A stretch of 32,000 bases of DNA, taken from contig NC_010482.1 in NCBI RefSeq assembly GCF_000019605.1, positions 750,001 through 782,000 of the forward strand. The letters are read 5' to 3'. The DNA comes from Candidatus Korarchaeum cryptofilum OPF8 (GTDB lineage Archaea; Korarchaeota; Korarchaeia; Korarchaeales; Korarchaeaceae). Positions within the stretch are counted from its first letter, which is position 1. Every line of letters starts with the position of its first letter. The translations under genes and the position numbers were made by a program. Below, piece after piece: positions 1 to 32,000 of the stretch. The notes under the pieces were generated by a model, which was not told the origin of the DNA, searched no databases, and saw only the letters and a list, made by a program, of their open reading frames with translations.

Positions 1-165
1 AGGCTCCCCAGAGCTGAGAGGTACAGGATAGTGGAGATAAAGGGAGTGAATGCAATGCCCTGCACGGGCACTCACGTGAGGAACGCGGCGGAGGTGGGGA
101 GGATCTCAATAACAGGGATCGAGAGAGTTGAGGGAGGGACCAGGATATATTACGGAGTATCCTGA
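1..165 (+). CDS. AlaX-type alanyl-tRNA editing protein, C-terminal fragment (gene begins upstream of the window)
   Basis: Frame 1 reads ...VNAMPCTGTHVRNAAEVGRISITGIERVEGGTRIYYGVS*, stop at 163-165. The C-x3-H (CTGTH) zinc motif followed by HVRN..E.G parallels the C-terminus of the complete AlaX at 13476-14180. Confidence 0.6.
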   Translation, partial: RLPRAERYRIVEIKGVNAMPCTGTHVRNAAEVGRISITGIERVEGGTRIYYGVS

Positions 166-193
166 TGCGAGAGTTTGTAATCTGATTACTAGG

Positions 194-1515
194 ATGGAGG
201 AGCAAAATCCCTGGTGGAAGGGCAAGGATCTGGTAAAGAATGATCCTGATCTGAGGAAATGGTTGAATAGTAAGATAAAATGGGTCCCTGAAATAATAAA
301 TGATGTGAGTCTGGAGCCGTTCTCCCTGAACTTCATATTCGGGCCCAGGCAGGTGGGGAAGACAACTCTGATTAAATGATTAGGAAACTTCTGGACTCCG
401 TGGAGGATCCAAGATCCATCTTCTATTACAGATGCGATATGCTCTCGGACTACAAGGAGCTCAATTCTCTCATAGGGGACTACCTGGAGATGAGGAGGGC
501 TTACAAAATAAGGACATCCTACATATTCCTAGATGAGATAACGTTCCCGAGGGAATGGTACAGAGCTATAAAGTACAGGATAGACTCCGGGGGATCTGGA
601 GAATGATGTCCTCGTTCTAACGGGCTCATGGAGCATGTTCATAAGGGGAAGTCGAGTCATTCCCGGGCAGGAGAGGGAAGGGGAGAGACGCTATATTCCA
701 CCCTTTGAGCTTCAGGGAGTTTTTGAAGGTGATGAATCCTGATATTTACAGCTCCTTGGAGGTAATCAAGGGCTTAAATCCTTCTGAGATATGGGAGAAG
801 TGCACGAGGGCTAGGCCCTGGCTCGATGAAGTCAACAGGGCATTCGAGAGCTATCTTGAATGTGGAGGGTTCCCTCTGGCCGTGAGATCACTGCTCGAGA
901 GGGGTGAGGTGTCTGGGGAAGCGGAGGAAGCTTTCATCTCCTCCTTCATATCCGATATAGTGAAGCTGAGGAGGAATGAGGGAATAGCCAAGAGGATCCT
1001 GAAAGCTGTCTTGGAGAAGCTCCCATCGTCGATCAGTTTGAACAGCGTGGCGAAGGAGTTTGAGATAAGGTCTCATAAGACGGTCTTCTACTACCTCGAT
1101 CTATTCGAGAAGATGTTCGTGTTGAGGAACGTGTTCTTCATAGAGCCAAATAAACTTGTGGAGCTATATTACAAGCAGAGGAAGGTTCACTTAACGGATC
1201 CATTCCTTTACACAGTTTTCTCGCGGTGGTGCATGACTGAAAGGCCCAGCTTGAATGCGATCGTCGAGAGCGTTGTAGCGACTCATCTCGCCAGGAGGTT
1301 CAGCATTGGCTATTGGAAGAATAAGACGGAGATAGATATCGTGATACCGGATTTAGGAATGGGGATCGAGGTGAAATGGGGTGAGAAAGCGGAGCTTAGG
1401 GGATAGGAGAGTCGGGAGGATAAGGGAAGTGATAACCCTAACGAGGAAAGAGTTCGGTGAGAGGCCGATAGCCGTCCCGGTGAGCTTGTTCCTCGGATGC
1501 CTCGATATCAAATGA
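194..1515 (+). pseudogene. AAA_14/DUF4143-family ATPase, disrupted by at least 4 frameshifts
   Basis: The family-typical N-terminus MEEQNPWWKGKD and Walker A GPRQVGKTTLIK (frame 2) run into a stop at 377-379. The protein continues as MIRKLLDS...IFLDEITFP (frame 1) and DLENDVLVLTGSWSMF (frame 2). It then reads GEVESFPGRRGKGRDAIFHPLSFREFLKV... (frame 0, to 1406) and RRVGRIREVITLTRKEF...LDIK* (frame 1, stop 1513-1515). Confidence 0.75.
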
Positions 1516-1699
1516 GCTCCTGAAGTACGAAATTGAGCCGATTCGTTGTAGGGAAAGCATTTTATCCTCTATAAACCCGAATTTCCTCCGATTCCGGAAT
1601 AATATTTTTAAGGGACGCTTGATCCGCCCTTCGCGGCTGAAAACCTCTCCTTTCAGGATAACCCGGAGGAGCAGCTATCTGCATGGAGCTTGGGGCAAG

Positions 1700-1708
1700 T
1701 ATTTAAAA
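1700..1708 (+). promoter_or_regulatory. TATA box (TATTTAAAA) for corA, near-leaderless
   Basis: An AT-rich octamer sits about 27 nt upstream of the ATG at 1731. No SD-like sequence lies between them. Confidence 0.5.
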
Positions 1709-1730
1709 TGGGAAGGGGTCGAGGCATCCG

Positions 1731-2603
1731 ATGGAGGCATTGATATTCCCGGATAAATCGAGGAAGGCGTTCCTCATCGATGAGAAAGATATGGAAACAG
1801 CCTTAAAGGAACTTTCCTTACCCGCTCATTTAATAGACTCGATAATGAGGGAGGATAGGCAGAGAGCTATACCTCACGATGGATTGACCCTCATCCTGAG
1901 GAGGTTCACATTTGAGGAGCAGCTCGAGCAGCACCCCTTCATAATCCTGCTCAGGAACGACTTCATCGCGATAATATCGGGGAAGGACTTTCTGGAGAGG
2001 ATTAAAGAGGATTTTGAGAGGAATTCTTATGATTGCAAATCATCTTTAGATGTCTTCATGTCCCTCTCCCTCTTAAGGCTCGTTGATGAATACTACAGAG
2101 TTTACGATGCCATAGAGGATGAAATAGATGAGCTTGAGGATGAAGTATCGGAGAATCCCTCTAAGATAGGGATAGATGAGTTCAGGAGGGTGAGGGACTC
2201 TCTGATAAGGTTCAGGAGGGCCCTCTACTCCTTCAGGGAAATAGCATCCCTGATGCTTGGTAGGGGAGTGTATGAAATATCAGATAATGCTGAGAGGATA
2301 ATTCAGGAGGTATATGAAGATTTAGTACAGTTAATGGATATGGTTGAGTCTCAAAGGGAGAGACTCGCCGATGTAAGGGATCTACACCTATCCGCTCTCT
2401 CACTGTCTTTAAATGAGATTATGAAGAAGCTCACAGCTGTAAACGTGATAGCTCTTCCCCTCATCATAATAGCCGGCATATACGGGATGAACTTGATGAT
2501 ACCTGAGGCTAAGTGGCCATACGCATATCCAGCGGTTCTAATAGCGATGTTCTCCATCGCTTTTCTCCTCACCCTCATCCTGAGGAGGAAGGGGTGGATA
2601 TAG
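1731..2603 (+). CDS. corA: CorA-family Mg2+/Co2+ transporter
   Basis: The 290-aa product has a long acidic helical cytoplasmic domain. The C-terminus carries the YGMN signature (IYGMNLMIPE) between two hydrophobic helices. Confidence 0.85.
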   Translation: MEALIFPDKSRKAFLIDEKDMETALKELSLPAHLIDSIMREDRQRAIPHDGLTLILRRFTFEEQLEQHPFIILLRNDFIAIISGKDFLERIKEDFERNSYDCKSSLDVFMSLSLLRLVDEYYRVYDAIEDEIDELEDEVSENPSKIGIDEFRRVRDSLIRFRRALYSFREIASLMLGRGVYEISDNAERIIQEVYEDLVQLMDMVESQRERLADVRDLHLSALSLSLNEIMKKLTAVNVIALPLIIIAGIYGMNLMIPEAKWPYAYPAVLIAMFSIAFLLTLILRRKGWI

Positions 2604-2744
2604 TTCAGCCACTGCAGGATTAGCTCTTTTAGCTGATAAGTATTTGGTCAGCCCCTTAAACGACTAGAAGGCCTCATTTTAGCTCCACAGGATCCAAATA
2701 GTTGAGGAGGCGAAGTCATGCCATCTTCGTGATCCCCTGGTGGA

Positions 2745-3110
2745 TTAGATATTTAAAATGGCTCTCAACCTCCTCACAAATTCCTTAACATCCCTAACTG
2801 AAAGTTCGACTTCCCTCGACGGCATCCAGTTCTCATAGAAGTTCTGGTGGAGAGCATTTGCGGTCCTCCAGAGGTATCTCAGCTCCTCATCACCCAGCTT
2901 CTCAGCCAGTTCATCGGCATACTTCCACAATTCCGCATGGCTTCTGAGCTCCCTGCCCTCTTTAGCAGCTAGGACTTTGAGCATTTGAGAAGCTGCAACC
3001 CATGCTTTCTCGGATGCCTGAACATAATCCTTCCTCGCTAGGAAATCTTCAGCTTCCTTCATGTAATTCTCGCATAGCTTTAAGTGAAGCTCGACATCGG
3101 CCTCTGGCAT
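2745..3110 (-). CDS. PaREP1-family protein (HEPN-like helical protein)
   Basis: The 121-aa product contains YMKEAEDFLARKDYVQASEKAW.AASQ..K..A..EGRELRSHAELWKY...L....LR.LW..AN.LH.NFYE, the PaREP1 pattern known from Pyrobaculum and Thermoproteales. TATA-like AAGTATATAAC lies about 30 nt upstream on the minus strand. Confidence 0.75.
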   Translation of the reverse strand: MPEADVELHLKLCENYMKEAEDFLARKDYVQASEKAWVAASQMLKVLAAKEGRELRSHAELWKYADELAEKLGDEELRYLWRTANALHQNFYENWMPSREVELSVRDVKEFVRRLRAILNI

Positions 3111-3233
3111 TGATTTGCCCCAGAGGGACCTCAGTTATATACTTCTCCTCTGGAAGTCGAGGAAGAGCTCTCAATCCCTACTTAAGCATCCCGAGTTCAG
3201 ATATATTCCTCCGGAAGGTTTACATTAAGGAGT

Positions 3234-3509
3234 CTATCTTTGATCTTCATCCCTCCTAGCTATCGAGATAGGCTTCCCCTCTACGAGAGCTTTAGTTACC
3301 TTCCTCCTCCCGGATTCCAGGATCCTCCAGAATGTCGTCTTAGTGAGCCCCATCATGAGGGAGGCCTCCTCTATCGTCCTATTATCGAGATGGATGAGCT
3401 TCATGGCCTCTAGCTCATGCTCATAGAGTACGATAGCTTCATCAGATTGGTCAACTGAGTAATGCCTGAAGTAGAACGGGGGCCTCCCCCTCCTCCTGCA
3501 TCTCCTCAT
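3234..3509 (-). CDS. DUF134 (UPF0251) family DNA-binding protein
   Basis: MRRCRRRGRPPFYF...VLYEHELEAMKLIHLDNRTIEEASLMMGLTKTTFWRILESGRRKVTKALVEGKPISI matches the DUF134 pattern: basic N-terminus followed by a sigma-70 region-4-like HTH. The start is ambiguous: in-frame ATGs also occur at 3533 and 3659. Confidence 0.7.
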   Translation of the reverse strand: MRRCRRRGRPPFYFRHYSVDQSDEAIVLYEHELEAMKLIHLDNRTIEEASLMMGLTKTTFWRILESGRRKVTKALVEGKPISIARRDEDQR

Positions 3510-3659
3510 GATGCTACCATCGAAGCCCTCCATTTTCCGCAGATTTAAAGCTTTTCGAATTTTAATGATGTCGCTACACTCACAACCGAAGGCCCCGCCC
3601 TTGAGCGCGGGGAAGGGACCAGCTGAACGAGGTAAAAAAGCGATGTTGAAGGCGCTCAT

Positions 3660-4460
3660 TCAGGTCTGTGCTAAGACCAAGCTCTCCATATGCATTCCCA
3701 GCTCCTTAGCCCTATCTGAAGCACCCTTGATAGCGTATATTATCCCAGATTTGACCCTCATCTCCTCCATAACGCTTATCCCAGCTATAGTAGTTCCGCC
3801 GGGCGTGGTCACGAGATCCCTCAGTTGAGCTGGATGCATGCTTGTCTCCTCCAACGCCCTCACTGTCCCTTCCATGAGCTTGAGGAGCATTTCATAAGCT
3901 AGCTCCCTGGGCATACCGGCTGCCACTGCACCTAGAAGCATGGCATCTATTATCTCGCTTATCAGGGCAGGGCCGCTCCCTATCAATGCTGTTATCGGGT
4001 CCATATACTCCTCTGGCACTCTGAAGACATCTCCCAGCTTCCTGAATATCCTCTCCGCGACCTCGATATCCGATTCCCTAGCGCTCCTCCCGGCGGATAT
4101 CGCAGTCACTGATGCCCCTATTATCGCGTTTATGTTGGGCATGGCCCTCACTATCCTGGCCTTAGGGAATTCGCTCTCAAGCATGGACGTCCTCACTCCA
4201 GCTAGGACTGAGATCACTAGCTTCCCCTCCAGATGCCTCGATAGGGGGAGGAGGTCCCTGAGATGAGAGGGCTTCACTGAGAGAATTACTACGTCTGCTA
4301 TCCTGCAGGCCATCGAATTATCCTTAGTAGCTATGGCCCCTACTCTCCTCACCCTCTCTATTGTCTCATCGCTCCTTCCAGTCCCTATAACGTTCCATTC
4401 ATCCTTCAATGCTCTCAAAATAGCTGTCCCTATCTTACCAGCTCCTATGACAGCTAGGGT
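3660..4460 (-). CDS. proC: Pyrroline-5-carboxylate reductase (start codon unresolved)
   Basis: The C-terminal dimerisation motif is present: GSGPALISEIIDAM..GAVAAGMPRELA...HPAQLRDLVTTPGGTTIAG. The Rossmann motif AVIGAGKIGTA lies upstream of the ORF-track TTG (4418), so the gene must extend to at least about 4451. There is no in-frame ATG, GTG or TTG upstream (see findings). Confidence 0.8.
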   Translation of the reverse strand, partial: TLAVIGAGKIGTAILRALKDEWNVIGTGRSDETIERVRRVGAIATKDNSMACRIADVVILSVKPSHLRDLLPLSRHLEGKLVISVLAGVRTSMLESEFPKARIVRAMPNINAIIGASVTAISAGRSARESDIEVAERIFRKLGDVFRVPEEYMDPITALIGSGPALISEIIDAMLLGAVAAGMPRELAYEMLLKLMEGTVRALEETSMHPAQLRDLVTTPGGTTIAGISVMEEMRVKSGIIYAIKGASDRAKELGMHMESLVLAQT

Positions 4461-4514
4461 CTGCCTACTCGAGTCGAGGAACTGAATCGACCATACGGCT
4501 TCGGGAAATGCCCC

Positions 4515-4521
4515 TATATAA
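4515..4521. promoter_or_regulatory. Palindromic TATATAA/TTATATA box in the divergent proC / PE-domain intergenic region
   Basis: CCCTATATAAGCTTTT reads as a TATA box on both strands. It lies about 24 nt from an out-of-frame ATG (4494, minus strand) and about 45 nt from the ATG at 4566 (plus strand). Confidence 0.45.
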
Positions 4522-4565
4522 GCTTTTCTAGCGAATGGTATTATTAGCTAGAGTCAAGTAAGCTC

Positions 4566-4919
4566 ATGCCCAGGTTCGTTGTACAGGAGCATCACGCTAG
4601 GAGGCTCCACTGGGACTTGAGGCTGGAGATGGATAATGTTTTGAAATCCTGGGCCCTGCCCAAGGGCGTCCCCGAGAAGAGGGGAGTCAAGAGGCTGGCC
4701 ATAGAGACTGAGGACCACGATCTCTCCTACATAGATTTCGAGGGCAGGATACCGGAGGGGATGTATGGAGCCGGTGAGGTGAAGATATGGGACTCCGGCG
4801 AGTATGAATTGCTGGAGAGGACGGAAAATAAGATAAAGTTTTTAGCAAAAGGGAGGAAAATGAATGGAGAATACGTACTCATAAAGACGAAGGTAGGATG
4901 GCTGTTGATGAAGGCTTGA
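4566..4919 (+). CDS. Stand-alone LigD-type 3'-phosphoesterase (PE) domain protein
   Basis: The 117-aa product carries RFVVQEHHARRLHWDLRLE...VLKSWALPKG.P, the canonical LigD PE motif (FV.Q.H.A..LH.DLRLE, SWA.PKG). Confidence 0.85.
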   Translation: MPRFVVQEHHARRLHWDLRLEMDNVLKSWALPKGVPEKRGVKRLAIETEDHDLSYIDFEGRIPEGMYGAGEVKIWDSGEYELLERTENKIKFLAKGRKMNGEYVLIKTKVGWLLMKA

Positions 4920-4955
4920 TCTTAACAATAGTTAAAAATAAGGAGCTTCAGCTAA

Positions 4956-6017
4956 TTGGGGGAGATCTTGTTAACGGAGGATGAGATAGACCGTTACGCT
5001 AGGCAGTTGGTACTCAGAGATATAGGTTTGAGGGGCCAGGAGAGGCTTAAGAGCTCCAGAGTAGCGATACTAGGGATGGGCGGGCTGGGGACACCTGCAG
5101 CCCTCCTGTTAACGAGGATGGGCATCGGGTTCATCAGGATAGTTGATAGGGATATAGTTTCTGGGACCGATCTGCACAGGCAGGTCCTCTTCAACTTAGA
5201 CGACGTCGGATTACCGAAGGTAGAAGCTGCTAAGACTTCCCTGAATAAGATGAATCCTGATGTGGAGATAGATGCTATCGCAATCCCCATCCTGAATGAA
5301 AACATAGATAAGCTCATAGAGGATGTCGATCTCATAATAGATGGCTTGGATAATATCAGGACGCGGTACATAATCAATAGAGCAGCTTTAAGGATGGGGA
5401 AACCTTACATATTCTCAGCAGCTGTCGAGATGTTCGGTATCGTGAGCACGATAATCCCTGGGGAGACCCCATGTCTAGAATGCTTCTACTCCGGGCTCCA
5501 GGATGAGTTCCTGCCGAGATGCGCTGTCGTCGGCGTCCACCCTAGCATCACTTTCATCACATCTGCGATAGCTGTATCTGAAGCTACTAAGCTCATCGTG
5601 AGCGGGGAACCGGGCTTGAAGGGCAAGCTCCTCTTCATAGATCTTAGGAGCATGGATTTCAACTTGCTGGAACTGAAGAGGGACGAGAATTGCGGCGTAT
5701 GCGGGAGAGGCGTTGCTCCCGAGATAGAGCAACCGCTAGTAGAACTGGGGTGCGCGAGGGATGGTAAGAGCGTTTACTTCATAAACAAATTTATAGATGG
5801 ATTTAATATGGATGAAGCGGTGACTAATATATTAAAGATAGGTTCTATAACTAGGATGGGGGATCAGTTCATTAAATTCAAGATAGATGAATCGCTTCAG
5901 GGGACACTTTTCAAGAGCGGTTCTATGATCATAGAGGTCAGCGGGATGGCCACGTTGAATGAGAGGGAGATAATTGGAATATATGAGAGTATATCTAATG
6001 TAAAAATCTATCGATGA
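4956..6017 (+). CDS. ThiF/MoeB/UbaA-type E1-like adenylyltransferase with an uncharacterised C-terminal extension of about 95 aa
   Basis: RYARQLVLRDIG..GQERLKSSRVAILGMGGLGTPAALLL..MGIG.IRIVDRD is the E1 Rossmann/ATP motif. Two CxxC pairs (CLEC, CGVC) and a candidate active-site Cys (PRCAVVGV) are present. A TTG start follows a TATA-like AGTTAAAAATAAGG. Confidence 0.8.
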   Translation: MGEILLTEDEIDRYARQLVLRDIGLRGQERLKSSRVAILGMGGLGTPAALLLTRMGIGFIRIVDRDIVSGTDLHRQVLFNLDDVGLPKVEAAKTSLNKMNPDVEIDAIAIPILNENIDKLIEDVDLIIDGLDNIRTRYIINRAALRMGKPYIFSAAVEMFGIVSTIIPGETPCLECFYSGLQDEFLPRCAVVGVHPSITFITSAIAVSEATKLIVSGEPGLKGKLLFIDLRSMDFNLLELKRDENCGVCGRGVAPEIEQPLVELGCARDGKSVYFINKFIDGFNMDEAVTNILKIGSITRMGDQFIKFKIDESLQGTLFKSGSMIIEVSGMATLNEREIIGIYESISNVKIYR

Positions 6018-6280
6018 ATCCTTTATAATAAATTTTTGAAGCTTCAGTATTAGCATAAAAACTCTTTATATTAGAGGGCCTCAGAAGCTCCCTACACTCT
6101 CTAGCGGAAGGATTCCGGGGGAGGAGCTATTAGGAGGAAAAGGGATCAGAGAGCTATCGATGGGATTAGGGAAAGATGGAATCGCATTGTTTAGACAAGC
6201 ATCTTGATAGAATCTTGCTATACGCAGTGGATCGGGTGATGGAGGAGTTAATGATGAATCCCTCGGGACGCTTATTATAA

Positions 6281-7135
6281 CTAATCCAGCCTCATAACGC
6301 ATTCAGACCTGAGCAGACACTCTCTGCACAATTTCTTCGAGCAATACAGCTTCTCATGGAGGTAGAATACTGTTTGGGCCCATCCAGCTAGCCTTCCTAA
6401 TGATCTAGATGCGAGCCTCCTCACGCACTCATTTGCGGGACAGTCGTGACACTCATACTTAACGCACATACTCCTCTTAGGGAGTTCGAAGTCCCAGAGA
6501 TCGAGCTTCCTAACCATAGATATGAAGTGCCTGTCCACTGGGACTGATGTAGTATCGGCTATCCCAAAGAGGAGGAATGCATCAGCTACCTTAGGCCCGC
6601 AGTACTTACACCTCAAGATTCCCCTCCTAGTCGTCCATATATCCTCGCTCATAGCTGATGCTATACAGGGAAAAGATTCCCTGAGCCTCCTCAATTGATA
6701 ACTCCCAGCTACCCTTGGAGCAATTTCTGCAGCTTCAAATGGGTCGTCTGTCATCTCCCAGATCTTTCTGGACCACTTAATCACGTTCCCGTGATAATTA
6801 GTGGATTGAGAGAGGAAAATCGGGATCATTATGTGGAGCGGATCTTGAGGATCTACGGAGAGCCCCAGATTTGGGTACTGTGCTCTGAGTAGATCTACGA
6901 GCCAGGGCAATCCCGTCTCCTCCGAATCCAGGATATCCATAAACCAAGCTCCGCTCCAATATAATGCTTCCTCGCACTCCGTCAGCAAGAATCTCCCATC
7001 AACTCTCATTCTGCATCCTTTCTTCATCCCCGCTACTTTCACATAAGTCTCATTCGATCTATCGAAAAGTGAGAGTGTAAATGAAGGATAGAGAGTTAAT
7101 TCGAGGTCCACTGGCTTTATCTCTATCTTCTCCAA
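6281..7135 (-). CDS. HhH-GPD superfamily DNA glycosylase, Ogg-like, with a Cys-rich C-terminus
   Basis: CGPKVADAFLLFGIADTTSVPVDRHF matches the Ogg-type HhH-GPD motif (G.KVAD...L...PVD.H), with the Lys and Asp in place. The C-terminal Cys arrays are CVKYECHDCPANEC and CSKKLCRECLLRSEC. The start is TTG, preceded by AGGTGAT. Confidence 0.65.
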   Translation of the reverse strand: MEKIEIKPVDLELTLYPSFTLSLFDRSNETYVKVAGMKKGCRMRVDGRFLLTECEEALYWSGAWFMDILDSEETGLPWLVDLLRAQYPNLGLSVDPQDPLHIMIPIFLSQSTNYHGNVIKWSRKIWEMTDDPFEAAEIAPRVAGSYQLRRLRESFPCIASAMSEDIWTTRRGILRCKYCGPKVADAFLLFGIADTTSVPVDRHFISMVRKLDLWDFELPKRSMCVKYECHDCPANECVRRLASRSLGRLAGWAQTVFYLHEKLYCSKKLCRECLLRSECVMRLD

Positions 7136-7195
7136 AGTATCACCTAACTAAGTACTTCCGATACTCTGCATTAATAGGACTAAAAACGAAGGACC

Positions 7196-7700
7196 TCAAA
7201 CTCTCGTGTATATCTCGATCCCGAATTCCTCAGCTGTTTTGAGGGTCCTCTCATCAGCATGAGGGGTCACTATTATCATCCTATCGGCCTTCACTCCAGT
7301 TCTCCTACTGTAGAATTCCGCCTTCCTCATGAAGATGAGGACATCGGATGCCCTCGCATGAGACTTCTATGAGCATTATCCTTCCATCTTTAACGGCCAA
7401 ATCGACTTCAATCTCACTGGGGTGCTCATAAACAATACCTTCCTCATCCCTCTACCACCTTGACCCCGAACTCCTTCTCGAGTACCCCTTCAGCCCTTCT
7501 CTGAATGCCTCCTCAGTCTGAATCCCTCACATCGCACCCAAAGCGGATATCCTCCTCTCTATAAGATCGAATCCCCTGATCATATCCTCCCTTAGCTTCA
7601 CGAGCTGTTCCTCATGCCTATCTAGTCTCCTGAGGATCTCCTTAAGGCCTTCAACTATTTATCATTTTCTCCAGAAGAATATCTGAAGCAGGCTGATCTT
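7196..7700 (-). pseudogene. Decayed paralogue of the coiled-coil/PD-(D/E)XK-like gene at 14988-15683
   Basis: Minus-strand frames give IVEGLKEILRRLDRHEEQLVKLREDMIRGFDLIERRISALGA and GIQTEEAFREGLKG. They continue as EHPSEIEVDLAVKDGRIMLIEVS and SDVLIFMRKAEFYSRRTGVKADRMIIVTPHADERTLKTAEEFGIEIYTRV*, with the stop at 7196-7198. Frameshifts and stops separate the pieces, and the ORF track shows no ORF of at least 60 aa here. Confidence 0.6.
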
Positions 7701-7767
7701 TCTCAGGAGGACTATGAGGGGCGTGACGAAGTATAACGGAACCTCCGAAGTACAGAGGCTACATATT

Positions 7768-8256
7768 TTAATCGATCTTCCCCAACTTTATCAGTTTCTC
7801 CTCTCTATCGTACTCTATTAGGCCTGAATAGACACCCCAGTAGATGAGATAGTTGAGCTCCTCCTCTAAATTACTGTGATAGCAAAATCCCCCCTTAGAT
7901 ATCATTATCTCCATGACATCCTCTTTCTCAAGACTTCCCCTTTTCTTAAGCTCATCCAATATCTCTTTAAAGATCTCCAGCTCCATTAATTTGCTCCTCA
8001 CGTATTTCGCCCTTTCCGCATGCCCCTGTCTCAGGAAGTTAATCCCTGATTCCGTAAGCTCTGCATCACCGTTTTCGATAGAGATCAAGCCCATCATCTC
8101 GGAGAAAGCTAAAATAGGAAGTATCTCATCAACATGCATACCTATTTCCTTCGATATCCTCGCGATATCAGCCCTTCCACCCAGATCCATCAGAAGTCTC
8201 AGGAAGCCCAGCAACCTGGAGTAAGATAACGTCTCCACGCGGATCTGCTTCTTCAT
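7768..8256 (-). CDS. Stand-alone AAA-associated C-terminal domain protein (NitT/TauT ABC ATPase accessory domain)
   Basis: Reading from MKKQIRVETLSYSRLLGFLRLL.DLGGRADIARISKE.GMHVDEILPIL.FSEMMGLI..ENGD..LTE.G..FL resembles the domain usually fused to the C-terminus of nitrate/sulfonate-type ABC ATPases. It has its own SD (AGGTGAGG, 8259-8266) before the ATG at 8256. Confidence 0.6.
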   Translation of the reverse strand: MKKQIRVETLSYSRLLGFLRLLMDLGGRADIARISKEIGMHVDEILPILAFSEMMGLISIENGDAELTESGINFLRQGHAERAKYVRSKLMELEIFKEILDELKKRGSLEKEDVMEIMISKGGFCYHSNLEEELNYLIYWGVYSGLIEYDREEKLIKLGKID

Positions 8257-8278
8257 CGCCTCACCTAAAATATTAATA

Positions 8279-9019
8279 TTACTGTGGGAGGAGGCTGTAT
8301 ATCTCATCCACCTTACCGTAGAACTGCTCATCCCTCCTATTCCTCGGCCTCGGGGTATCTATATTCACAACCTTCAGGACTGTGGATGGCCTTCTCGAGA
8401 GGACCACTATCCTATCGGACATGAGGACAGCCTCCTCTATATTGTGAGTCACCATGAGTATGGACTTAAGGTTAGGGGCGCTCTTCCACAGCTCCAGTAT
8501 CTCATGCCTCAGGGTATCGGCTGTAAGCTCATCGAGAGATGAGAAGGGTTCGTCCATCAAAAGAAGGTTTGGTTCAACTGCTAGAGCCCTCGCTATCCCG
8601 ACCCTCTGCCTCATCCCACCTGACAGCTCCTTTGGAAGGAATTCCTCGAACTCTGACAATCCAACGAGGCTTAGCCACTTCCTGGCAACTTCTCTAGCAT
8701 TTTCTATTCCCCTAGCTCTAAGCGGGAGCTCAACTTGCTCTATTACCTTGAGCCACGGGACTAGGGCGAAGCTCTGAAAGACCATGGATATCCTCGGATC
8801 TGGGGAGTTTATCTCCTTCCCATAGAAGATTATCCTACCTGAGCTCGGCCTCTCTATTCCTGCTATCATCCTGAGGAGAGTCGACTTTCCACAGCCGCTG
8901 GGCCCGACTATGGACACGAACTCCCCCTCCCTCAGTGAGAAGCTGATCTCCCTTATCACCTCGAGCTTGCTCTTATTGGAGATGAAGTACTTCGATACCC
9001 TATCGACCTCCAGCATCAT
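8279..9019 (-). CDS. ABC transporter ATP-binding protein, NitT/TauT (nitrate/sulfonate/bicarbonate) type
   Basis: Walker A GPSGCGKSTLLRMIAG, signature LSGGMRQRVGIARAL, Walker B LLLMDEPFSSLD and an H-loop VTHNIEEA are all present. Confidence 0.9.
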   Translation of the reverse strand: MMLEVDRVSKYFISNKSKLEVIREISFSLREGEFVSIVGPSGCGKSTLLRMIAGIERPSSGRIIFYGKEINSPDPRISMVFQSFALVPWLKVIEQVELPLRARGIENAREVARKWLSLVGLSEFEEFLPKELSGGMRQRVGIARALAVEPNLLLMDEPFSSLDELTADTLRHEILELWKSAPNLKSILMVTHNIEEAVLMSDRIVVLSRRPSTVLKVVNIDTPRPRNRRDEQFYGKVDEIYSLLPQ

Positions 9020-10641
9020 TCCACCCTGAACTTAGCTGAGTAATCGTACAGGAACCTCCAGAAGGCCCTGTTTACTGTTATCACGATCAGCGTTAGAACA
9101 GCTGTTATGAAGATAACGGATGATATATCACCTCTATCCCAGGCAGCGATACTCAGCAGAGTCCCCAAACCATATTGAGCCCTCTTACTCGGGAAGACCT
9201 CATTCCCCACCTTTATGTACTCTGCCACTATTAGGGAATTCCATGCGCCGCCCCACGCGGTTATCAAGCCAGTGACTATGGAGGGGAACATGCCCGGGAT
9301 CACCAACTTCCTCAGGTAGAGGGAGCCCCTTATGAGGAAGACCTTCCTCATCTCCTCTAGATCCGATGATATAGACTTAACGCCGGCCAGGGAGTTGAAC
9401 AAAACGTAGAACTGAGCCCCGAATAGAGCTAGCATTATCGCAGCTATCTCGAACCCCTCATCCCCCAGGGGAAGCACTATATACTTGACTAGGAAGGGCC
9501 AGAGCACCGGGATAGGGAAGGAGGCGGCTATCTCGAATAGCAGCATGAACTCATCCCAATGCCTTCCCCTGCCCACGAGGAGGGATACCGGTATCGTCCA
9601 GGAGAGGGAGATCAGGAGGACCGTCAAGACCCTCCTGATGGAGTTCAGAGATGCTATAAGTATCAGATCGGGCTCCCCCATGTACTCGGAGGAGGGCATT
9701 TCCAGTGTAATATGCGGAGCTATTTTCATCGCTGAATATGCGATAAATAAAATCAGGAGGAGGAAAGTGCCCTTCTTTATAATTCCAGCCCTTCTCTCCA
9801 CGAAACTGACGAACCCCGCTACATAATTCCTTATAGGGAGCCTCAAAATATATCTGAGAGAGCGGAAGAATGATCTATAGAGGAAGGGTGGTATCCTCAC
9901 CCTCGGGATCTCGAATACTCTCTTTCTCTTGATCTCACCTGCTGAATACTCGTACTTGAAGTTCTCGCTCCATTCCATGAGAGGTCTCCAGATGAATAAG
10001 TATGTGAAGGAGACGAGGAACATCGTTATCAGGACCGATAGGATGGCGATATCGATCCTAGGGGGTGATTCCGCGAGGGATAGGGCGAGAAGGCTTCCAA
10101 TACCTGGAAGCGGTATCTGGGCATTGCCCAATGATATGATCTCAGATGCATAGAGGAAGAACCACCCCCCTCCCCAGGACATAGCCGAGTTATAGATGAG
10201 CTTCGTCATAGTAGCCGGCAAGAGTATTTTCCTCAAGTAAAGGAACTTTCCTATTCTGTACACGCGCACCATTTCCTCCAGATCCCTCGGTATGAGCTTC
10301 ACAGCTTCGTACACTCCGAAAGTCATGTTCCACACTTGAGATGTGAATATGAGGAAAATTGAGGAGATCTCCGCACCTATATAGGGACCGAAGAGGTTTA
10401 TGAAGAATATTATGGCGATAGGGAGGAAGCTGAGTATGGGAACGCTCTGGAGCACATCTAGGAGGGGTATTATTATGTGCTCAGCTTTCTCATTCTTTGC
10501 AGCCAGTATGCCGATGGAAAGAGAGAAAATGAGGGAGAAGAGGTATGCGATGATCATCCTGAGTAATGATAGCAGCGCGTAGACTGGCAGCAGGAAGTAG
10601 GAGAGCAGAGGGATCACCCCCCTTCCTAGCTGAGAATTCAT
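9016..10641 (-). CDS. ABC transporter permease, two fused BPD-type transmembrane domains
   Basis: The 541-aa product is highly hydrophobic. The module ...DLEEM.RV(F)..R(G)..YLRK(I/L).(L/I)P is duplicated, i.e. two EAA-like loops. A 4-nt overlap links it to the downstream ATPase gene. Confidence 0.85.
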   Translation of the reverse strand: MNSQLGRGVIPLLSYFLLPVYALLSLLRMIIAYLFSLIFSLSIGILAAKNEKAEHIIIPLLDVLQSVPILSFLPIAIIFFINLFGPYIGAEISSIFLIFTSQVWNMTFGVYEAVKLIPRDLEEMVRVYRIGKFLYLRKILLPATMTKLIYNSAMSWGGGWFFLYASEIISLGNAQIPLPGIGSLLALSLAESPPRIDIAILSVLITMFLVSFTYLFIWRPLMEWSENFKYEYSAGEIKRKRVFEIPRVRIPPFLYRSFFRSLRYILRLPIRNYVAGFVSFVERRAGIIKKGTFLLLILFIAYSAMKIAPHITLEMPSSEYMGEPDLILIASLNSIRRVLTVLLISLSWTIPVSLLVGRGRHWDEFMLLFEIAASFPIPVLWPFLVKYIVLPLGDEGFEIAAIMLALFGAQFYVLFNSLAGVKSISSDLEEMRKVFLIRGSLYLRKLVIPGMFPSIVTGLITAWGGAWNSLIVAEYIKVGNEVFPSKRAQYGLGTLLSIAAWDRGDISSVIFITAVLTLIVITVNRAFWRFLYDYSAKFRVE

Positions 10642-10714
10642 AAAAACTTGTCCAGCGTTGCTTCATGTAAGCGTTCTCAGAATATCCATAAAGTCGGCTC
10701 AAAGGATCGAGTAA

Positions 10715-11557
10715 TTAAATCCGAGAATCTGGAGAATCATTGAACCAGAGCATTTCCTCGAGCTTCTTCCCCTTCCTCCTCCTCTTACCCATTATGGGGT
10801 AACCTCCGATCGATTCGTAAGCCCTCTCAGCTAGGGCATCCGCCTCCCCCTCGGAGAACCTGTTCCAGCCACGCGAGAACTTGAAGTTCCCGGGCGAGGT
10901 CCAGCTTATATCGAAATCATCCAGATCTTCAGGGAGTATAGGGACTGTGACAACATCCAGCTTCCTGTGGAAGCATAGAGGAGCTGTGAAAACTCTCCTT
11001 GGCATTATCTCGTTCGCGAGAATTAATTTCTCAGCATTATACTTCCTTCTGATCTCCTCCACTTTGGATTCCAGCTTCAGCCTGACGAACTCAGTGATGG
11101 ACCATGCTATATCGAGCGGGTTGGCTTTCTTGGATATTGATAGAGGATGTATGTGCACATGAGCCCCATTCCCACTCCAGATTATGAATACGGAGTTCCT
11201 CAATCCCTCTCCATTCAGGAAGTTTACTATCTCCCTTATCACCTCCACAGTAGCCCTCCAGTTCCCTATCTCGCTATCTATATCCCAAGTGGGCGTTACA
11301 GATACGACATTCCCCTCATCGTAGACGTCCTCTCTGCTCTCTATCCTCCCATATATCTCTATCGTTCCATAGAGGGTCCTGGGCCTTAAGGAGCGGAGAA
11401 GGTTATCTAGCTCCAGCTCGTCCCTCACCCTCAAGGGCTTCCCATTCAAGTACCTCCTGAACCCGCTCTCAGCCTGAACTGAGACCCACCTCCCCCTGAG
11501 GAAATCTATTAAAGCTTCCCTGACATCGGCCCTCGAGAAGTGATCTAGTGCATGCAT
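10715..11557 (-). CDS. Archaeo-eukaryotic primase (AEP) superfamily protein, PriS-like, lacking the zinc-knuckle insert
   Basis: AEP motif I is TPTWDIDSE (D92-x-D94) and motif II is FIIWSGNGAHVHI. The motif III region ANEIMPRRVFTAPLCFHRKLDVVTVPILPEDLDDFDI parallels the crenarchaeal PriS sequence ..[32 protein letters not shown]. The protein has only one Cys. Confidence 0.7.
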   Translation of the reverse strand: MHALDHFSRADVREALIDFLRGRWVSVQAESGFRRYLNGKPLRVRDELELDNLLRSLRPRTLYGTIEIYGRIESREDVYDEGNVVSVTPTWDIDSEIGNWRATVEVIREIVNFLNGEGLRNSVFIIWSGNGAHVHIHPLSISKKANPLDIAWSITEFVRLKLESKVEEIRRKYNAEKLILANEIMPRRVFTAPLCFHRKLDVVTVPILPEDLDDFDISWTSPGNFKFSRGWNRFSEGEADALAERAYESIGGYPIMGKRRRKGKKLEEMLWFNDSPDSRI

Positions 11558-12339
11558 TACGGCACCTCGGACTCGCTCTTCCTCCTGGCTTCAGCTATCC
11601 TCTCCATTACCTTCTTTGGGAGGGCATAATCCTCCTTGGAGAATTCAGCTGGACCTATTATCTCCATCCCCTTCCCCGGAATTATCTCTATCTCGTACAT
11701 CCTGAGATCGTGATTGGTCTGCCTCATCTTCTCTATCATGAGGAACCTCCTCAGCCTCCCTCCCTTGACGGACCTCCTGAACCTTATTATGCCATCCGCT
11801 ATATGCTCTATCCCGAAACCGAATGCCTCAGAAGTGGATATAGCGTATTGGGAAGTGGCCAATATAGTGAAATCCCACTTGCTGAAGACCTTCTTTATGT
11901 AATAACTGTACTTCCTCGCCATAGCTGGCTTATCCAACCAGAAAGCGCTCAGGGAATCTATTATGAGCCTGGCCCTCCCATATCCCAGCTTCTTCTTCGC
12001 ATCTATTACCTTCTGGACTAATGCCTCCGGATCGAGGGAGGTCAGGCTCCACTCATCGGTAGCGAGGAGGGCATCTATCACTATTACCTTGCCCTCCTCA
12101 ACCCCCTTCCTGATGTCCATACCCAGGAGTTCAGCTTGCTCCAATATCGAGTTCCTCGATTCCTCCGTAGTCACGTATATGACCTTATCCCCCTCCTCAT
12201 ATCCCCGCCACGCGAAATGCTGGCAGAGTATCGATTTCCCTGTCCCGGGCTCTCCAGTGATAGCGACGAGGAACCCCCTGGGTATACCGCCTTCCAGCAT
12301 CTCATCCAGCTTCCTTATGCCAGTCGAGAGCCTATCCAT
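11557..12339 (-). CDS. KaiC/RadA-like RecA-superfamily ATPase (single domain)
   Basis: STGIRKLDEMLEGGIPRGFLVAITGEPGTGKSILCQHF (Walker A), VIYVTTEES and RLIIDSLSAF (Walker B) match the typical archaeal KaiC-like single-domain layout. Its TAA stop overlaps the downstream ATG (TAATG at 11555-11559). Confidence 0.85.
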   Translation of the reverse strand: MDRLSTGIRKLDEMLEGGIPRGFLVAITGEPGTGKSILCQHFAWRGYEEGDKVIYVTTEESRNSILEQAELLGMDIRKGVEEGKVIVIDALLATDEWSLTSLDPEALVQKVIDAKKKLGYGRARLIIDSLSAFWLDKPAMARKYSYYIKKVFSKWDFTILATSQYAISTSEAFGFGIEHIADGIIRFRRSVKGGRLRRFLMIEKMRQTNHDLRMYEIEIIPGKGMEIIGPAEFSKEDYALPKKVMERIAEARRKSESEVP

Positions 12340-12359
12340 CGGGGATATTCGAAGCTAAC

Positions 12360-12373
12360 TATAATTAATTATA
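12360..12373. promoter_or_regulatory. Perfectly palindromic AT box TATAATTAATTATA in a divergent intergenic region
   Basis: The box lies 21-34 nt upstream of the KaiC-like ATG (12339, minus strand). A second TATA-like CTTTAAAG (about 12425-12433) serves the plus-strand gene at 12461. Confidence 0.45.
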
Positions 12374-12460
12374 ATGCATAGCTTTATCTCCTCCCGTCAG
12401 TTGAAGTGCCCCCCCCGAGCATCCACTTTAAAGAGCCAGGCGCAATAGCTCGGGGATCTC

Positions 12461-13018
12461 ATGAGGGATGTCCTCGAGCGGGACTTCTTCCGGAGGAGGC
12501 CAGATATAGTCGCGATGGATCTGCTCGGCAAAGTCATCCTGAACAGGAGGAGGGAAGCTGCGGGCATAATAATCGAGGTGGAGCCTTACTTCGGCCCCGA
12601 GGATCCGGCATCCAGGGCTAGGAAGGGAGGTGATCTAGCTAGGACTATGGGAAGCGAACCTTGCACAGCCCTAGTTTACGGAGTCCACAGGCAGTGGCTC
12701 CTCAACATAGTCGCTCACGAGGATGGGGAGCTGGGGGCTGTGCTGATGAGAGGGATAATCCCCATAGATCCCGTGGCATTTAAGCCCTCGAAGCCTATAT
12801 CGGGACCCGGACGCGTCACAAAATATTTGGGTGTGGATAAGAGCTATCATAAGGCTTTCTTATGCAGTTATGATGGAGAACTGCAGCTTAGGCATGGGCT
12901 GAGCCTTGATACTAGCATAATAATCAGATCTAGGAGGGTCGGGGTGAGGGAGGATCTCCCAGAGCCCTTCAACTTCAAGGTACGAGTAGAGGAGCTTTTG
13001 AAAATATTGAAGAGCTGA
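12461..13018 (+). CDS. mpg: DNA-3-methyladenine glycosylase, Mpg/AAG family
   Basis: FFRRRPDIVAMDLLGKVI......G.IIEVEPYFGPEDPASRA..G........G.....VYGVHRQWLLNIV......GAVLMRG..P.....GPGRVTKYLGV fits the AAG-family pattern (VA..LLGK, E.EAY.G..D.AS, YG.....N.V, VL.R...P, GPG....L.). Confidence 0.8.
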   Translation: MRDVLERDFFRRRPDIVAMDLLGKVILNRRREAAGIIIEVEPYFGPEDPASRARKGGDLARTMGSEPCTALVYGVHRQWLLNIVAHEDGELGAVLMRGIIPIDPVAFKPSKPISGPGRVTKYLGVDKSYHKAFLCSYDGELQLRHGLSLDTSIIIRSRRVGVREDLPEPFNFKVRVEELLKILKS

Positions 13019-13045
13019 ATTCTGCATAGTTTTGATGAGAGACCG

Positions 13046-13073
13046 CTCTTGAGATCCCCTGAGTCCTCAAGAG
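13046..13073 (+). repeat. Stem-loop CTCTTGAG-N12-CTCAAGAG just downstream of mpg
   Basis: A perfect 8-bp inverted repeat (13046-13053 / 13066-13073) has a 12-nt loop. It lies 28 nt after the mpg stop and follows a TTTT run. Its function is unknown; it may be a transcript 3' end. Confidence 0.35.
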
Positions 13074-13170
13074 TTGAGAGCGTATCGATTGTATGATCAG
13101 CTAGATTGAAATAGATAGTCCATCTAGCAGCATCTTCGATGTTTTTAAGTTTCCCATCGGGGAAATATTG

Positions 13171-13452
13171 ATGCTACCGGAACCCATCGAGATAAAGGAT
13201 GAGATAAAGAGGATGATGGAGGTGATGGATGAAAAGCTGGCTGTATGGTACGGGAATAAGCTTCAGAGCTACATATACAGGGAAGTTAGGGGGATGATCG
13301 ACTGGAGGAGCTTCCTGGAGTTAATGTCCAGGAGGACCGATGAGCTGCTGAAGTGGGTGAAAGGTGAGGTTGCGTGGGAGGAGCTCCTCAACATAATATA
13401 CAGGGAAGTTAGGGAGAGGAGGGGATCCAACCTGGATTCCTTCTTGGTCTGA
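13171..13452 (+). CDS. Hypothetical helical protein (93 aa), no recognisable family
   Basis: TATA-like GTTTTTAAGTTT (13141-13152) lies about 25 nt upstream of the ATG at 13171. The codon usage fits the neighbouring genes. IYREVR(G/E) occurs twice within the protein. Confidence 0.45.
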   Translation: MLPEPIEIKDEIKRMMEVMDEKLAVWYGNKLQSYIYREVRGMIDWRSFLELMSRRTDELLKWVKGEVAWEELLNIIYREVRERRGSNLDSFLV

Positions 13453-13475
13453 GAAGCTCGCTCGATGAGCTGAAA

Positions 13476-14180
13476 TTAAGGGACCGTGAAGTAAACCCTC
13501 TTCTTCCCCTTCCCTTTGTTCTCCACCTTCAGGAGCTTAACTTCCCCTATCTCCCTCGTGTTCCTCACGTGGGGCCCCCCATCAGCTTGTATATCGATGC
13601 CGGGTATCTCAACGATCCTCAGTTTCTCCAGAGTTGGGGGCATTTTAGCAGCTAGCTTCACTATCCCAGGTATCTTCATCGCCTCCTCCCTCGGAAGGAA
13701 GTATATCTTCACCTCTATCCCGGATGAAGCTATCTCATTCACCTTCTTTATGGCTTCCTCGAAGACCTCCCTCTCCCCTCTCTCCAAGCTGAAATCGGAT
13801 TTCGCGTACTCCGGATCTATATGGCCTCCAGTCACGAGAGCTCCCTTCTCCTTGTAGAGTATGGCTGTCAGTATGTGATCTGCTGTGTGGAGTCTCATGA
13901 GCCTGTACCTCCTATCCCAATCTATGTGCCCCCTAACTATATCTCCCACGCTCAAATCTGGTTTGGAATCGAGTAGATGGGCCACATCTCCCTCCTCAAT
14001 TACATCGATCACATTCCACCTACCCGAGCTAGACTCTATGAATCCGGTGTCATTAGCGACGCCTCCCGAGGTCGGATGGAACGCTGTCCTATCCAGGAAT
14101 AGCTTGTTCCCCTCGACTCTCGTAACCCTAGCCTCGAAATCCGTGACGTAGCAATCTGCCTGATATATCAACTCAGCCAT
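13476..14180 (-). CDS. alaX: AlaX-M-type alanyl-tRNA editing protein
   Basis: An N-terminal beta-barrel (YQADCYVTDFEARV...LDRTAFHPTSGG) is followed by the HxxxH zinc motif HTADHIL. The C-terminus reads DGGPHVRNTREIGEVKLLKVENKGKGKKRVYF. Confidence 0.85.
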   Translation of the reverse strand: MAELIYQADCYVTDFEARVTRVEGNKLFLDRTAFHPTSGGVANDTGFIESSSGRWNVIDVIEEGDVAHLLDSKPDLSVGDIVRGHIDWDRRYRLMRLHTADHILTAILYKEKGALVTGGHIDPEYAKSDFSLERGEREVFEEAIKKVNEIASSGIEVKIYFLPREEAMKIPGIVKLAAKMPPTLEKLRIVEIPGIDIQADGGPHVRNTREIGEVKLLKVENKGKGKKRVYFTVP

Positions 14181-14340
14181 AAGGGCAGGTGAGGGTTGAG
14201 GATAAAAAGCGTGATTGAACTAACGGGCCCCTATTTATGTAGATTCTATCATTCCACTGAGAGATCGATATAGATCTCAAATAACGGTATATTTATGTTA
14301 ACAACAAGTTTTCAATTCAGCCAATCGATACTTTTTTATT

Positions 14341-14366
14341 CACATAACTCACATAATTCACACATG
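14341..14366 (+). promoter_or_regulatory. Tandem 9-mers CACATAACT CACATAATT CACACATG abutting the vapB start, downstream of a T-rich TATA (14333-14340)
   Basis: The repeats are read directly from the sequence. They span the predicted transcription start and the ATG (14364), a position typical of an autorepression operator. Confidence 0.35.
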
Positions 14367-14678
14367 GCGAACATAACTCTGAGCATCCCGGACTGGCTCT
14401 ACAAATTGATGAAGAAGTACAGCGCGGTGAACTGGTCTGAGGTAGCGAGGAGGGCCATAGTAAAGGAGATACTCGCAATTAAGGCAGAGGAAGAGGGATT
14501 AAGTAGGGAGGAACTCTCCCTTCTTATGGAAATAGAAAGTATTGAGCTTCCCGAGGAGAGAAAGGTGCCCATAAGTGAGGAGGAACTCCAGGCTAAGGTG
14601 AAGGATAGGGAGAGGAGGAGGTTAGGGAAGCTCAGGGAGGTGGACTTTGATCCTAGATACATCCTCCTTGATAGTTAG
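14364..14678 (+). CDS. vapB: Ribbon-helix-helix (CopG-like) antitoxin, VapB-type
   Basis: MANITLSIPDWLYKLMKKYSAVNWSEVARRAIVKEI has the beta-strand/helix-helix pattern. The C-terminal tail is acidic and basic. The gene overlaps the downstream PIN gene by about 32 nt. Confidence 0.55.
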   Translation: MANITLSIPDWLYKLMKKYSAVNWSEVARRAIVKEILAIKAEEEGLSREELSLLMEIESIELPEERKVPISEEELQAKVKDRERRRLGKLREVDFDPRYILLDS

Positions 14679-14976
14679 AGCAAGAAGAGGGGAAAGGATA
14701 GAGGAGAATATAACCTCAATCACCTTAGTGGAGTATCCTCCGATCCGGAATTACGAGGGGTTTCGGGGAAGAATATACTTCTTGAGTATAAGAGATCAAC
14801 TTAGGGCCTCCTCCCTTCAGGAGAAGTTAAGGGTCTTGGGGAAGCCTATGGGGGCATCAGATCTCCTGATCGCAGCCGTATGTCTCAATAAGGATGAGGA
14901 GCTAGTAACCTTGGATGAGGACTTCTTGGTGATAAAGGAGATCGAACCCTCCTTCAGAGTGATAATTGAACGCTAA
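14647..14976 (+). CDS. vapC: PIN-domain ribonuclease toxin (VapC)
   Basis: ILDTSSLI (first acidic residue), TLVEY, ASDLLIAAV and VTLDEDF supply the four PIN acidic positions in the usual order. The start is TTG. Confidence 0.7.
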   Translation: MILDTSSLIVRARRGERIEENITSITLVEYPPIRNYEGFRGRIYFLSIRDQLRASSLQEKLRVLGKPMGASDLLIAAVCLNKDEELVTLDEDFLVIKEIEPSFRVIIER

Positions 14977-14987
14977 GTAGTGTAAGA

Positions 14988-15683
14988 TTGATCTCAGCAT
15001 CCCTTACAGGAGCGAATGAGCAATATTTAAATAAATTGAGTATCATCTCTTTCTCAGATATCCGAGAAGCTAAGAAGGAGTTCATCGAACTGCTTGAGAG
15101 GGATGAAGAGTTTCGCTACACTGTAGCAGGTTTTCTGGGATTATCCGAAATACTGAAGAGGCTTGAAAAACTTGAGGAAGGCCAAAACAAGCTATGGGAG
15201 GAGGTGAAAAAGATATGGGAGGAGGTGAGGCTGATCAGGATCGACTACAACAGGATGAGAAAGTACATACGCGTAGGATTTGGCGATCTGGGCAGAGCGC
15301 TCAGAGTAACATTTGAGGATCATTCTGCATCCTTTCTTGAGGTTTTGCTCGAGGAGCCTGAATATACTGATGCAAGAATCGAGAGGAAGGTACTTGTGCA
15401 TGATGGTGAGGCTGTCGAGATAAACATGTTCTGCGAGGATCCTCTGGTCGTTAGAGAGGCCATGATTAGCATAGAAAGCATGGAAGAAGCTGAGAAAGAG
15501 GTAGAGAAGCTGTTAAAACGCGTGGAAGTTGTGGAGAAGAGGTATGGGAAGAGGCCGATGCTCGTGGTATTATCCGTCGCTAGGCCGGCACCTGGAGTAT
15601 CGAGAAGGCTCGAGGATCTGGCAAAGAGGCACGGGATAAAGCTGGTGCTGGGAGAGGAGATAGAAGAAGCGATAGCTATATAA
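14988..15683 (+). CDS. Coiled-coil + PD-(D/E)XK-like fold protein (DUF3782-like), intact paralogue of the 7196-7700 pseudogene
   Basis: An N-terminal heptad-rich region (ILKRLEKLEEGQNKLWEEVKKIWEEV) is followed by ...GEAVEINMF.EDPLVV.E..ISIES...EKE...LLKRVEVVEKRYGKRPMLVVLSV. The start is uncertain: TTG at 14988 or TTG at 15036, with a TATTTAAATAAA box at 15023-15034 between them. Confidence 0.55.
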   Translation: MISASLTGANEQYLNKLSIISFSDIREAKKEFIELLERDEEFRYTVAGFLGLSEILKRLEKLEEGQNKLWEEVKKIWEEVRLIRIDYNRMRKYIRVGFGDLGRALRVTFEDHSASFLEVLLEEPEYTDARIERKVLVHDGEAVEINMFCEDPLVVREAMISIESMEEAEKEVEKLLKRVEVVEKRYGKRPMLVVLSVARPAPGVSRRLEDLAKRHGIKLVLGEEIEEAIAI

Positions 15684-16102
15684 AAATAGTTGTAGCAACT
15701 CTGGGGAGTAATTCTCGTATCTGCTCAGCCATCGACAATTTAGATAATGCTTAACTTTTAATTGGACAATTTAGTAAAGAGTTTCTGGGGTCTTGAAAGA
15801 TCCAGAAGTTCATTAGTTTGTGGGAGCACTAGAGAATTCCTCCGGAAGGGATATCTTCCGGGGGTAGCTGCTCCTTCTTCGCCAGAAGAATGCCTGCATT
15901 CTTCAAGGATGTAGCCTTGATGTAGTCAGGGGAGGTTTGAAGAGGGATACTTGATATGGGCACTGGGCCATGATACCATCCTCTCCAAATATCCAGAATG
16001 ATCCGAGGCATGAAGAGGCTTTGGAACCCATCAATAATTTCGGATACTGCTTCAGTTTATCTAGAGATGACTGAGTGATGGGAATCTTCGACGGGAGATT
16101 GA

Positions 16103-16122
16103 GTTAAACTTATAAGTTTAAC
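16103..16122. promoter_or_regulatory. Perfect 20-bp palindrome GTTAAACTTATAAGTTTAAC overlapping the TATA of the AbrB-type antitoxin promoter
   Basis: The sequence is its own reverse complement. The central CTTATAAG lies about 26 nt upstream of the ATG at 16138. A half-site copy, TAAACTTAT, recurs at 16131-16139. Confidence 0.6.
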
Positions 16123-16137
16123 CTTTTGGATAAACTT

Positions 16138-16383
16138 ATGAGCGTAGTCAGGGTCCACAAGAAGGGGATAATAGCAATCCCGAAGGGGATGAGGGAGAGG
16201 GCTGGGATAAAAGAGGGGATGCTCCTCCTAATCGAAGCTAGGGATGGGGAGCTTGTCCTGAGGCCCCTCGATCTGTGGGAGAGAATATGGGGCTCCAGTA
16301 AGGGAAGCGCTGAGGAGGTGGAGAGGGAACTTGATGAGGATGAGAGAGCTAGGGAGGAGAGGTTGAGCAGATGGAGAGAGTAG
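16138..16383 (+). CDS. vapB: AbrB/SpoVT/MazE-fold antitoxin (VapB-type)
   Basis: VRVHKKGIIAIPKGMRERAGIKEGMLLLIEARDGELVLRPL is the swapped-hairpin AbrB motif, and the C-terminal tail is acidic. The ORF-track TTG at 16126 is an alternative start. Confidence 0.75.
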   Translation: MSVVRVHKKGIIAIPKGMRERAGIKEGMLLLIEARDGELVLRPLDLWERIWGSSKGSAEEVERELDEDERAREERLSRWRE

Positions 16384-16805
16384 TCATCGATACCTACGCC
16401 CTGATGGCGATGATCTTCGGGGAGCTAACTGAAAAGGCAGAGAGAGCTCTCTTGGATGTAAGATACAGAAGAAAAGAGGGAATTTTGCCATCTACAGTTG
16501 CATATGAGTTCTTTCTTCAGTGGCTCCACGGTAGAATACCATTTAGGAGCGATAGTGAGGTCAAGGGCTTCGTCCTCGGTTATTTCAGGGTGGTCAATTT
16601 CAAGGCGGAGGATTACATAGAGATGGCCAAGTTGAAATATGAGGGTGATAGAATACTTAAACAATCAAATTTCAAAGATAGGCGGTTGAGCTTGGTTAAT
16701 GCCTCGATTCTCCTCGTTTCTTTGAGGGAGAAAGCCCCTATAGTGAGCGGGGATGATGATCTGAGATATGTGGCCTCTATGATGGGAATAGAGATACTGT
16801 GGTAG
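16371..16805 (+). CDS. vapC: PIN-domain ribonuclease toxin (VapC)
   Basis: VVIDTYALMAM, VAYEF and a C-terminal SGDDDL motif are present. A 13-nt overlap links it to the antitoxin gene. Confidence 0.75.
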   Translation: MERVVIDTYALMAMIFGELTEKAERALLDVRYRRKEGILPSTVAYEFFLQWLHGRIPFRSDSEVKGFVLGYFRVVNFKAEDYIEMAKLKYEGDRILKQSNFKDRRLSLVNASILLVSLREKAPIVSGDDDLRYVASMMGIEILW

Positions 16806-16808
16806 CTG

Positions 16809-17066
16809 CTAGAAATTCCAAGCCGTTTTCAGCTTTATCGAATCGCTGAAGCGAAGATTTGAAGTTGAGGAGAGCATAACTATATTCCGATTCGATTGGA
16901 AGGAAGCTTCACGCTTAAAGGAAAATTCGATGAGATTCTCTAAATTAGCGAGGAGTTCTTTATAACTGAGTAGCATGCCTTCATCCTTAGCATCTCCGCA
17001 GAAGCTGAGGGAGAGGGCTCCCCGAGGGACTCCGTGGTTAACTTTATAGATTATAGGTTCTCGCAA
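16809..17066 (-). CDS. Questionable 85-aa ORF filling the vapC / glycosyltransferase spacer
   Basis: The only support is an open frame with a TTG start. Its 5' end overlaps the likely TATA (CTTTATAGATTATAGG, 17042-17057) of the plus-strand glycosyltransferase. Confidence 0.2.
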   Translation of the reverse strand: MREPIIYKVNHGVPRGALSLSFCGDAKDEGMLLSYKELLANLENLIEFSFKREASFQSNRNIVMLSSTSNLRFSDSIKLKTAWNF

Positions 17067-17071
17067 TCCAA

Positions 17072-18037
17072 ATGTTAGGCGTGCTCCTCATCAATCCGAC
17101 ATTCGGTGGGGCTAGCGGGAGCGGGCAACACGTCAAACAACTCTATGAGGCCCTCTCTGGGAGGGTGAATTTCGAGATATGGGATGCCACTAGAGTCGGC
17201 TTCTTGAATCTGCCTATGCTGAGGAGCGCCTCCTTCTACTTCAGATGCCTCATGAGGGAAGTCCCGAGTGGCGTGGATGTGATGCACATACATCAACCTA
17301 AGCTCGCGGGGCTCTTCAGAGAGGGTTACGGGAAGCTCCTGACAGTACATGGGGACCACGAGACCGAGCTCAGGGTCTTGTACGGGCCGATTTCCGAGCC
17401 CATAATATGGTACTTGAATAGGGAGATGAGGAAAGCTGATGTCATAACTACCGTCTCCCCTTACTGGGCCAGGGTCAGGGGATGGACCTGGGTCCCCAAT
17501 ATGATAGATCTCAAGTGGGTCGATTCCATAGCCCCCGCGGGAGCTTATGACATACTCTTCGTGGGCAGGGATAGCCCGGCGAAGGACTATCCTATGTTCA
17601 GGAGGATCGCTGAGCTAGCTTTTAAGGAGTTAGGAATTAAATCAGTAGCTTTAGGCCCATTAAGAGAGGATACGGAATTCTTGACCCATAAGAGGGTCCC
17701 TAGAGAGGATGTCGTCGCTATGATGAAGAGAGCGAGGGCTTTAGTGATAACCTCGAGACAGGAAGGGATGCCGAGCACAATTCTGGAAGCTTGGGCAAGT
17801 AAATGCCCAGTCATAGCTAGAGATATACCCCCTCTCAGGGCCCTACTGGAGGAAGTCCCCGATTCTATGTTGCTATTCGGAGGGGAGGATGAGGCTATAG
17901 AGCAGATAAGGAAGGTGGGAGAGAGTAGCTTCAGGGAGAGCTTAGTGAAGGTCGCGCATGAGAGGGTGAAGGAATTCGATTCAAGGAAAGTATCGGAAAT
18001 ATATTATCGTATATACGAGGAAATAGTTAAGAGATAA
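17072..18037 (+). CDS. Glycosyltransferase, GT4 (GT-B fold) family
   Basis: The N-terminus GGASGSGQHVKQL and the C-terminal ITSRQEGMPSTILEAWASKCPVIARDIPPLRALL match the E-x7-E region of GT4 enzymes. Confidence 0.8.
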   Translation: MLGVLLINPTFGGASGSGQHVKQLYEALSGRVNFEIWDATRVGFLNLPMLRSASFYFRCLMREVPSGVDVMHIHQPKLAGLFREGYGKLLTVHGDHETELRVLYGPISEPIIWYLNREMRKADVITTVSPYWARVRGWTWVPNMIDLKWVDSIAPAGAYDILFVGRDSPAKDYPMFRRIAELAFKELGIKSVALGPLREDTEFLTHKRVPREDVVAMMKRARALVITSRQEGMPSTILEAWASKCPVIARDIPPLRALLEEVPDSMLLFGGEDEAIEQIRKVGESSFRESLVKVAHERVKEFDSRKVSEIYYRIYEEIVKR

Positions 18038-18072
18038 TTAGTTATATTATAAAAGCTGACTCTGGAGCTGAG

Positions 18073-18390
18073 TCATTTAGTCCAGAGGACCGGACCTCTC
18101 CCCTTCAACTTTGAGAAGTGCTCCTCATCCTTCGTCCAGAGGGGGTCCTAGAGATGGAAGTAGCGCCTATGAGGAGATCTCTCTCATCCATAGTCTCCCC
18201 TTTACCCCTCTCTCCAGAGGATAGGAGTCCCTATCACCTCATTATCGAGTGGTATGATTCCAAATATCTCCTCCACAACTGCTTTAATTGGATCGGACTT
18301 CCCCTGATGAACTAGTTAGAGTTGCTACGGAAATGTAGCGAGGTAGCTCCTCTGCCCATATCTATCAGGATCCCTCTAGCCTTAATTTCA
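18073..18390 (-). pseudogene. Decayed PIN-domain (VapC) gene with several frameshifts
   Basis: Minus-strand pieces lie in different frames: GILID..., WAEELPRYISVATLT, LVHQGKSDPIKAVVEEIFGIIPLDNEVIGTPILWREG*, GETMDERDLLIGATSIS, LGPPL and TKDEEHFSKLKGRGPVLWTK* (stop 18073-18075). The order of the acidic motifs is PIN-like. Confidence 0.5.
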
Positions 18391-18550
18391 GCTTCACCTC
18401 CTCATAAGAGGAGTCTAGCTCTATTTTCCTCAGCTCTTCCAATGCTCTCTTGATTTTCTCTCTCCTGTAATTCAAAATCCCAAGTAAGATTTTATTCAAT
18501 GCTTTCCTCCCTCTCAGCTCAGCCGAGGGCTTCTCTCTCATCATGGGCAT
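18365..18550 (-). CDS. Small basic helical ORF, possible cognate antitoxin of the decayed VapC
   Basis: The 61-aa ORF sits immediately upstream of, and overlaps, the 5' end of the PIN remnant. No family was recognised. Confidence 0.3.
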   Translation of the reverse strand: MPMMREKPSAELRGRKALNKILLGILNYRREKIKRALEELRKIELDSSYEEVKLKLRLEGS

Positions 18551-18610
18551 TTGAATTATGTCAAAATATTTATTATCGCATGGTCCACCTGGGGATACTG
18601 CGAGTCGCTC

Positions 18611-18904
18611 CTAGCCTGAGGGTATTATCCTGAGGACAAATCCAAAGAGGATGCCCAGTATCATGAAGAATAGGACTATTATGGCGACAGCTGCGTTATA
18701 AAACTCCCTAGATGAAGAGAAAGCAATGATAGCAGCTACTACTCTGACCATAGGGGTCAGGACCAAGATGAGTGTCCCGGCTAGGATGAAAGTAGAGTAA
18801 ATTTTCACTCCCAGTAGGTCCAGTAGGATGCCTATGGAGAGGAGGGAGAAGCTCATTATCATACCTGCTGTGAGCGTGAGGTAGACTGCTCTCTCAACTT
18901 CCAT
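18611..18904 (-). CDS. DUF1634 family small membrane protein
   Basis: The 97-aa product has three hydrophobic helices and LTPMVRVVAAIIAF. It overlaps the upstream TauE/SafE gene by 11 nt, which is the usual pairing for this family. Confidence 0.65.
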   Translation of the reverse strand: MEVERAVYLTLTAGMIMSFSLLSIGILLDLLGVKIYSTFILAGTLILVLTPMVRVVAAIIAFSSSREFYNAAVAIIVLFFMILGILFGFVLRIIPSG

Positions 18905-19751
18905 ATATACCCCTCAAGATCATATTGTAAGCGAAGTAAAGAAGCAATAAGCCGAATGTCAGCTTTATGAAACTAGCTTTCATCCTATTCATGACATAAG
19001 TCCCGGCAGTTGCTCCTATCATAACGCCCACCGCTACTGGAGCCACAGCTTCGCCATTGACTAGCCCGTAAGCTAGGTAGAGTAGGGCCCCCGTGGATGC
19101 CGTCACCCCTATCATGAACTTGCTAGTGGCTACGGCAGCTTTCATAGGCACGTTCATCAATTGATTCATTATAGGCACTTTTATTATCCCCCCTCCCAGC
19201 CCCAGCATCGCTGAAATAATGCCAGCTAAGTAAGAAGCTATTAATCCGGATTTAGTTCTCACTACCGTGTATTTTACCTCCTTCCCTTCAGCTAAATCCG
19301 GATAGCTGTTAGAGAATCCCAGTTTCCTCGCTATCCCATCCTCCTTCCCGAGGAAGAGATCCTTCCTGAGCTTCTCCTCCTCCCTCCTCCTCGTCGATAT
19401 CTGCGATATAGATAGGTATATCAAGAGGAGCCCCATCATCAAATATAGGAGAGAGGATGGCATTTTAATAGTCAGAAGGGCTCCGGAAACAGCCCCTGCT
19501 GTTGTCGCTGTCTCGAGGAACATCCCCAGTCTCACGTTAGTCATCCTCTGATCCACATATCTGGATGCCCCCGCTATGCTAGTCGCGACCACGCTAACTA
19601 TACTCACGGCTATCGCTTCCTTTATGCTGAAGCCGAAGAACATGACCAAGCAGGGTATTATGATGACCCCGCCCCCTATCCCGAGGACGGCGCCGAAGAG
19701 CCCCGCTATGGTGCCCATCAGCAGCATTAGCAGAGAGGCCACTGGATCCAT
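18894..19751 (-). CDS. TauE/SafE (DUF81) family anion exporter
   Basis: The 285-aa product has duplicated halves, each beginning GxxxGxLGIGGGxIxxP (GLFGAVLGIGGGVIIIP and MLGLGGGIIKVP). A TTATAAATG box lies about 22 nt upstream. Confidence 0.85.
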   Translation of the reverse strand: MDPVASLLMLLMGTIAGLFGAVLGIGGGVIIIPCLVMFFGFSIKEAIAVSIVSVVATSIAGASRYVDQRMTNVRLGMFLETATTAGAVSGALLTIKMPSSLLYLMMGLLLIYLSISQISTRRREEEKLRKDLFLGKEDGIARKLGFSNSYPDLAEGKEVKYTVVRTKSGLIASYLAGIISAMLGLGGGIIKVPIMNQLMNVPMKAAVATSKFMIGVTASTGALLYLAYGLVNGEAVAPVAVGVMIGATAGTYVMNRMKASFIKLTFGLLLLYFAYNMILRGIYGS

Positions 19752-19779
19752 CGGGACCTCTCGGAGCTTTCATTTATAA

Positions 19780-20931
19780 TCATGGCGATGAGGAAGTTTC
19801 TTCAGATTTCCCCATTTTGAGCAGTATAAGTAAGCCCAGTGTGTTTATCAAGCAGCCGATGACGAAGGGAGCCCAGTGCCCCATGTACCAAGTTAGGCCG
19901 GCCATCAAATTACCCAGGGAGCTTAGGATGAATGTTATAGAGTCCAGGGAGCCTATAGCTGTTGCTACTTCCCTCTCAGATATTCCTACGAGCAATAACC
20001 TCCTAGCCGGGAGATCCATAGCCCCGACGAATCCCTGAATGAGCATTAAAGCGTATATCAGCATCTCATCCTTCAGGAATGGGTAGATCCACCAGACAGC
20101 TGAGGAAGCTGCTAAATGGTATATGAGCATCTCCCTCCCCCCTATCCTATCGGTAACCCTCCCCAATGGAACGGTGGCGATGAGATTCCCGAAGCTCCAG
20201 AGGGATAGGGCGAATCCTATCTGGGGCTCGCTCATCCCCTGATCCAGCCTGGCCACTAGGGGTATGAAAGTGAAGGACATCGTGAACCCTATCCCGTGGA
20301 GGGAGAGTGCTACAGCTAAATAGCTCAGATATCTGTTCCTGAATAGTATGTTGACTCCCTTCCTCAGGTCCTCCAGCAAGTTCACGCTCACCTTAGCTTC
20401 CTCATCCCTGAACCAGAGCCAAGTCAGCGCTGCTGAGATCAAGCTCAAGGTTCCACCGGATACGAAAGCTGCCCCATAACCTCCTAACTTTATTATATTG
20501 CCCGAGAGAGCCTGGCCCACTATCTGGCCCGCCGTCAGGAAGAAGTAATACCAACCGTAAGATGTAGCGGTCCCCCGGGAGACCTCGGATACTAAGGCTA
20601 GGGCTGCTGGGCTGTAGATGGAGTAAGCCACCCAAGCTAGTATCACCATGGTGATCGCCAGATACTGGGATCTGAGGAGGGAGAGGAAGAGCATGGATAG
20701 TGCTCCGAGGATGAAGCCGATTAGCATAGGGTAATACCTTCCCACCCTATCGGCCATAGCGCCCGAGAACATAGAGGCTAAGCCGTAGCCCAATCGGGCC
20801 AGCGTCATAGCGAGCCCTATCAGGAATTCTGGCATGCCTATATCACTGAAATAGAGGACTATCAGTGAAGTAGCCAGGTAGAAGCCTGCGTTGAATAGCG
20901 ATGTTATCGCTGATAGCTTGAATATTTTCAT
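19780..20931 (-). CDS. MFS transporter
   Basis: The 383-aa product has about 12 hydrophobic segments and an MFS loop motif, GAMADRVGRY. An ATGA start/stop overlap links it to the upstream aminotransferase. Confidence 0.85.
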   Translation of the reverse strand: MKIFKLSAITSLFNAGFYLATSLIVLYFSDIGMPEFLIGLAMTLARLGYGLASMFSGAMADRVGRYYPMLIGFILGALSMLFLSLLRSQYLAITMVILAWVAYSIYSPAALALVSEVSRGTATSYGWYYFFLTAGQIVGQALSGNIIKLGGYGAAFVSGGTLSLISAALTWLWFRDEEAKVSVNLLEDLRKGVNILFRNRYLSYLAVALSLHGIGFTMSFTFIPLVARLDQGMSEPQIGFALSLWSFGNLIATVPLGRVTDRIGGREMLIYHLAASSAVWWIYPFLKDEMLIYALMLIQGFVGAMDLPARRLLLVGISEREVATAIGSLDSITFILSSLGNLMAGLTWYMGHWAPFVIGCLINTLGLLILLKMGKSEETSSSP

Positions 20932-22055
20932 TTACCCACCTTCGAGATGGAATCCAGGAATTCGCCCAGCCTCCTCGCTCCCTCCTCGAAGACCTCGGGC
21001 CTCGCCCCGAAGCCTATCCTCAAGTGCCTCTCTATGCCGAAGCAGGACCCTGGTACTAAGAAAGTTCCCTTCTCCTTCAGAAGCCTTAAAGCGAGCTCCT
21101 CAGATCCAATATCCAGATCGTATCCGGGGAAGGCCACGCTCCCGGCCCTAGGCGGGACCCAGTGAAGGTAGTCCCTGCTCTCTATCAGTTGCCTGAGTAA
21201 GGATAGATTCCTCCTCAGAATTTGGAGGCTCCTCTCATATATCCTCTCGACATTCTTCATAGCTTCCGCGGCTATCCTCTCAACTAAGACGCTGTTGCTT
21301 ATCGACATGTAATCCCTCCTGAGCTTTATCTCCTCTATCAGCTCCCTGTCCCTGGTCGCTATCCACCCCAGCCTCAGGCCAGTCAGGGAGAGGGGCTTCG
21401 AGAAGGACCTCGTCACCACAGCTCTCTCGCTGAGGTCCGCGGCTGATGGTACCGAGCTTCCATCCAAGAAGAGGCCATGATAAGATTCATCGCAGAGGAG
21501 GCGGGAGCCCGAATCCTCCACTATCCTTATTATCTCCCTTAGGGTCTTCTCATCTATCAGGCTGCCGGTTGGATTGTGCGGATTATTTATCACTACGAGC
21601 TTAGTCCTCTCATCCACCTTCCTCTCGAGTTCTTCTAGATTCGGGAGCCAAGATTCCTCCTCCTTCAGCTCCAGGAGATCTACTTCCGCTCCCAGGGATT
21701 CGGGCGCGCTGTAGAGCTGCTGATAGGCGGGGAAAATGGATACTACTTTATCTCCAGGCTCCAATAATGTGTAGAATACCTGGAAATTCGCATCTATAGC
21801 TCCTTTCGTTACTAGGATTTCATCCGGTTCCAGCTTCCTGTATAGCTTAGCTATCCCCTCCCTGAGCTCGGGGAGGCCCTCAGTATAGCCATAATCGAGG
21901 ACCAGATCCCTCAGCTCCTCCATCAAATCCTTACCTATTAAGCTGAGGAGTTCGCTCAGCTTGAATGGGGCGACGCAAGTCTCAGCTATGTTGAATTTGG
22001 CCAAGTGCTCGTAGGAGCTCATGAACCTCTCGACTAGGAAAGGCTTGACCTTCAT
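20928..22055 (-). CDS. Class I/II PLP-dependent aminotransferase
   Basis: NNPHNPTGS and the PLP-lysine motif SFSKPLSLTGLRLGW are present, and RIGFG occurs near the C-terminus. Confidence 0.85.
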   Translation of the reverse strand: MKVKPFLVERFMSSYEHLAKFNIAETCVAPFKLSELLSLIGKDLMEELRDLVLDYGYTEGLPELREGIAKLYRKLEPDEILVTKGAIDANFQVFYTLLEPGDKVVSIFPAYQQLYSAPESLGAEVDLLELKEEESWLPNLEELERKVDERTKLVVINNPHNPTGSLIDEKTLREIIRIVEDSGSRLLCDESYHGLFLDGSSVPSAADLSERAVVTRSFSKPLSLTGLRLGWIATRDRELIEEIKLRRDYMSISNSVLVERIAAEAMKNVERIYERSLQILRRNLSLLRQLIESRDYLHWVPPRAGSVAFPGYDLDIGSEELALRLLKEKGTFLVPGSCFGIERHLRIGFGARPEVFEEGARRLGEFLDSISKVGK

Positions 22056-22207
22056 GCGATCCCCGGGCGATGAGTCGGTAAATTATAAAGTGCTTACCGA
22101 GGCTAGAGATCGCCTCGCGATGCGGAGTAATCTTTCACAATTTTTTACAGATAGTCCCATTCACCATGGCAGAGTAACTTTTTAAGGGCTGAAAGCAATA
22201 AGCAAAT

Positions 22208-22768
22208 ATGTATTTGAGGGAAGTGAAGAACTGGTCTGACAGGAAAGGCGTCCTTTATGCCAGAGTCGACGTGCCTGAATTCTCCGAAGTTATCCTGCGT
22301 GATGTGATCATAATGTCCACGAGATGGTGGGCTGATTTCATGTCGGGCATATCGGCCCTCATGGGGGAGAAGGCCCTCAGGCCCGTCCTCTATTACTCAG
22401 CTTACCGGATGATGAAGCAGCACAACCAGAAGGGAGTCATGAAGATAATTAAGGAGGGCAAATTGACTAGGAAGAGGATATTCGAGATAGCTTGCGATAT
22501 ATTCTCAACCCTGGGCTTCGGAGAGGTGAGGAGCATAGAGCTGATCGGAGGTAAGATAAGGATCACAGTCAAGGATTCATTCGAGGCCAGGGGAAGGAGA
22601 GCCGATGCTCCGGTCTGTCATTTCGTAGCCGGAATATTATCGGCGATAGTTGAGGATGTCTTCAGCATAAGGACGGGTCCCCTCGTGGAGGAGAGCTGCG
22701 CCGCTACTGGAAATGATTTCTGCACTTTCTCAGCCGAGGTGATGGAACTTGGGGTTAATAGCATCTAG
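22208..22768 (+). CDS. corQ: V4R (4-vinyl reductase) domain protein, CorQ-like
   Basis: The C-terminal half LGFGEVRSIELIGGKIRITVKDSFE.....ADAPVCHFVAGILSAIVEDVF......VEESCAATGNDFCTFSAEV is the V4R pattern (C.F..G.L.G....E..C...G...C.F). TATA-like CTTTTTAAGG lies about 28 nt upstream. Confidence 0.75.
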   Translation: MYLREVKNWSDRKGVLYARVDVPEFSEVILRDVIIMSTRWWADFMSGISALMGEKALRPVLYYSAYRMMKQHNQKGVMKIIKEGKLTRKRIFEIACDIFSTLGFGEVRSIELIGGKIRITVKDSFEARGRRADAPVCHFVAGILSAIVEDVFSIRTGPLVEESCAATGNDFCTFSAEVMELGVNSI

Positions 22769-23867
22769 GGAAGTTGAGCTCATCGTCAGGGCTGTTGGTA
22801 AGTGTTATTTAAGCTGCCCCCACTGTAATTGGAATGAGGAGATCCGTGAGGCATACCTCAGGGAGTCCTCCCTGGAGCTCCTGCTGGATATACTCATAGG
22901 GGAGGGATACAAGCCCGAAGTATACTTCTCTTGCCCAGATCCCCTGCTTCACCCCTCTCTTTCATCCCTGATAAGTGCCCCCATTGAGAGGGGACTCAAA
23001 TCGACTGTCCTGGTCCCCGCGAGGACTAGATCGGATAGGAAAGCTTGGGAATCTCTCCTCAATGCGAGCAGGATTTTCATCTTTTCATCCTCAATAAGGG
23101 ATCTCAGGGGATCAAAGGAATTCCTCAAGTTCCTCATCTCAAATGGATCCGACTTGAAGCTCATGTTCCTTCGAGGCTCGAAGGATGATTTGAATCAGAT
23201 CCTAGAGTTCGCGAGGGATATGGGGCTGGAGCTATGGGTAGCCCCTCCTCTATTCAGGATTCCAAAGGTTGAGGGATTAGATGAGAATTTGGAGCTCGGT
23301 AAACAAGTAGCAAAATTCATGGGCATTTATGACGTCAGGATAGCGTTCAAAGGGGACTTCCCGTTCAAAATAATTGAGGGTCCGAGGTGCGAGATAGGGT
23401 GCAAGCTCCTCTACCTTGACCCAGAGGGGAGATTGGGTAGATGCCCGTTTAATGCGATGGATCAGCTCAACTCTCCTCCTCTGGAGGCGATTCGCATACT
23501 GGATGAGAGTTGCGAGAGGGGAGAGGGGAGGAAATTTGAGCTCGTTCCCTCCATCAAGTTGATAACTGGGAACGGGGAGGAAATTTATGAGAGGGATCTG
23601 GAGCTCCTCTCACTCATAGAAGAGCTTGGGAGTTTGAGCCAAGCGGCGAGAACTATTGGAGCGACACCATCATCTATCTTCAAGAGGATAAGGAGAATGG
23701 AGGGGGTGCTGGGGTTACGCTTGATCACGAGCTCCAGGGGGGGATACCTGAGGGGAGGTGTCAGGCTCACGCCGGAGTGCGAGGGGCTCGTGAGGAGGTA
23801 TAGGGAGCTTAAGGTATCAATTATTAACAGATACCGTCTTTCCCTAATGGAAAAATTGGATGGTTAG
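22749..23867 (+). CDS. corR: CorR-like regulator: radical-SAM/SPASM-like Cys domain fused to a C-terminal ModE/LysR-type HTH
   Basis: A Cx3Cx2C motif (CYLSCPHC) lies at 22803-22826, and a second Cys group reads CEIGCKLLYLDPEGRLGRCPF. The C-terminus (about 23589-23800) reads LELLSLIEELGSLSQAARTIGATPSSIFKRIRRMEGVLGLRLITSSRGG..RGGVRLTPECEGLV, a ModE-N/LysR HTH pattern. The start is uncertain (TTG at 22749 overlaps corQ). Confidence 0.7.
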   Translation: MGLIASREVELIVRAVGKCYLSCPHCNWNEEIREAYLRESSLELLLDILIGEGYKPEVYFSCPDPLLHPSLSSLISAPIERGLKSTVLVPARTRSDRKAWESLLNASRIFIFSSSIRDLRGSKEFLKFLISNGSDLKLMFLRGSKDDLNQILEFARDMGLELWVAPPLFRIPKVEGLDENLELGKQVAKFMGIYDVRIAFKGDFPFKIIEGPRCEIGCKLLYLDPEGRLGRCPFNAMDQLNSPPLEAIRILDESCERGEGRKFELVPSIKLITGNGEEIYERDLELLSLIEELGSLSQAARTIGATPSSIFKRIRRMEGVLGLRLITSSRGGYLRGGVRLTPECEGLVRRYRELKVSIINRYRLSLMEKLDG

Positions 23868-23883
23868 AGCTTAGGAAAATCTG

Positions 23884-23925
23884 AAATTCGGAATGCTTAT
23901 TTTCTATGAATTCCTTAAATTCCGG
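23884..23925 (+). promoter_or_regulatory. cooF promoter with repeats bracketing the TATA box
   Basis: The TATA-like TTATTTTCTA (23897-23906) is flanked by the inverted pair GGAAT (23890-23894) / ATTCC (23910-23914). A direct repeat AAATTCGG (23884-23891) / AAATTCCGG (23917-23925) also flanks it. The cooF ATG is at 23934. Confidence 0.35.
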
Positions 23926-23933
23926 GGGATCCC

Positions 23934-24509
23934 ATGGTCCAACCCCTCGAGGAATTCTTGATATACGTAGACCCCTCCCGTTGCGTCGGATGCAGGAGCT
24001 GCGAGATAGCTTGCGCAGTTGAACACTCCTTGAGCAAGTCCCTTTATGCTTCTATCTTTGAGGATCCCAGGCCTAAGCCCAGGACGAGCGTCGTTGTGGC
24101 CGATAGTATTTACGTCCCCATGAGGTGCATGCACTGCGATCCCGCTCCGTGCGTCAAAGCGTGCCCCACGGGATCCATGCATAGGACTGATGAGGGATTC
24201 GTCATCTCGGATCCCTCCAAGTGCATAGGTTGCAGGACATGCTTGTTAGCTTGCCCATTCGGTCATCCGAGTTACAGTAGAGCCGGAAAGGTGATCAAGT
24301 GCGATCACTGCGTCGATAGGTTCAGAGTGGGGCTGCCGCCAGCCTGCGTCGAGGCGTGCCCCACCGGGGCCCTCAGGTTCGGCAGGGCTGAGGAGCTGCT
24401 GATGGAGGAGAAGAGGAGGAGGGCCCTCGAGCTAATAATAGGGATGGGGGAGGGAGGGGTCGTCTACAAGAGGGCATCCTCCGGCTTCCCCTCTCTCATA
24501 GGGAGGTGA
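23934..24509 (+). CDS. cooF: CooF-type 4Fe-4S ferredoxin-like electron-transfer protein
   Basis: Four Cys clusters are present: CVGCRSCEIAC, CMHCDPAPCVKACPTGS, CIGCRTCLLACPFG and CDHC...PACVEACPTGAL. Confidence 0.85.
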   Translation: MVQPLEEFLIYVDPSRCVGCRSCEIACAVEHSLSKSLYASIFEDPRPKPRTSVVVADSIYVPMRCMHCDPAPCVKACPTGSMHRTDEGFVISDPSKCIGCRTCLLACPFGHPSYSRAGKVIKCDHCVDRFRVGLPPACVEACPTGALRFGRAEELLMEEKRRRALELIIGMGEGGVVYKRASSGFPSLIGR

Positions 24510-24513
24510 TCTT

Positions 24514-26436
24514 ATGGAGGAGAGAGTTTATGAGAGGATATTGAGGGCCACTAAGAGGGAGTTCTATGAGCAGGCATCGATAGACCCGACGGTCCTACCG
24601 CTACTCGAGAAAGCTGATAGGGAGGGTGTAGAGACCGCTTGGCACAGGTACCTCAAGCAGCAGCCCCAATGTGGCTTCGGATTGCTGGGTGTGTGCTGCA
24701 GGAATTGTAACATGGGTCCCTGCAGGATAGATCCATTCGGCTATGGCCCGGATAAGGGTATATGCGGTGCTGATGCCGATACGATAGTAGCTAGGAACCT
24801 CATGAGGGCACTGGCTGCTGGTGCAGCAGCTCACAGCGATCACGCTAGGGATATAGTGGAGGTGTTCAGGGGGATAGTGGACGGATGGGCCAAGGATTAC
24901 AAGATAGCTGATGAGCAGAAGTTATTGGGTATAGCGAGAGCCCTCGGGGTGAAGACGGATGGAAAGAGCATCATGGAGGTCGCCAAGGAGGTCGTGGAGA
25001 TAGCCGAGATGGAGTTCGGTAAGCCGGATAATTCGCCTCTCAGGTTCCTTAACGCATATGCCCCTGAGAGGAGGAAGGAGCTATGGAGGAAACTCGGAAT
25101 AACTCCTAGGGCTATAGATAGAGAGGTAACTGAGATCATGCATAGGACCCATATGGGAGTGGATGCCGATCCGCTCAATCTGATAGCTCAGGGCCTCAGG
25201 GCAGCGCTGGCCGATGGTTGGAGCGGATCCATGATGGCCACCCTCTTCAGCGACGTTATGTTCGGGACGCCCAAGCCCATAAAGGTCTGGGCTAATCTTG
25301 GAGTGCTCAGGGAGGATTCTGTTAACGTGATGGTCCACGGCCACAATCCGCTGCTCTCCATGCAGATAGCTGAAGTTGCGAAGGATCCCGAGATGGTTGA
25401 ACTAGCTAAGAGCGTGGGAGCTGAGGGAATTAATGTAGTGGGAATGTGCTGCACTGGTAATGAAGTATTGATGAGGCTGGGAATTCCTATAGCCGGCAAC
25501 TTCCTCCAGCAGGAGCTCGCGATTATAACAGGAGCTCTGGAAGCTGTGATAGTGGATTACCAATGCATAATGCCAGCTCTAGTCGATGTAGCCTCATGCT
25601 ACCACACTAAGATAATAACGACGGAGCCTAAGACGAAGATACCGGGGGCAATTCACATAGAGTTCGATAAGGCCAACGCTAGGGAGAGCGCCAAGAAGAT
25701 ACTGAAGGTGGCTGTGGAGAACTTCAAGAATAGGGTGAAGGAGAGAGTTTTCATACCTAAGGAGAAGATGGAAGCCGTGGTCGGCTTCAGCGTTGAGGCG
25801 ATACTCTCAGCCCTAGGAGGGTCCCTAGAACCATTGGCTGATGCCCTCAAGAGCGGGAAGATAAAGGGAATAGCTGGAGTGGTCGGCTGCACGAACCCGA
25901 AAGTGAGGCACGATAGCTCCCACGTGGCGATAACTAAGGAGCTCATAGCCAACGATATCCTAGTAGTTGGTACTGGCTGCTGGGCAATAGCGATGAGTAA
26001 GCACGGTTTCTTCAAACCTGAGGCAGCTGAGATGGCTGGGCCAGGGCTGAGAGAGGTGTGCAAGGCTCTAGGGATACCTCCCGCCCTCCACATGGGGAGC
26101 TGTGTAGATTGCAGCAGGATGCTAATAGCTTTAGCAGCTCTGGCCGATCATTTGGGGGTTGATATCAGCGATCTACCTGCAGCCGGCTCGGCTCCTGAGT
26201 GGTACAGTGAGAAGGCCGTATCCATAGGTAGCTACTTCGTAGCGAGCGGTCTCCTCGTCCATCTAGGGACGATCCCTCAGGTCCTGGGATCCAAGAGAGT
26301 AGTGGAGCTGCTGACCAAGGACGCCGAGAGTTTAGTCGGTGGCAAGTTCTTCGTAGAGACCGATCCGGTGAAAGCGGCTAGGGTCATGATAGAGCACATA
26401 AGGGAGAAGAGGAGAAAGCTCGGCTGGCCAGAGTGA
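24514..26436 (+). CDS. cooS: Anaerobic Ni-dependent carbon-monoxide dehydrogenase catalytic subunit
   Basis: The 640-aa product has the N-terminal CGFGLLGVCCRNCNMGPCRI (B/D-cluster Cys), plus HGHNP, GMCCTGNE and GSCVDCSR. An SD GGGAGGTGAT lies at 24501-24510. Confidence 0.95.
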   Translation: MEERVYERILRATKREFYEQASIDPTVLPLLEKADREGVETAWHRYLKQQPQCGFGLLGVCCRNCNMGPCRIDPFGYGPDKGICGADADTIVARNLMRALAAGAAAHSDHARDIVEVFRGIVDGWAKDYKIADEQKLLGIARALGVKTDGKSIMEVAKEVVEIAEMEFGKPDNSPLRFLNAYAPERRKELWRKLGITPRAIDREVTEIMHRTHMGVDADPLNLIAQGLRAALADGWSGSMMATLFSDVMFGTPKPIKVWANLGVLREDSVNVMVHGHNPLLSMQIAEVAKDPEMVELAKSVGAEGINVVGMCCTGNEVLMRLGIPIAGNFLQQELAIITGALEAVIVDYQCIMPALVDVASCYHTKIITTEPKTKIPGAIHIEFDKANARESAKKILKVAVENFKNRVKERVFIPKEKMEAVVGFSVEAILSALGGSLEPLADALKSGKIKGIAGVVGCTNPKVRHDSSHVAITKELIANDILVVGTGCWAIAMSKHGFFKPEAAEMAGPGLREVCKALGIPPALHMGSCVDCSRMLIALAALADHLGVDISDLPAAGSAPEWYSEKAVSIGSYFVASGLLVHLGTIPQVLGSKRVVELLTKDAESLVGGKFFVETDPVKAARVMIEHIREKRRKLGWPE

Positions 26437-26441
26437 CCTTT

Positions 26442-27224
26442 ATGGGGCTCAAGATAATAGTGGCCGGGAAGGGAGGGGTCGGAAAGACAACCGTCGCCTC
26501 ACTACTCTCATTTTTTCTCTCATCAAGGGGGAAGAGGGTTTTGGCTCTGGACACGGACTCCGTGCCCAACCTAGCTCTCTCCCTAGGCCTTCCCAGGGAG
26601 ATGGAGAGTAAGATAGTTCCAATAGTCAAGGACGAATCCCTCGTCGAGGAGAGGACGGGGGCGAGACCCGGCGAGAGCTGGGGCCTCCTCTTCAGGCTGA
26701 ATCCGAAGGTCGACGATATCGTCGATAAATATGGGATAAGGATTAGCGAGAATTTGAGTCTCCTGGTGGTTGGCAGCATAGATTCGGCAAAACAGGGATG
26801 CCTCTGTCCAGCTATATCTTTGGGAAAGGCCCTTATCTCCCACATACTGATGGAGGAGCGTGACGTGATCGTAGTGGACTCGGAAGCCGGGGCGGAGGTC
26901 TTCGGTAGGGGATTGGCTGAGAGATTCGATCACATGCTCTGCGTCACTGAGTCGACTCAGAAGTCCCTGGAGATAGCTAAGAGGATCGCCAGGATGGGCA
27001 GGGAGCTGGGGATAAGGGAAGTCACCTACATAGTTAACAAATTCTCCGGTGATGAGAGCGAGAGGCTCAGGATATCCGAGACCTTAGATGCGAGGCATTT
27101 CTTCATCCCTTATGATTATTCCCTGATCAGAGCCGAGATCGAGGGGAGGAGCCTGAAGGAACTGGATGAATCCTCCCCAGCAGTTCAGGCCCTGAGATCG
27201 GCCTTCGAATCTATTTTCGGGTGA
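26442..27224 (+). CDS. cooC: CooC-type Ni-insertion accessory ATPase
   Basis: It has the deviant Walker A motif IVAGKGGVGKTTVAS and the metal-binding C-x-C (GCLCPA). The alternative GTG start at 26433 overlaps the cooS stop. Confidence 0.9.
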   Translation: MGLKIIVAGKGGVGKTTVASLLSFFLSSRGKRVLALDTDSVPNLALSLGLPREMESKIVPIVKDESLVEERTGARPGESWGLLFRLNPKVDDIVDKYGIRISENLSLLVVGSIDSAKQGCLCPAISLGKALISHILMEERDVIVVDSEAGAEVFGRGLAERFDHMLCVTESTQKSLEIAKRIARMGRELGIREVTYIVNKFSGDESERLRISETLDARHFFIPYDYSLIRAEIEGRSLKELDESSPAVQALRSAFESIFG

Positions 27225-27229
27225 TCCTC

Positions 27230-29176
27230 ATGCCCAAGGTCGGGGTTTACGTTTGCCATTGTGGTAAGAACATAGCCGGGAAGGTGGATGTCCAGAGAGT
27301 AGCCGCTGAGATGAAGAAACATCCTCAGGTCACTGTATCGAGGCATTACTTCTTCATGTGCAGTAGTTTCGGTCAGGAATTGATAAAAAGGGATATAAAG
27401 GCAGGGAAAGTTGATAGGGTCGTCGTAGCCGCCTGCAGCCCCAAGCTCCACGAACCCTTATTCAGAGGGGTTGTGGAGGAAGCTGGACTGAACTTCGGTT
27501 ATTATGAGCAGGCTAACATAAGGGAACTCGTCTCCTGGTCGACTGAAGATCCAGAGGAGGCCACCAGGAAAGCTATAGCCTATACTTGGGCTGCTGTGGA
27601 GAGGGTCCTCGAGGCAGAGCCGGTGGAGAGCGAGGAGTTCAGGGTGAACAGGGAGGCCCTGATAATAGGGGGAGGAGTGGCCGGTATAGCGGCAGCTCTC
27701 GATCTAGCTGAGAAGGGAATAAGGGTCCATATCATAGAGAGATCTCCTACAATAGGAGGTAAAATGGCTCTATTGGATAGAGTATTTCCTACGGGTGACT
27801 GTTCACTTTGCATACTCACTCCCATGATGGCCGAAGCCGAGCACAACCCTAACATAACCATTCACACTATGTGCGAGGTCACGGAGGTGAGCGGATCCGT
27901 CGGCGACTTCAGGGTGAGAGTTAAGAAGAGGGCCAGATATGTGGATCAAGATAAGTGTGTGGCCTGCGGTATATGCGCGGAATCATGCCCCGTGGAGGTT
28001 CTGAATGAGTGGTACGCCAGGCTGGGGAAGAGGAAAGCTGCTTACATACCTTTCCCCCAGTCCGTCCCCAGGGCTTATGTCATAGATAGGGAGAATTGCC
28101 TTTTCTTCAGGGATGGAAGCTGCAGGAAGTGCGAGGAGGTCTGCCCGGCCAAGGCAATAGATCTGAGTGAGAGCGATGGGGAATTCGAGCTCAGAGTGGG
28201 GGCTATAATAGTGGCGACGGGAGCTGACGAGTACGATGCCAGCAACCTCAAGAATTATGGTTATGGGAAGATAGCTGATGTCATAACGCATTTTGGTTTC
28301 GAGAGCCTCATAAATGTCAATGGTCCGACTGGTGGTCACCTGAGGAGGCCATCCGATGGTAAAGTACCTGAGAGCATCCTTTTCGTGCAGTGCGCCGGGA
28401 GCAGGGATGTCAACAATAACCCTTACTGCTCCAACGTCTGCTGCATGATAACGCTCAAGCACGCTGAGATAATCAGGATGGAATATCCCGAGACCAAAGT
28501 TTACGTGGCCTACATAGACATGAGGACCCCTAAGAAGGGGTTCGAGGAGATGTACGCCAGGGTGAGGGAGGAAGGCGTAGTCTTCATCAGAGGGAAGCCG
28601 GGAGAGATAAGGAGGGAGGGGGATAAGTTAGTTACAGAGATATATGATGAGGTGCTAGGTGAGAAATTGAGGCTGGAGGTTGATATGGTCGTGCTAGCCG
28701 CGGGCCTCAGCCCATCCGAGGGAACTCTCTCCATCTCGAGGACGCTGAACATACCGAGGGATCTCTACGGATTTCTTCAGGAATTACATCCAAAACTGAA
28801 GCCAGTTCAGACATCCAGACCGGGCATATTCATATGCGGTACTGCTCAAGGTCCTAAAGACATTCCAGATTCGGTAACACAGGCTAAAGCGGCGGCTAGT
28901 GAGGCTGCTAGGCTCTTGATGATAGGAAAGGTCTTAGTGACCGGGGAGAAGGCGAAGGTGAATTCCGAGCTATGCACGGGTTGCGGGGCATGCGTCGAGG
29001 AGTGTCCCTTCTCAGCCATAGTGCTGGAGGAGGGGAAGGCCAAGGTGCTCCCTCTCGCCTGTATGGGGTGCGGTATATGCCAGGGGGCCTGCCCGACTGG
29101 AGCTATAGAGAGGAGGCTCTACGATCACGGTCAGATCCTCAATCAGATAGATGGCCTGTTGGAGGTGGTGACATGA
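27230..29176 (+). CDS. hdrA: Heterodisulfide reductase subunit A-like flavoprotein
   Basis: The N-terminus reads VYVCHCGKNIAG and the FAD motif IIGGGVAGIAAALDLAEKG. Four ferredoxin-type CxxCxxCxxxCP motifs are present: CVACGICAESCP, C..CRKCEEVCP, CTGCGACVEECP and CMGCGICQGACP. An SD GGGTGATCC precedes the ATG; GTG at 27221 is an alternative start. Confidence 0.9.
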   Translation: MPKVGVYVCHCGKNIAGKVDVQRVAAEMKKHPQVTVSRHYFFMCSSFGQELIKRDIKAGKVDRVVVAACSPKLHEPLFRGVVEEAGLNFGYYEQANIRELVSWSTEDPEEATRKAIAYTWAAVERVLEAEPVESEEFRVNREALIIGGGVAGIAAALDLAEKGIRVHIIERSPTIGGKMALLDRVFPTGDCSLCILTPMMAEAEHNPNITIHTMCEVTEVSGSVGDFRVRVKKRARYVDQDKCVACGICAESCPVEVLNEWYARLGKRKAAYIPFPQSVPRAYVIDRENCLFFRDGSCRKCEEVCPAKAIDLSESDGEFELRVGAIIVATGADEYDASNLKNYGYGKIADVITHFGFESLINVNGPTGGHLRRPSDGKVPESILFVQCAGSRDVNNNPYCSNVCCMITLKHAEIIRMEYPETKVYVAYIDMRTPKKGFEEMYARVREEGVVFIRGKPGEIRREGDKLVTEIYDEVLGEKLRLEVDMVVLAAGLSPSEGTLSISRTLNIPRDLYGFLQELHPKLKPVQTSRPGIFICGTAQGPKDIPDSVTQAKAAASEAARLLMIGKVLVTGEKAKVNSELCTGCGACVEECPFSAIVLEEGKAKVLPLACMGCGICQGACPTGAIERRLYDHGQILNQIDGLLEVVT

Positions 29177-30054
29177 GCTACGTGATAGGCTTCTGCTGTA
29201 ATGAGTGCGCTTATGCTGCGGCTGATCTAGCTGGTAGCACTCACAGGAAGCATCCAGCGAATGTATTGGTGATAAGGATACCCTGCTCCGGTACCTTCGA
29301 CCCGTCTTGGCTCGTTTACGCCCTAGCTAGAGGGGCTGATGCAGCTTTCGTGGCTGGTTGCAGGAAGGGGGAGTGCCATTACGTGGATGGAAACCTCAAA
29401 GCTGAGAAGAGGGTTGCTTTCGTGAAACAGCTGCTCGAGGCCGTCGGAGTGGAACCTGAGAGAGTTGAGATGTTCTTCATGGCGTCCTCTGAGCCACATA
29501 AGTTCGTGAAAGCCGCTGAGGAGATGAGTAAGAGGGTGGAGAAGCTCGGCCCTCTCCCACGCAGGGGCAGGATCGATAGGGTAAGGCTGGGGAAGAAGGA
29601 GAACCTTGTTGAGGCCCTTAAAGCAATCGCCAAAGAGTTTAAGGACATCAAGCTTCCTGAAATACCTGGCTTCAAGGTACCGGTTTATGATGAGAGCTGC
29701 ATCGGTTGCGGGGCATGCGTCGAGGCTTGCGAGCGTGATGCCCTCAGGATGGTAGACTCCGATGGATTCAGGAGGATATTATTGAATGCGGCTAGGTGTA
29801 CAGCATGTGGAGATTGTGTTAAGGCATGCGAAGAGAGTGGAGAGTCTTCTCTGAGGCTGGGAGGCATGAGAATGTCTCAATTAATCTCAGATTGGAGTGA
29901 GGGGATCAGGATACCTCTAGTCGCTTGCGAAGTTTGCGGAAAATATTTCGCGACGGAAGGGGAATTGAGGAAAGCGGATTCTCCTCAAATATGCCCGAGT
30001 TGCAAGGAGGTGCTATCCGCTAAAGCGATGTCATTCGGTAAGGTGAGAGCATGA
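29173..30054 (+). CDS. mvhD: MvhD/FlpD domain fused to a 2x[4Fe-4S] ferredoxin domain and a C-terminal CxxC...CxxC element
   Basis: MSYVIGFCCNECAYAAADLAG......V.VIRIPCSG......VY.ALARGADAAFVAGCRKGECHY..GN is the MvhD pattern. It is followed by CIGCGACVEACE, CTACGDCVKACE and CEVCGKYF...CPSCKE. An ATGA overlap links it to the hdrA stop. The ORF-track start at 28972 is an out-of-gene extension. Confidence 0.85.
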   Translation: MSYVIGFCCNECAYAAADLAGSTHRKHPANVLVIRIPCSGTFDPSWLVYALARGADAAFVAGCRKGECHYVDGNLKAEKRVAFVKQLLEAVGVEPERVEMFFMASSEPHKFVKAAEEMSKRVEKLGPLPRRGRIDRVRLGKKENLVEALKAIAKEFKDIKLPEIPGFKVPVYDESCIGCGACVEACERDALRMVDSDGFRRILLNAARCTACGDCVKACEESGESSLRLGGMRMSQLISDWSEGIRIPLVACEVCGKYFATEGELRKADSPQICPSCKEVLSAKAMSFGKVRA

Positions 30055-30536
30055 GCCTCAGGGATGATATAAAAGCGATCTCCGGGCAGGACGTCATGCT
30101 ATGCTTCCAATGCGGGGAGTGTTCATCATCCTGCCAGATGGCCGGTTACAAGGGCTTCTCCCCCGCGAAGTTGATACATTCCATCCAATTGGGAATGGAG
30201 GATGTCCTGAGGTCTAGAATTTACGAACTCTGCCTTCACTGTTTCCTCTGTTCCGTCAGGTGCCCTCAGGGACTGAGCTTCCCGGATATAGCTACAGCAT
30301 TATCCAACATAACTGTGAGGAGGTATGGTCCGGGGAAGATTGAGAAAATGTTCTTAGACGAGATAACTAATAAGGGATTTTTGAACCCAGCTACATTTGC
30401 TCTGAAGACCTTTGGATTCTCCCTCCCCAAATACGCTGGTCTGAAGGGCCTCAAAGCCGCTCCCATTATCTTCGAGAGGGGGAACGTCAGGAGGGAACTG
30501 GTAGAGGAGGTGAGGAGGGTTGCAAGGGAGGGTTGA
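30051..30536 (+). CDS. hdrC: Heterodisulfide reductase subunit C-like
   Basis: It contains CFQCGECSSSC and CLHCFLCSVRCPQG. An ATGA overlap links it to the upstream gene. Confidence 0.85.
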   Translation: MSLRDDIKAISGQDVMLCFQCGECSSSCQMAGYKGFSPAKLIHSIQLGMEDVLRSRIYELCLHCFLCSVRCPQGLSFPDIATALSNITVRRYGPGKIEKMFLDEITNKGFLNPATFALKTFGFSLPKYAGLKGLKAAPIIFERGNVRRELVEEVRRVAREG

Positions 30537-31269
30537 GGCTTACTATCCCGGATGCTCGGCGAGGACCACTGAAAGAGCATATCTGAGGACCGCTCTCTTC
30601 GTCCTCAGGAAGTTGGGGGTGGAATTCAGGCTGCTCGACGATTTACCATGCTGCGGCACGCTGGAGGGTGAGCTCTACAGCAGGGAACTCACCAGGAAGC
30701 TCGCTGAGATAATAAATAGGGAAGCCAATGGGAGAGTTATAACCGGTTGCAGCGGTTGTTACAGCACGATAAACAGGGGCGGTGGTTCTGCAACTCACTT
30801 AGTCGATTTCCTGTTCAGGGAAGTCGGCCTGGAGAGGATAGCTGAGAGGATAGTTAGGAAGGTGGATCTCAAGGTCGCAGCTTACTACGGGTGCCAAGCT
30901 CTGAGGCCCAAAGAGTTGGCTATAGATGATCCGGAGGATCCCAGAGTGCTCGAGGAAATACTATCGCTCACTGGAGTCCAGACAGTAGATTTTCCAATGA
31001 GGACTAAGTGTTGCGGTGGACCAATAGCCCTCAAAGAGCCGGATCTTGCCATAAGGATGGCTAAGGATGTAGTGAAATCTGCTGAGGATAGCGGAGCCGA
31101 GGCCATAGCTACTATGTGCAACCTCTGCCACTTCATGCTGGACTTCTACACATCGGGGCTGCCGATCCTCCACTTCACTCAGATACTGGCTTACTCCATG
31201 GGGATGCCTCCGGATGAGCTGGGATTGGATGAATTATTCAATCCCCCCAGGAAGGGATTCGGGAGGTGA
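30520..31269 (+). CDS. hdrB: Heterodisulfide reductase subunit B-like (two CCG domains)
   Basis: The first CCG domain is YYPGCSA...LPCCGT...GCSGC. The second is YYGCQ...TKCCGGP...MCNLCHF. The TTG start overlaps the hdrC 3' end by 17 nt. Confidence 0.85.
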   Translation: MQGRVEAYYPGCSARTTERAYLRTALFVLRKLGVEFRLLDDLPCCGTLEGELYSRELTRKLAEIINREANGRVITGCSGCYSTINRGGGSATHLVDFLFREVGLERIAERIVRKVDLKVAAYYGCQALRPKELAIDDPEDPRVLEEILSLTGVQTVDFPMRTKCCGGPIALKEPDLAIRMAKDVVKSAEDSGAEAIATMCNLCHFMLDFYTSGLPILHFTQILAYSMGMPPDELGLDELFNPPRKGFGR

Positions 31270-31273
31270 GATC

Positions 31274-31462
31274 TTGTGCGAGGGTGAGGTCTACATTATA
31301 GAGGGTTCCTCAGAGAAGTTGCTGATGGAGGATGTCATCTCCCTCTCAATTAAGGATGGGAGGCTGGTAATCTACAATGAGATGGGTGAGATGAAGGAGA
31401 TAAATGATGCGAAGGAAATCAGGATAGATATGGTGAGGCACCTAGTGAAGGTAGTCATCTGA
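31274..31462 (+). CDS. cooT: CooT-like small Ni-binding accessory protein
   Basis: Reading from TTG at 31274 gives (M)CEGEVYIIEGSSEKLLMEDVISLSIKDGRLVIYNEMGEMKEINDAKEIRIDMVRHLVKVVI. This matches the CooT hallmarks: Cys2, an MCE..VY start and a length of about 62 aa. An SD GGGAGGTGAG ends 3 nt before the TTG. Confidence 0.7.
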   Translation: MCEGEVYIIEGSSEKLLMEDVISLSIKDGRLVIYNEMGEMKEINDAKEIRIDMVRHLVKVVI

Positions 31463-31481
31463 GGCCCGGAAACTCACCCCA

Positions 31482-31488
31482 TTTTTTT
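31482..31488 (+). terminator. Oligo-T tract (T7) after cooT, candidate archaeal terminator
   Basis: CCCCATTTTTTTGC lies 20 nt after the cooT stop, and the next gene has its own TATA. Confidence 0.4.
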
Positions 31489-31549
31489 GCTAATAGTCTT
31501 CCCCAGGGGCATCTAAAGCCTTTTTATAGAAACTCCCCCCGGTTCAAAG

Positions 31550-32000
31550 ATGATAATCGTCAGCGGAGGGGCTGGGTTCATAGGGAGCCATACTGTCGAT
31601 GAGTTGCTCGAGCTGCGCATGGATGTTTGCGTCATCGATAACTTCTACAGCGGGTCTCCAGAGAACCTGAGGGGCTATGAGAAGCTGAGGATCCTTAATG
31701 TAGATATAAGGGACTTCAATTCTATTTTTGAAGGGATAAAGGGTGAAGTTGAGGGGATAATACATTTAGCCGCTATAGTGAGCCTCGATGAAGCCAGAGC
31801 GAATCCTAAACTCGCTTTTGAAACTAACTTCCTCGGGACCCTCAATATGTTGGAGTTAGCTAGGAAGCTAGATGTCGGGAGGTTCGTTTACGCATCTAGC
31901 GTAGCTGTTTACGGTGAACCCGTTTATTTGCCGATAGATGAATCCCATCCCCTGAAGCCAGCTAACTTATACGGGTTATCCAAGCTCATGGGGGAGCAGC
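31550..32000 (+). CDS. NAD-dependent epimerase/dehydratase (GalE-like), 5' part, runs off the window
   Basis: MIIVSGGAGFIGSHTVDELL (GxxGxxG) and the active-site region YGLSK (YxxxK) are present. TATA-like CTTTTTATAG (31520-31529) lies about 25 nt upstream of the ATG. Confidence 0.85.
   Translation, partial: MIIVSGGAGFIGSHTVDELLELRMDVCVIDNFYSGSPENLRGYEKLRILNVDIRDFNSIFEGIKGEVEGIIHLAAIVSLDEARANPKLAFETNFLGTLNMLELARKLDVGRFVYASSVAVYGEPVYLPIDESHPLKPANLYGLSKLMGEQ

Follow-up and report, generated by a model that had tools for sequence, protein, structure and literature searches.

A minimal AEP-fold protein encoded in overlap with a RadC1-type ATPase in Candidatus Korarchaeum cryptofilum and related archaea

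The analysed stretch of DNA (the window) comprises 32,000 nucleotides of Candidatus Korarchaeum cryptofilum OPF8 (contig NC_010482.1, positions 750,001 to 782,000). It contains two genes on the minus strand, the upstream one encoding a KaiC-fold ATPase and the downstream one a 280-residue protein with the fold of an archaeo-eukaryotic primase (AEP; primase-polymerase) (Table 1). The minus strand reads GAGGTGCCGTAATGCATGC at the junction, where the TAA of the ATPase gene (11559-11557) and the ATG of the AEP gene (11557-11555) have one base in common. A Shine-Dalgarno-like sequence precedes this ATG; of 67 related pairs, 27 have a corresponding tetramer ahead of the junction, and the element is thus not universal. 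On the far side of the ATPase gene, a divergent intergenic region of 121 nt separates it from the gene of an MPG glycosylase and contains the TATA-like palindrome, 21-36 nt upstream of the ATPase ATG. The gene beyond the spacer that follows the AEP stop, an ABC permease gene in the window, is not conserved in other genomes. The overlap, the palindrome and the downstream gap had all been described in a sequence-only reading of this DNA, and each was recovered here; the minus-strand location of the genes is an addition to that reading. As judged from the arrangement of these codons, the AEP gene is translationally coupled to the ATPase gene.

Table 1. Positions of the two genes and of their features within the window.
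Feature	Position	Strand	Basis
KaiC-fold single-domain RecA-superfamily ATPase, 260 aa	11557..12339	-	Pfam, NCBIfam, PDB matches
ATPase Walker A GEPGTGKS, residues 29-36	12232..12255	-	Sequence reading; aligned to SSO2452 GEPGTGKT
Palindromic TATA-like element TATAATTAATTATAAT	12360..12375	.	Sequence reading; candidate promoter element
Shine-Dalgarno-like GAGGTG, within ATPase 3' end, 5 nt upstream of AEP ATG	11563..11568	-	Sequence reading
TAATG stop/start overlap, ATPase/AEP	11555..11559	-	Sequence reading
Minimal AEP (primase-polymerase fold), short form, 280 aa	10715..11557	-	AlphaFold2, Foldseek, family profile
AEP motif I, W91-D92-I-D94-S95, metal-binding aspartates	11273..11287	-	D92/D94 invariance
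AEP motif II, W127-SGNGAHVH-135	11153..11179	-	G129, G131, H133 invariant
Strand I179-L-A-N-E183, probable motif III carboxylate E183	11009..11023	-	Alignment, AlphaFold2
P193-L-C-F-H197-R198, equivalent of PriS '...P.S.LH.K' nucleotide-binding segment	10964..10981	-	Alignment
Disordered C-terminal tail, residues 257-280, basic cluster and short amphipathic helix (RRRKGKKLEEMLWF)	10718..10789	-	pLDDT, consensus
Spacer of 73 nt, AEP stop to next minus-strand gene (ABC transporter permease, start 10641)	10642..10714	-	ORF coordinates

The upstream protein had been read as a KaiC/RecA-like ATPase, and the profile searches agree: it matches PF06745 at E=2.9e-56 and TIGR03881 (KaiC_arch_4) with 358.8 bits against a cutoff of 247.8, and aligns over residues 2-230 with PDB entry 2W0M (SSO2452) at E=1.1e-92. 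Identity to Sulfolobales orthologs is 58-63%. On the strength of these alignments the protein is an ortholog of the Sulfolobus solfataricus RadA paralog SSO2452, of the aRadC/RadC1 group; it resembles SSO2452, Sto0579 and RadC1 in its equal length, its one KaiC domain, approximately 60% identity and the retained Walker A and acidic catalytic residues. Published work on these proteins in repair and recombination is summarised in PMC4080772, PMC8708640 and PMC10003305. Binding of ssDNA, DNA-stimulated ATPase activity and modulation of RadA strand exchange are known from the Sulfolobales representatives only (PMC4080772, PMC8708640); these are ring-forming KaiC-fold proteins, deletion of which results in damage sensitivity. 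The SSO2452-type gene is solitary in Sulfolobales, Acidilobaceae and Njordarchaeales, whereas it is coupled to an AEP gene in the window and approximately 70 other genomes, and the AEP-less orthologs indicate that a RadC1-type ATPase can do without this partner. The role of RadC1 in vivo is disputed, being described either as that of a recombination mediator or as that of an anti-recombinase. Long KaiC reading frames (802-828 aa) were considered as domain fusions and rejected, the extra length consisting of LAGLIDADG intein insertions; inteins occur in three ATPase orthologs.

Direct sequence annotation of the 280-residue protein gave nothing: no Pfam or NCBIfam family, including the canonical PriS models PF01896 and TIGR00335, was matched at E<=0.1, and nothing was found in PHROGs, in PADLOC or by phmmer in the PDB. 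Its identity as an AEP consequently derives from the family profile and from structure. The AlphaFold2 model (pLDDT 91.6, pTM 0.87) gave 62 Foldseek matches in the PDB at E<=1e-3, the top 50 of which were all AEPs with a probability of 1.00, in line with the primase-like fold proposed from the sequence. The highest TM-scores were obtained with repair enzymes, namely Prim-PolC (0.58), the Methanocella NHEJ polymerase (0.57) and LigD-Pol (0.55), with S. solfataricus PriS at 0.52. When the family profile was run against the PDB, PriS was retrieved at E=0.026.

The catalytic residues of the AEP are strongly conserved. D92 and D94 are unchanged in 128 of 128 family members as well as in 13 of 13 outgroup members, and G129, G131, H133 and H197 are likewise 100% conserved in the 128 relatives. 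Motif II aligns with ySGrGyHirV of Pyrococcus PriS. For motif III, AlphaFold2 predicts a beta strand at residues 179-182, and 127 of 130 members have an acidic residue at either 181 or 183; where residue 181 is not acidic (24 members), glutamate is always found at 183, a compensatory swap. The alignment thus points to E183 as the probable third metal ligand, which would complete the DxD, sGxGxH and third-acidic-residue set of the AEP superfamily. The P193-R198 segment corresponds in the alignment to RLPSTLHSK of Pyrococcus PriS, its P193, L194 and H197 being invariant or near-invariant, and is accompanied by K199, V205-P206 and L212-D-D-F215. The sole cysteine, C195, is a serine in most relatives, no conserved cysteine column was found across the family alignment, and a single helix (97-116) lies between motifs I and II, where PriS has its zinc knuckle. 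These observations agree with the sequence-only reading, which had listed the DID and SGNGAHVH (128-135) motifs, the P.C.H.K-VP-LDDF segment, a single cysteine without a zinc knuckle, and an NE pair (N182-E183) at motif III. According to the structural model, the protein is an AEP-fold enzyme with its catalytic motifs intact and no zinc module. The C-terminal tail is modelled with a pLDDT below 50; still, the consensus RrRRRK.kpLD.mIl.wl is kept among 64 short-form tails, and the tail possibly serves in docking or DNA binding.

In total 94 homologs of the 280-residue protein were found, and a family search among 1.84 billion proteins gave only 341 representative clusters at E<=1e-3, which was counted as a further sign that the AEP is not a canonical PriS. 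The database name is 'hypothetical protein' in all but one entry; the long form of Infirmifilum appears in UniRef as 'DNA primase small subunit'. None of the members tested scored above the cutoff of a Pfam, NCBIfam or PHROG model; among 25 relatives, PF01896 matched weakly in seven (best E=2.3e-4) and PF21686 (LigD_Prim-Pol) below threshold in four (best E=0.018). Besides the short form, the family includes long paralogs with extra C-terminal domains, none of which (0/5) has a KaiC neighbour, and one genome carries a KaiC-coupled short copy together with a long copy (locus L013). By hhalign, the two types of long-form C-terminal domain showed no similarity to each other or to the outgroup's PriL-like domain, and Foldseek matches of a long-form model were dominated by the AEP domain. 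In a neighbour-joining tree with some distances undefined and no support values, type-A long forms constitute a separate clade and type-B forms are nested among short forms, which is to be taken as a hint only.

The gene pair was surveyed in 74 short-form loci from Korarchaeia, Bathyarchaeia, Brockarchaeota, Methanomethylicia and thermophilic Nitrososphaeria. The KaiC gene is located directly upstream of the AEP gene in 61 of these and within 2.7 kb in seven more, and in 38 of the 61 directly adjacent pairs the two genes share 4 nt or 1 nt (NTGA or TAATG/TGATG). The conservation of this stop/start junction implies that the pairing exceeds chance, and its retention across classes argues for stoichiometric co-production; the association noted in the Korarchaeum sequence is thus kept in several classes. 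In a few loci one gene intervenes between the two, encoding an alpha/beta hydrolase or an acylphosphatase, and was rejected as an extra subunit. Across approximately 86 loci KaiC is the sole conserved neighbour of the AEP gene (72 loci), and PriL does not recur near it. The window and some 85 related loci lie in ordinary chromosome with housekeeping flanks that differ between lineages, and a search around them for an integrase, a tRNA target or repeat borders revealed none. The pair is apparently inherited vertically.

Other repair genes accompany the pair only sporadically. A gene for a LigD_N phosphoesterase is found 76 nt downstream of the AEP gene, on the same strand, in two loci (L085 and L088) and at a distance of 6 kb in the window, and seven of the approximately 86 loci, the window included, have an MPG glycosylase gene in the immediate or near neighbourhood. 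Among the recurrent neighbours, and among the small number of neighbours that were annotated, there was neither Ku nor an ATP-dependent ligase. A search of the open literature returned no paper linking KaiC or RadC with an AEP.

In combination, these results lead us to favour, at somewhat better than even confidence, a chromosomal two-gene module of DNA repair, damage tolerance or repriming in which a RadC1-type ATPase acts with a minimal AEP that is not the replicative primase. A repair module fits better than a replicative primase because the ATPase is orthologous to SSO2452/RadC1 and the AEP fails the canonical PriS models. The AEP also resembles the LigD polymerase domain, mycobacterial Prim-PolC and the Methanocella NHEJ polymerase in being a small, zinc-less single-domain enzyme (TM 0.55-0.58), albeit sequence similarity of the family to LigD-type repair AEPs is marginal and the partner here is RadC1. 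Under such a scheme the two proteins would be produced in fixed proportion and act as a complex. The ATPase would assemble on the ssDNA of resected breaks, gaps or stalled forks and would recruit or position the AEP, possibly via the conserved basic amphipathic tail. The AEP could then extend a 3' end or make a short primer, resulting in gap filling, break joining or repriming, and in some lineages a LigD-type phosphoesterase may subsequently trim the 3' end. Counted against a repair module were the replicative DPANN fused primases as nearest sequence relatives of the AEP, the sporadic repair-gene links, the disputed role of RadC1, the proposals of KaiC signalling and the AEP-less ATPase orthologs. 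The sequence-only reading had suggested a repair or mobile-element-derived module; its repair half stands as the best fit, whereas a present-day mobile origin does not agree with the chromosomal setting and the absence of an integrase at these loci.

It is distinctly unlikely, in our estimate, that the AEP is instead the catalytic subunit of the replicative primase, a highly diverged and reduced PriS in place of the canonical one, with the RadC1-type ATPase as a new accessory or merely co-regulated; the sequence-only reading had allowed for this gene being the only PriS of the organism. The window AEP and canonical PriS (PF01896/TIGR00335; PriSL/PriSLX) have in common the AEP fold, motifs I and II and the ...R..P.S.H.K nucleotide-binding segment. 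The nearest outside relatives of the family are the fused PriS-PriL proteins of DPANN archaea (profile E 1e-14 to 1e-9; pairwise phmmer E down to 9e-13, fetched ORFs only), which serve as the replicative primase in organisms without separate PriS and PriL (PMC7414124). These proteins, of the Nanoarchaeum equitans type and found in Aenigmatarchaeota and others, have a compact catalytic domain like that of the window AEP. The weak PF01896 matches, the UniRef name of the Infirmifilum protein and the conserved, chromosomal, apparently vertical occurrence of the family point in the same direction, as does a phmmer scan of all ORFs in approximately 0.9 Mb of fetched sequence for canonical PriS, which, queried with fused primases of DPANN archaea and with PriS of S. 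solfataricus, returned this AEP family only. Conversely, the window AEP misses the PriS models entirely, its motifs I and II are only some 35 residues apart and bridged by one helix rather than a zinc knuckle, its motif III is a glutamate at a shifted position, and it has neither the PriS C-terminal domain nor a PriL-like domain such as the PF04104 domain of the DPANN fusions. Its partner is a RecA-fold recombination protein where canonical PriS pairs with PriL, and at least one genome (L013) harbours two paralogs of the family. Moreover, a canonical PriS adjoins Gins51 in Korarchaeum (PMC2861644), and Bathyarchaeia have canonical PriL sequences (PMC12770985).

Quite improbable, too, is a role of the ATPase as a signalling or regulatory switch with the AEP as its output enzyme, or a mere co-transcription of two proteins without a common substrate. 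Archaeal KaiC-like ATPases have reportedly been put forward as signalling hubs, the KaiC family being broadly tied to signal transduction, and the ATPase gene is solitary in many lineages. Against this, the overlap of stop and start codons is kept across classes, and the SSO2452-type subfamily displays DNA-binding, recombination-related biochemistry (PMC4080772, PMC8708640).

It is highly improbable that the pair is a replication module of a mobile element, domesticated or resident, in which the RecA-fold hexamer is the helicase motor of a primase. The combination of an AEP with a ring ATPase does recall mobile-element primase-helicases (pRN1 ORF904-type proteins, AEP-MCM fusions, phage primase/helicases), the more distant relatives include AEP-MCM fusion proteins of approximately 1000-1300 aa, the P-loop region of the ATPase gave weak PHROG matches to phage DnaB-like and primase/helicase proteins, and there are the inteins mentioned above. 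However, the ATPase is not of the SF3, MCM or DnaB type, scoring 21.2 bits against DnaB_C where the Pfam cutoff is 27, and shares some 60% of its residues with chromosomal orthologs of SSO2452 across phyla; the genes are separate, vertically conserved and set among lineage-variable housekeeping flanks devoid of the mobile-element signs sought; and viral AEP models are no closer to the family than cellular ones, the AEP itself having no PADLOC or PHROG match. The analogy to plasmid and viral primase-helicases drawn in the sequence-only reading was therefore not supported. A defence system was rejected because PADLOC returned generic P-loop matches only.

A bolder form of the repair or repriming reading, which we consider rather unlikely, is that the RadC1-type ring ATPase replaces PriL/PriX as the helper of a minimal AEP, giving a two-component primase or repriming machine loaded directly on ssDNA. 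If this were true, it would be a hitherto undescribed architecture for a primase, the KaiC-less long paralogs with their C-terminal domains would represent a self-sufficient version of the enzyme, and the long-debated aRadC proteins would gain a concrete biochemical job.

The ATPase is of a known kind (RadC1/SSO2452), and its AEP partner was previously unannotated. Many archaea conserve proteins of the aRadC/RadC1 group, which influence the survival of DNA damage but whose function is disputed, and a conserved partner, coupled to the ATPase and equipped with the active site of a polymerase, offers a direct, testable lead on that function. The results also add an unannotated AEP family to Bathyarchaeia, Korarchaeia, Brockarchaeota, Methanomethylicia and thermophilic Nitrososphaeria, lineages for which we know of no genetic systems and whose repair pathways are, to our knowledge, poorly known. 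Finally, the occurrence within one family of a short form with an ATPase and a long form with a C-terminal domain of its own constitutes a natural experiment on how minimal AEPs gain helper functions.

The ATPase gene and the gene for the archaeo-eukaryotic primase (AEP) superfamily protein meet at the minus-strand sequence GAGGTGCCGTAATGCATGC, where the TAA stop of the former and the ATG start of the latter have one base in common. The AEP ATG is preceded, at a distance of 5 nt, by a Shine-Dalgarno-like GAGGTG. The palindrome TATAATTAATTATAAT is located 21-36 nt upstream of the ATPase ATG, and 73 nt separate the AEP gene from the next gene, encoding an ABC-transporter permease. The overlap, palindrome and gap described in the sequence-only reading are all borne out, as are the primase motifs it listed and the single cysteine of the 280-aa product.

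The 280-aa protein matched no model in Pfam, NCBIfam, PHROG or PADLOC, and no PDB entry by phmmer. A homolog search returned 94 proteins, almost all labelled 'hypothetical protein'; the nearest (83-99% identity) belong to the korarchaeon Candidatus Methanodesulfokora, the others to Bathyarchaeia, Thermofilaceae, Wolframiiraptor and 'Nitrososphaerota' MAGs. An alignment of 25 family sequences served as the basis for a profile, member scans and an AlphaFold model. The profile weakly matched Pyrococcus PriS (E=0.026), aligning motif II and the '...R..P.S.LH.K' segment, and 7 of the 25 members, scanned singly, gave sub-threshold matches to PF01896. Disorder in the model (pLDDT 91.6, pTM 0.87) is limited to the last 24 residues, and every structure that Foldseek retrieved from the PDB was an AEP (probability 1.00), including human Pri1, Pyrococcus and Sulfolobus PriS, LigD polymerase domains, Prim-PolC and CAPP. 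The highest TM-scores were those of small repair enzymes (Prim-PolC 0.58, Methanocella NHEJ polymerase 0.57, LigD-Pol 0.55), above Sso PriS (0.52); viral AEP models were no closer than cellular ones. The AEP fold put forward earlier from motifs is thereby established at the level of the predicted structure, and the particular AEP clade is not.

Residues D92, D94, G129, G131, H133 and H197 are invariant across 128 family members. It had been remarked that the protein reads NE in place of the acidic motif-III residue; this NE (182-183) is present, and Glu 183 is the probable third carboxylate. Of 130 family sequences, 127 have an acidic residue at 181 or 183, and Glu occupies 183 in all 24 having A, C or S at 181, the A-N-E of the window protein among them. 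Since both positions lie on or beside one beta strand (179-182 in the AlphaFold model), their side chains should face the same direction, and from alignment and model we take the swap to be compensatory, the third catalytic carboxylate having moved between the two positions. Because the family alignment holds no conserved cysteine column, the zinc module, as judged from it, is absent from the whole family, extending the missing Zn-knuckle noted for the window protein. A single helix connects motifs I and II, the PriS C-terminal domain is absent, and the disordered C-terminal tail carries a conserved basic cluster and a short amphipathic helix (consensus RrRRRK.kpLD.mIl.wl). The facts support the view that the 280-aa product is an AEP of active appearance which, from sequence and model, is by every tested criterion not canonical PriS.

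The partner consists of one KaiC domain (PF06745, E=2.9e-56) and matched the curated NCBIfam model TIGR03881 'KaiC_arch_4' at 358.8 bits (cutoff 247.8). Its top solved-structure match, by far, was Saccharolobus solfataricus SSO2452 (2W0M; E=1.1e-92, residues 2-230 aligned), and in BLASTP 50 orthologs from Sulfolobales were 56-63% identical to it. Together with Sto0579, RadC1 and 'Rad55', its orthologs, SSO2452 makes up the aRadC group of RadA paralogs, which are reported to form rings with ADP, bind ssDNA tightly, have DNA-stimulated ATPase activity and either promote or inhibit strand invasion by RadA in vitro; deletion of an aRadC-group gene in S. islandicus reportedly causes sensitivity to DNA-damaging agents (PMC4080772, PMC8708640, PMC10003305). 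The Pfam DnaB_C, RecA and Rad51 models matched the P-loop region only, all below cutoff. As an aRadC-type protein the ATPase is thus predicted not to be a helicase-type motor, and the proposed analogy with the hexameric ATPases of plasmid and viral primase-helicase modules is not supported. KaiC orthologs lacking an AEP neighbour were found in S. islandicus, one Acidilobaceae MAG and one Njordarchaeales MAG; in the latter, NurA-HerA end-resection genes directly adjoin the solo ortholog in convergent orientation. Three KaiC/RadC1 orthologs carry a LAGLIDADG homing-endonuclease intein within the ATPase domain, giving 802-828 aa.

The phyletic recurrence of the pair was surveyed by scanning one genome per species, with relatives present in 170 genomes, of which 80 loci were fetched; in these and in loci from protein look-ups, ORFs were called and searched with both window proteins. 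The KaiC gene was the sole recurrent neighbour of the AEP gene (72 of ~86 loci), every other neighbour family occurring in at most 17 loci and tracking lineage. Among 74 short-form AEP genes (<=345 aa, >=900 nt of upstream sequence), 61 had KaiC directly upstream on the same strand and a further 7 had it 0.4-2.7 kb upstream, in most cases with an unrelated alpha/beta hydrolase or acylphosphatase gene inserted; the remaining 6 had none within ~5 kb. Stop/start overlaps of 4 nt or 1 nt occur in 38 of the 61 adjacent pairs (TTGA, ATGA, GTGA; TAATG/TGATG in Methanodesulfokora). The lineages comprise Methanodesulfokora, Bathyarchaeia, Brockarchaeota, Methanomethylicia, Wolframiiraptor and other thermophilic Nitrososphaeria. 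Outside Methanodesulfokora, median identity to the respective window protein is 65% for the KaiC partner, which evolves slowly, and 42% for the faster-evolving AEP. The facts support a recombination-associated RadC1 ATPase, not a helicase, as the conserved, translationally coupled partner of the AEP.

The window is ordinary chromosome, encoding CorA, P5C reductase, ThiF, an ABC transporter, an AlaX-like editing protein, CODH/CooC, Hdr/Mvh subunits and PIN/PaREP1. No integrase gene was seen in it. The suggested origin as a mobile-element module is not supported, and the facts support a chromosomal and old KaiC-AEP module. Two neighbours bear on function. The divergent arrangement with a methylpurine-DNA glycosylase gene recurs in two further loci, and a homolog lies within ~4 kb of the pair in four Brockarchaeota-type loci (L007, L059, L074, L082). 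A LigD-type 3'-phosphoesterase is encoded elsewhere in the window, and in two Bathyarchaeia loci its homolog follows the AEP gene by 76 nt on the same strand, giving a KaiC-AEP-phosphoesterase row. Bacterial LigD uses its phosphoesterase to trim 3' ends carrying ribonucleotides added by the AEP polymerase domain. Separately, a run of redox genes is consistent with energy metabolism of the kind expected in a Methanodesulfokora-type korarchaeon, and three sizeable ORFs have no Pfam match.

Features in the window and in loci fetched from other genomes (L-numbers)
Feature	Location	Coordinates	Strand	Remarks
ATPase ORF	window	11557..12339	-	260 aa
AEP ORF	window	10715..11557	-	280 aa
Methylpurine-DNA glycosylase (PF02245)	window	12461-13018	+	divergent from pair; 121-nt common intergenic region
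LigD-type 3'-phosphoesterase (PF13298, E=1e-39)	window	4566-4919	+	stand-alone; ~6 kb from pair
Ferredoxin-like, CODH catalytic subunit (Prismane family), CooC-like ATPase, HdrA-like flavoprotein, MvhD, HdrC/HdrB-like	window	23934-31269	+	run of genes
Pfam-less ORF	window	6281-7135	-	284 aa
Pfam-less ORF	window	14295-14678	+	127 aa
Pfam-less ORF	window	14988-15683	+	231 aa
Divergent glycosylase	L009	124-684
Divergent glycosylase	L010	3535-4203
Downstream phosphoesterase	L085	5943-6383
Downstream phosphoesterase	L088	5944-6384
Short AEP	L013	4986-5840	+
Long AEP	L013	9490-10797	-	at least 435 aa; runs off locus end
Intein-bearing KaiC/RadC1	L024	970-3378
Intein-bearing KaiC/RadC1	L036	2422-4893
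Intein-bearing KaiC/RadC1	L073	1564-4050
NurA-HerA and solo KaiC	L090	5001-8491
NurA-HerA and long AEP	L001	855-3477, 6001-7203
Radical-SAM	L006	4911-5987
Radical-SAM	L008	4908-5960		wyosine-formation type

The main rival casts the KaiC-coupled AEP as the replicative primase in these lineages. Searched against 1.84 billion representative proteins, the family profile found 341 at E<=1e-3 (72 at E<=1e-30), too few to have reached the thousands of canonical PriS clusters. The next-best full-length matches (E 1e-14 to 1e-9) were proteins of ~1000-1300 aa combining AEP, MCM-like ATPase and winged-helix domains, and proteins of 400-480 aa with PF01896 and the PriL model PF04104, the latter proteins being the PriS-PriL fusion primase found in DPANN archaea (e.g. 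Aenigmatarchaeota). This kinship to DPANN replicative primases favours the rival; however, a canonical PriS beside Gins51 has been published for Korarchaeum and a canonical PriL for Bathyarchaeia, and accessory domains are missing from the AEP.

Paralogy within the family also speaks against it. Some members are longer (390-500 aa) and bear a C-terminal extension of either of two kinds, unrelated to each other: type A (~460 aa; e.g. the homologous proteins P0044, P0092), mainly from Bathyarchaeia and 'Nitrososphaerota' MAGs, and type B (~400 aa; e.g. P0041, P0043), with Thermofilaceae proteins among its members. A KaiC neighbour is lacking in all five long-form loci. On one Bathyarchaeia contig (L013), 3.6 kb separate a short AEP coupled to KaiC from a long paralog, so the forms are paralogs able to coexist, which counts against a replicative role. 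A rough neighbour-joining tree of low reliability places type A in a separate clade and type B within the short forms. Neither C-terminal domain (~120-170 aa) matches Pfam, and similarity was undetectable between the two or of either to PriL. AlphaFold predicts for a type-A protein (model m08d24b80d159, residues ~305-462) a folded C-terminal domain of helical hairpin, small sheet and helical bundle (pLDDT ~80-90); type A has the invariant segment GRFQVM..LQAA...AKSFGLNRAIFYAWAK. In Infirmifilum lucidum, the long-form AEP has NurA-HerA end-resection genes ~2.5 kb upstream, and in two unrelated long-form loci a radical-SAM gene is immediately upstream.

A complex of ATPase and AEP on ssDNA, the most economical mechanism, is favoured over a replicative primase. 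The ATPase would bind exposed ssDNA and position the AEP, which would be recruited through its tail and may extend a 3' end or make a short primer in break repair, gap filling or fork restart. No link of KaiC or aRadC proteins to an AEP was found in the open-access literature, and an earlier mention elsewhere is possible. In our assessment both components are of known kinds, an enzyme superfamily and an ATPase, and it is their conserved combination that is not described in the open-access literature searched; the experimental path is clear.

Follow-up and report, generated by a model that had tools for sequence, protein, structure and literature searches.

What controls the carbon monoxide dehydrogenase (CODH) operon of the korarchaeon Candidatus Korarchaeum cryptofilum OPF8, and how might its regulator perceive CO? 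The window analysed here is a 32,000-nucleotide stretch of contig NC_010482.1 (positions 750,001 to 782,000), in which a corQ-corR-like gene pair lies directly upstream of cooF-cooS-cooC on the same strand. The organism itself is uncultured. To our knowledge, CorQR is the only archaeal CO-responsive regulator described. Three papers (PMC4791640, PMC6557876, PMC13077300) report that CorQ and CorR (TON_1015/TON_1016) of Thermococcus onnurineus NA1 act together to activate the CODH cluster in response to CO. CO-dependent activation of CODH transcription, and loss of growth on CO when either gene is deleted, are described for T. onnurineus only. On sensing, the CorQR literature consulted says only that the place of heme is taken by a V4R domain. 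The genes at the korarchaeal locus are as follows.

22208..22768, plus strand: corQ-like gene, encoding a stand-alone V4R protein of 186 aa
22736..22742, plus strand: Shine-Dalgarno-like GAGGTGA, read from the sequence, within the end of corQ and 6 nt before the corR TTG
22749..23867, plus strand: corR-like gene, 372 aa with a TTG start, encoding a radical-SAM/Twitch-like domain and a C-terminal ModE/LysR-type winged helix
23934..24509, plus strand: cooF, ferredoxin-like 4Fe-4S protein (Pfam Fer4_11, 2.9e-23)
24514..26436, plus strand: cooS, Ni-CODH catalytic subunit (TIGR01702, 2e-226)
26433..27224, plus strand: cooC, Ni-insertion ATPase (CbiA/ParA-type P-loop matches; cooC position as in T. 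onnurineus)
27221..31269, plus strand: HdrA-like, MvhD/FlpD-like, HdrC-like and HdrB-like genes (Pfam matches)

The original prediction had placed a CorQ/CorR-like pair upstream of cooF and had proposed profile searches and an alignment with the T. onnurineus proteins; these give V4R and HTH_1 matches and significant similarity to CorR. The 372-aa protein is 26% identical to T. onnurineus CorR (P0215) over 371 aa (BLASTP, E 4e-31), and a Thermococcus cluster (P0009) matches the CorR HMM profile over its full length (6e-40). Since the T. onnurineus homologue is encoded just upstream of cooF (TON_1017), it is TON_1016, or CorR itself. The korarchaeal and T. onnurineus CorQ proteins are only weakly similar in a pairwise comparison (E 4e-4), but the korarchaeal CorQ aligns with the Thermococcus-type CorQ clade at 94.6% in hhalign (E 7e-8, 157 columns). 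Gene order is likewise shared, the T. onnurineus locus running V4R-CorR-cooF-cooS-cooC-cooT-Mch. Although both proteins are very diverged from their T. onnurineus counterparts, the CorR homology, the CorQ profile match and the common order corQ-corR-cooF-cooS-cooC together identify the pair, at the level of sequence, as the korarchaeal-type orthologue of the known CorQ/CorR and not as a new system. The T. onnurineus CorQR study of Kim et al. 2015 (AEM 81:1708) reportedly noted korarchaeal homologues in its abstract.

The arrangement recurs across the family. Word-indexed homologue searches are insensitive for CorR, returning six matches with the single protein and seven with a 34-sequence profile, and a scan of genome contigs gave three close loci only. 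An exhaustive HMM search was needed; run against 1.84 billion representatives, it recovered about 30 full-length clusters with the CorR architecture. A V4R gene lies immediately upstream of corR in the window and in 11 other CorR-type loci (12 of 13, window included), CODH adjoins CorR in all ten loci with long enough contigs (again including the window), and the order corQ-corR-cooFSC is found in every CorR-type locus with sufficient flanking sequence. One CorR group sits beside cooFSC with no V4R gene nearby. Gene order and Cys residues are kept in orthologues with 82%, 60%, 59% and 43% identity to the window CorR, and these features are therefore not a matter of chance. That the V4R reading frame runs into the start of the 372-aa frame, as predicted, is borne out by an overlap of 20 nt. 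Two related loci (L001 and L002) also have a TTG start and a 20-nt overlap, a third (L003) combines a TTG start with an overlap of 14 nt, and the T. onnurineus genes overlap by 1 nt.

CorQ is a small V4R protein. The Pfam V4R match covers residues 118-177 (E 6.3e-10), and the family profile matches MJ1460 (2osd; 8e-10), which is also a stand-alone V4R protein. Its single-sequence structure model was poor (pLDDT 54.2) and was left out of the fold search. A putative metal site is visible in the sequence.

22616..22723, plus strand: V4R Cys3 metal-site motif of CorQ, C137-x26-C164-x7-C172, with E161

These four residues are invariant in the eight CorQ sequences compared, and the Cys3 motif is common to korarchaeal and Thermococcus-type CorQ. 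The spacing is close to the C-x25-C-x7-C of two characterized V4R domains, the Zn site of DmpR (C151/E172/C177/C185; PMC7264223) and the redox-relevant cysteines of MaMsvR (C206/C232/C240; PMC3729527). The methanogen-specific V4R regulator MsvR is an archaeal redox-responsive transcription switch whose three conserved Cys have nearly the CorQ spacing, but it carries its HTH and V4R domains in one chain, whereas the window encodes a separate V4R protein and a radical-SAM-like HTH protein. Thermococcus-type CorQ has an extra CxxC pair (YECxSC) that korarchaeal CorQ lacks, and sensing may therefore differ between the two lineages.

CorR has a composite architecture, as had been predicted from a radical-SAM-like scaffold joined to a C-terminal HTH; the predicted fold, profile searches and hhalign agree on this point. 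In a confident AlphaFold (AF2) model (pLDDT 88.7), the first ~260 residues combine a radical-SAM (beta/alpha)6 fold and an auxiliary domain of Twitch/MoaA-like type, and the last ~90 form a ModE-type winged helix. The top Foldseek matches of the model are exclusively radical-SAM enzymes, many with SPASM/Twitch domains (SuiB, MoaA, SkfB, anSME), and profile searches of the PDB find SuiB (1e-3) and SpeY (2.8e-3). The elements of CorR are these.

22767..23243, plus strand: (beta/alpha)6 radical-SAM-like core, residues 7-165, from the secondary structure of the model
22803..22826, plus strand: CxxxCxxC triad, C19-YLS-C23-PH-C26
22932..22943, plus strand: C62-P-D-P at the end of beta2, in place of the GGE(P) SAM-binding motif
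23388..23513, plus strand: Twitch/MoaA-like auxiliary Cys site, C214-x3-C218-x8-G227-x4-C232 ... C255
23592..23783, plus strand: ModE/LysR-type winged helix-turn-helix, residues 282-345 (Pfam HTH_1, 2.7e-10)

A partial TIM barrel with the CxxxCxxC loop after beta1 is supported by the AF2 model, by Foldseek matches for the core (SuiB 5e-8, MoaA 1.6e-7; also viperin-like, HydE and QueE) and by hhalign, which aligns the core with a genuine radical-SAM protein at 92.8% (E 3.9e-7). The Cx3Cx2C motif foreseen near the N-terminus is present as C19/C23/C26 and aligns with ECNYNCVHC of the genuine enzyme. The match of CorR to Pfam Radical_SAM (PF04055) is nevertheless below threshold, at 15.8 bits against a gathering cut-off of 29.5; weak matches occur in 16 of 47 family members, the best at 6.5e-5. 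The GGE motif, which binds the SAM amino group at the end of beta2, is absent from CorR and replaced by S61-C62-P63-D64-P65. The suggestion that SCPDP stands for GGEP agrees with the hhalign register, in which FSCPD-PLLHP lines up with LSGWGEPTVHP from a genuine radical-SAM/SPASM protein, and CP[DN]P is the family consensus at this position.

The N-terminal cysteines vary together across the family. The triad occurs in 35-40 of the 47 members, with spacing variants that include C-x2-C-x3-C and C-x3-H-x2-C. Of the 40 members that have C62, 39 belong to the 40 with the triad and one to the seven lacking it; this co-variation rests essentially on one clade and so amounts to about one evolutionary event. 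One clade without the triad keeps its V4R and CODH linkage, so the N-terminal site is not a universal sensor. Two outlying relatives (P0037 and P0048) retain GGE, and P0037 has a weak Pfam Radical_SAM match. The replacement of GGE, the co-occurrence of C62 with the triad, the variable spacing and the triad-less clade argue for Fe-S sites that would be non-catalytic.

The second Cys group, predicted as CEIGC...CPF, is found as C214-EIG-C218...C232-PF, and a hairpin is modelled at the site (strands 204-210 and 220-223). Conservation among the 47 members is high for C218 (46), C232 (46), P233 (45), C255 (45) and G227 (41) and low for C214 (12), which leaves C218/C232/C255 as the only family-wide cysteines. 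In Foldseek, the alignments with MoaA, SkfB, CteB and SuiB span about 290-314 columns and run through the site, and those with MoaA, SkfB, BlsE and SpeY cover the hairpin. Twitch is a truncated SPASM domain, with a C-x(9-15)-G-x4-C beta-hairpin and one auxiliary cluster after the radical-SAM core; the CorR spacing, C218-x8-G227-x4-C232, is one residue short of this range. The spacing C214-x3-C218-x13-C232 is also similar to the auxiliary motif of MoaA, CX2CX13C. The original description of the domain as SPASM-like is corrected here to Twitch/MoaA-like: the second Cys group fits an auxiliary site of the one-cluster kind and lacks the seven-Cys SPASM motif. A full SPASM domain binds two auxiliary clusters through Cx9-15Gx4C ... 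Cx2Cx5Cx3C ... C, and was rejected for CorR, where the site has C214, C218, C232 and C255 only, with no Cx2Cx5Cx3C and no Pfam SPASM match.

Twitch/SPASM radical-SAM enzymes (MoaA 1tv7, SuiB 5v1q, SkfB 6efn, BlsE 7vob, SpeY 7wzv, anSME 4k36) thus share with CorR a predicted fold over up to ~300 columns, the CxxxCxxC after beta1 and a similar Cys site in the C-terminal beta-hairpin. CorR differs from them in lacking GGE, in its sub-threshold Pfam match and in having no second auxiliary cluster motif. It also carries a fused DNA-binding domain, and its genomic ties are to a regulator partner and a target operon and not to a biosynthetic pathway. T. onnurineus CorR has the same CxxxCxxC, CPxP, C218/C232/C255 and C-terminal HTH, so the features are a property of the family and not specific to the window. 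Korarchaeal CorR has C214 and C344 in addition; Thermococcus-type CorR has Ser or a different residue at position 214 and only three conserved cysteines in its auxiliary site (C218, C232, C255). Our literature search, which covered papers other than the original CorQR report, found none that describes a radical-SAM-like domain in CorR/TON_1016.

The HTH_1 match at residues 282-345 confirms the ModE/LysR-type HTH expected at the C-terminus, and PDB profile matches include 2ijl (1.5e-13) and E. coli ModE (1.8e-9). ModE and the LysR HTH_1 family share this type of winged helix, but in those proteins it is N-terminal, and CorR has neither Mop/TOBE domains nor a LysR substrate-binding domain. A classical LysR-type regulator was rejected on the C-terminal position of HTH_1 and the absence of a LysR_substrate match. 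ModE itself was rejected on the missing Mop/TOBE domains and a sub-threshold match to ModE_repress (TIGR00637; 1.5e-12, score 47.5 against a curated cut-off of 98.5). Database names such as 'LysR family' reflect the HTH only; we regard this annotation as misleading and correct it here.

A candidate binding site lies in the cooF promoter region, where the invariant box GAANTTCGGAA is found just upstream of a TATA-like box.

23883..23893, plus strand: candidate CorR operator GAAATTCGGAA (GAA-N-TTCGGAA), a role suggested by its conservation
23896..23903, plus strand: A/T-rich TATA-like box of the cooF promoter, CTTATTTT, a putative archaeal promoter element

The GAAATTCGGAA box occurs once in the window. 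Five orthologous cooF promoters carry it unchanged, although their flanks have diverged and the corresponding CorR proteins share only 43-82% identity; the TATA-like box reads TTTAATTT and TTAATATT in orthologues. The Thermococcus promoter has a different box, CGAACACG. A scan for sigma-70 promoters and intrinsic terminators, models that do not apply to archaea, gave nothing above shuffled expectation, and the window has no tRNA or Rfam matches.

Taken together, we moderately favour the reading that CorQ/CorR activates the adjacent cooF-cooS-cooC-hdr-like operon and that the signal is received by a non-catalytic CorR with two Fe-S sites. CorQ and CorR, whose genes overlap and have an internal Shine-Dalgarno sequence, would be made together and act as a complex, with CorR bound as a ModE-like dimer to the GAA-N-TTCGGAA box that directly precedes the cooF TATA box, where it would activate transcription. 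The radical-SAM-derived domain would no longer cleave SAM, and two Cys4 Fe-S sites (C19/C23/C26 with C62, and C214/C218/C232/C255) would serve as the receiver. The signal may be a CO-dependent reduction, with electrons from basal CODH/CooF or from ferredoxin; this is favoured over CO binding to an open iron because both sites in the window CorR have four cysteines. The role of CorQ would be to modulate the signal or pass it on. A possible but doubtful alternative is that CO is actually sensed by CorQ, at the metal site of its V4R domain, with CorR as a DNA-binding output whose Cys sites are structural (Fe-S or Zn). Papers citing Kim et al. 2015 place sensing in the 4-vinyl-reductase domain, CorQ keeps an invariant C-x26-C-x7-C (plus Glu) site, and V4R cysteines control redox-dependent DNA binding in MsvR (PMC3729527). 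A V4R gene also accompanies corR at 12 of the 13 CorR-type loci, counting the window; on the other hand, the CorR group that sits beside cooFSC with no V4R gene nearby can apparently work alone. We know of no CO affinity in a Cys3Glu-Zn site, which also counts against CorQ as the sensor, and the site homologous to its Cys3 motif binds Zn in DmpR (PMC7264223). The near-invariance of C218/C232/C255 across proteins that are ~25% identical goes beyond what a dispensable relic would show, though a structural role would conserve them as well.

Two further readings place different chemistry in CorR. Direct binding of CO at a site-differentiated iron, which would make CorR a non-heme Fe-S CO sensor, appears improbable. 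It draws on the three-Cys auxiliary site of Thermococcus-type CorR, which resembles the open-iron auxiliary cluster of MoaA, on the rank of MoaA among the best structural matches, and on the lack of a detected CooA- or RcoM-type heme sensor domain in domain-profile searches of CorQ and CorR; but C62 and C214 complete four-Cys sites in the window protein and leave no obvious open iron, and we know of no biological precedent for a regulatory [4Fe-4S]-CO sensor. We consider it very improbable that the N-terminal domain is still an active radical-SAM enzyme, for instance one that modifies CorQ or synthesizes or alters a small-molecule effector, with the HTH coupling this chemistry to transcription. 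The fold and triad are present, and P0037 and P0048 keep GGE, with a weak Radical_SAM match in P0037, yet essentially all CODH-linked members have CP[DN]P for GGE, the Pfam match is below threshold, and the triad varies in spacing, one CODH-linked clade having lost it.

The bacterial CO sensors CooA and RcoM follow a similar logic, each a CO-dependent activator encoded beside coo genes, but they are heme proteins (of CRP/FNR and PAS-LytTR types), whereas the window CorQ and CorR have no detected heme domain. It is conceivable, though rather unlikely, that CorR is the first transcription factor on a radical-SAM/Twitch scaffold whose [4Fe-4S] cluster or clusters, rather than a heme or the V4R partner, sense CO or CO-driven redox changes. 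If so, it would represent a new non-heme class of gas sensors, which may have arisen when a MoaA-like enzyme acquired a ModE-type DNA-binding domain by fusion. The degenerate radical-SAM/Twitch scaffold, its two conserved Cys sites and the Cys in place of GGE supply concrete residues and a specific cofactor hypothesis. The same features occur in CorR of the genetically tractable T. onnurineus, making the scaffold a testable lead on heme-free CO sensing in archaea.

CorQR adjoins CODH clusters that are wired to different partners. Downstream of cooC, the window continues into the Hdr/Mvh-like genes (27221..31269), which probably form the distal end of the regulated operon, whereas the T. onnurineus cluster continues into an Mch hydrogenase and an Mrp antiporter. 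CorQR would thus control Hdr-linked CODH in the window and hydrogenase-linked CODH in Thermococcus. The window CODH is linked to Hdr-like genes and to no hydrogenase, so the physiological signal could differ. An HdrA-like gene also follows cooC in two other loci (L002 and L012).

The gene pair and the conserved element 3' of it are located as follows.

22208-22768, + strand: corQ-like ORF, 186 aa, ATG start, Pfam V4R match (E 6.3e-10)
22749-23867, + strand: corR-like ORF, 372 aa, TTG start
23883-23893: conserved box GAAATTCGGAA, single copy in the whole window

The two ORFs overlap by 20 nt in the window sequence, from which a Shine-Dalgarno-like GAGGTGA can also be read 6 nt 5' of the corR TTG. 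The original prediction of a V4R ORF running into a 372-aa ORF with a C-terminal ModE/LysR-type HTH is borne out: Pfam HTH_1 matches CorR residues 282-345 (E 2.7e-10), and the profile of the C-terminal part matches ModE-type domains (2ijl, 1.5e-13; E. coli ModE, 1.8e-9). The top NCBIfam match there is the ModE repressor domain (1.5e-12, under that model's cut-off). A Radical_SAM match at residues 18-107 is sub-threshold (15.8 bits versus the Pfam cut-off of 29.5). Directly 3' of corR are cooF, cooS (TIGR01702, 2e-226) and cooC.

Searched exhaustively with the HMM, 1.84 billion representative proteins yielded approximately 30 full-length clusters that share the CorR architecture; the remaining matches cover the HTH only. 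One full-length cluster is of the Thermococcus barophilus type, and a search from it led to protein P0215 of T. onnurineus NA1. In that genome the P0215 gene is 3' of a 184-aa V4R gene, with a 1-nt overlap, and 5' of cooF, cooS, cooC, cooT and Mch/Mrp genes. This identifies P0215 as CorR (TON_1016) and the product of its V4R neighbour as CorQ. Window CorR and P0215 align over residues 11-370 at 26% identity (E 4e-31). Pairwise similarity of the window V4R protein to T. onnurineus CorQ is weak (E 4e-4); profile to profile, however, the korarchaeal CorQ clade matches seven Thermococcus-type partners with 94.6% probability over 157 columns. Given the activator role of CorQR at the CODH cluster in the literature, the window pair is thus, by homology, a diverged CorQR orthologue and part of this known system, as had been proposed for the two ORFs upstream of cooF. 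Uncultured Thermoproteota/Korarchaeum-type MAGs hold close relatives (99%, 82%, 60% and 59% identity) in an unchanged gene order. The 2015 CorQR abstract reportedly mentions korarchaeal homologues already, and is said to call the V4R protein CorQ and the HTH protein CorR. A strain named deltaCorR/corQR-up elsewhere in the literature points to the same assignment. The names are swapped in PMC6557876, which gives the LysR DNA-binding domain to CorQ and the V4R domain to CorR.

An AlphaFold2 model of window CorR, built with a 47-sequence alignment, reaches pLDDT 88.7. In it, six beta-alpha units (residues 7-165) precede a beta-rich region (182-223), and the C-terminus forms a winged helix. The model's top Foldseek matches in the PDB are exclusively radical-SAM enzymes, led by SuiB (5e-8) and including MoaA, viperin-like enzymes, BlsE, HydE, SkfB, CteB, anSME, PqqE, EpeE and SpeY, and those of the Twitch/SPASM type align with it over as many as roughly 300 columns. 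Independently of the fold search, the CorR sequence profile matches SuiB (1e-3) and SpeY (2.8e-3), and 16 of 47 family members have weak Pfam Radical_SAM matches. The predicted radical-SAM/SPASM-like scaffold holds as regards the fold; the seven-Cys SPASM motif is absent from CorR. The CYLSCPHC, SCPDP and CEIGC...CPF motifs are all present and are kept in orthologues. Aligned by hhalign with a genuine radical-SAM/SPASM protein from locus L011 (92.8%, E 3.9e-7), the family has KCYLSCPHC opposite ECNYNCVHC and FSCPD-PLLHP opposite LSGWGEPTVHP. SCPDP thus replaces GGEP as suggested, and C62 therefore falls where the SAM-binding GGE motif has its first glycine. This radical-SAM/Twitch-like build is family-wide and includes the characterised T. 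onnurineus protein; the literature searched, outside the original 2015 CorQR paper, makes no mention of it. Heme-free CO sensing in archaea thereby becomes a matter of specific CorR residues that can be tested.

Among the 47 family members, C62 is found in 39 of the 40 with the N-terminal triad (C19, C23, C26) and is missing from six of the seven without it. These six form one clade, so the co-variation amounts to about one evolutionary event. Triad spacing varies (C-x2-C-x3-C, C-x3-H-x2-C, Y-x3-C-x2-C). The second Cys site is far steadier: 45-46 of the 47 members keep C218, C232 and C255, 45 keep P233 and 41 keep G227; C214 is confined to the korarchaeal and triad-less clades. The C214-x3-C218-x13-C232 arrangement of window CorR is similar to the auxiliary CX2CX13C motif known from MoaA.

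In CorQ, C137, E161, C164 and C172 (C-x26-C-x7-C) are invariant in eight sequences. Their spacing is nearly that of the Zn ligands C151, E172, C177 and C185 of DmpR (PMC7264223) and close to that of three functionally important Cys in MaMsvR (PMC3729527). Thermococcus-type CorQ has an extra YECxSC pair, which the korarchaeal clade lacks. The CorQ profile also matches MJ1460, a stand-alone archaeal V4R protein (8e-10), and Asgard TRAPPC3.

We propose that CorQ and CorR are co-translated and would form a complex that activates transcription from the GAAATTCGGAA box, with two putative Cys4 Fe-S sites, in a CorR domain that would no longer use SAM, as the signal receiver. The main rival, which we consider rather doubtful, has the CorQ metal site sensing the signal and the CorR Cys sites as structural. 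The auxiliary site of Thermococcus-type CorR has three Cys only, so that direct binding of CO is possible; both sites of window CorR have four, however, and because of this we think it more likely that CO-dependent reduction is read out than that CO binds at an open iron. An active radical-SAM enzyme is unlikely despite the fold, since the GGE motif is lost, triad spacing is variable and the triad is entirely gone in one CODH-linked clade.

The corR-cooF spacer is 66 nt long. Within the box, GAA-N-TTCGGAA is invariant in five orthologous cooF promoters whose CorR proteins are just 43-82% identical. An A/T-rich TATA-like box follows a few bases 3' of GAAATTCGGAA. Archaeal activator sites are expected just upstream of the TATA box, so GAAATTCGGAA would occupy an activator position. 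The box that recurs in Thermococcus-type promoters is another one, CGAACACG; in T. onnurineus it is found immediately 5' of the footprint published for the EnfR repressor. In the window, the TATA-like box has on either side one copy of an imperfect direct repeat of 18 nt (72% identity; 23872-23889 and 23905-23922, starts 33 nt apart). Both copies end in AAATTC, and the repeat may provide a second CorR half-site or be due to chance.

We inspected 16 loci in addition to the window's own. A V4R gene is directly 5' of the CorR-type gene in 11 (L001-L004, L007, L012, L014, L015, L017-L019), and cooF-cooS-cooC adjoins in all nine V4R-paired loci with a long enough contig, divergently oriented in two. 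The L014/L018 clade (P0026, P0030) lacks the N-terminal CxxxCxxC and C62, carries CPxxC (C214/C218), keeps its V4R partner, and is oriented divergently from cooFSC and a hydrogenase. In the P0020 group (L013 5001-6146), the CorR-type gene is directly 5' of cooF-cooS-cooC-Mrp, with no V4R gene or ORF in the flanking gaps; within the group, P0025 and P0028 have Tyr for the first triad Cys. At three outlier loci neither a V4R gene nor CODH was found: P0011 is near aldehyde:ferredoxin oxidoreductase and hydrogenase genes, P0037 (L009 6001-7008) and a molybdopterin oxidoreductase operon are divergently oriented, and P0048 (L016 5001-5978) adjoins a ferredoxin-like gene. P0037 and P0048, both distant, retain GGE, with P0037 also weakly matched by Pfam Radical_SAM. 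Taken with their neighbours, the MoaA-like fold and the ModE-type HTH, these traits may point to a molybdenum/tungsten-related radical-SAM regulator as the origin. In L012 (6123-6338), a CooF N-terminus-like sequence (LIYVDPSRCVGC) precedes the called cooF start without an in-frame start codon, which may reflect a frameshift or assembly error in the MAG.

HdrA-like, MvhD/FlpD-like, HdrC-like and HdrB-like genes follow cooC in the window, whereas an energy-converting hydrogenase and Mrp antiporter take this position in T. onnurineus, so CO oxidation here may supply a module of heterodisulfide-reductase-like or bifurcating type. Within 27221-31269, the HdrA-like protein has FAD plus 4Fe-4S and the HdrB-like protein CCG domains, and comparable regions occur in L002 (7090-9045) and L012 (9531-11122). 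The listed MvhD/FlpD-like ORF overlaps the HdrA-like ORF by 205 nt (28972-29176); its Pfam FlpD match begins at residue 71, and its true start is probably near 29180.

Follow-up and report, generated by a model that had tools for sequence, protein, structure and literature searches.

A predicted coo-hdr operon of Candidatus Korarchaeum cryptofilum may connect carbon monoxide oxidation to an Hdr-type complex

Where could the electrons from carbon monoxide go in a hot-spring archaeon whose Ni-CO dehydrogenase (CODH) genes stand next to genes for an HdrABC-MvhD module? This question is raised by a 32-kb stretch of the Ca. K. cryptofilum OPF8 genome (hereafter the window), in which no hydrogenase, acetyl-CoA synthase (ACS) or mcr gene was found anywhere, as an initial annotation had already noted for the first two. 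Ten co-directional genes at 22208-31488 (+) are arranged in the order V4R, LysR-HTH, cooF, cooS, cooC, hdrA, mvhD-ferredoxin fusion, hdrC, hdrB, cooT (Table 1). The operon has been public since 2008. We consider it about an even chance that the block is a single operon under CO control and encodes a soluble CODH-Hdr supercomplex with the electron path proposed below.

Table 1. Features of the ten-gene block and its flanking signals (positions in the window)
Feature	Position	Strand	Evidence
V4R-domain protein, one half of a CorQR-type pair	22208..22768	+	PF02830 V4R 39 bits
LysR/ModE-type HTH regulator, 372 aa	22749..23867	+	PF00126 HTH_1 40.5 bits; TIGR00637 ModE domain
66-nt intergenic region, candidate promoter/operator	23868..23933	+	A/T-rich boxes, GGGGG ribosome-binding site
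cooF, ferredoxin-like subunit	23934..24509	+	PF13247 Fer4_11 82 bits; 16 Cys in four [4Fe-4S] motifs
cooS, Ni-CODH catalytic subunit, clade E-1	24514..26436	+	PF03063 Prismane 631 bits
cooC, Ni-insertion ATPase	26433/26442..27224	+	PF01656 CbiA 57.6 bits; N-terminal P-loop
hdrA, FAD + six [4Fe-4S] flavoprotein	27221/27230..29176	+	full-length match to methanogen HdrA
MvhD domain of fusion, [2Fe-2S] adaptor to HdrA	29173..29577	+	PF02662 FlpD 156 bits
HycF/CooX-like domain of fusion	29596..30054	+	two [4Fe-4S] motifs + C-terminal CxxC...CxxC site
hdrC	30051..30536	+	PF13534/PF13183; two CxxCxxCxxxC motifs, 8 Cys
hdrB, disulfide-reducing subunit, 249 aa	30520..31269	+	PF02754 CCG twice, 89 bits
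cooT, Ni chaperone, 62 aa	31274..31462 (probable TTG start)	+	PF10133 39 bits, cut-off 27
T7 tract, candidate archaeal oligo-T terminator	31482..31488	+	19 nt past cooT stop; direct sequence reading

The initial annotation had described a unit of eight genes. All eight, from cooF to cooT, are present on the plus strand with the expected domains; the unit is nevertheless incomplete, as the V4R and LysR-type HTH genes also belong to it, a CorQR-type pair that had been overlooked. Junctions within the block range from -17 nt (overlap) to +5 nt (gap), except for one 66-nt space before cooF. The earlier limit of 4 nt holds for the ATGA stop/start overlaps at 29173 (hdrA/mvhD-Fd) and 30051 (mvhD-Fd/hdrC) and for the 4-nt gap between cooF and cooS, but not for hdrC and hdrB, which overlap by 17 nt. 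The starts of cooC (GTG 26433 or ATG 26442) and hdrA (GTG 27221 or ATG 27230) are ambiguous, which makes the cooS/cooC and cooC/hdrA junctions either 4-nt overlaps (GTG) or 5-nt gaps (ATG), within the 10 nt previously given. Shine-Dalgarno sites of the GGAGGTGA type overlap the stop codons of preceding genes, as had been described. For cooT the longest ORF runs from 31214, and the ATG there had been taken as the start. The TTG at 31274 is most likely the true one (Met-Cys2, 62 aa, 4-nt gap to hdrB) and agrees with an independent 62-aa gene call on an identical contig. cooT closes the cluster, as reported, and the T7 tract behind it is a putative oligo-T terminator; an epimerase gene begins about 60 nt beyond the tract.

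The regulator genes are not peculiar to this genome. The V4R gene lies directly upstream in all Korarchaeal loci and at the same position in a Thermococci locus (L018) as well as in the loci L022 and L162 described below. Among the surveyed archaeal loci with an E-1 CooS, nearly all have a homologue of the HTH gene immediately 5' of cooF, and none was detected in L004, L009 and L021; outside close relatives its identity is 26-43%. CorQR is a CO-responsive activator of the CODH cluster of T. onnurineus (CorQR literature). An upstream alignment of seven Korarchaeal loci keeps the boxes AAAT..GGAAT..TTAT and the G-run, and the 66-nt region before cooF is a candidate promoter/operator of the coo-hdr operon.

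CooS is an exact match to WP_012309407, which is listed as E-1 with a full active-site motif (Inoue 2019, Table S1); cooC is COG3640 in Table S2 of the same study. In protein look-ups HdrA and the MvhD fusion, like CooS, were identical to Ca. K. cryptofilum OPF8. CooS scores 753 bits with TIGR01702 (cut-off 478) and 979 bits with PDB 6t7j, an entry deposited as carbon monoxide dehydrogenase. The nearest non-Korarchaeal CooS genes belong to V4R-HTH-cooF-cooS-cooC-cooT-Mrp antiporter-[NiFe] hydrogenase clusters. CooS is 67-70% identical to CooS of such CODH-membrane hydrogenase clusters and CooF 57-60% to their CooF. Clusters of this kind (the corQR-cooFSC-cooT-Mch/Mnh type of Thermococcus onnurineus, CooFS-CooMKLXUH of R. 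rubrum) share the regulator pair, CooF, CooS, CooC and CooT with Korarchaeum, which in contrast lacks the hydrogenase and antiporter subunits. In hydrogenase-type clusters cooT follows cooC directly, which bears out the earlier remark that the hdr genes are bracketed by CODH maturation genes. The Hdr cassette between cooC and cooT would occupy the place of the hydrogenase and antiporter of the Thermococci/Desulfurococcales cluster. While the latter clusters yield H2 and an ion gradient, the products in Korarchaeum would be reduced thiol and ferredoxin.

Only the CooF-facing FeS subunit of the hydrogenase may have survived, as the domain fused to MvhD. The MvhD domain itself matches 9sfi_K with 131 bits, and its AF2 model superposes on 5odc_D and 8rvu_F with an rmsd of 1.3 Å (TM 0.86-0.93). 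In 37 fusion proteins 17 Cys are invariant, five in the MvhD domain (Cys 9, 12, 38, 63, 68) and twelve in the HycF-like domain, and all are present in the Korarchaeum fusion. Residues 142-290 of the fusion align end to end in BLASTP with the whole FeS subunit (171-175 aa) of the membrane hydrogenases that accompany CODH in Thermococci and Desulfurococcales (L015/L018), at 30-31% identity (E 6e-16 and 3e-13) and including the 4-Cys tail. The best NCBIfam model for that subunit is the formate hydrogenlyase Fe-S subunit (178 bits, under the cut-off of 204), and Foldseek matches the HycF-like domain of the fusion to 7z0s_F, which is HycF. In characterised CODH-hydrogenase and formate hydrogenlyase complexes the HycF/CooX-type subunit adjoins CooF/HycB in the electron chain. 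Because homology to this subunit spans the entire ferredoxin half, a route from CooF into the fusion, as the initial annotation had suggested, gains independent support.

The same domain bears on an alternative in which the genes are co-regulated without physical coupling: CooS/CooF would reduce free ferredoxin, and HdrABC-MvhD/Fd would be a separate ferredoxin-dependent disulfide reductase or confurcating enzyme serving only as electron sink. Asgard and Methanomassiliicoccales loci do contain MvhD/HycF-like fusions with Hdr cassettes but no CODH, so that the fusion alone does not imply a CODH. CODHs can also work through ferredoxin with distally encoded partners, as is described for CODH-II and ECH of C. 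pertinax (PMC6557876). Among NCBIfam models HdrA furthermore scores best with HdrA2, whose prototype from M. acetivorans is described as ferredoxin- and F420H2-dependent (Yan et al. 2017). On the other hand, the fused domain is homologous to a fixed internal wire subunit (HycF/CooX) and not to a soluble carrier, cooC and cooT enclose the cassette, and the linkage of CODH and Hdr is seen in two different gene orders. The Asgard cluster (L163, L167; Fer4_22 / NAD_binding_1-DHODB_FeS / CooF-like / HdrA / MvhD-Fd / HdrC / HdrB) again has a CooF-like protein directly before hdrA. It shares with Korarchaeum the hdrA-mvhD/Fd-hdrC-hdrB order, the fusion architecture and the invariant Cys, but its donor module looks NAD(P)H-dependent and identities are only 24-46%; judged by its genes, an Asgard cassette with another donor fits a plug-in donor design. 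Altogether we regard the uncoupled arrangement as unlikely, though worth keeping in mind.

HdrA aligns over its full length (residues 2-644) with methanogen HdrA 8rvu_a at 631 bits, including every cluster motif and the FPTxDCSxC motif, and has kept both ferredoxin domains, inserted and C-terminal, that the bifurcating enzyme of methanogens possesses. With the HdrA2 model it reaches 803 bits (cut-off 1100). HdrC scores 52 bits with TIGR03290 (cut-off 160). HdrB has exactly 10 Cys (C12, C44-45, C77, C80; C124, C164-165, C200, C203), scores 115 bits with TIGR03288 (cut-off 345) and matches 8rvv_B with 107 bits, weakly in its N-terminal half; solved methanogen HdrB chains have 284-302 aa as compared to 249 aa here. 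All three proteins stay under the NCBIfam cut-offs for CoB-CoM heterodisulfide reductase, and most Korarchaeia are without Mcr (Vulcano 2023). The disulfide substrate of the module is probably not CoM-S-S-CoB; no candidate thiol carrier was found encoded near the ten-gene block.

MvhAGD-HdrABC of hydrogenotrophic methanogens (PDB 5ODC) has the same full-length HdrA motifs, the MvhD fold, the two [4Fe-4S] motifs of HdrC and the two CCG motifs of HdrB. However, its donor is the MvhAG hydrogenase instead of a Ni-CODH with CooF, its MvhD is not fused to a HycF-like two-cluster domain, and the Korarchaeum HdrB and HdrC are divergent from their counterparts. Alternative donors entering via MvhD have precedents in FdhAB-MvhD-HdrABC(-Fmd) of Methanospirillum hungatei (7BKB) and Elp-Hdr of Methanothermobacter (8RVU), whose entries are best or near-best matches of HdrA and MvhD; the adaptor of Korarchaeum differs from these by being a covalent MvhD-HycF-like fusion. 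No CODH donor was found among the solved Hdr complexes matched in the HdrA, MvhD and HdrB searches.

The proposed supercomplex would work as follows. CooS, matured by CooC and CooT, would oxidise CO and hand the electrons to CooF, whose four clusters would conduct them to the two-cluster HycF/CooX-like domain; from there the [2Fe-2S] cluster of MvhD would relay them to the flavin (FAD) in HdrA. As in MvhAGD-HdrABC, electron pairs may be split at this flavin: one branch would use HdrC and the two non-cubane clusters in HdrB to reduce a disulfide, and the other would reach ferredoxin via HdrA's own ferredoxin domains, according to 2 CO + 2 H2O + Fd(ox) + RS-SR' → 2 CO2 + Fd(red) + RSH + R'SH + 2 H+. 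Co-transcription, induction by CO, a physical complex, the direction in which electrons flow, their bifurcation and the substrate are what we infer from the genes. A Nernst estimate places CO2/CO at about -450 to -380 mV at 85 °C and pCO2/pCO of 1e2-1e4, so that bifurcation may be useful with trace CO, as it is with H2 in methanogens. It is not required, because CO at standard potential can reduce ferredoxin directly.

A complex wired in this way could also be a plain CO:disulfide oxidoreductase (for thiol homeostasis, oxidative-stress repair or an external sulfur compound) with HdrA as conduit only. The potential of CO is low enough for this at high pCO, and stress-related CODH clusters such as CooS-IV of C. 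hydrogenoformans are known. A Korarchaeal relative, Kor3 (L009), lacks the Hdr cassette, HdrA included; its cooF-cooS pair is accompanied only by a 2xCCG protein and a CooF-like FeS protein, suggesting that a simple route from CO to a disulfide is enough. Yet the HdrA studied here keeps every feature of bifurcating methanogen HdrA and is constrained as strongly as CooS (dN/dS 0.034 vs 0.032), and a flavoprotein of 650 aa kept for nothing more than conduction would be unparsimonious. We think such a non-bifurcating function distinctly improbable.

A survey of gene neighbourhoods of cooS homologues, which had been proposed earlier, indicates that the linkage to hdr genes is kept in Korarchaeia and reordered elsewhere. 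The ten-gene order is identical in six other Korarchaeia genomes (L005, L006, L007, L008, L010, L023), with CooS 76-95% and HdrC only 43-89% identical; two truncated contigs (L003, L004) are consistent with it. As the flanks differ and the block is the sole common content of the seven loci, the arrangement is far beyond chance. A reordered version (hdrA-hdrC-hdrB-mvhD/Fd-V4R-HTH-cooF-cooS-cooC) is found in an Archaeoglobales MAG (L022) and one other contig (L162), and a short contig of Hydrothermarchaeota (L020) shows its hdrB-to-cooC portion; none of these three is sister to the Korarchaeal clade in the CooS tree. Purifying selection acts on each of the ten genes (dN/dS 0.03-0.15).

These data also bear on the idea that the hdr genes are a functionless, decaying relic of ancestral methanogenesis that came to lie beside the coo genes by chance. 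Korarchaeal HdrABC/MvhD has been called 'partial' and tied to a methylotrophic ancestor, though its authors themselves argue against its being vestigial as unlikely (Vulcano et al. 2023), and in one MAG (L166) hdrA is represented by its C-terminal half only and coo genes are missing. With dN/dS of 0.03-0.10 for hdrA, mvhD/Fd, hdrC and hdrB, all cofactor Cys intact and the order held across CooS divergence down to 76%, the relic reading is largely refuted and appears extremely improbable.

The sole CODH-Hdr context named in CODH surveys is HdrCBA-MvhD(-MetFV) next to acs/CODH in Moorella and Desulfotomaculum, where Hdr-like genes lie near a Ni-CODH as in Korarchaeum; COG1148 co-occurs with ACS at 0.875 (Inoue 2019, Table S5). 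These acetogen and sulfate-reducer clusters belong to the Wood-Ljungdahl pathway and carry ACS and corrinoid-protein genes (COG1614, COG1456, COG2069; Desku row), whereas none were found in the 32 kb of the Korarchaeum locus. In the literature searchable, a supplementary table (Inoue 2019) was the one place where the coo-hdr operon was found listed, and no discussion of it was found. Its gene content points to what may be an undescribed mode of carbon monoxide use.

The ORF listing together with the Pfam assignments gives eight co-directional genes, cooF, cooS, cooC, hdrA, an mvhD-ferredoxin fusion, hdrC, hdrB and cooT, which bears out the initial annotation in placing the coo and hdr genes consecutively on one strand. 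Two genes upstream of cooF, encoding a V4R-domain protein and an HTH protein, were counted into the operon as well. The junctions had been described as overlaps or gaps of at most 4 nt, which fits the 4-nt gap between cooF and cooS and the two ATGA overlaps (29173 and 30051), whereas hdrC and hdrB overlap by 17 nt. The cooS/cooC and cooC/hdrA junctions, placed within 10 nt, are 4-nt overlaps or, with ATG starts, 5-nt gaps. The longest cooT ORF begins at 31214; a start at the TTG codon 31274 leaves a 4-nt gap after hdrB, gives a protein with an N-terminal Met-Cys2 (MCEGE...) and agrees with the 62 aa of an independent gene call on the identical contig, and this start is the likelier one. The protein matches the CooT domain PF10133 with 39 bits at a cut-off of 27, and Cys2 of CooT is reportedly a Ni ligand. 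As had also been noted, cooT closes the cluster ahead of a T7 tract.

Features of the window, in window positions
Feature	Position	Strand	Remark
PaREP1-family gene, two PIN-domain (toxin-like) genes, KaiC-like ATPase gene	2745-3110, 14647-14976, 16371-16805, 11557-12339	-, +, +, -	first half of the window
TauE/SafE-type sulfite-exporter family gene	18894-19751	-	about 4 kb upstream of the operon
V4R-domain gene	22208-22768	+	counted into the operon
LysR/ModE-type HTH gene	22749-23867	+	66 nt upstream of cooF; counted into the operon
cooF to cooT, eight genes	23934-31462	+	
Terminator-like hairpin	26511-26537	+	inside cooC
MvhD-HycF/CooX-like fusion gene	29173-30054	+	293 aa
CxxC...CPxC tail of the fusion	29926-30006	+	residues 252-277
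cooT, TTG start	31274-31462	+	
T7 tract	31482-31488		

The remaining 22 kb of the window encode housekeeping, transporter and toxin-antitoxin-type proteins. Neither a hydrogenase nor an ACS, both already reported as not visible, nor mcr is encoded anywhere in the 32 kb, and the same stretch holds no genes of CoM/CoB biosynthesis. A tRNA scan of the window returned no tRNA. Bacterial promoter and terminator scans gave counts at or below shuffle expectation, with a consensus that is bacterial and does not apply to an archaeon; the sole terminator-like hairpin is most likely meaningless, since 7.4 such sites are expected from shuffles. The neighbour of the sulfite-exporter family gene, a DUF1634 gene, comes from the gene calls of the identical contig alone; the exporter gene is not kept beside the operon in other Korarchaeia and is thus probably unrelated to the operon's putative sulfur substrate. 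The PaREP1-family, PIN-domain and KaiC-like genes have no apparent link to the operon.

CooS reaches 753 bits against the curated equivalog TIGR01702 (cut-off 478) and 631 bits against PF03063, covering profile positions 1-512 of 513, and aligns with 979 bits to PDB 6t7j. The Ca. Korarchaeum cryptofilum OPF8 proteins ACB07510, ACB07512 and ACB07513 are identical to CooS, HdrA and the MvhD fusion, respectively, and CooS is likewise identical to WP_012309407, which is listed by Inoue et al. 2019 (Table S1) in clade E-1 with a type II D-cluster and all of the residues H,H,C,C,C,C,C,K. It is predicted to be the CO-oxidising catalytic subunit of a Ni-CODH of clade E-1 with complete C-, B- and D-cluster ligands and catalytic His and Lys. 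The V4R-domain and LysR-type HTH genes beside the CODH cluster correspond to CorQR, the CO-responsive regulator of T. onnurineus (Kim et al. 2015, as related in PMC6557876 and PMC4791640), and are assigned as a CorQR-type pair, a putative CO-responsive regulator.

The Hdr subunits are architecturally complete. HdrA aligns over residues 2-644 with the methanogen HdrA 8rvu_a (631 bits) and keeps every Cys motif, including FPTxDCSxC, among its 28 Cys; the FAD domain, the N-terminal cluster and the inserted and C-terminal ferredoxin domains are present, with six [4Fe-4S] clusters. HdrC carries two CxxCxxCxxxC [4Fe-4S] motifs. The Cys of HdrB number exactly ten and form two CCG motifs; the spacings, 31/31 and 39/34, fall slightly short of CX(31-39)CCX(35-36)CXXC, and the N-terminal half of the protein matches methanogen HdrB weakly. 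At the NCBIfam equivalog level for CoB-CoM heterodisulfide reductase all three subunits stay below the cut-offs (HdrA 803 of 1100, HdrB 115 of 345 and HdrC 52 of 160 bits), and the module is therefore treated as Hdr-like in architecture and not filed as a CoM-S-S-CoB reductase. MCR is absent from most Korarchaeia (Vulcano et al. 2023). A Wood-Ljungdahl or MetF-type Hdr context was considered and discarded, as the window holds no ACS, corrinoid protein or MetF.

Between hdrA and hdrC lies the fusion gene. The N-terminal domain of its product matches PF02662 with 156 bits, and the AF2 model (pLDDT 91.6) superimposes on the MvhD of 5ODC, 7BKB and 8RVU with an rmsd of 1.3 Å (5odc_D likewise 1.3 Å), the Cys of the [2Fe-2S] adaptor (9, 12, 38, 63 and 68) being invariant. 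The C-terminal part consists of two CxxCxxCxxxC motifs and a CxxC...CxxC tail, and its Cys 176, 179, 182, 186, 209, 212, 215, 219, 252, 255, 274 and 277 are, together with the five of the MvhD domain, invariant in 37 fusion homologues. The tail, common to these 37 fusions and to the HycF-type subunits of CODH-linked hydrogenases, is a candidate Zn ribbon, rubredoxin-like or further Fe-S site.

The alignment of fusion residues 142-290 with the FeS subunit of the hydrogenases in two CODH-membrane hydrogenase loci, L015 and L018, runs over the whole subunit and takes in the tail (30-31% identity; E values 6e-16 and 3e-13). The best NCBIfam match of that hydrogenase subunit is the formate-hydrogenlyase Fe-S subunit (HycF) model, with 178 bits at a cut-off of 204, and Foldseek with the fusion model independently returns HycF, 7z0s_F. 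In the electron chain, subunits of the HycF/CooX type adjoin proteins of the HycB/CooF type. CooFS and CooMKLXUH of R. rubrum make up a single tight complex with CooX among its FeS subunits (PMC5861303); in comparison to this system and to Mch-Mnh, the window has the HycF/CooX-type subunit solely as the C-terminal part of the MvhD fusion. Given the homologies of its two halves, the fusion joins a subunit that normally faces CooF to one that normally feeds HdrA. It could also be that the coo and hdr genes are co-regulated and that ferredoxin passes between them as a free intermediate; the architecture of the fusion is our strongest argument for a direct wire from CODH to Hdr instead.

A metagenome scan with the fusion alignment returned, among the matches listed (at least 600), mostly ordinary short MvhD genes, and at least three Korarchaeal contigs with CODH were among them. 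One locus with a full-length fusion beside a CooF-like gene, L086, was dropped as CODH-linked because it is linked to hypF and not to CODH.

Scanning one genome per GTDB species gave 80 loci with CooS relatives, which were searched by tblastn with the ten window proteins. The order V4R-HTH-cooF-cooS-cooC-hdrA-mvhD/Fd-hdrC-hdrB is kept in every Korarchaeia-type locus with enough contig (L005, L006, L007, L008, L010 and L023; CooS 76-95% identical), and a terminal cooT homologue was found in four of these six (L005, L006, L008 and L010). Two more, L003 and L004, are cut off by contig edges and agree with this order. When the neighbourhoods were clustered all against all, only the ten operon genes proved common to the Korarchaeal loci, and no neighbour that might be a thiol carrier (DsrC/TusE, GcvH or thioredoxin) is conserved around them beyond these ten. 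Between OPF8 and L010 all ten genes show dS of 0.56-0.85 and dN/dS of 0.03-0.15, with hdrA (0.034) under the same constraint as cooS (0.032). The kept order, the exclusive sharing of these genes and the low dN/dS mark the block as an old, selected unit and not a chance adjacency. That the hdr genes are a decaying relic is rejected, as both the dN/dS values and the intact cofactor ligands contradict it.

Two Korarchaeia MAGs deviate. In 'Kor3' (JAVCBW010000038.1, L009:3161-7615) cooF-cooS occurs without cooC and without the hdr cassette, back to back with a 278-aa CooF-like FeS protein and a 277-aa two-CCG protein; its CooS is 78% identical and nests within the Hdr-type Korarchaeal clade of the CooS tree. 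This set could be a simpler, HdrA-free route from CO to a disulfide. In JAOZFX010000019.1 (L166:6398-9482) mvhD/Fd-hdrC-hdrB is preceded only by the C-terminal half of hdrA (residues 321-645, 71% identical), with an unrelated opposite-strand gene upstream and no coo genes, which is either a truncated relic after loss of CODH or an assembly artefact.

The CooS proteins of Thermococci and Desulfurococcales, 67-70% identical, are encoded with an HTH gene, cooF, cooC and cooT, and large genes come next in the seven loci whose sequence extends far enough downstream. For L018 Pfam confirmed the V4R gene ahead of the cluster; the genes behind it encode an Mrp-type antiporter subunit, an NADHdh-type membrane subunit, a [NiFe] hydrogenase large subunit and a 171-aa FeS protein. 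These loci are the known hydrogenogenic CODH cluster type. The Korarchaeal operon has the same front end, but the membrane [NiFe] hydrogenase and antiporter found beside cooFS in L018 are absent from the window and from the Korarchaeal loci, and the hdr cassette stands between cooC and cooT. Among the CooS relatives from bacteria and methanogens (58-63% identical), most are adjoined by cooF alone. The cooS of the Methanosarcina sp. UBA293 MAG (L039:10001-11863) has a single in-frame TAG at codon 181 (LGI*PRG), absent from 15 other Methanosarcinales cooS loci. This TAG may be read through as pyrrolysine, mark a pseudogene or be an error of the MAG.

A second arrangement, hdrA-hdrC-hdrB-mvhD/Fd-V4R-HTH-cooF-cooS-cooC, is tightly packed on one strand in L022 (an Archaeoglobales MAG) and L162, and a 6.7-kb Hydrothermarchaeota contig (L020), which begins within hdrB, follows it from there to cooC. 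The initial annotation had suggested surveying cooS homologues for a nearby hdrA; the linkage appears in six Korarchaeia-type loci and in L022 and L162, and partially in L020. In a neighbor-joining tree of CooS (computed in numpy; 614 ungapped columns, 300 bootstraps) the Korarchaeal clade is supported at 100%, and the three sequences with Hdr upstream form a group of 100% that joins the Thermococci at 83%. Because of this placement the two Hdr-linked groups are not sisters in the tree, so the association of CODH and Hdr either goes back to the ancestor of the archaeal E-1 clade or has two origins, and both argue for function.

The cassette also occurs with other partners. In an Asgard MAG (L163, 718-7229) and in L167 (3604-10115) hdrA-mvhD/Fd-hdrC-hdrB has the internal order of the window and is preceded by genes for a Fer4_22 protein, a NAD_binding_1/DHODB_FeS protein and a 158-aa CooF-like protein, which points to a form of the complex driven by NAD(P)H; a Methanomassiliicoccales locus (L164) and L168 have the fusion without CODH. 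The cassette thus appears to be modular, with CODH as one of several donors.

In the proposed path electrons from CO would pass through CooS and CooF to the HycF-like domain, MvhD and the FAD of HdrA, from where one branch would lead through HdrC and HdrB to a disulfide and the other would reduce ferredoxin by way of HdrA's own ferredoxin domains. At 85 °C the CO2/CO couple is estimated by the Nernst equation at about -450 to -380 mV for pCO2/pCO of 1e2 to 1e4, so that at trace CO it would be too weak to reduce ferredoxin alone; the same reasoning explains Mvh-Hdr at low H2. Alternatively, the complex may be a non-bifurcating CO:disulfide reductase. We put forward only tentatively, and with doubt prevailing, that the Ni-CODH truly serves as the donor module of an Hdr-type complex that bifurcates electrons, to which it is attached by an MvhD-CooX fusion built for the purpose. 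The coupling proposed in the initial annotation is supported to the extent that sequence allows.

The donors known for bifurcating complexes of the Hdr type are H2, formate, F420H2 and NADH. The OPF8 operon is listed in Supplementary Table 2 of Inoue et al. 2019 as KCR_RS03930 to KCR_RS03970, with COG1719, COG2005, COG0437, COG1151, COG3640, COG1148, none, COG1150 and COG2048 in order. A 2026 survey of CODH contexts in eLife does not mention Hdr, and Vulcano et al. 2023 call the 'partial HdrABC/MvhD' retained by all genera of Korarchaeia puzzling, drawing no link to CooS. Outside Wood-Ljungdahl contexts, the literature searched does not discuss any operon of cooS with hdr genes; a mention in Elkins 2008 or McKay 2019 is possible. 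What seems to be new here is an Hdr-type complex with a predicted CODH donor and a novel adaptor fusion, in a genome that has long been public. As the host genome is complete and the proteins are thermostable, the complex is approachable by heterologous expression.

If the proposal is true, hyperthermophilic non-methanogens could use trace CO to obtain low-potential ferredoxin and a reduced thiol cofactor or protein disulfide other than CoM/CoB, which would explain HdrABC/MvhD without Mcr in Korarchaeia and in some Archaeoglobales and Hydrothermarchaeota. The adaptor, joining MvhD to a CooF-facing hydrogenase subunit, shows how one catalytic module can be rewired onto another, and the operon points to a further disulfide redox carrier in these archaea. 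A CO-driven Hdr complex would add a new entry point of CO into anaerobic energy metabolism and would give a testable role to the HdrABC/MvhD of non-methanogenic Korarchaeia.
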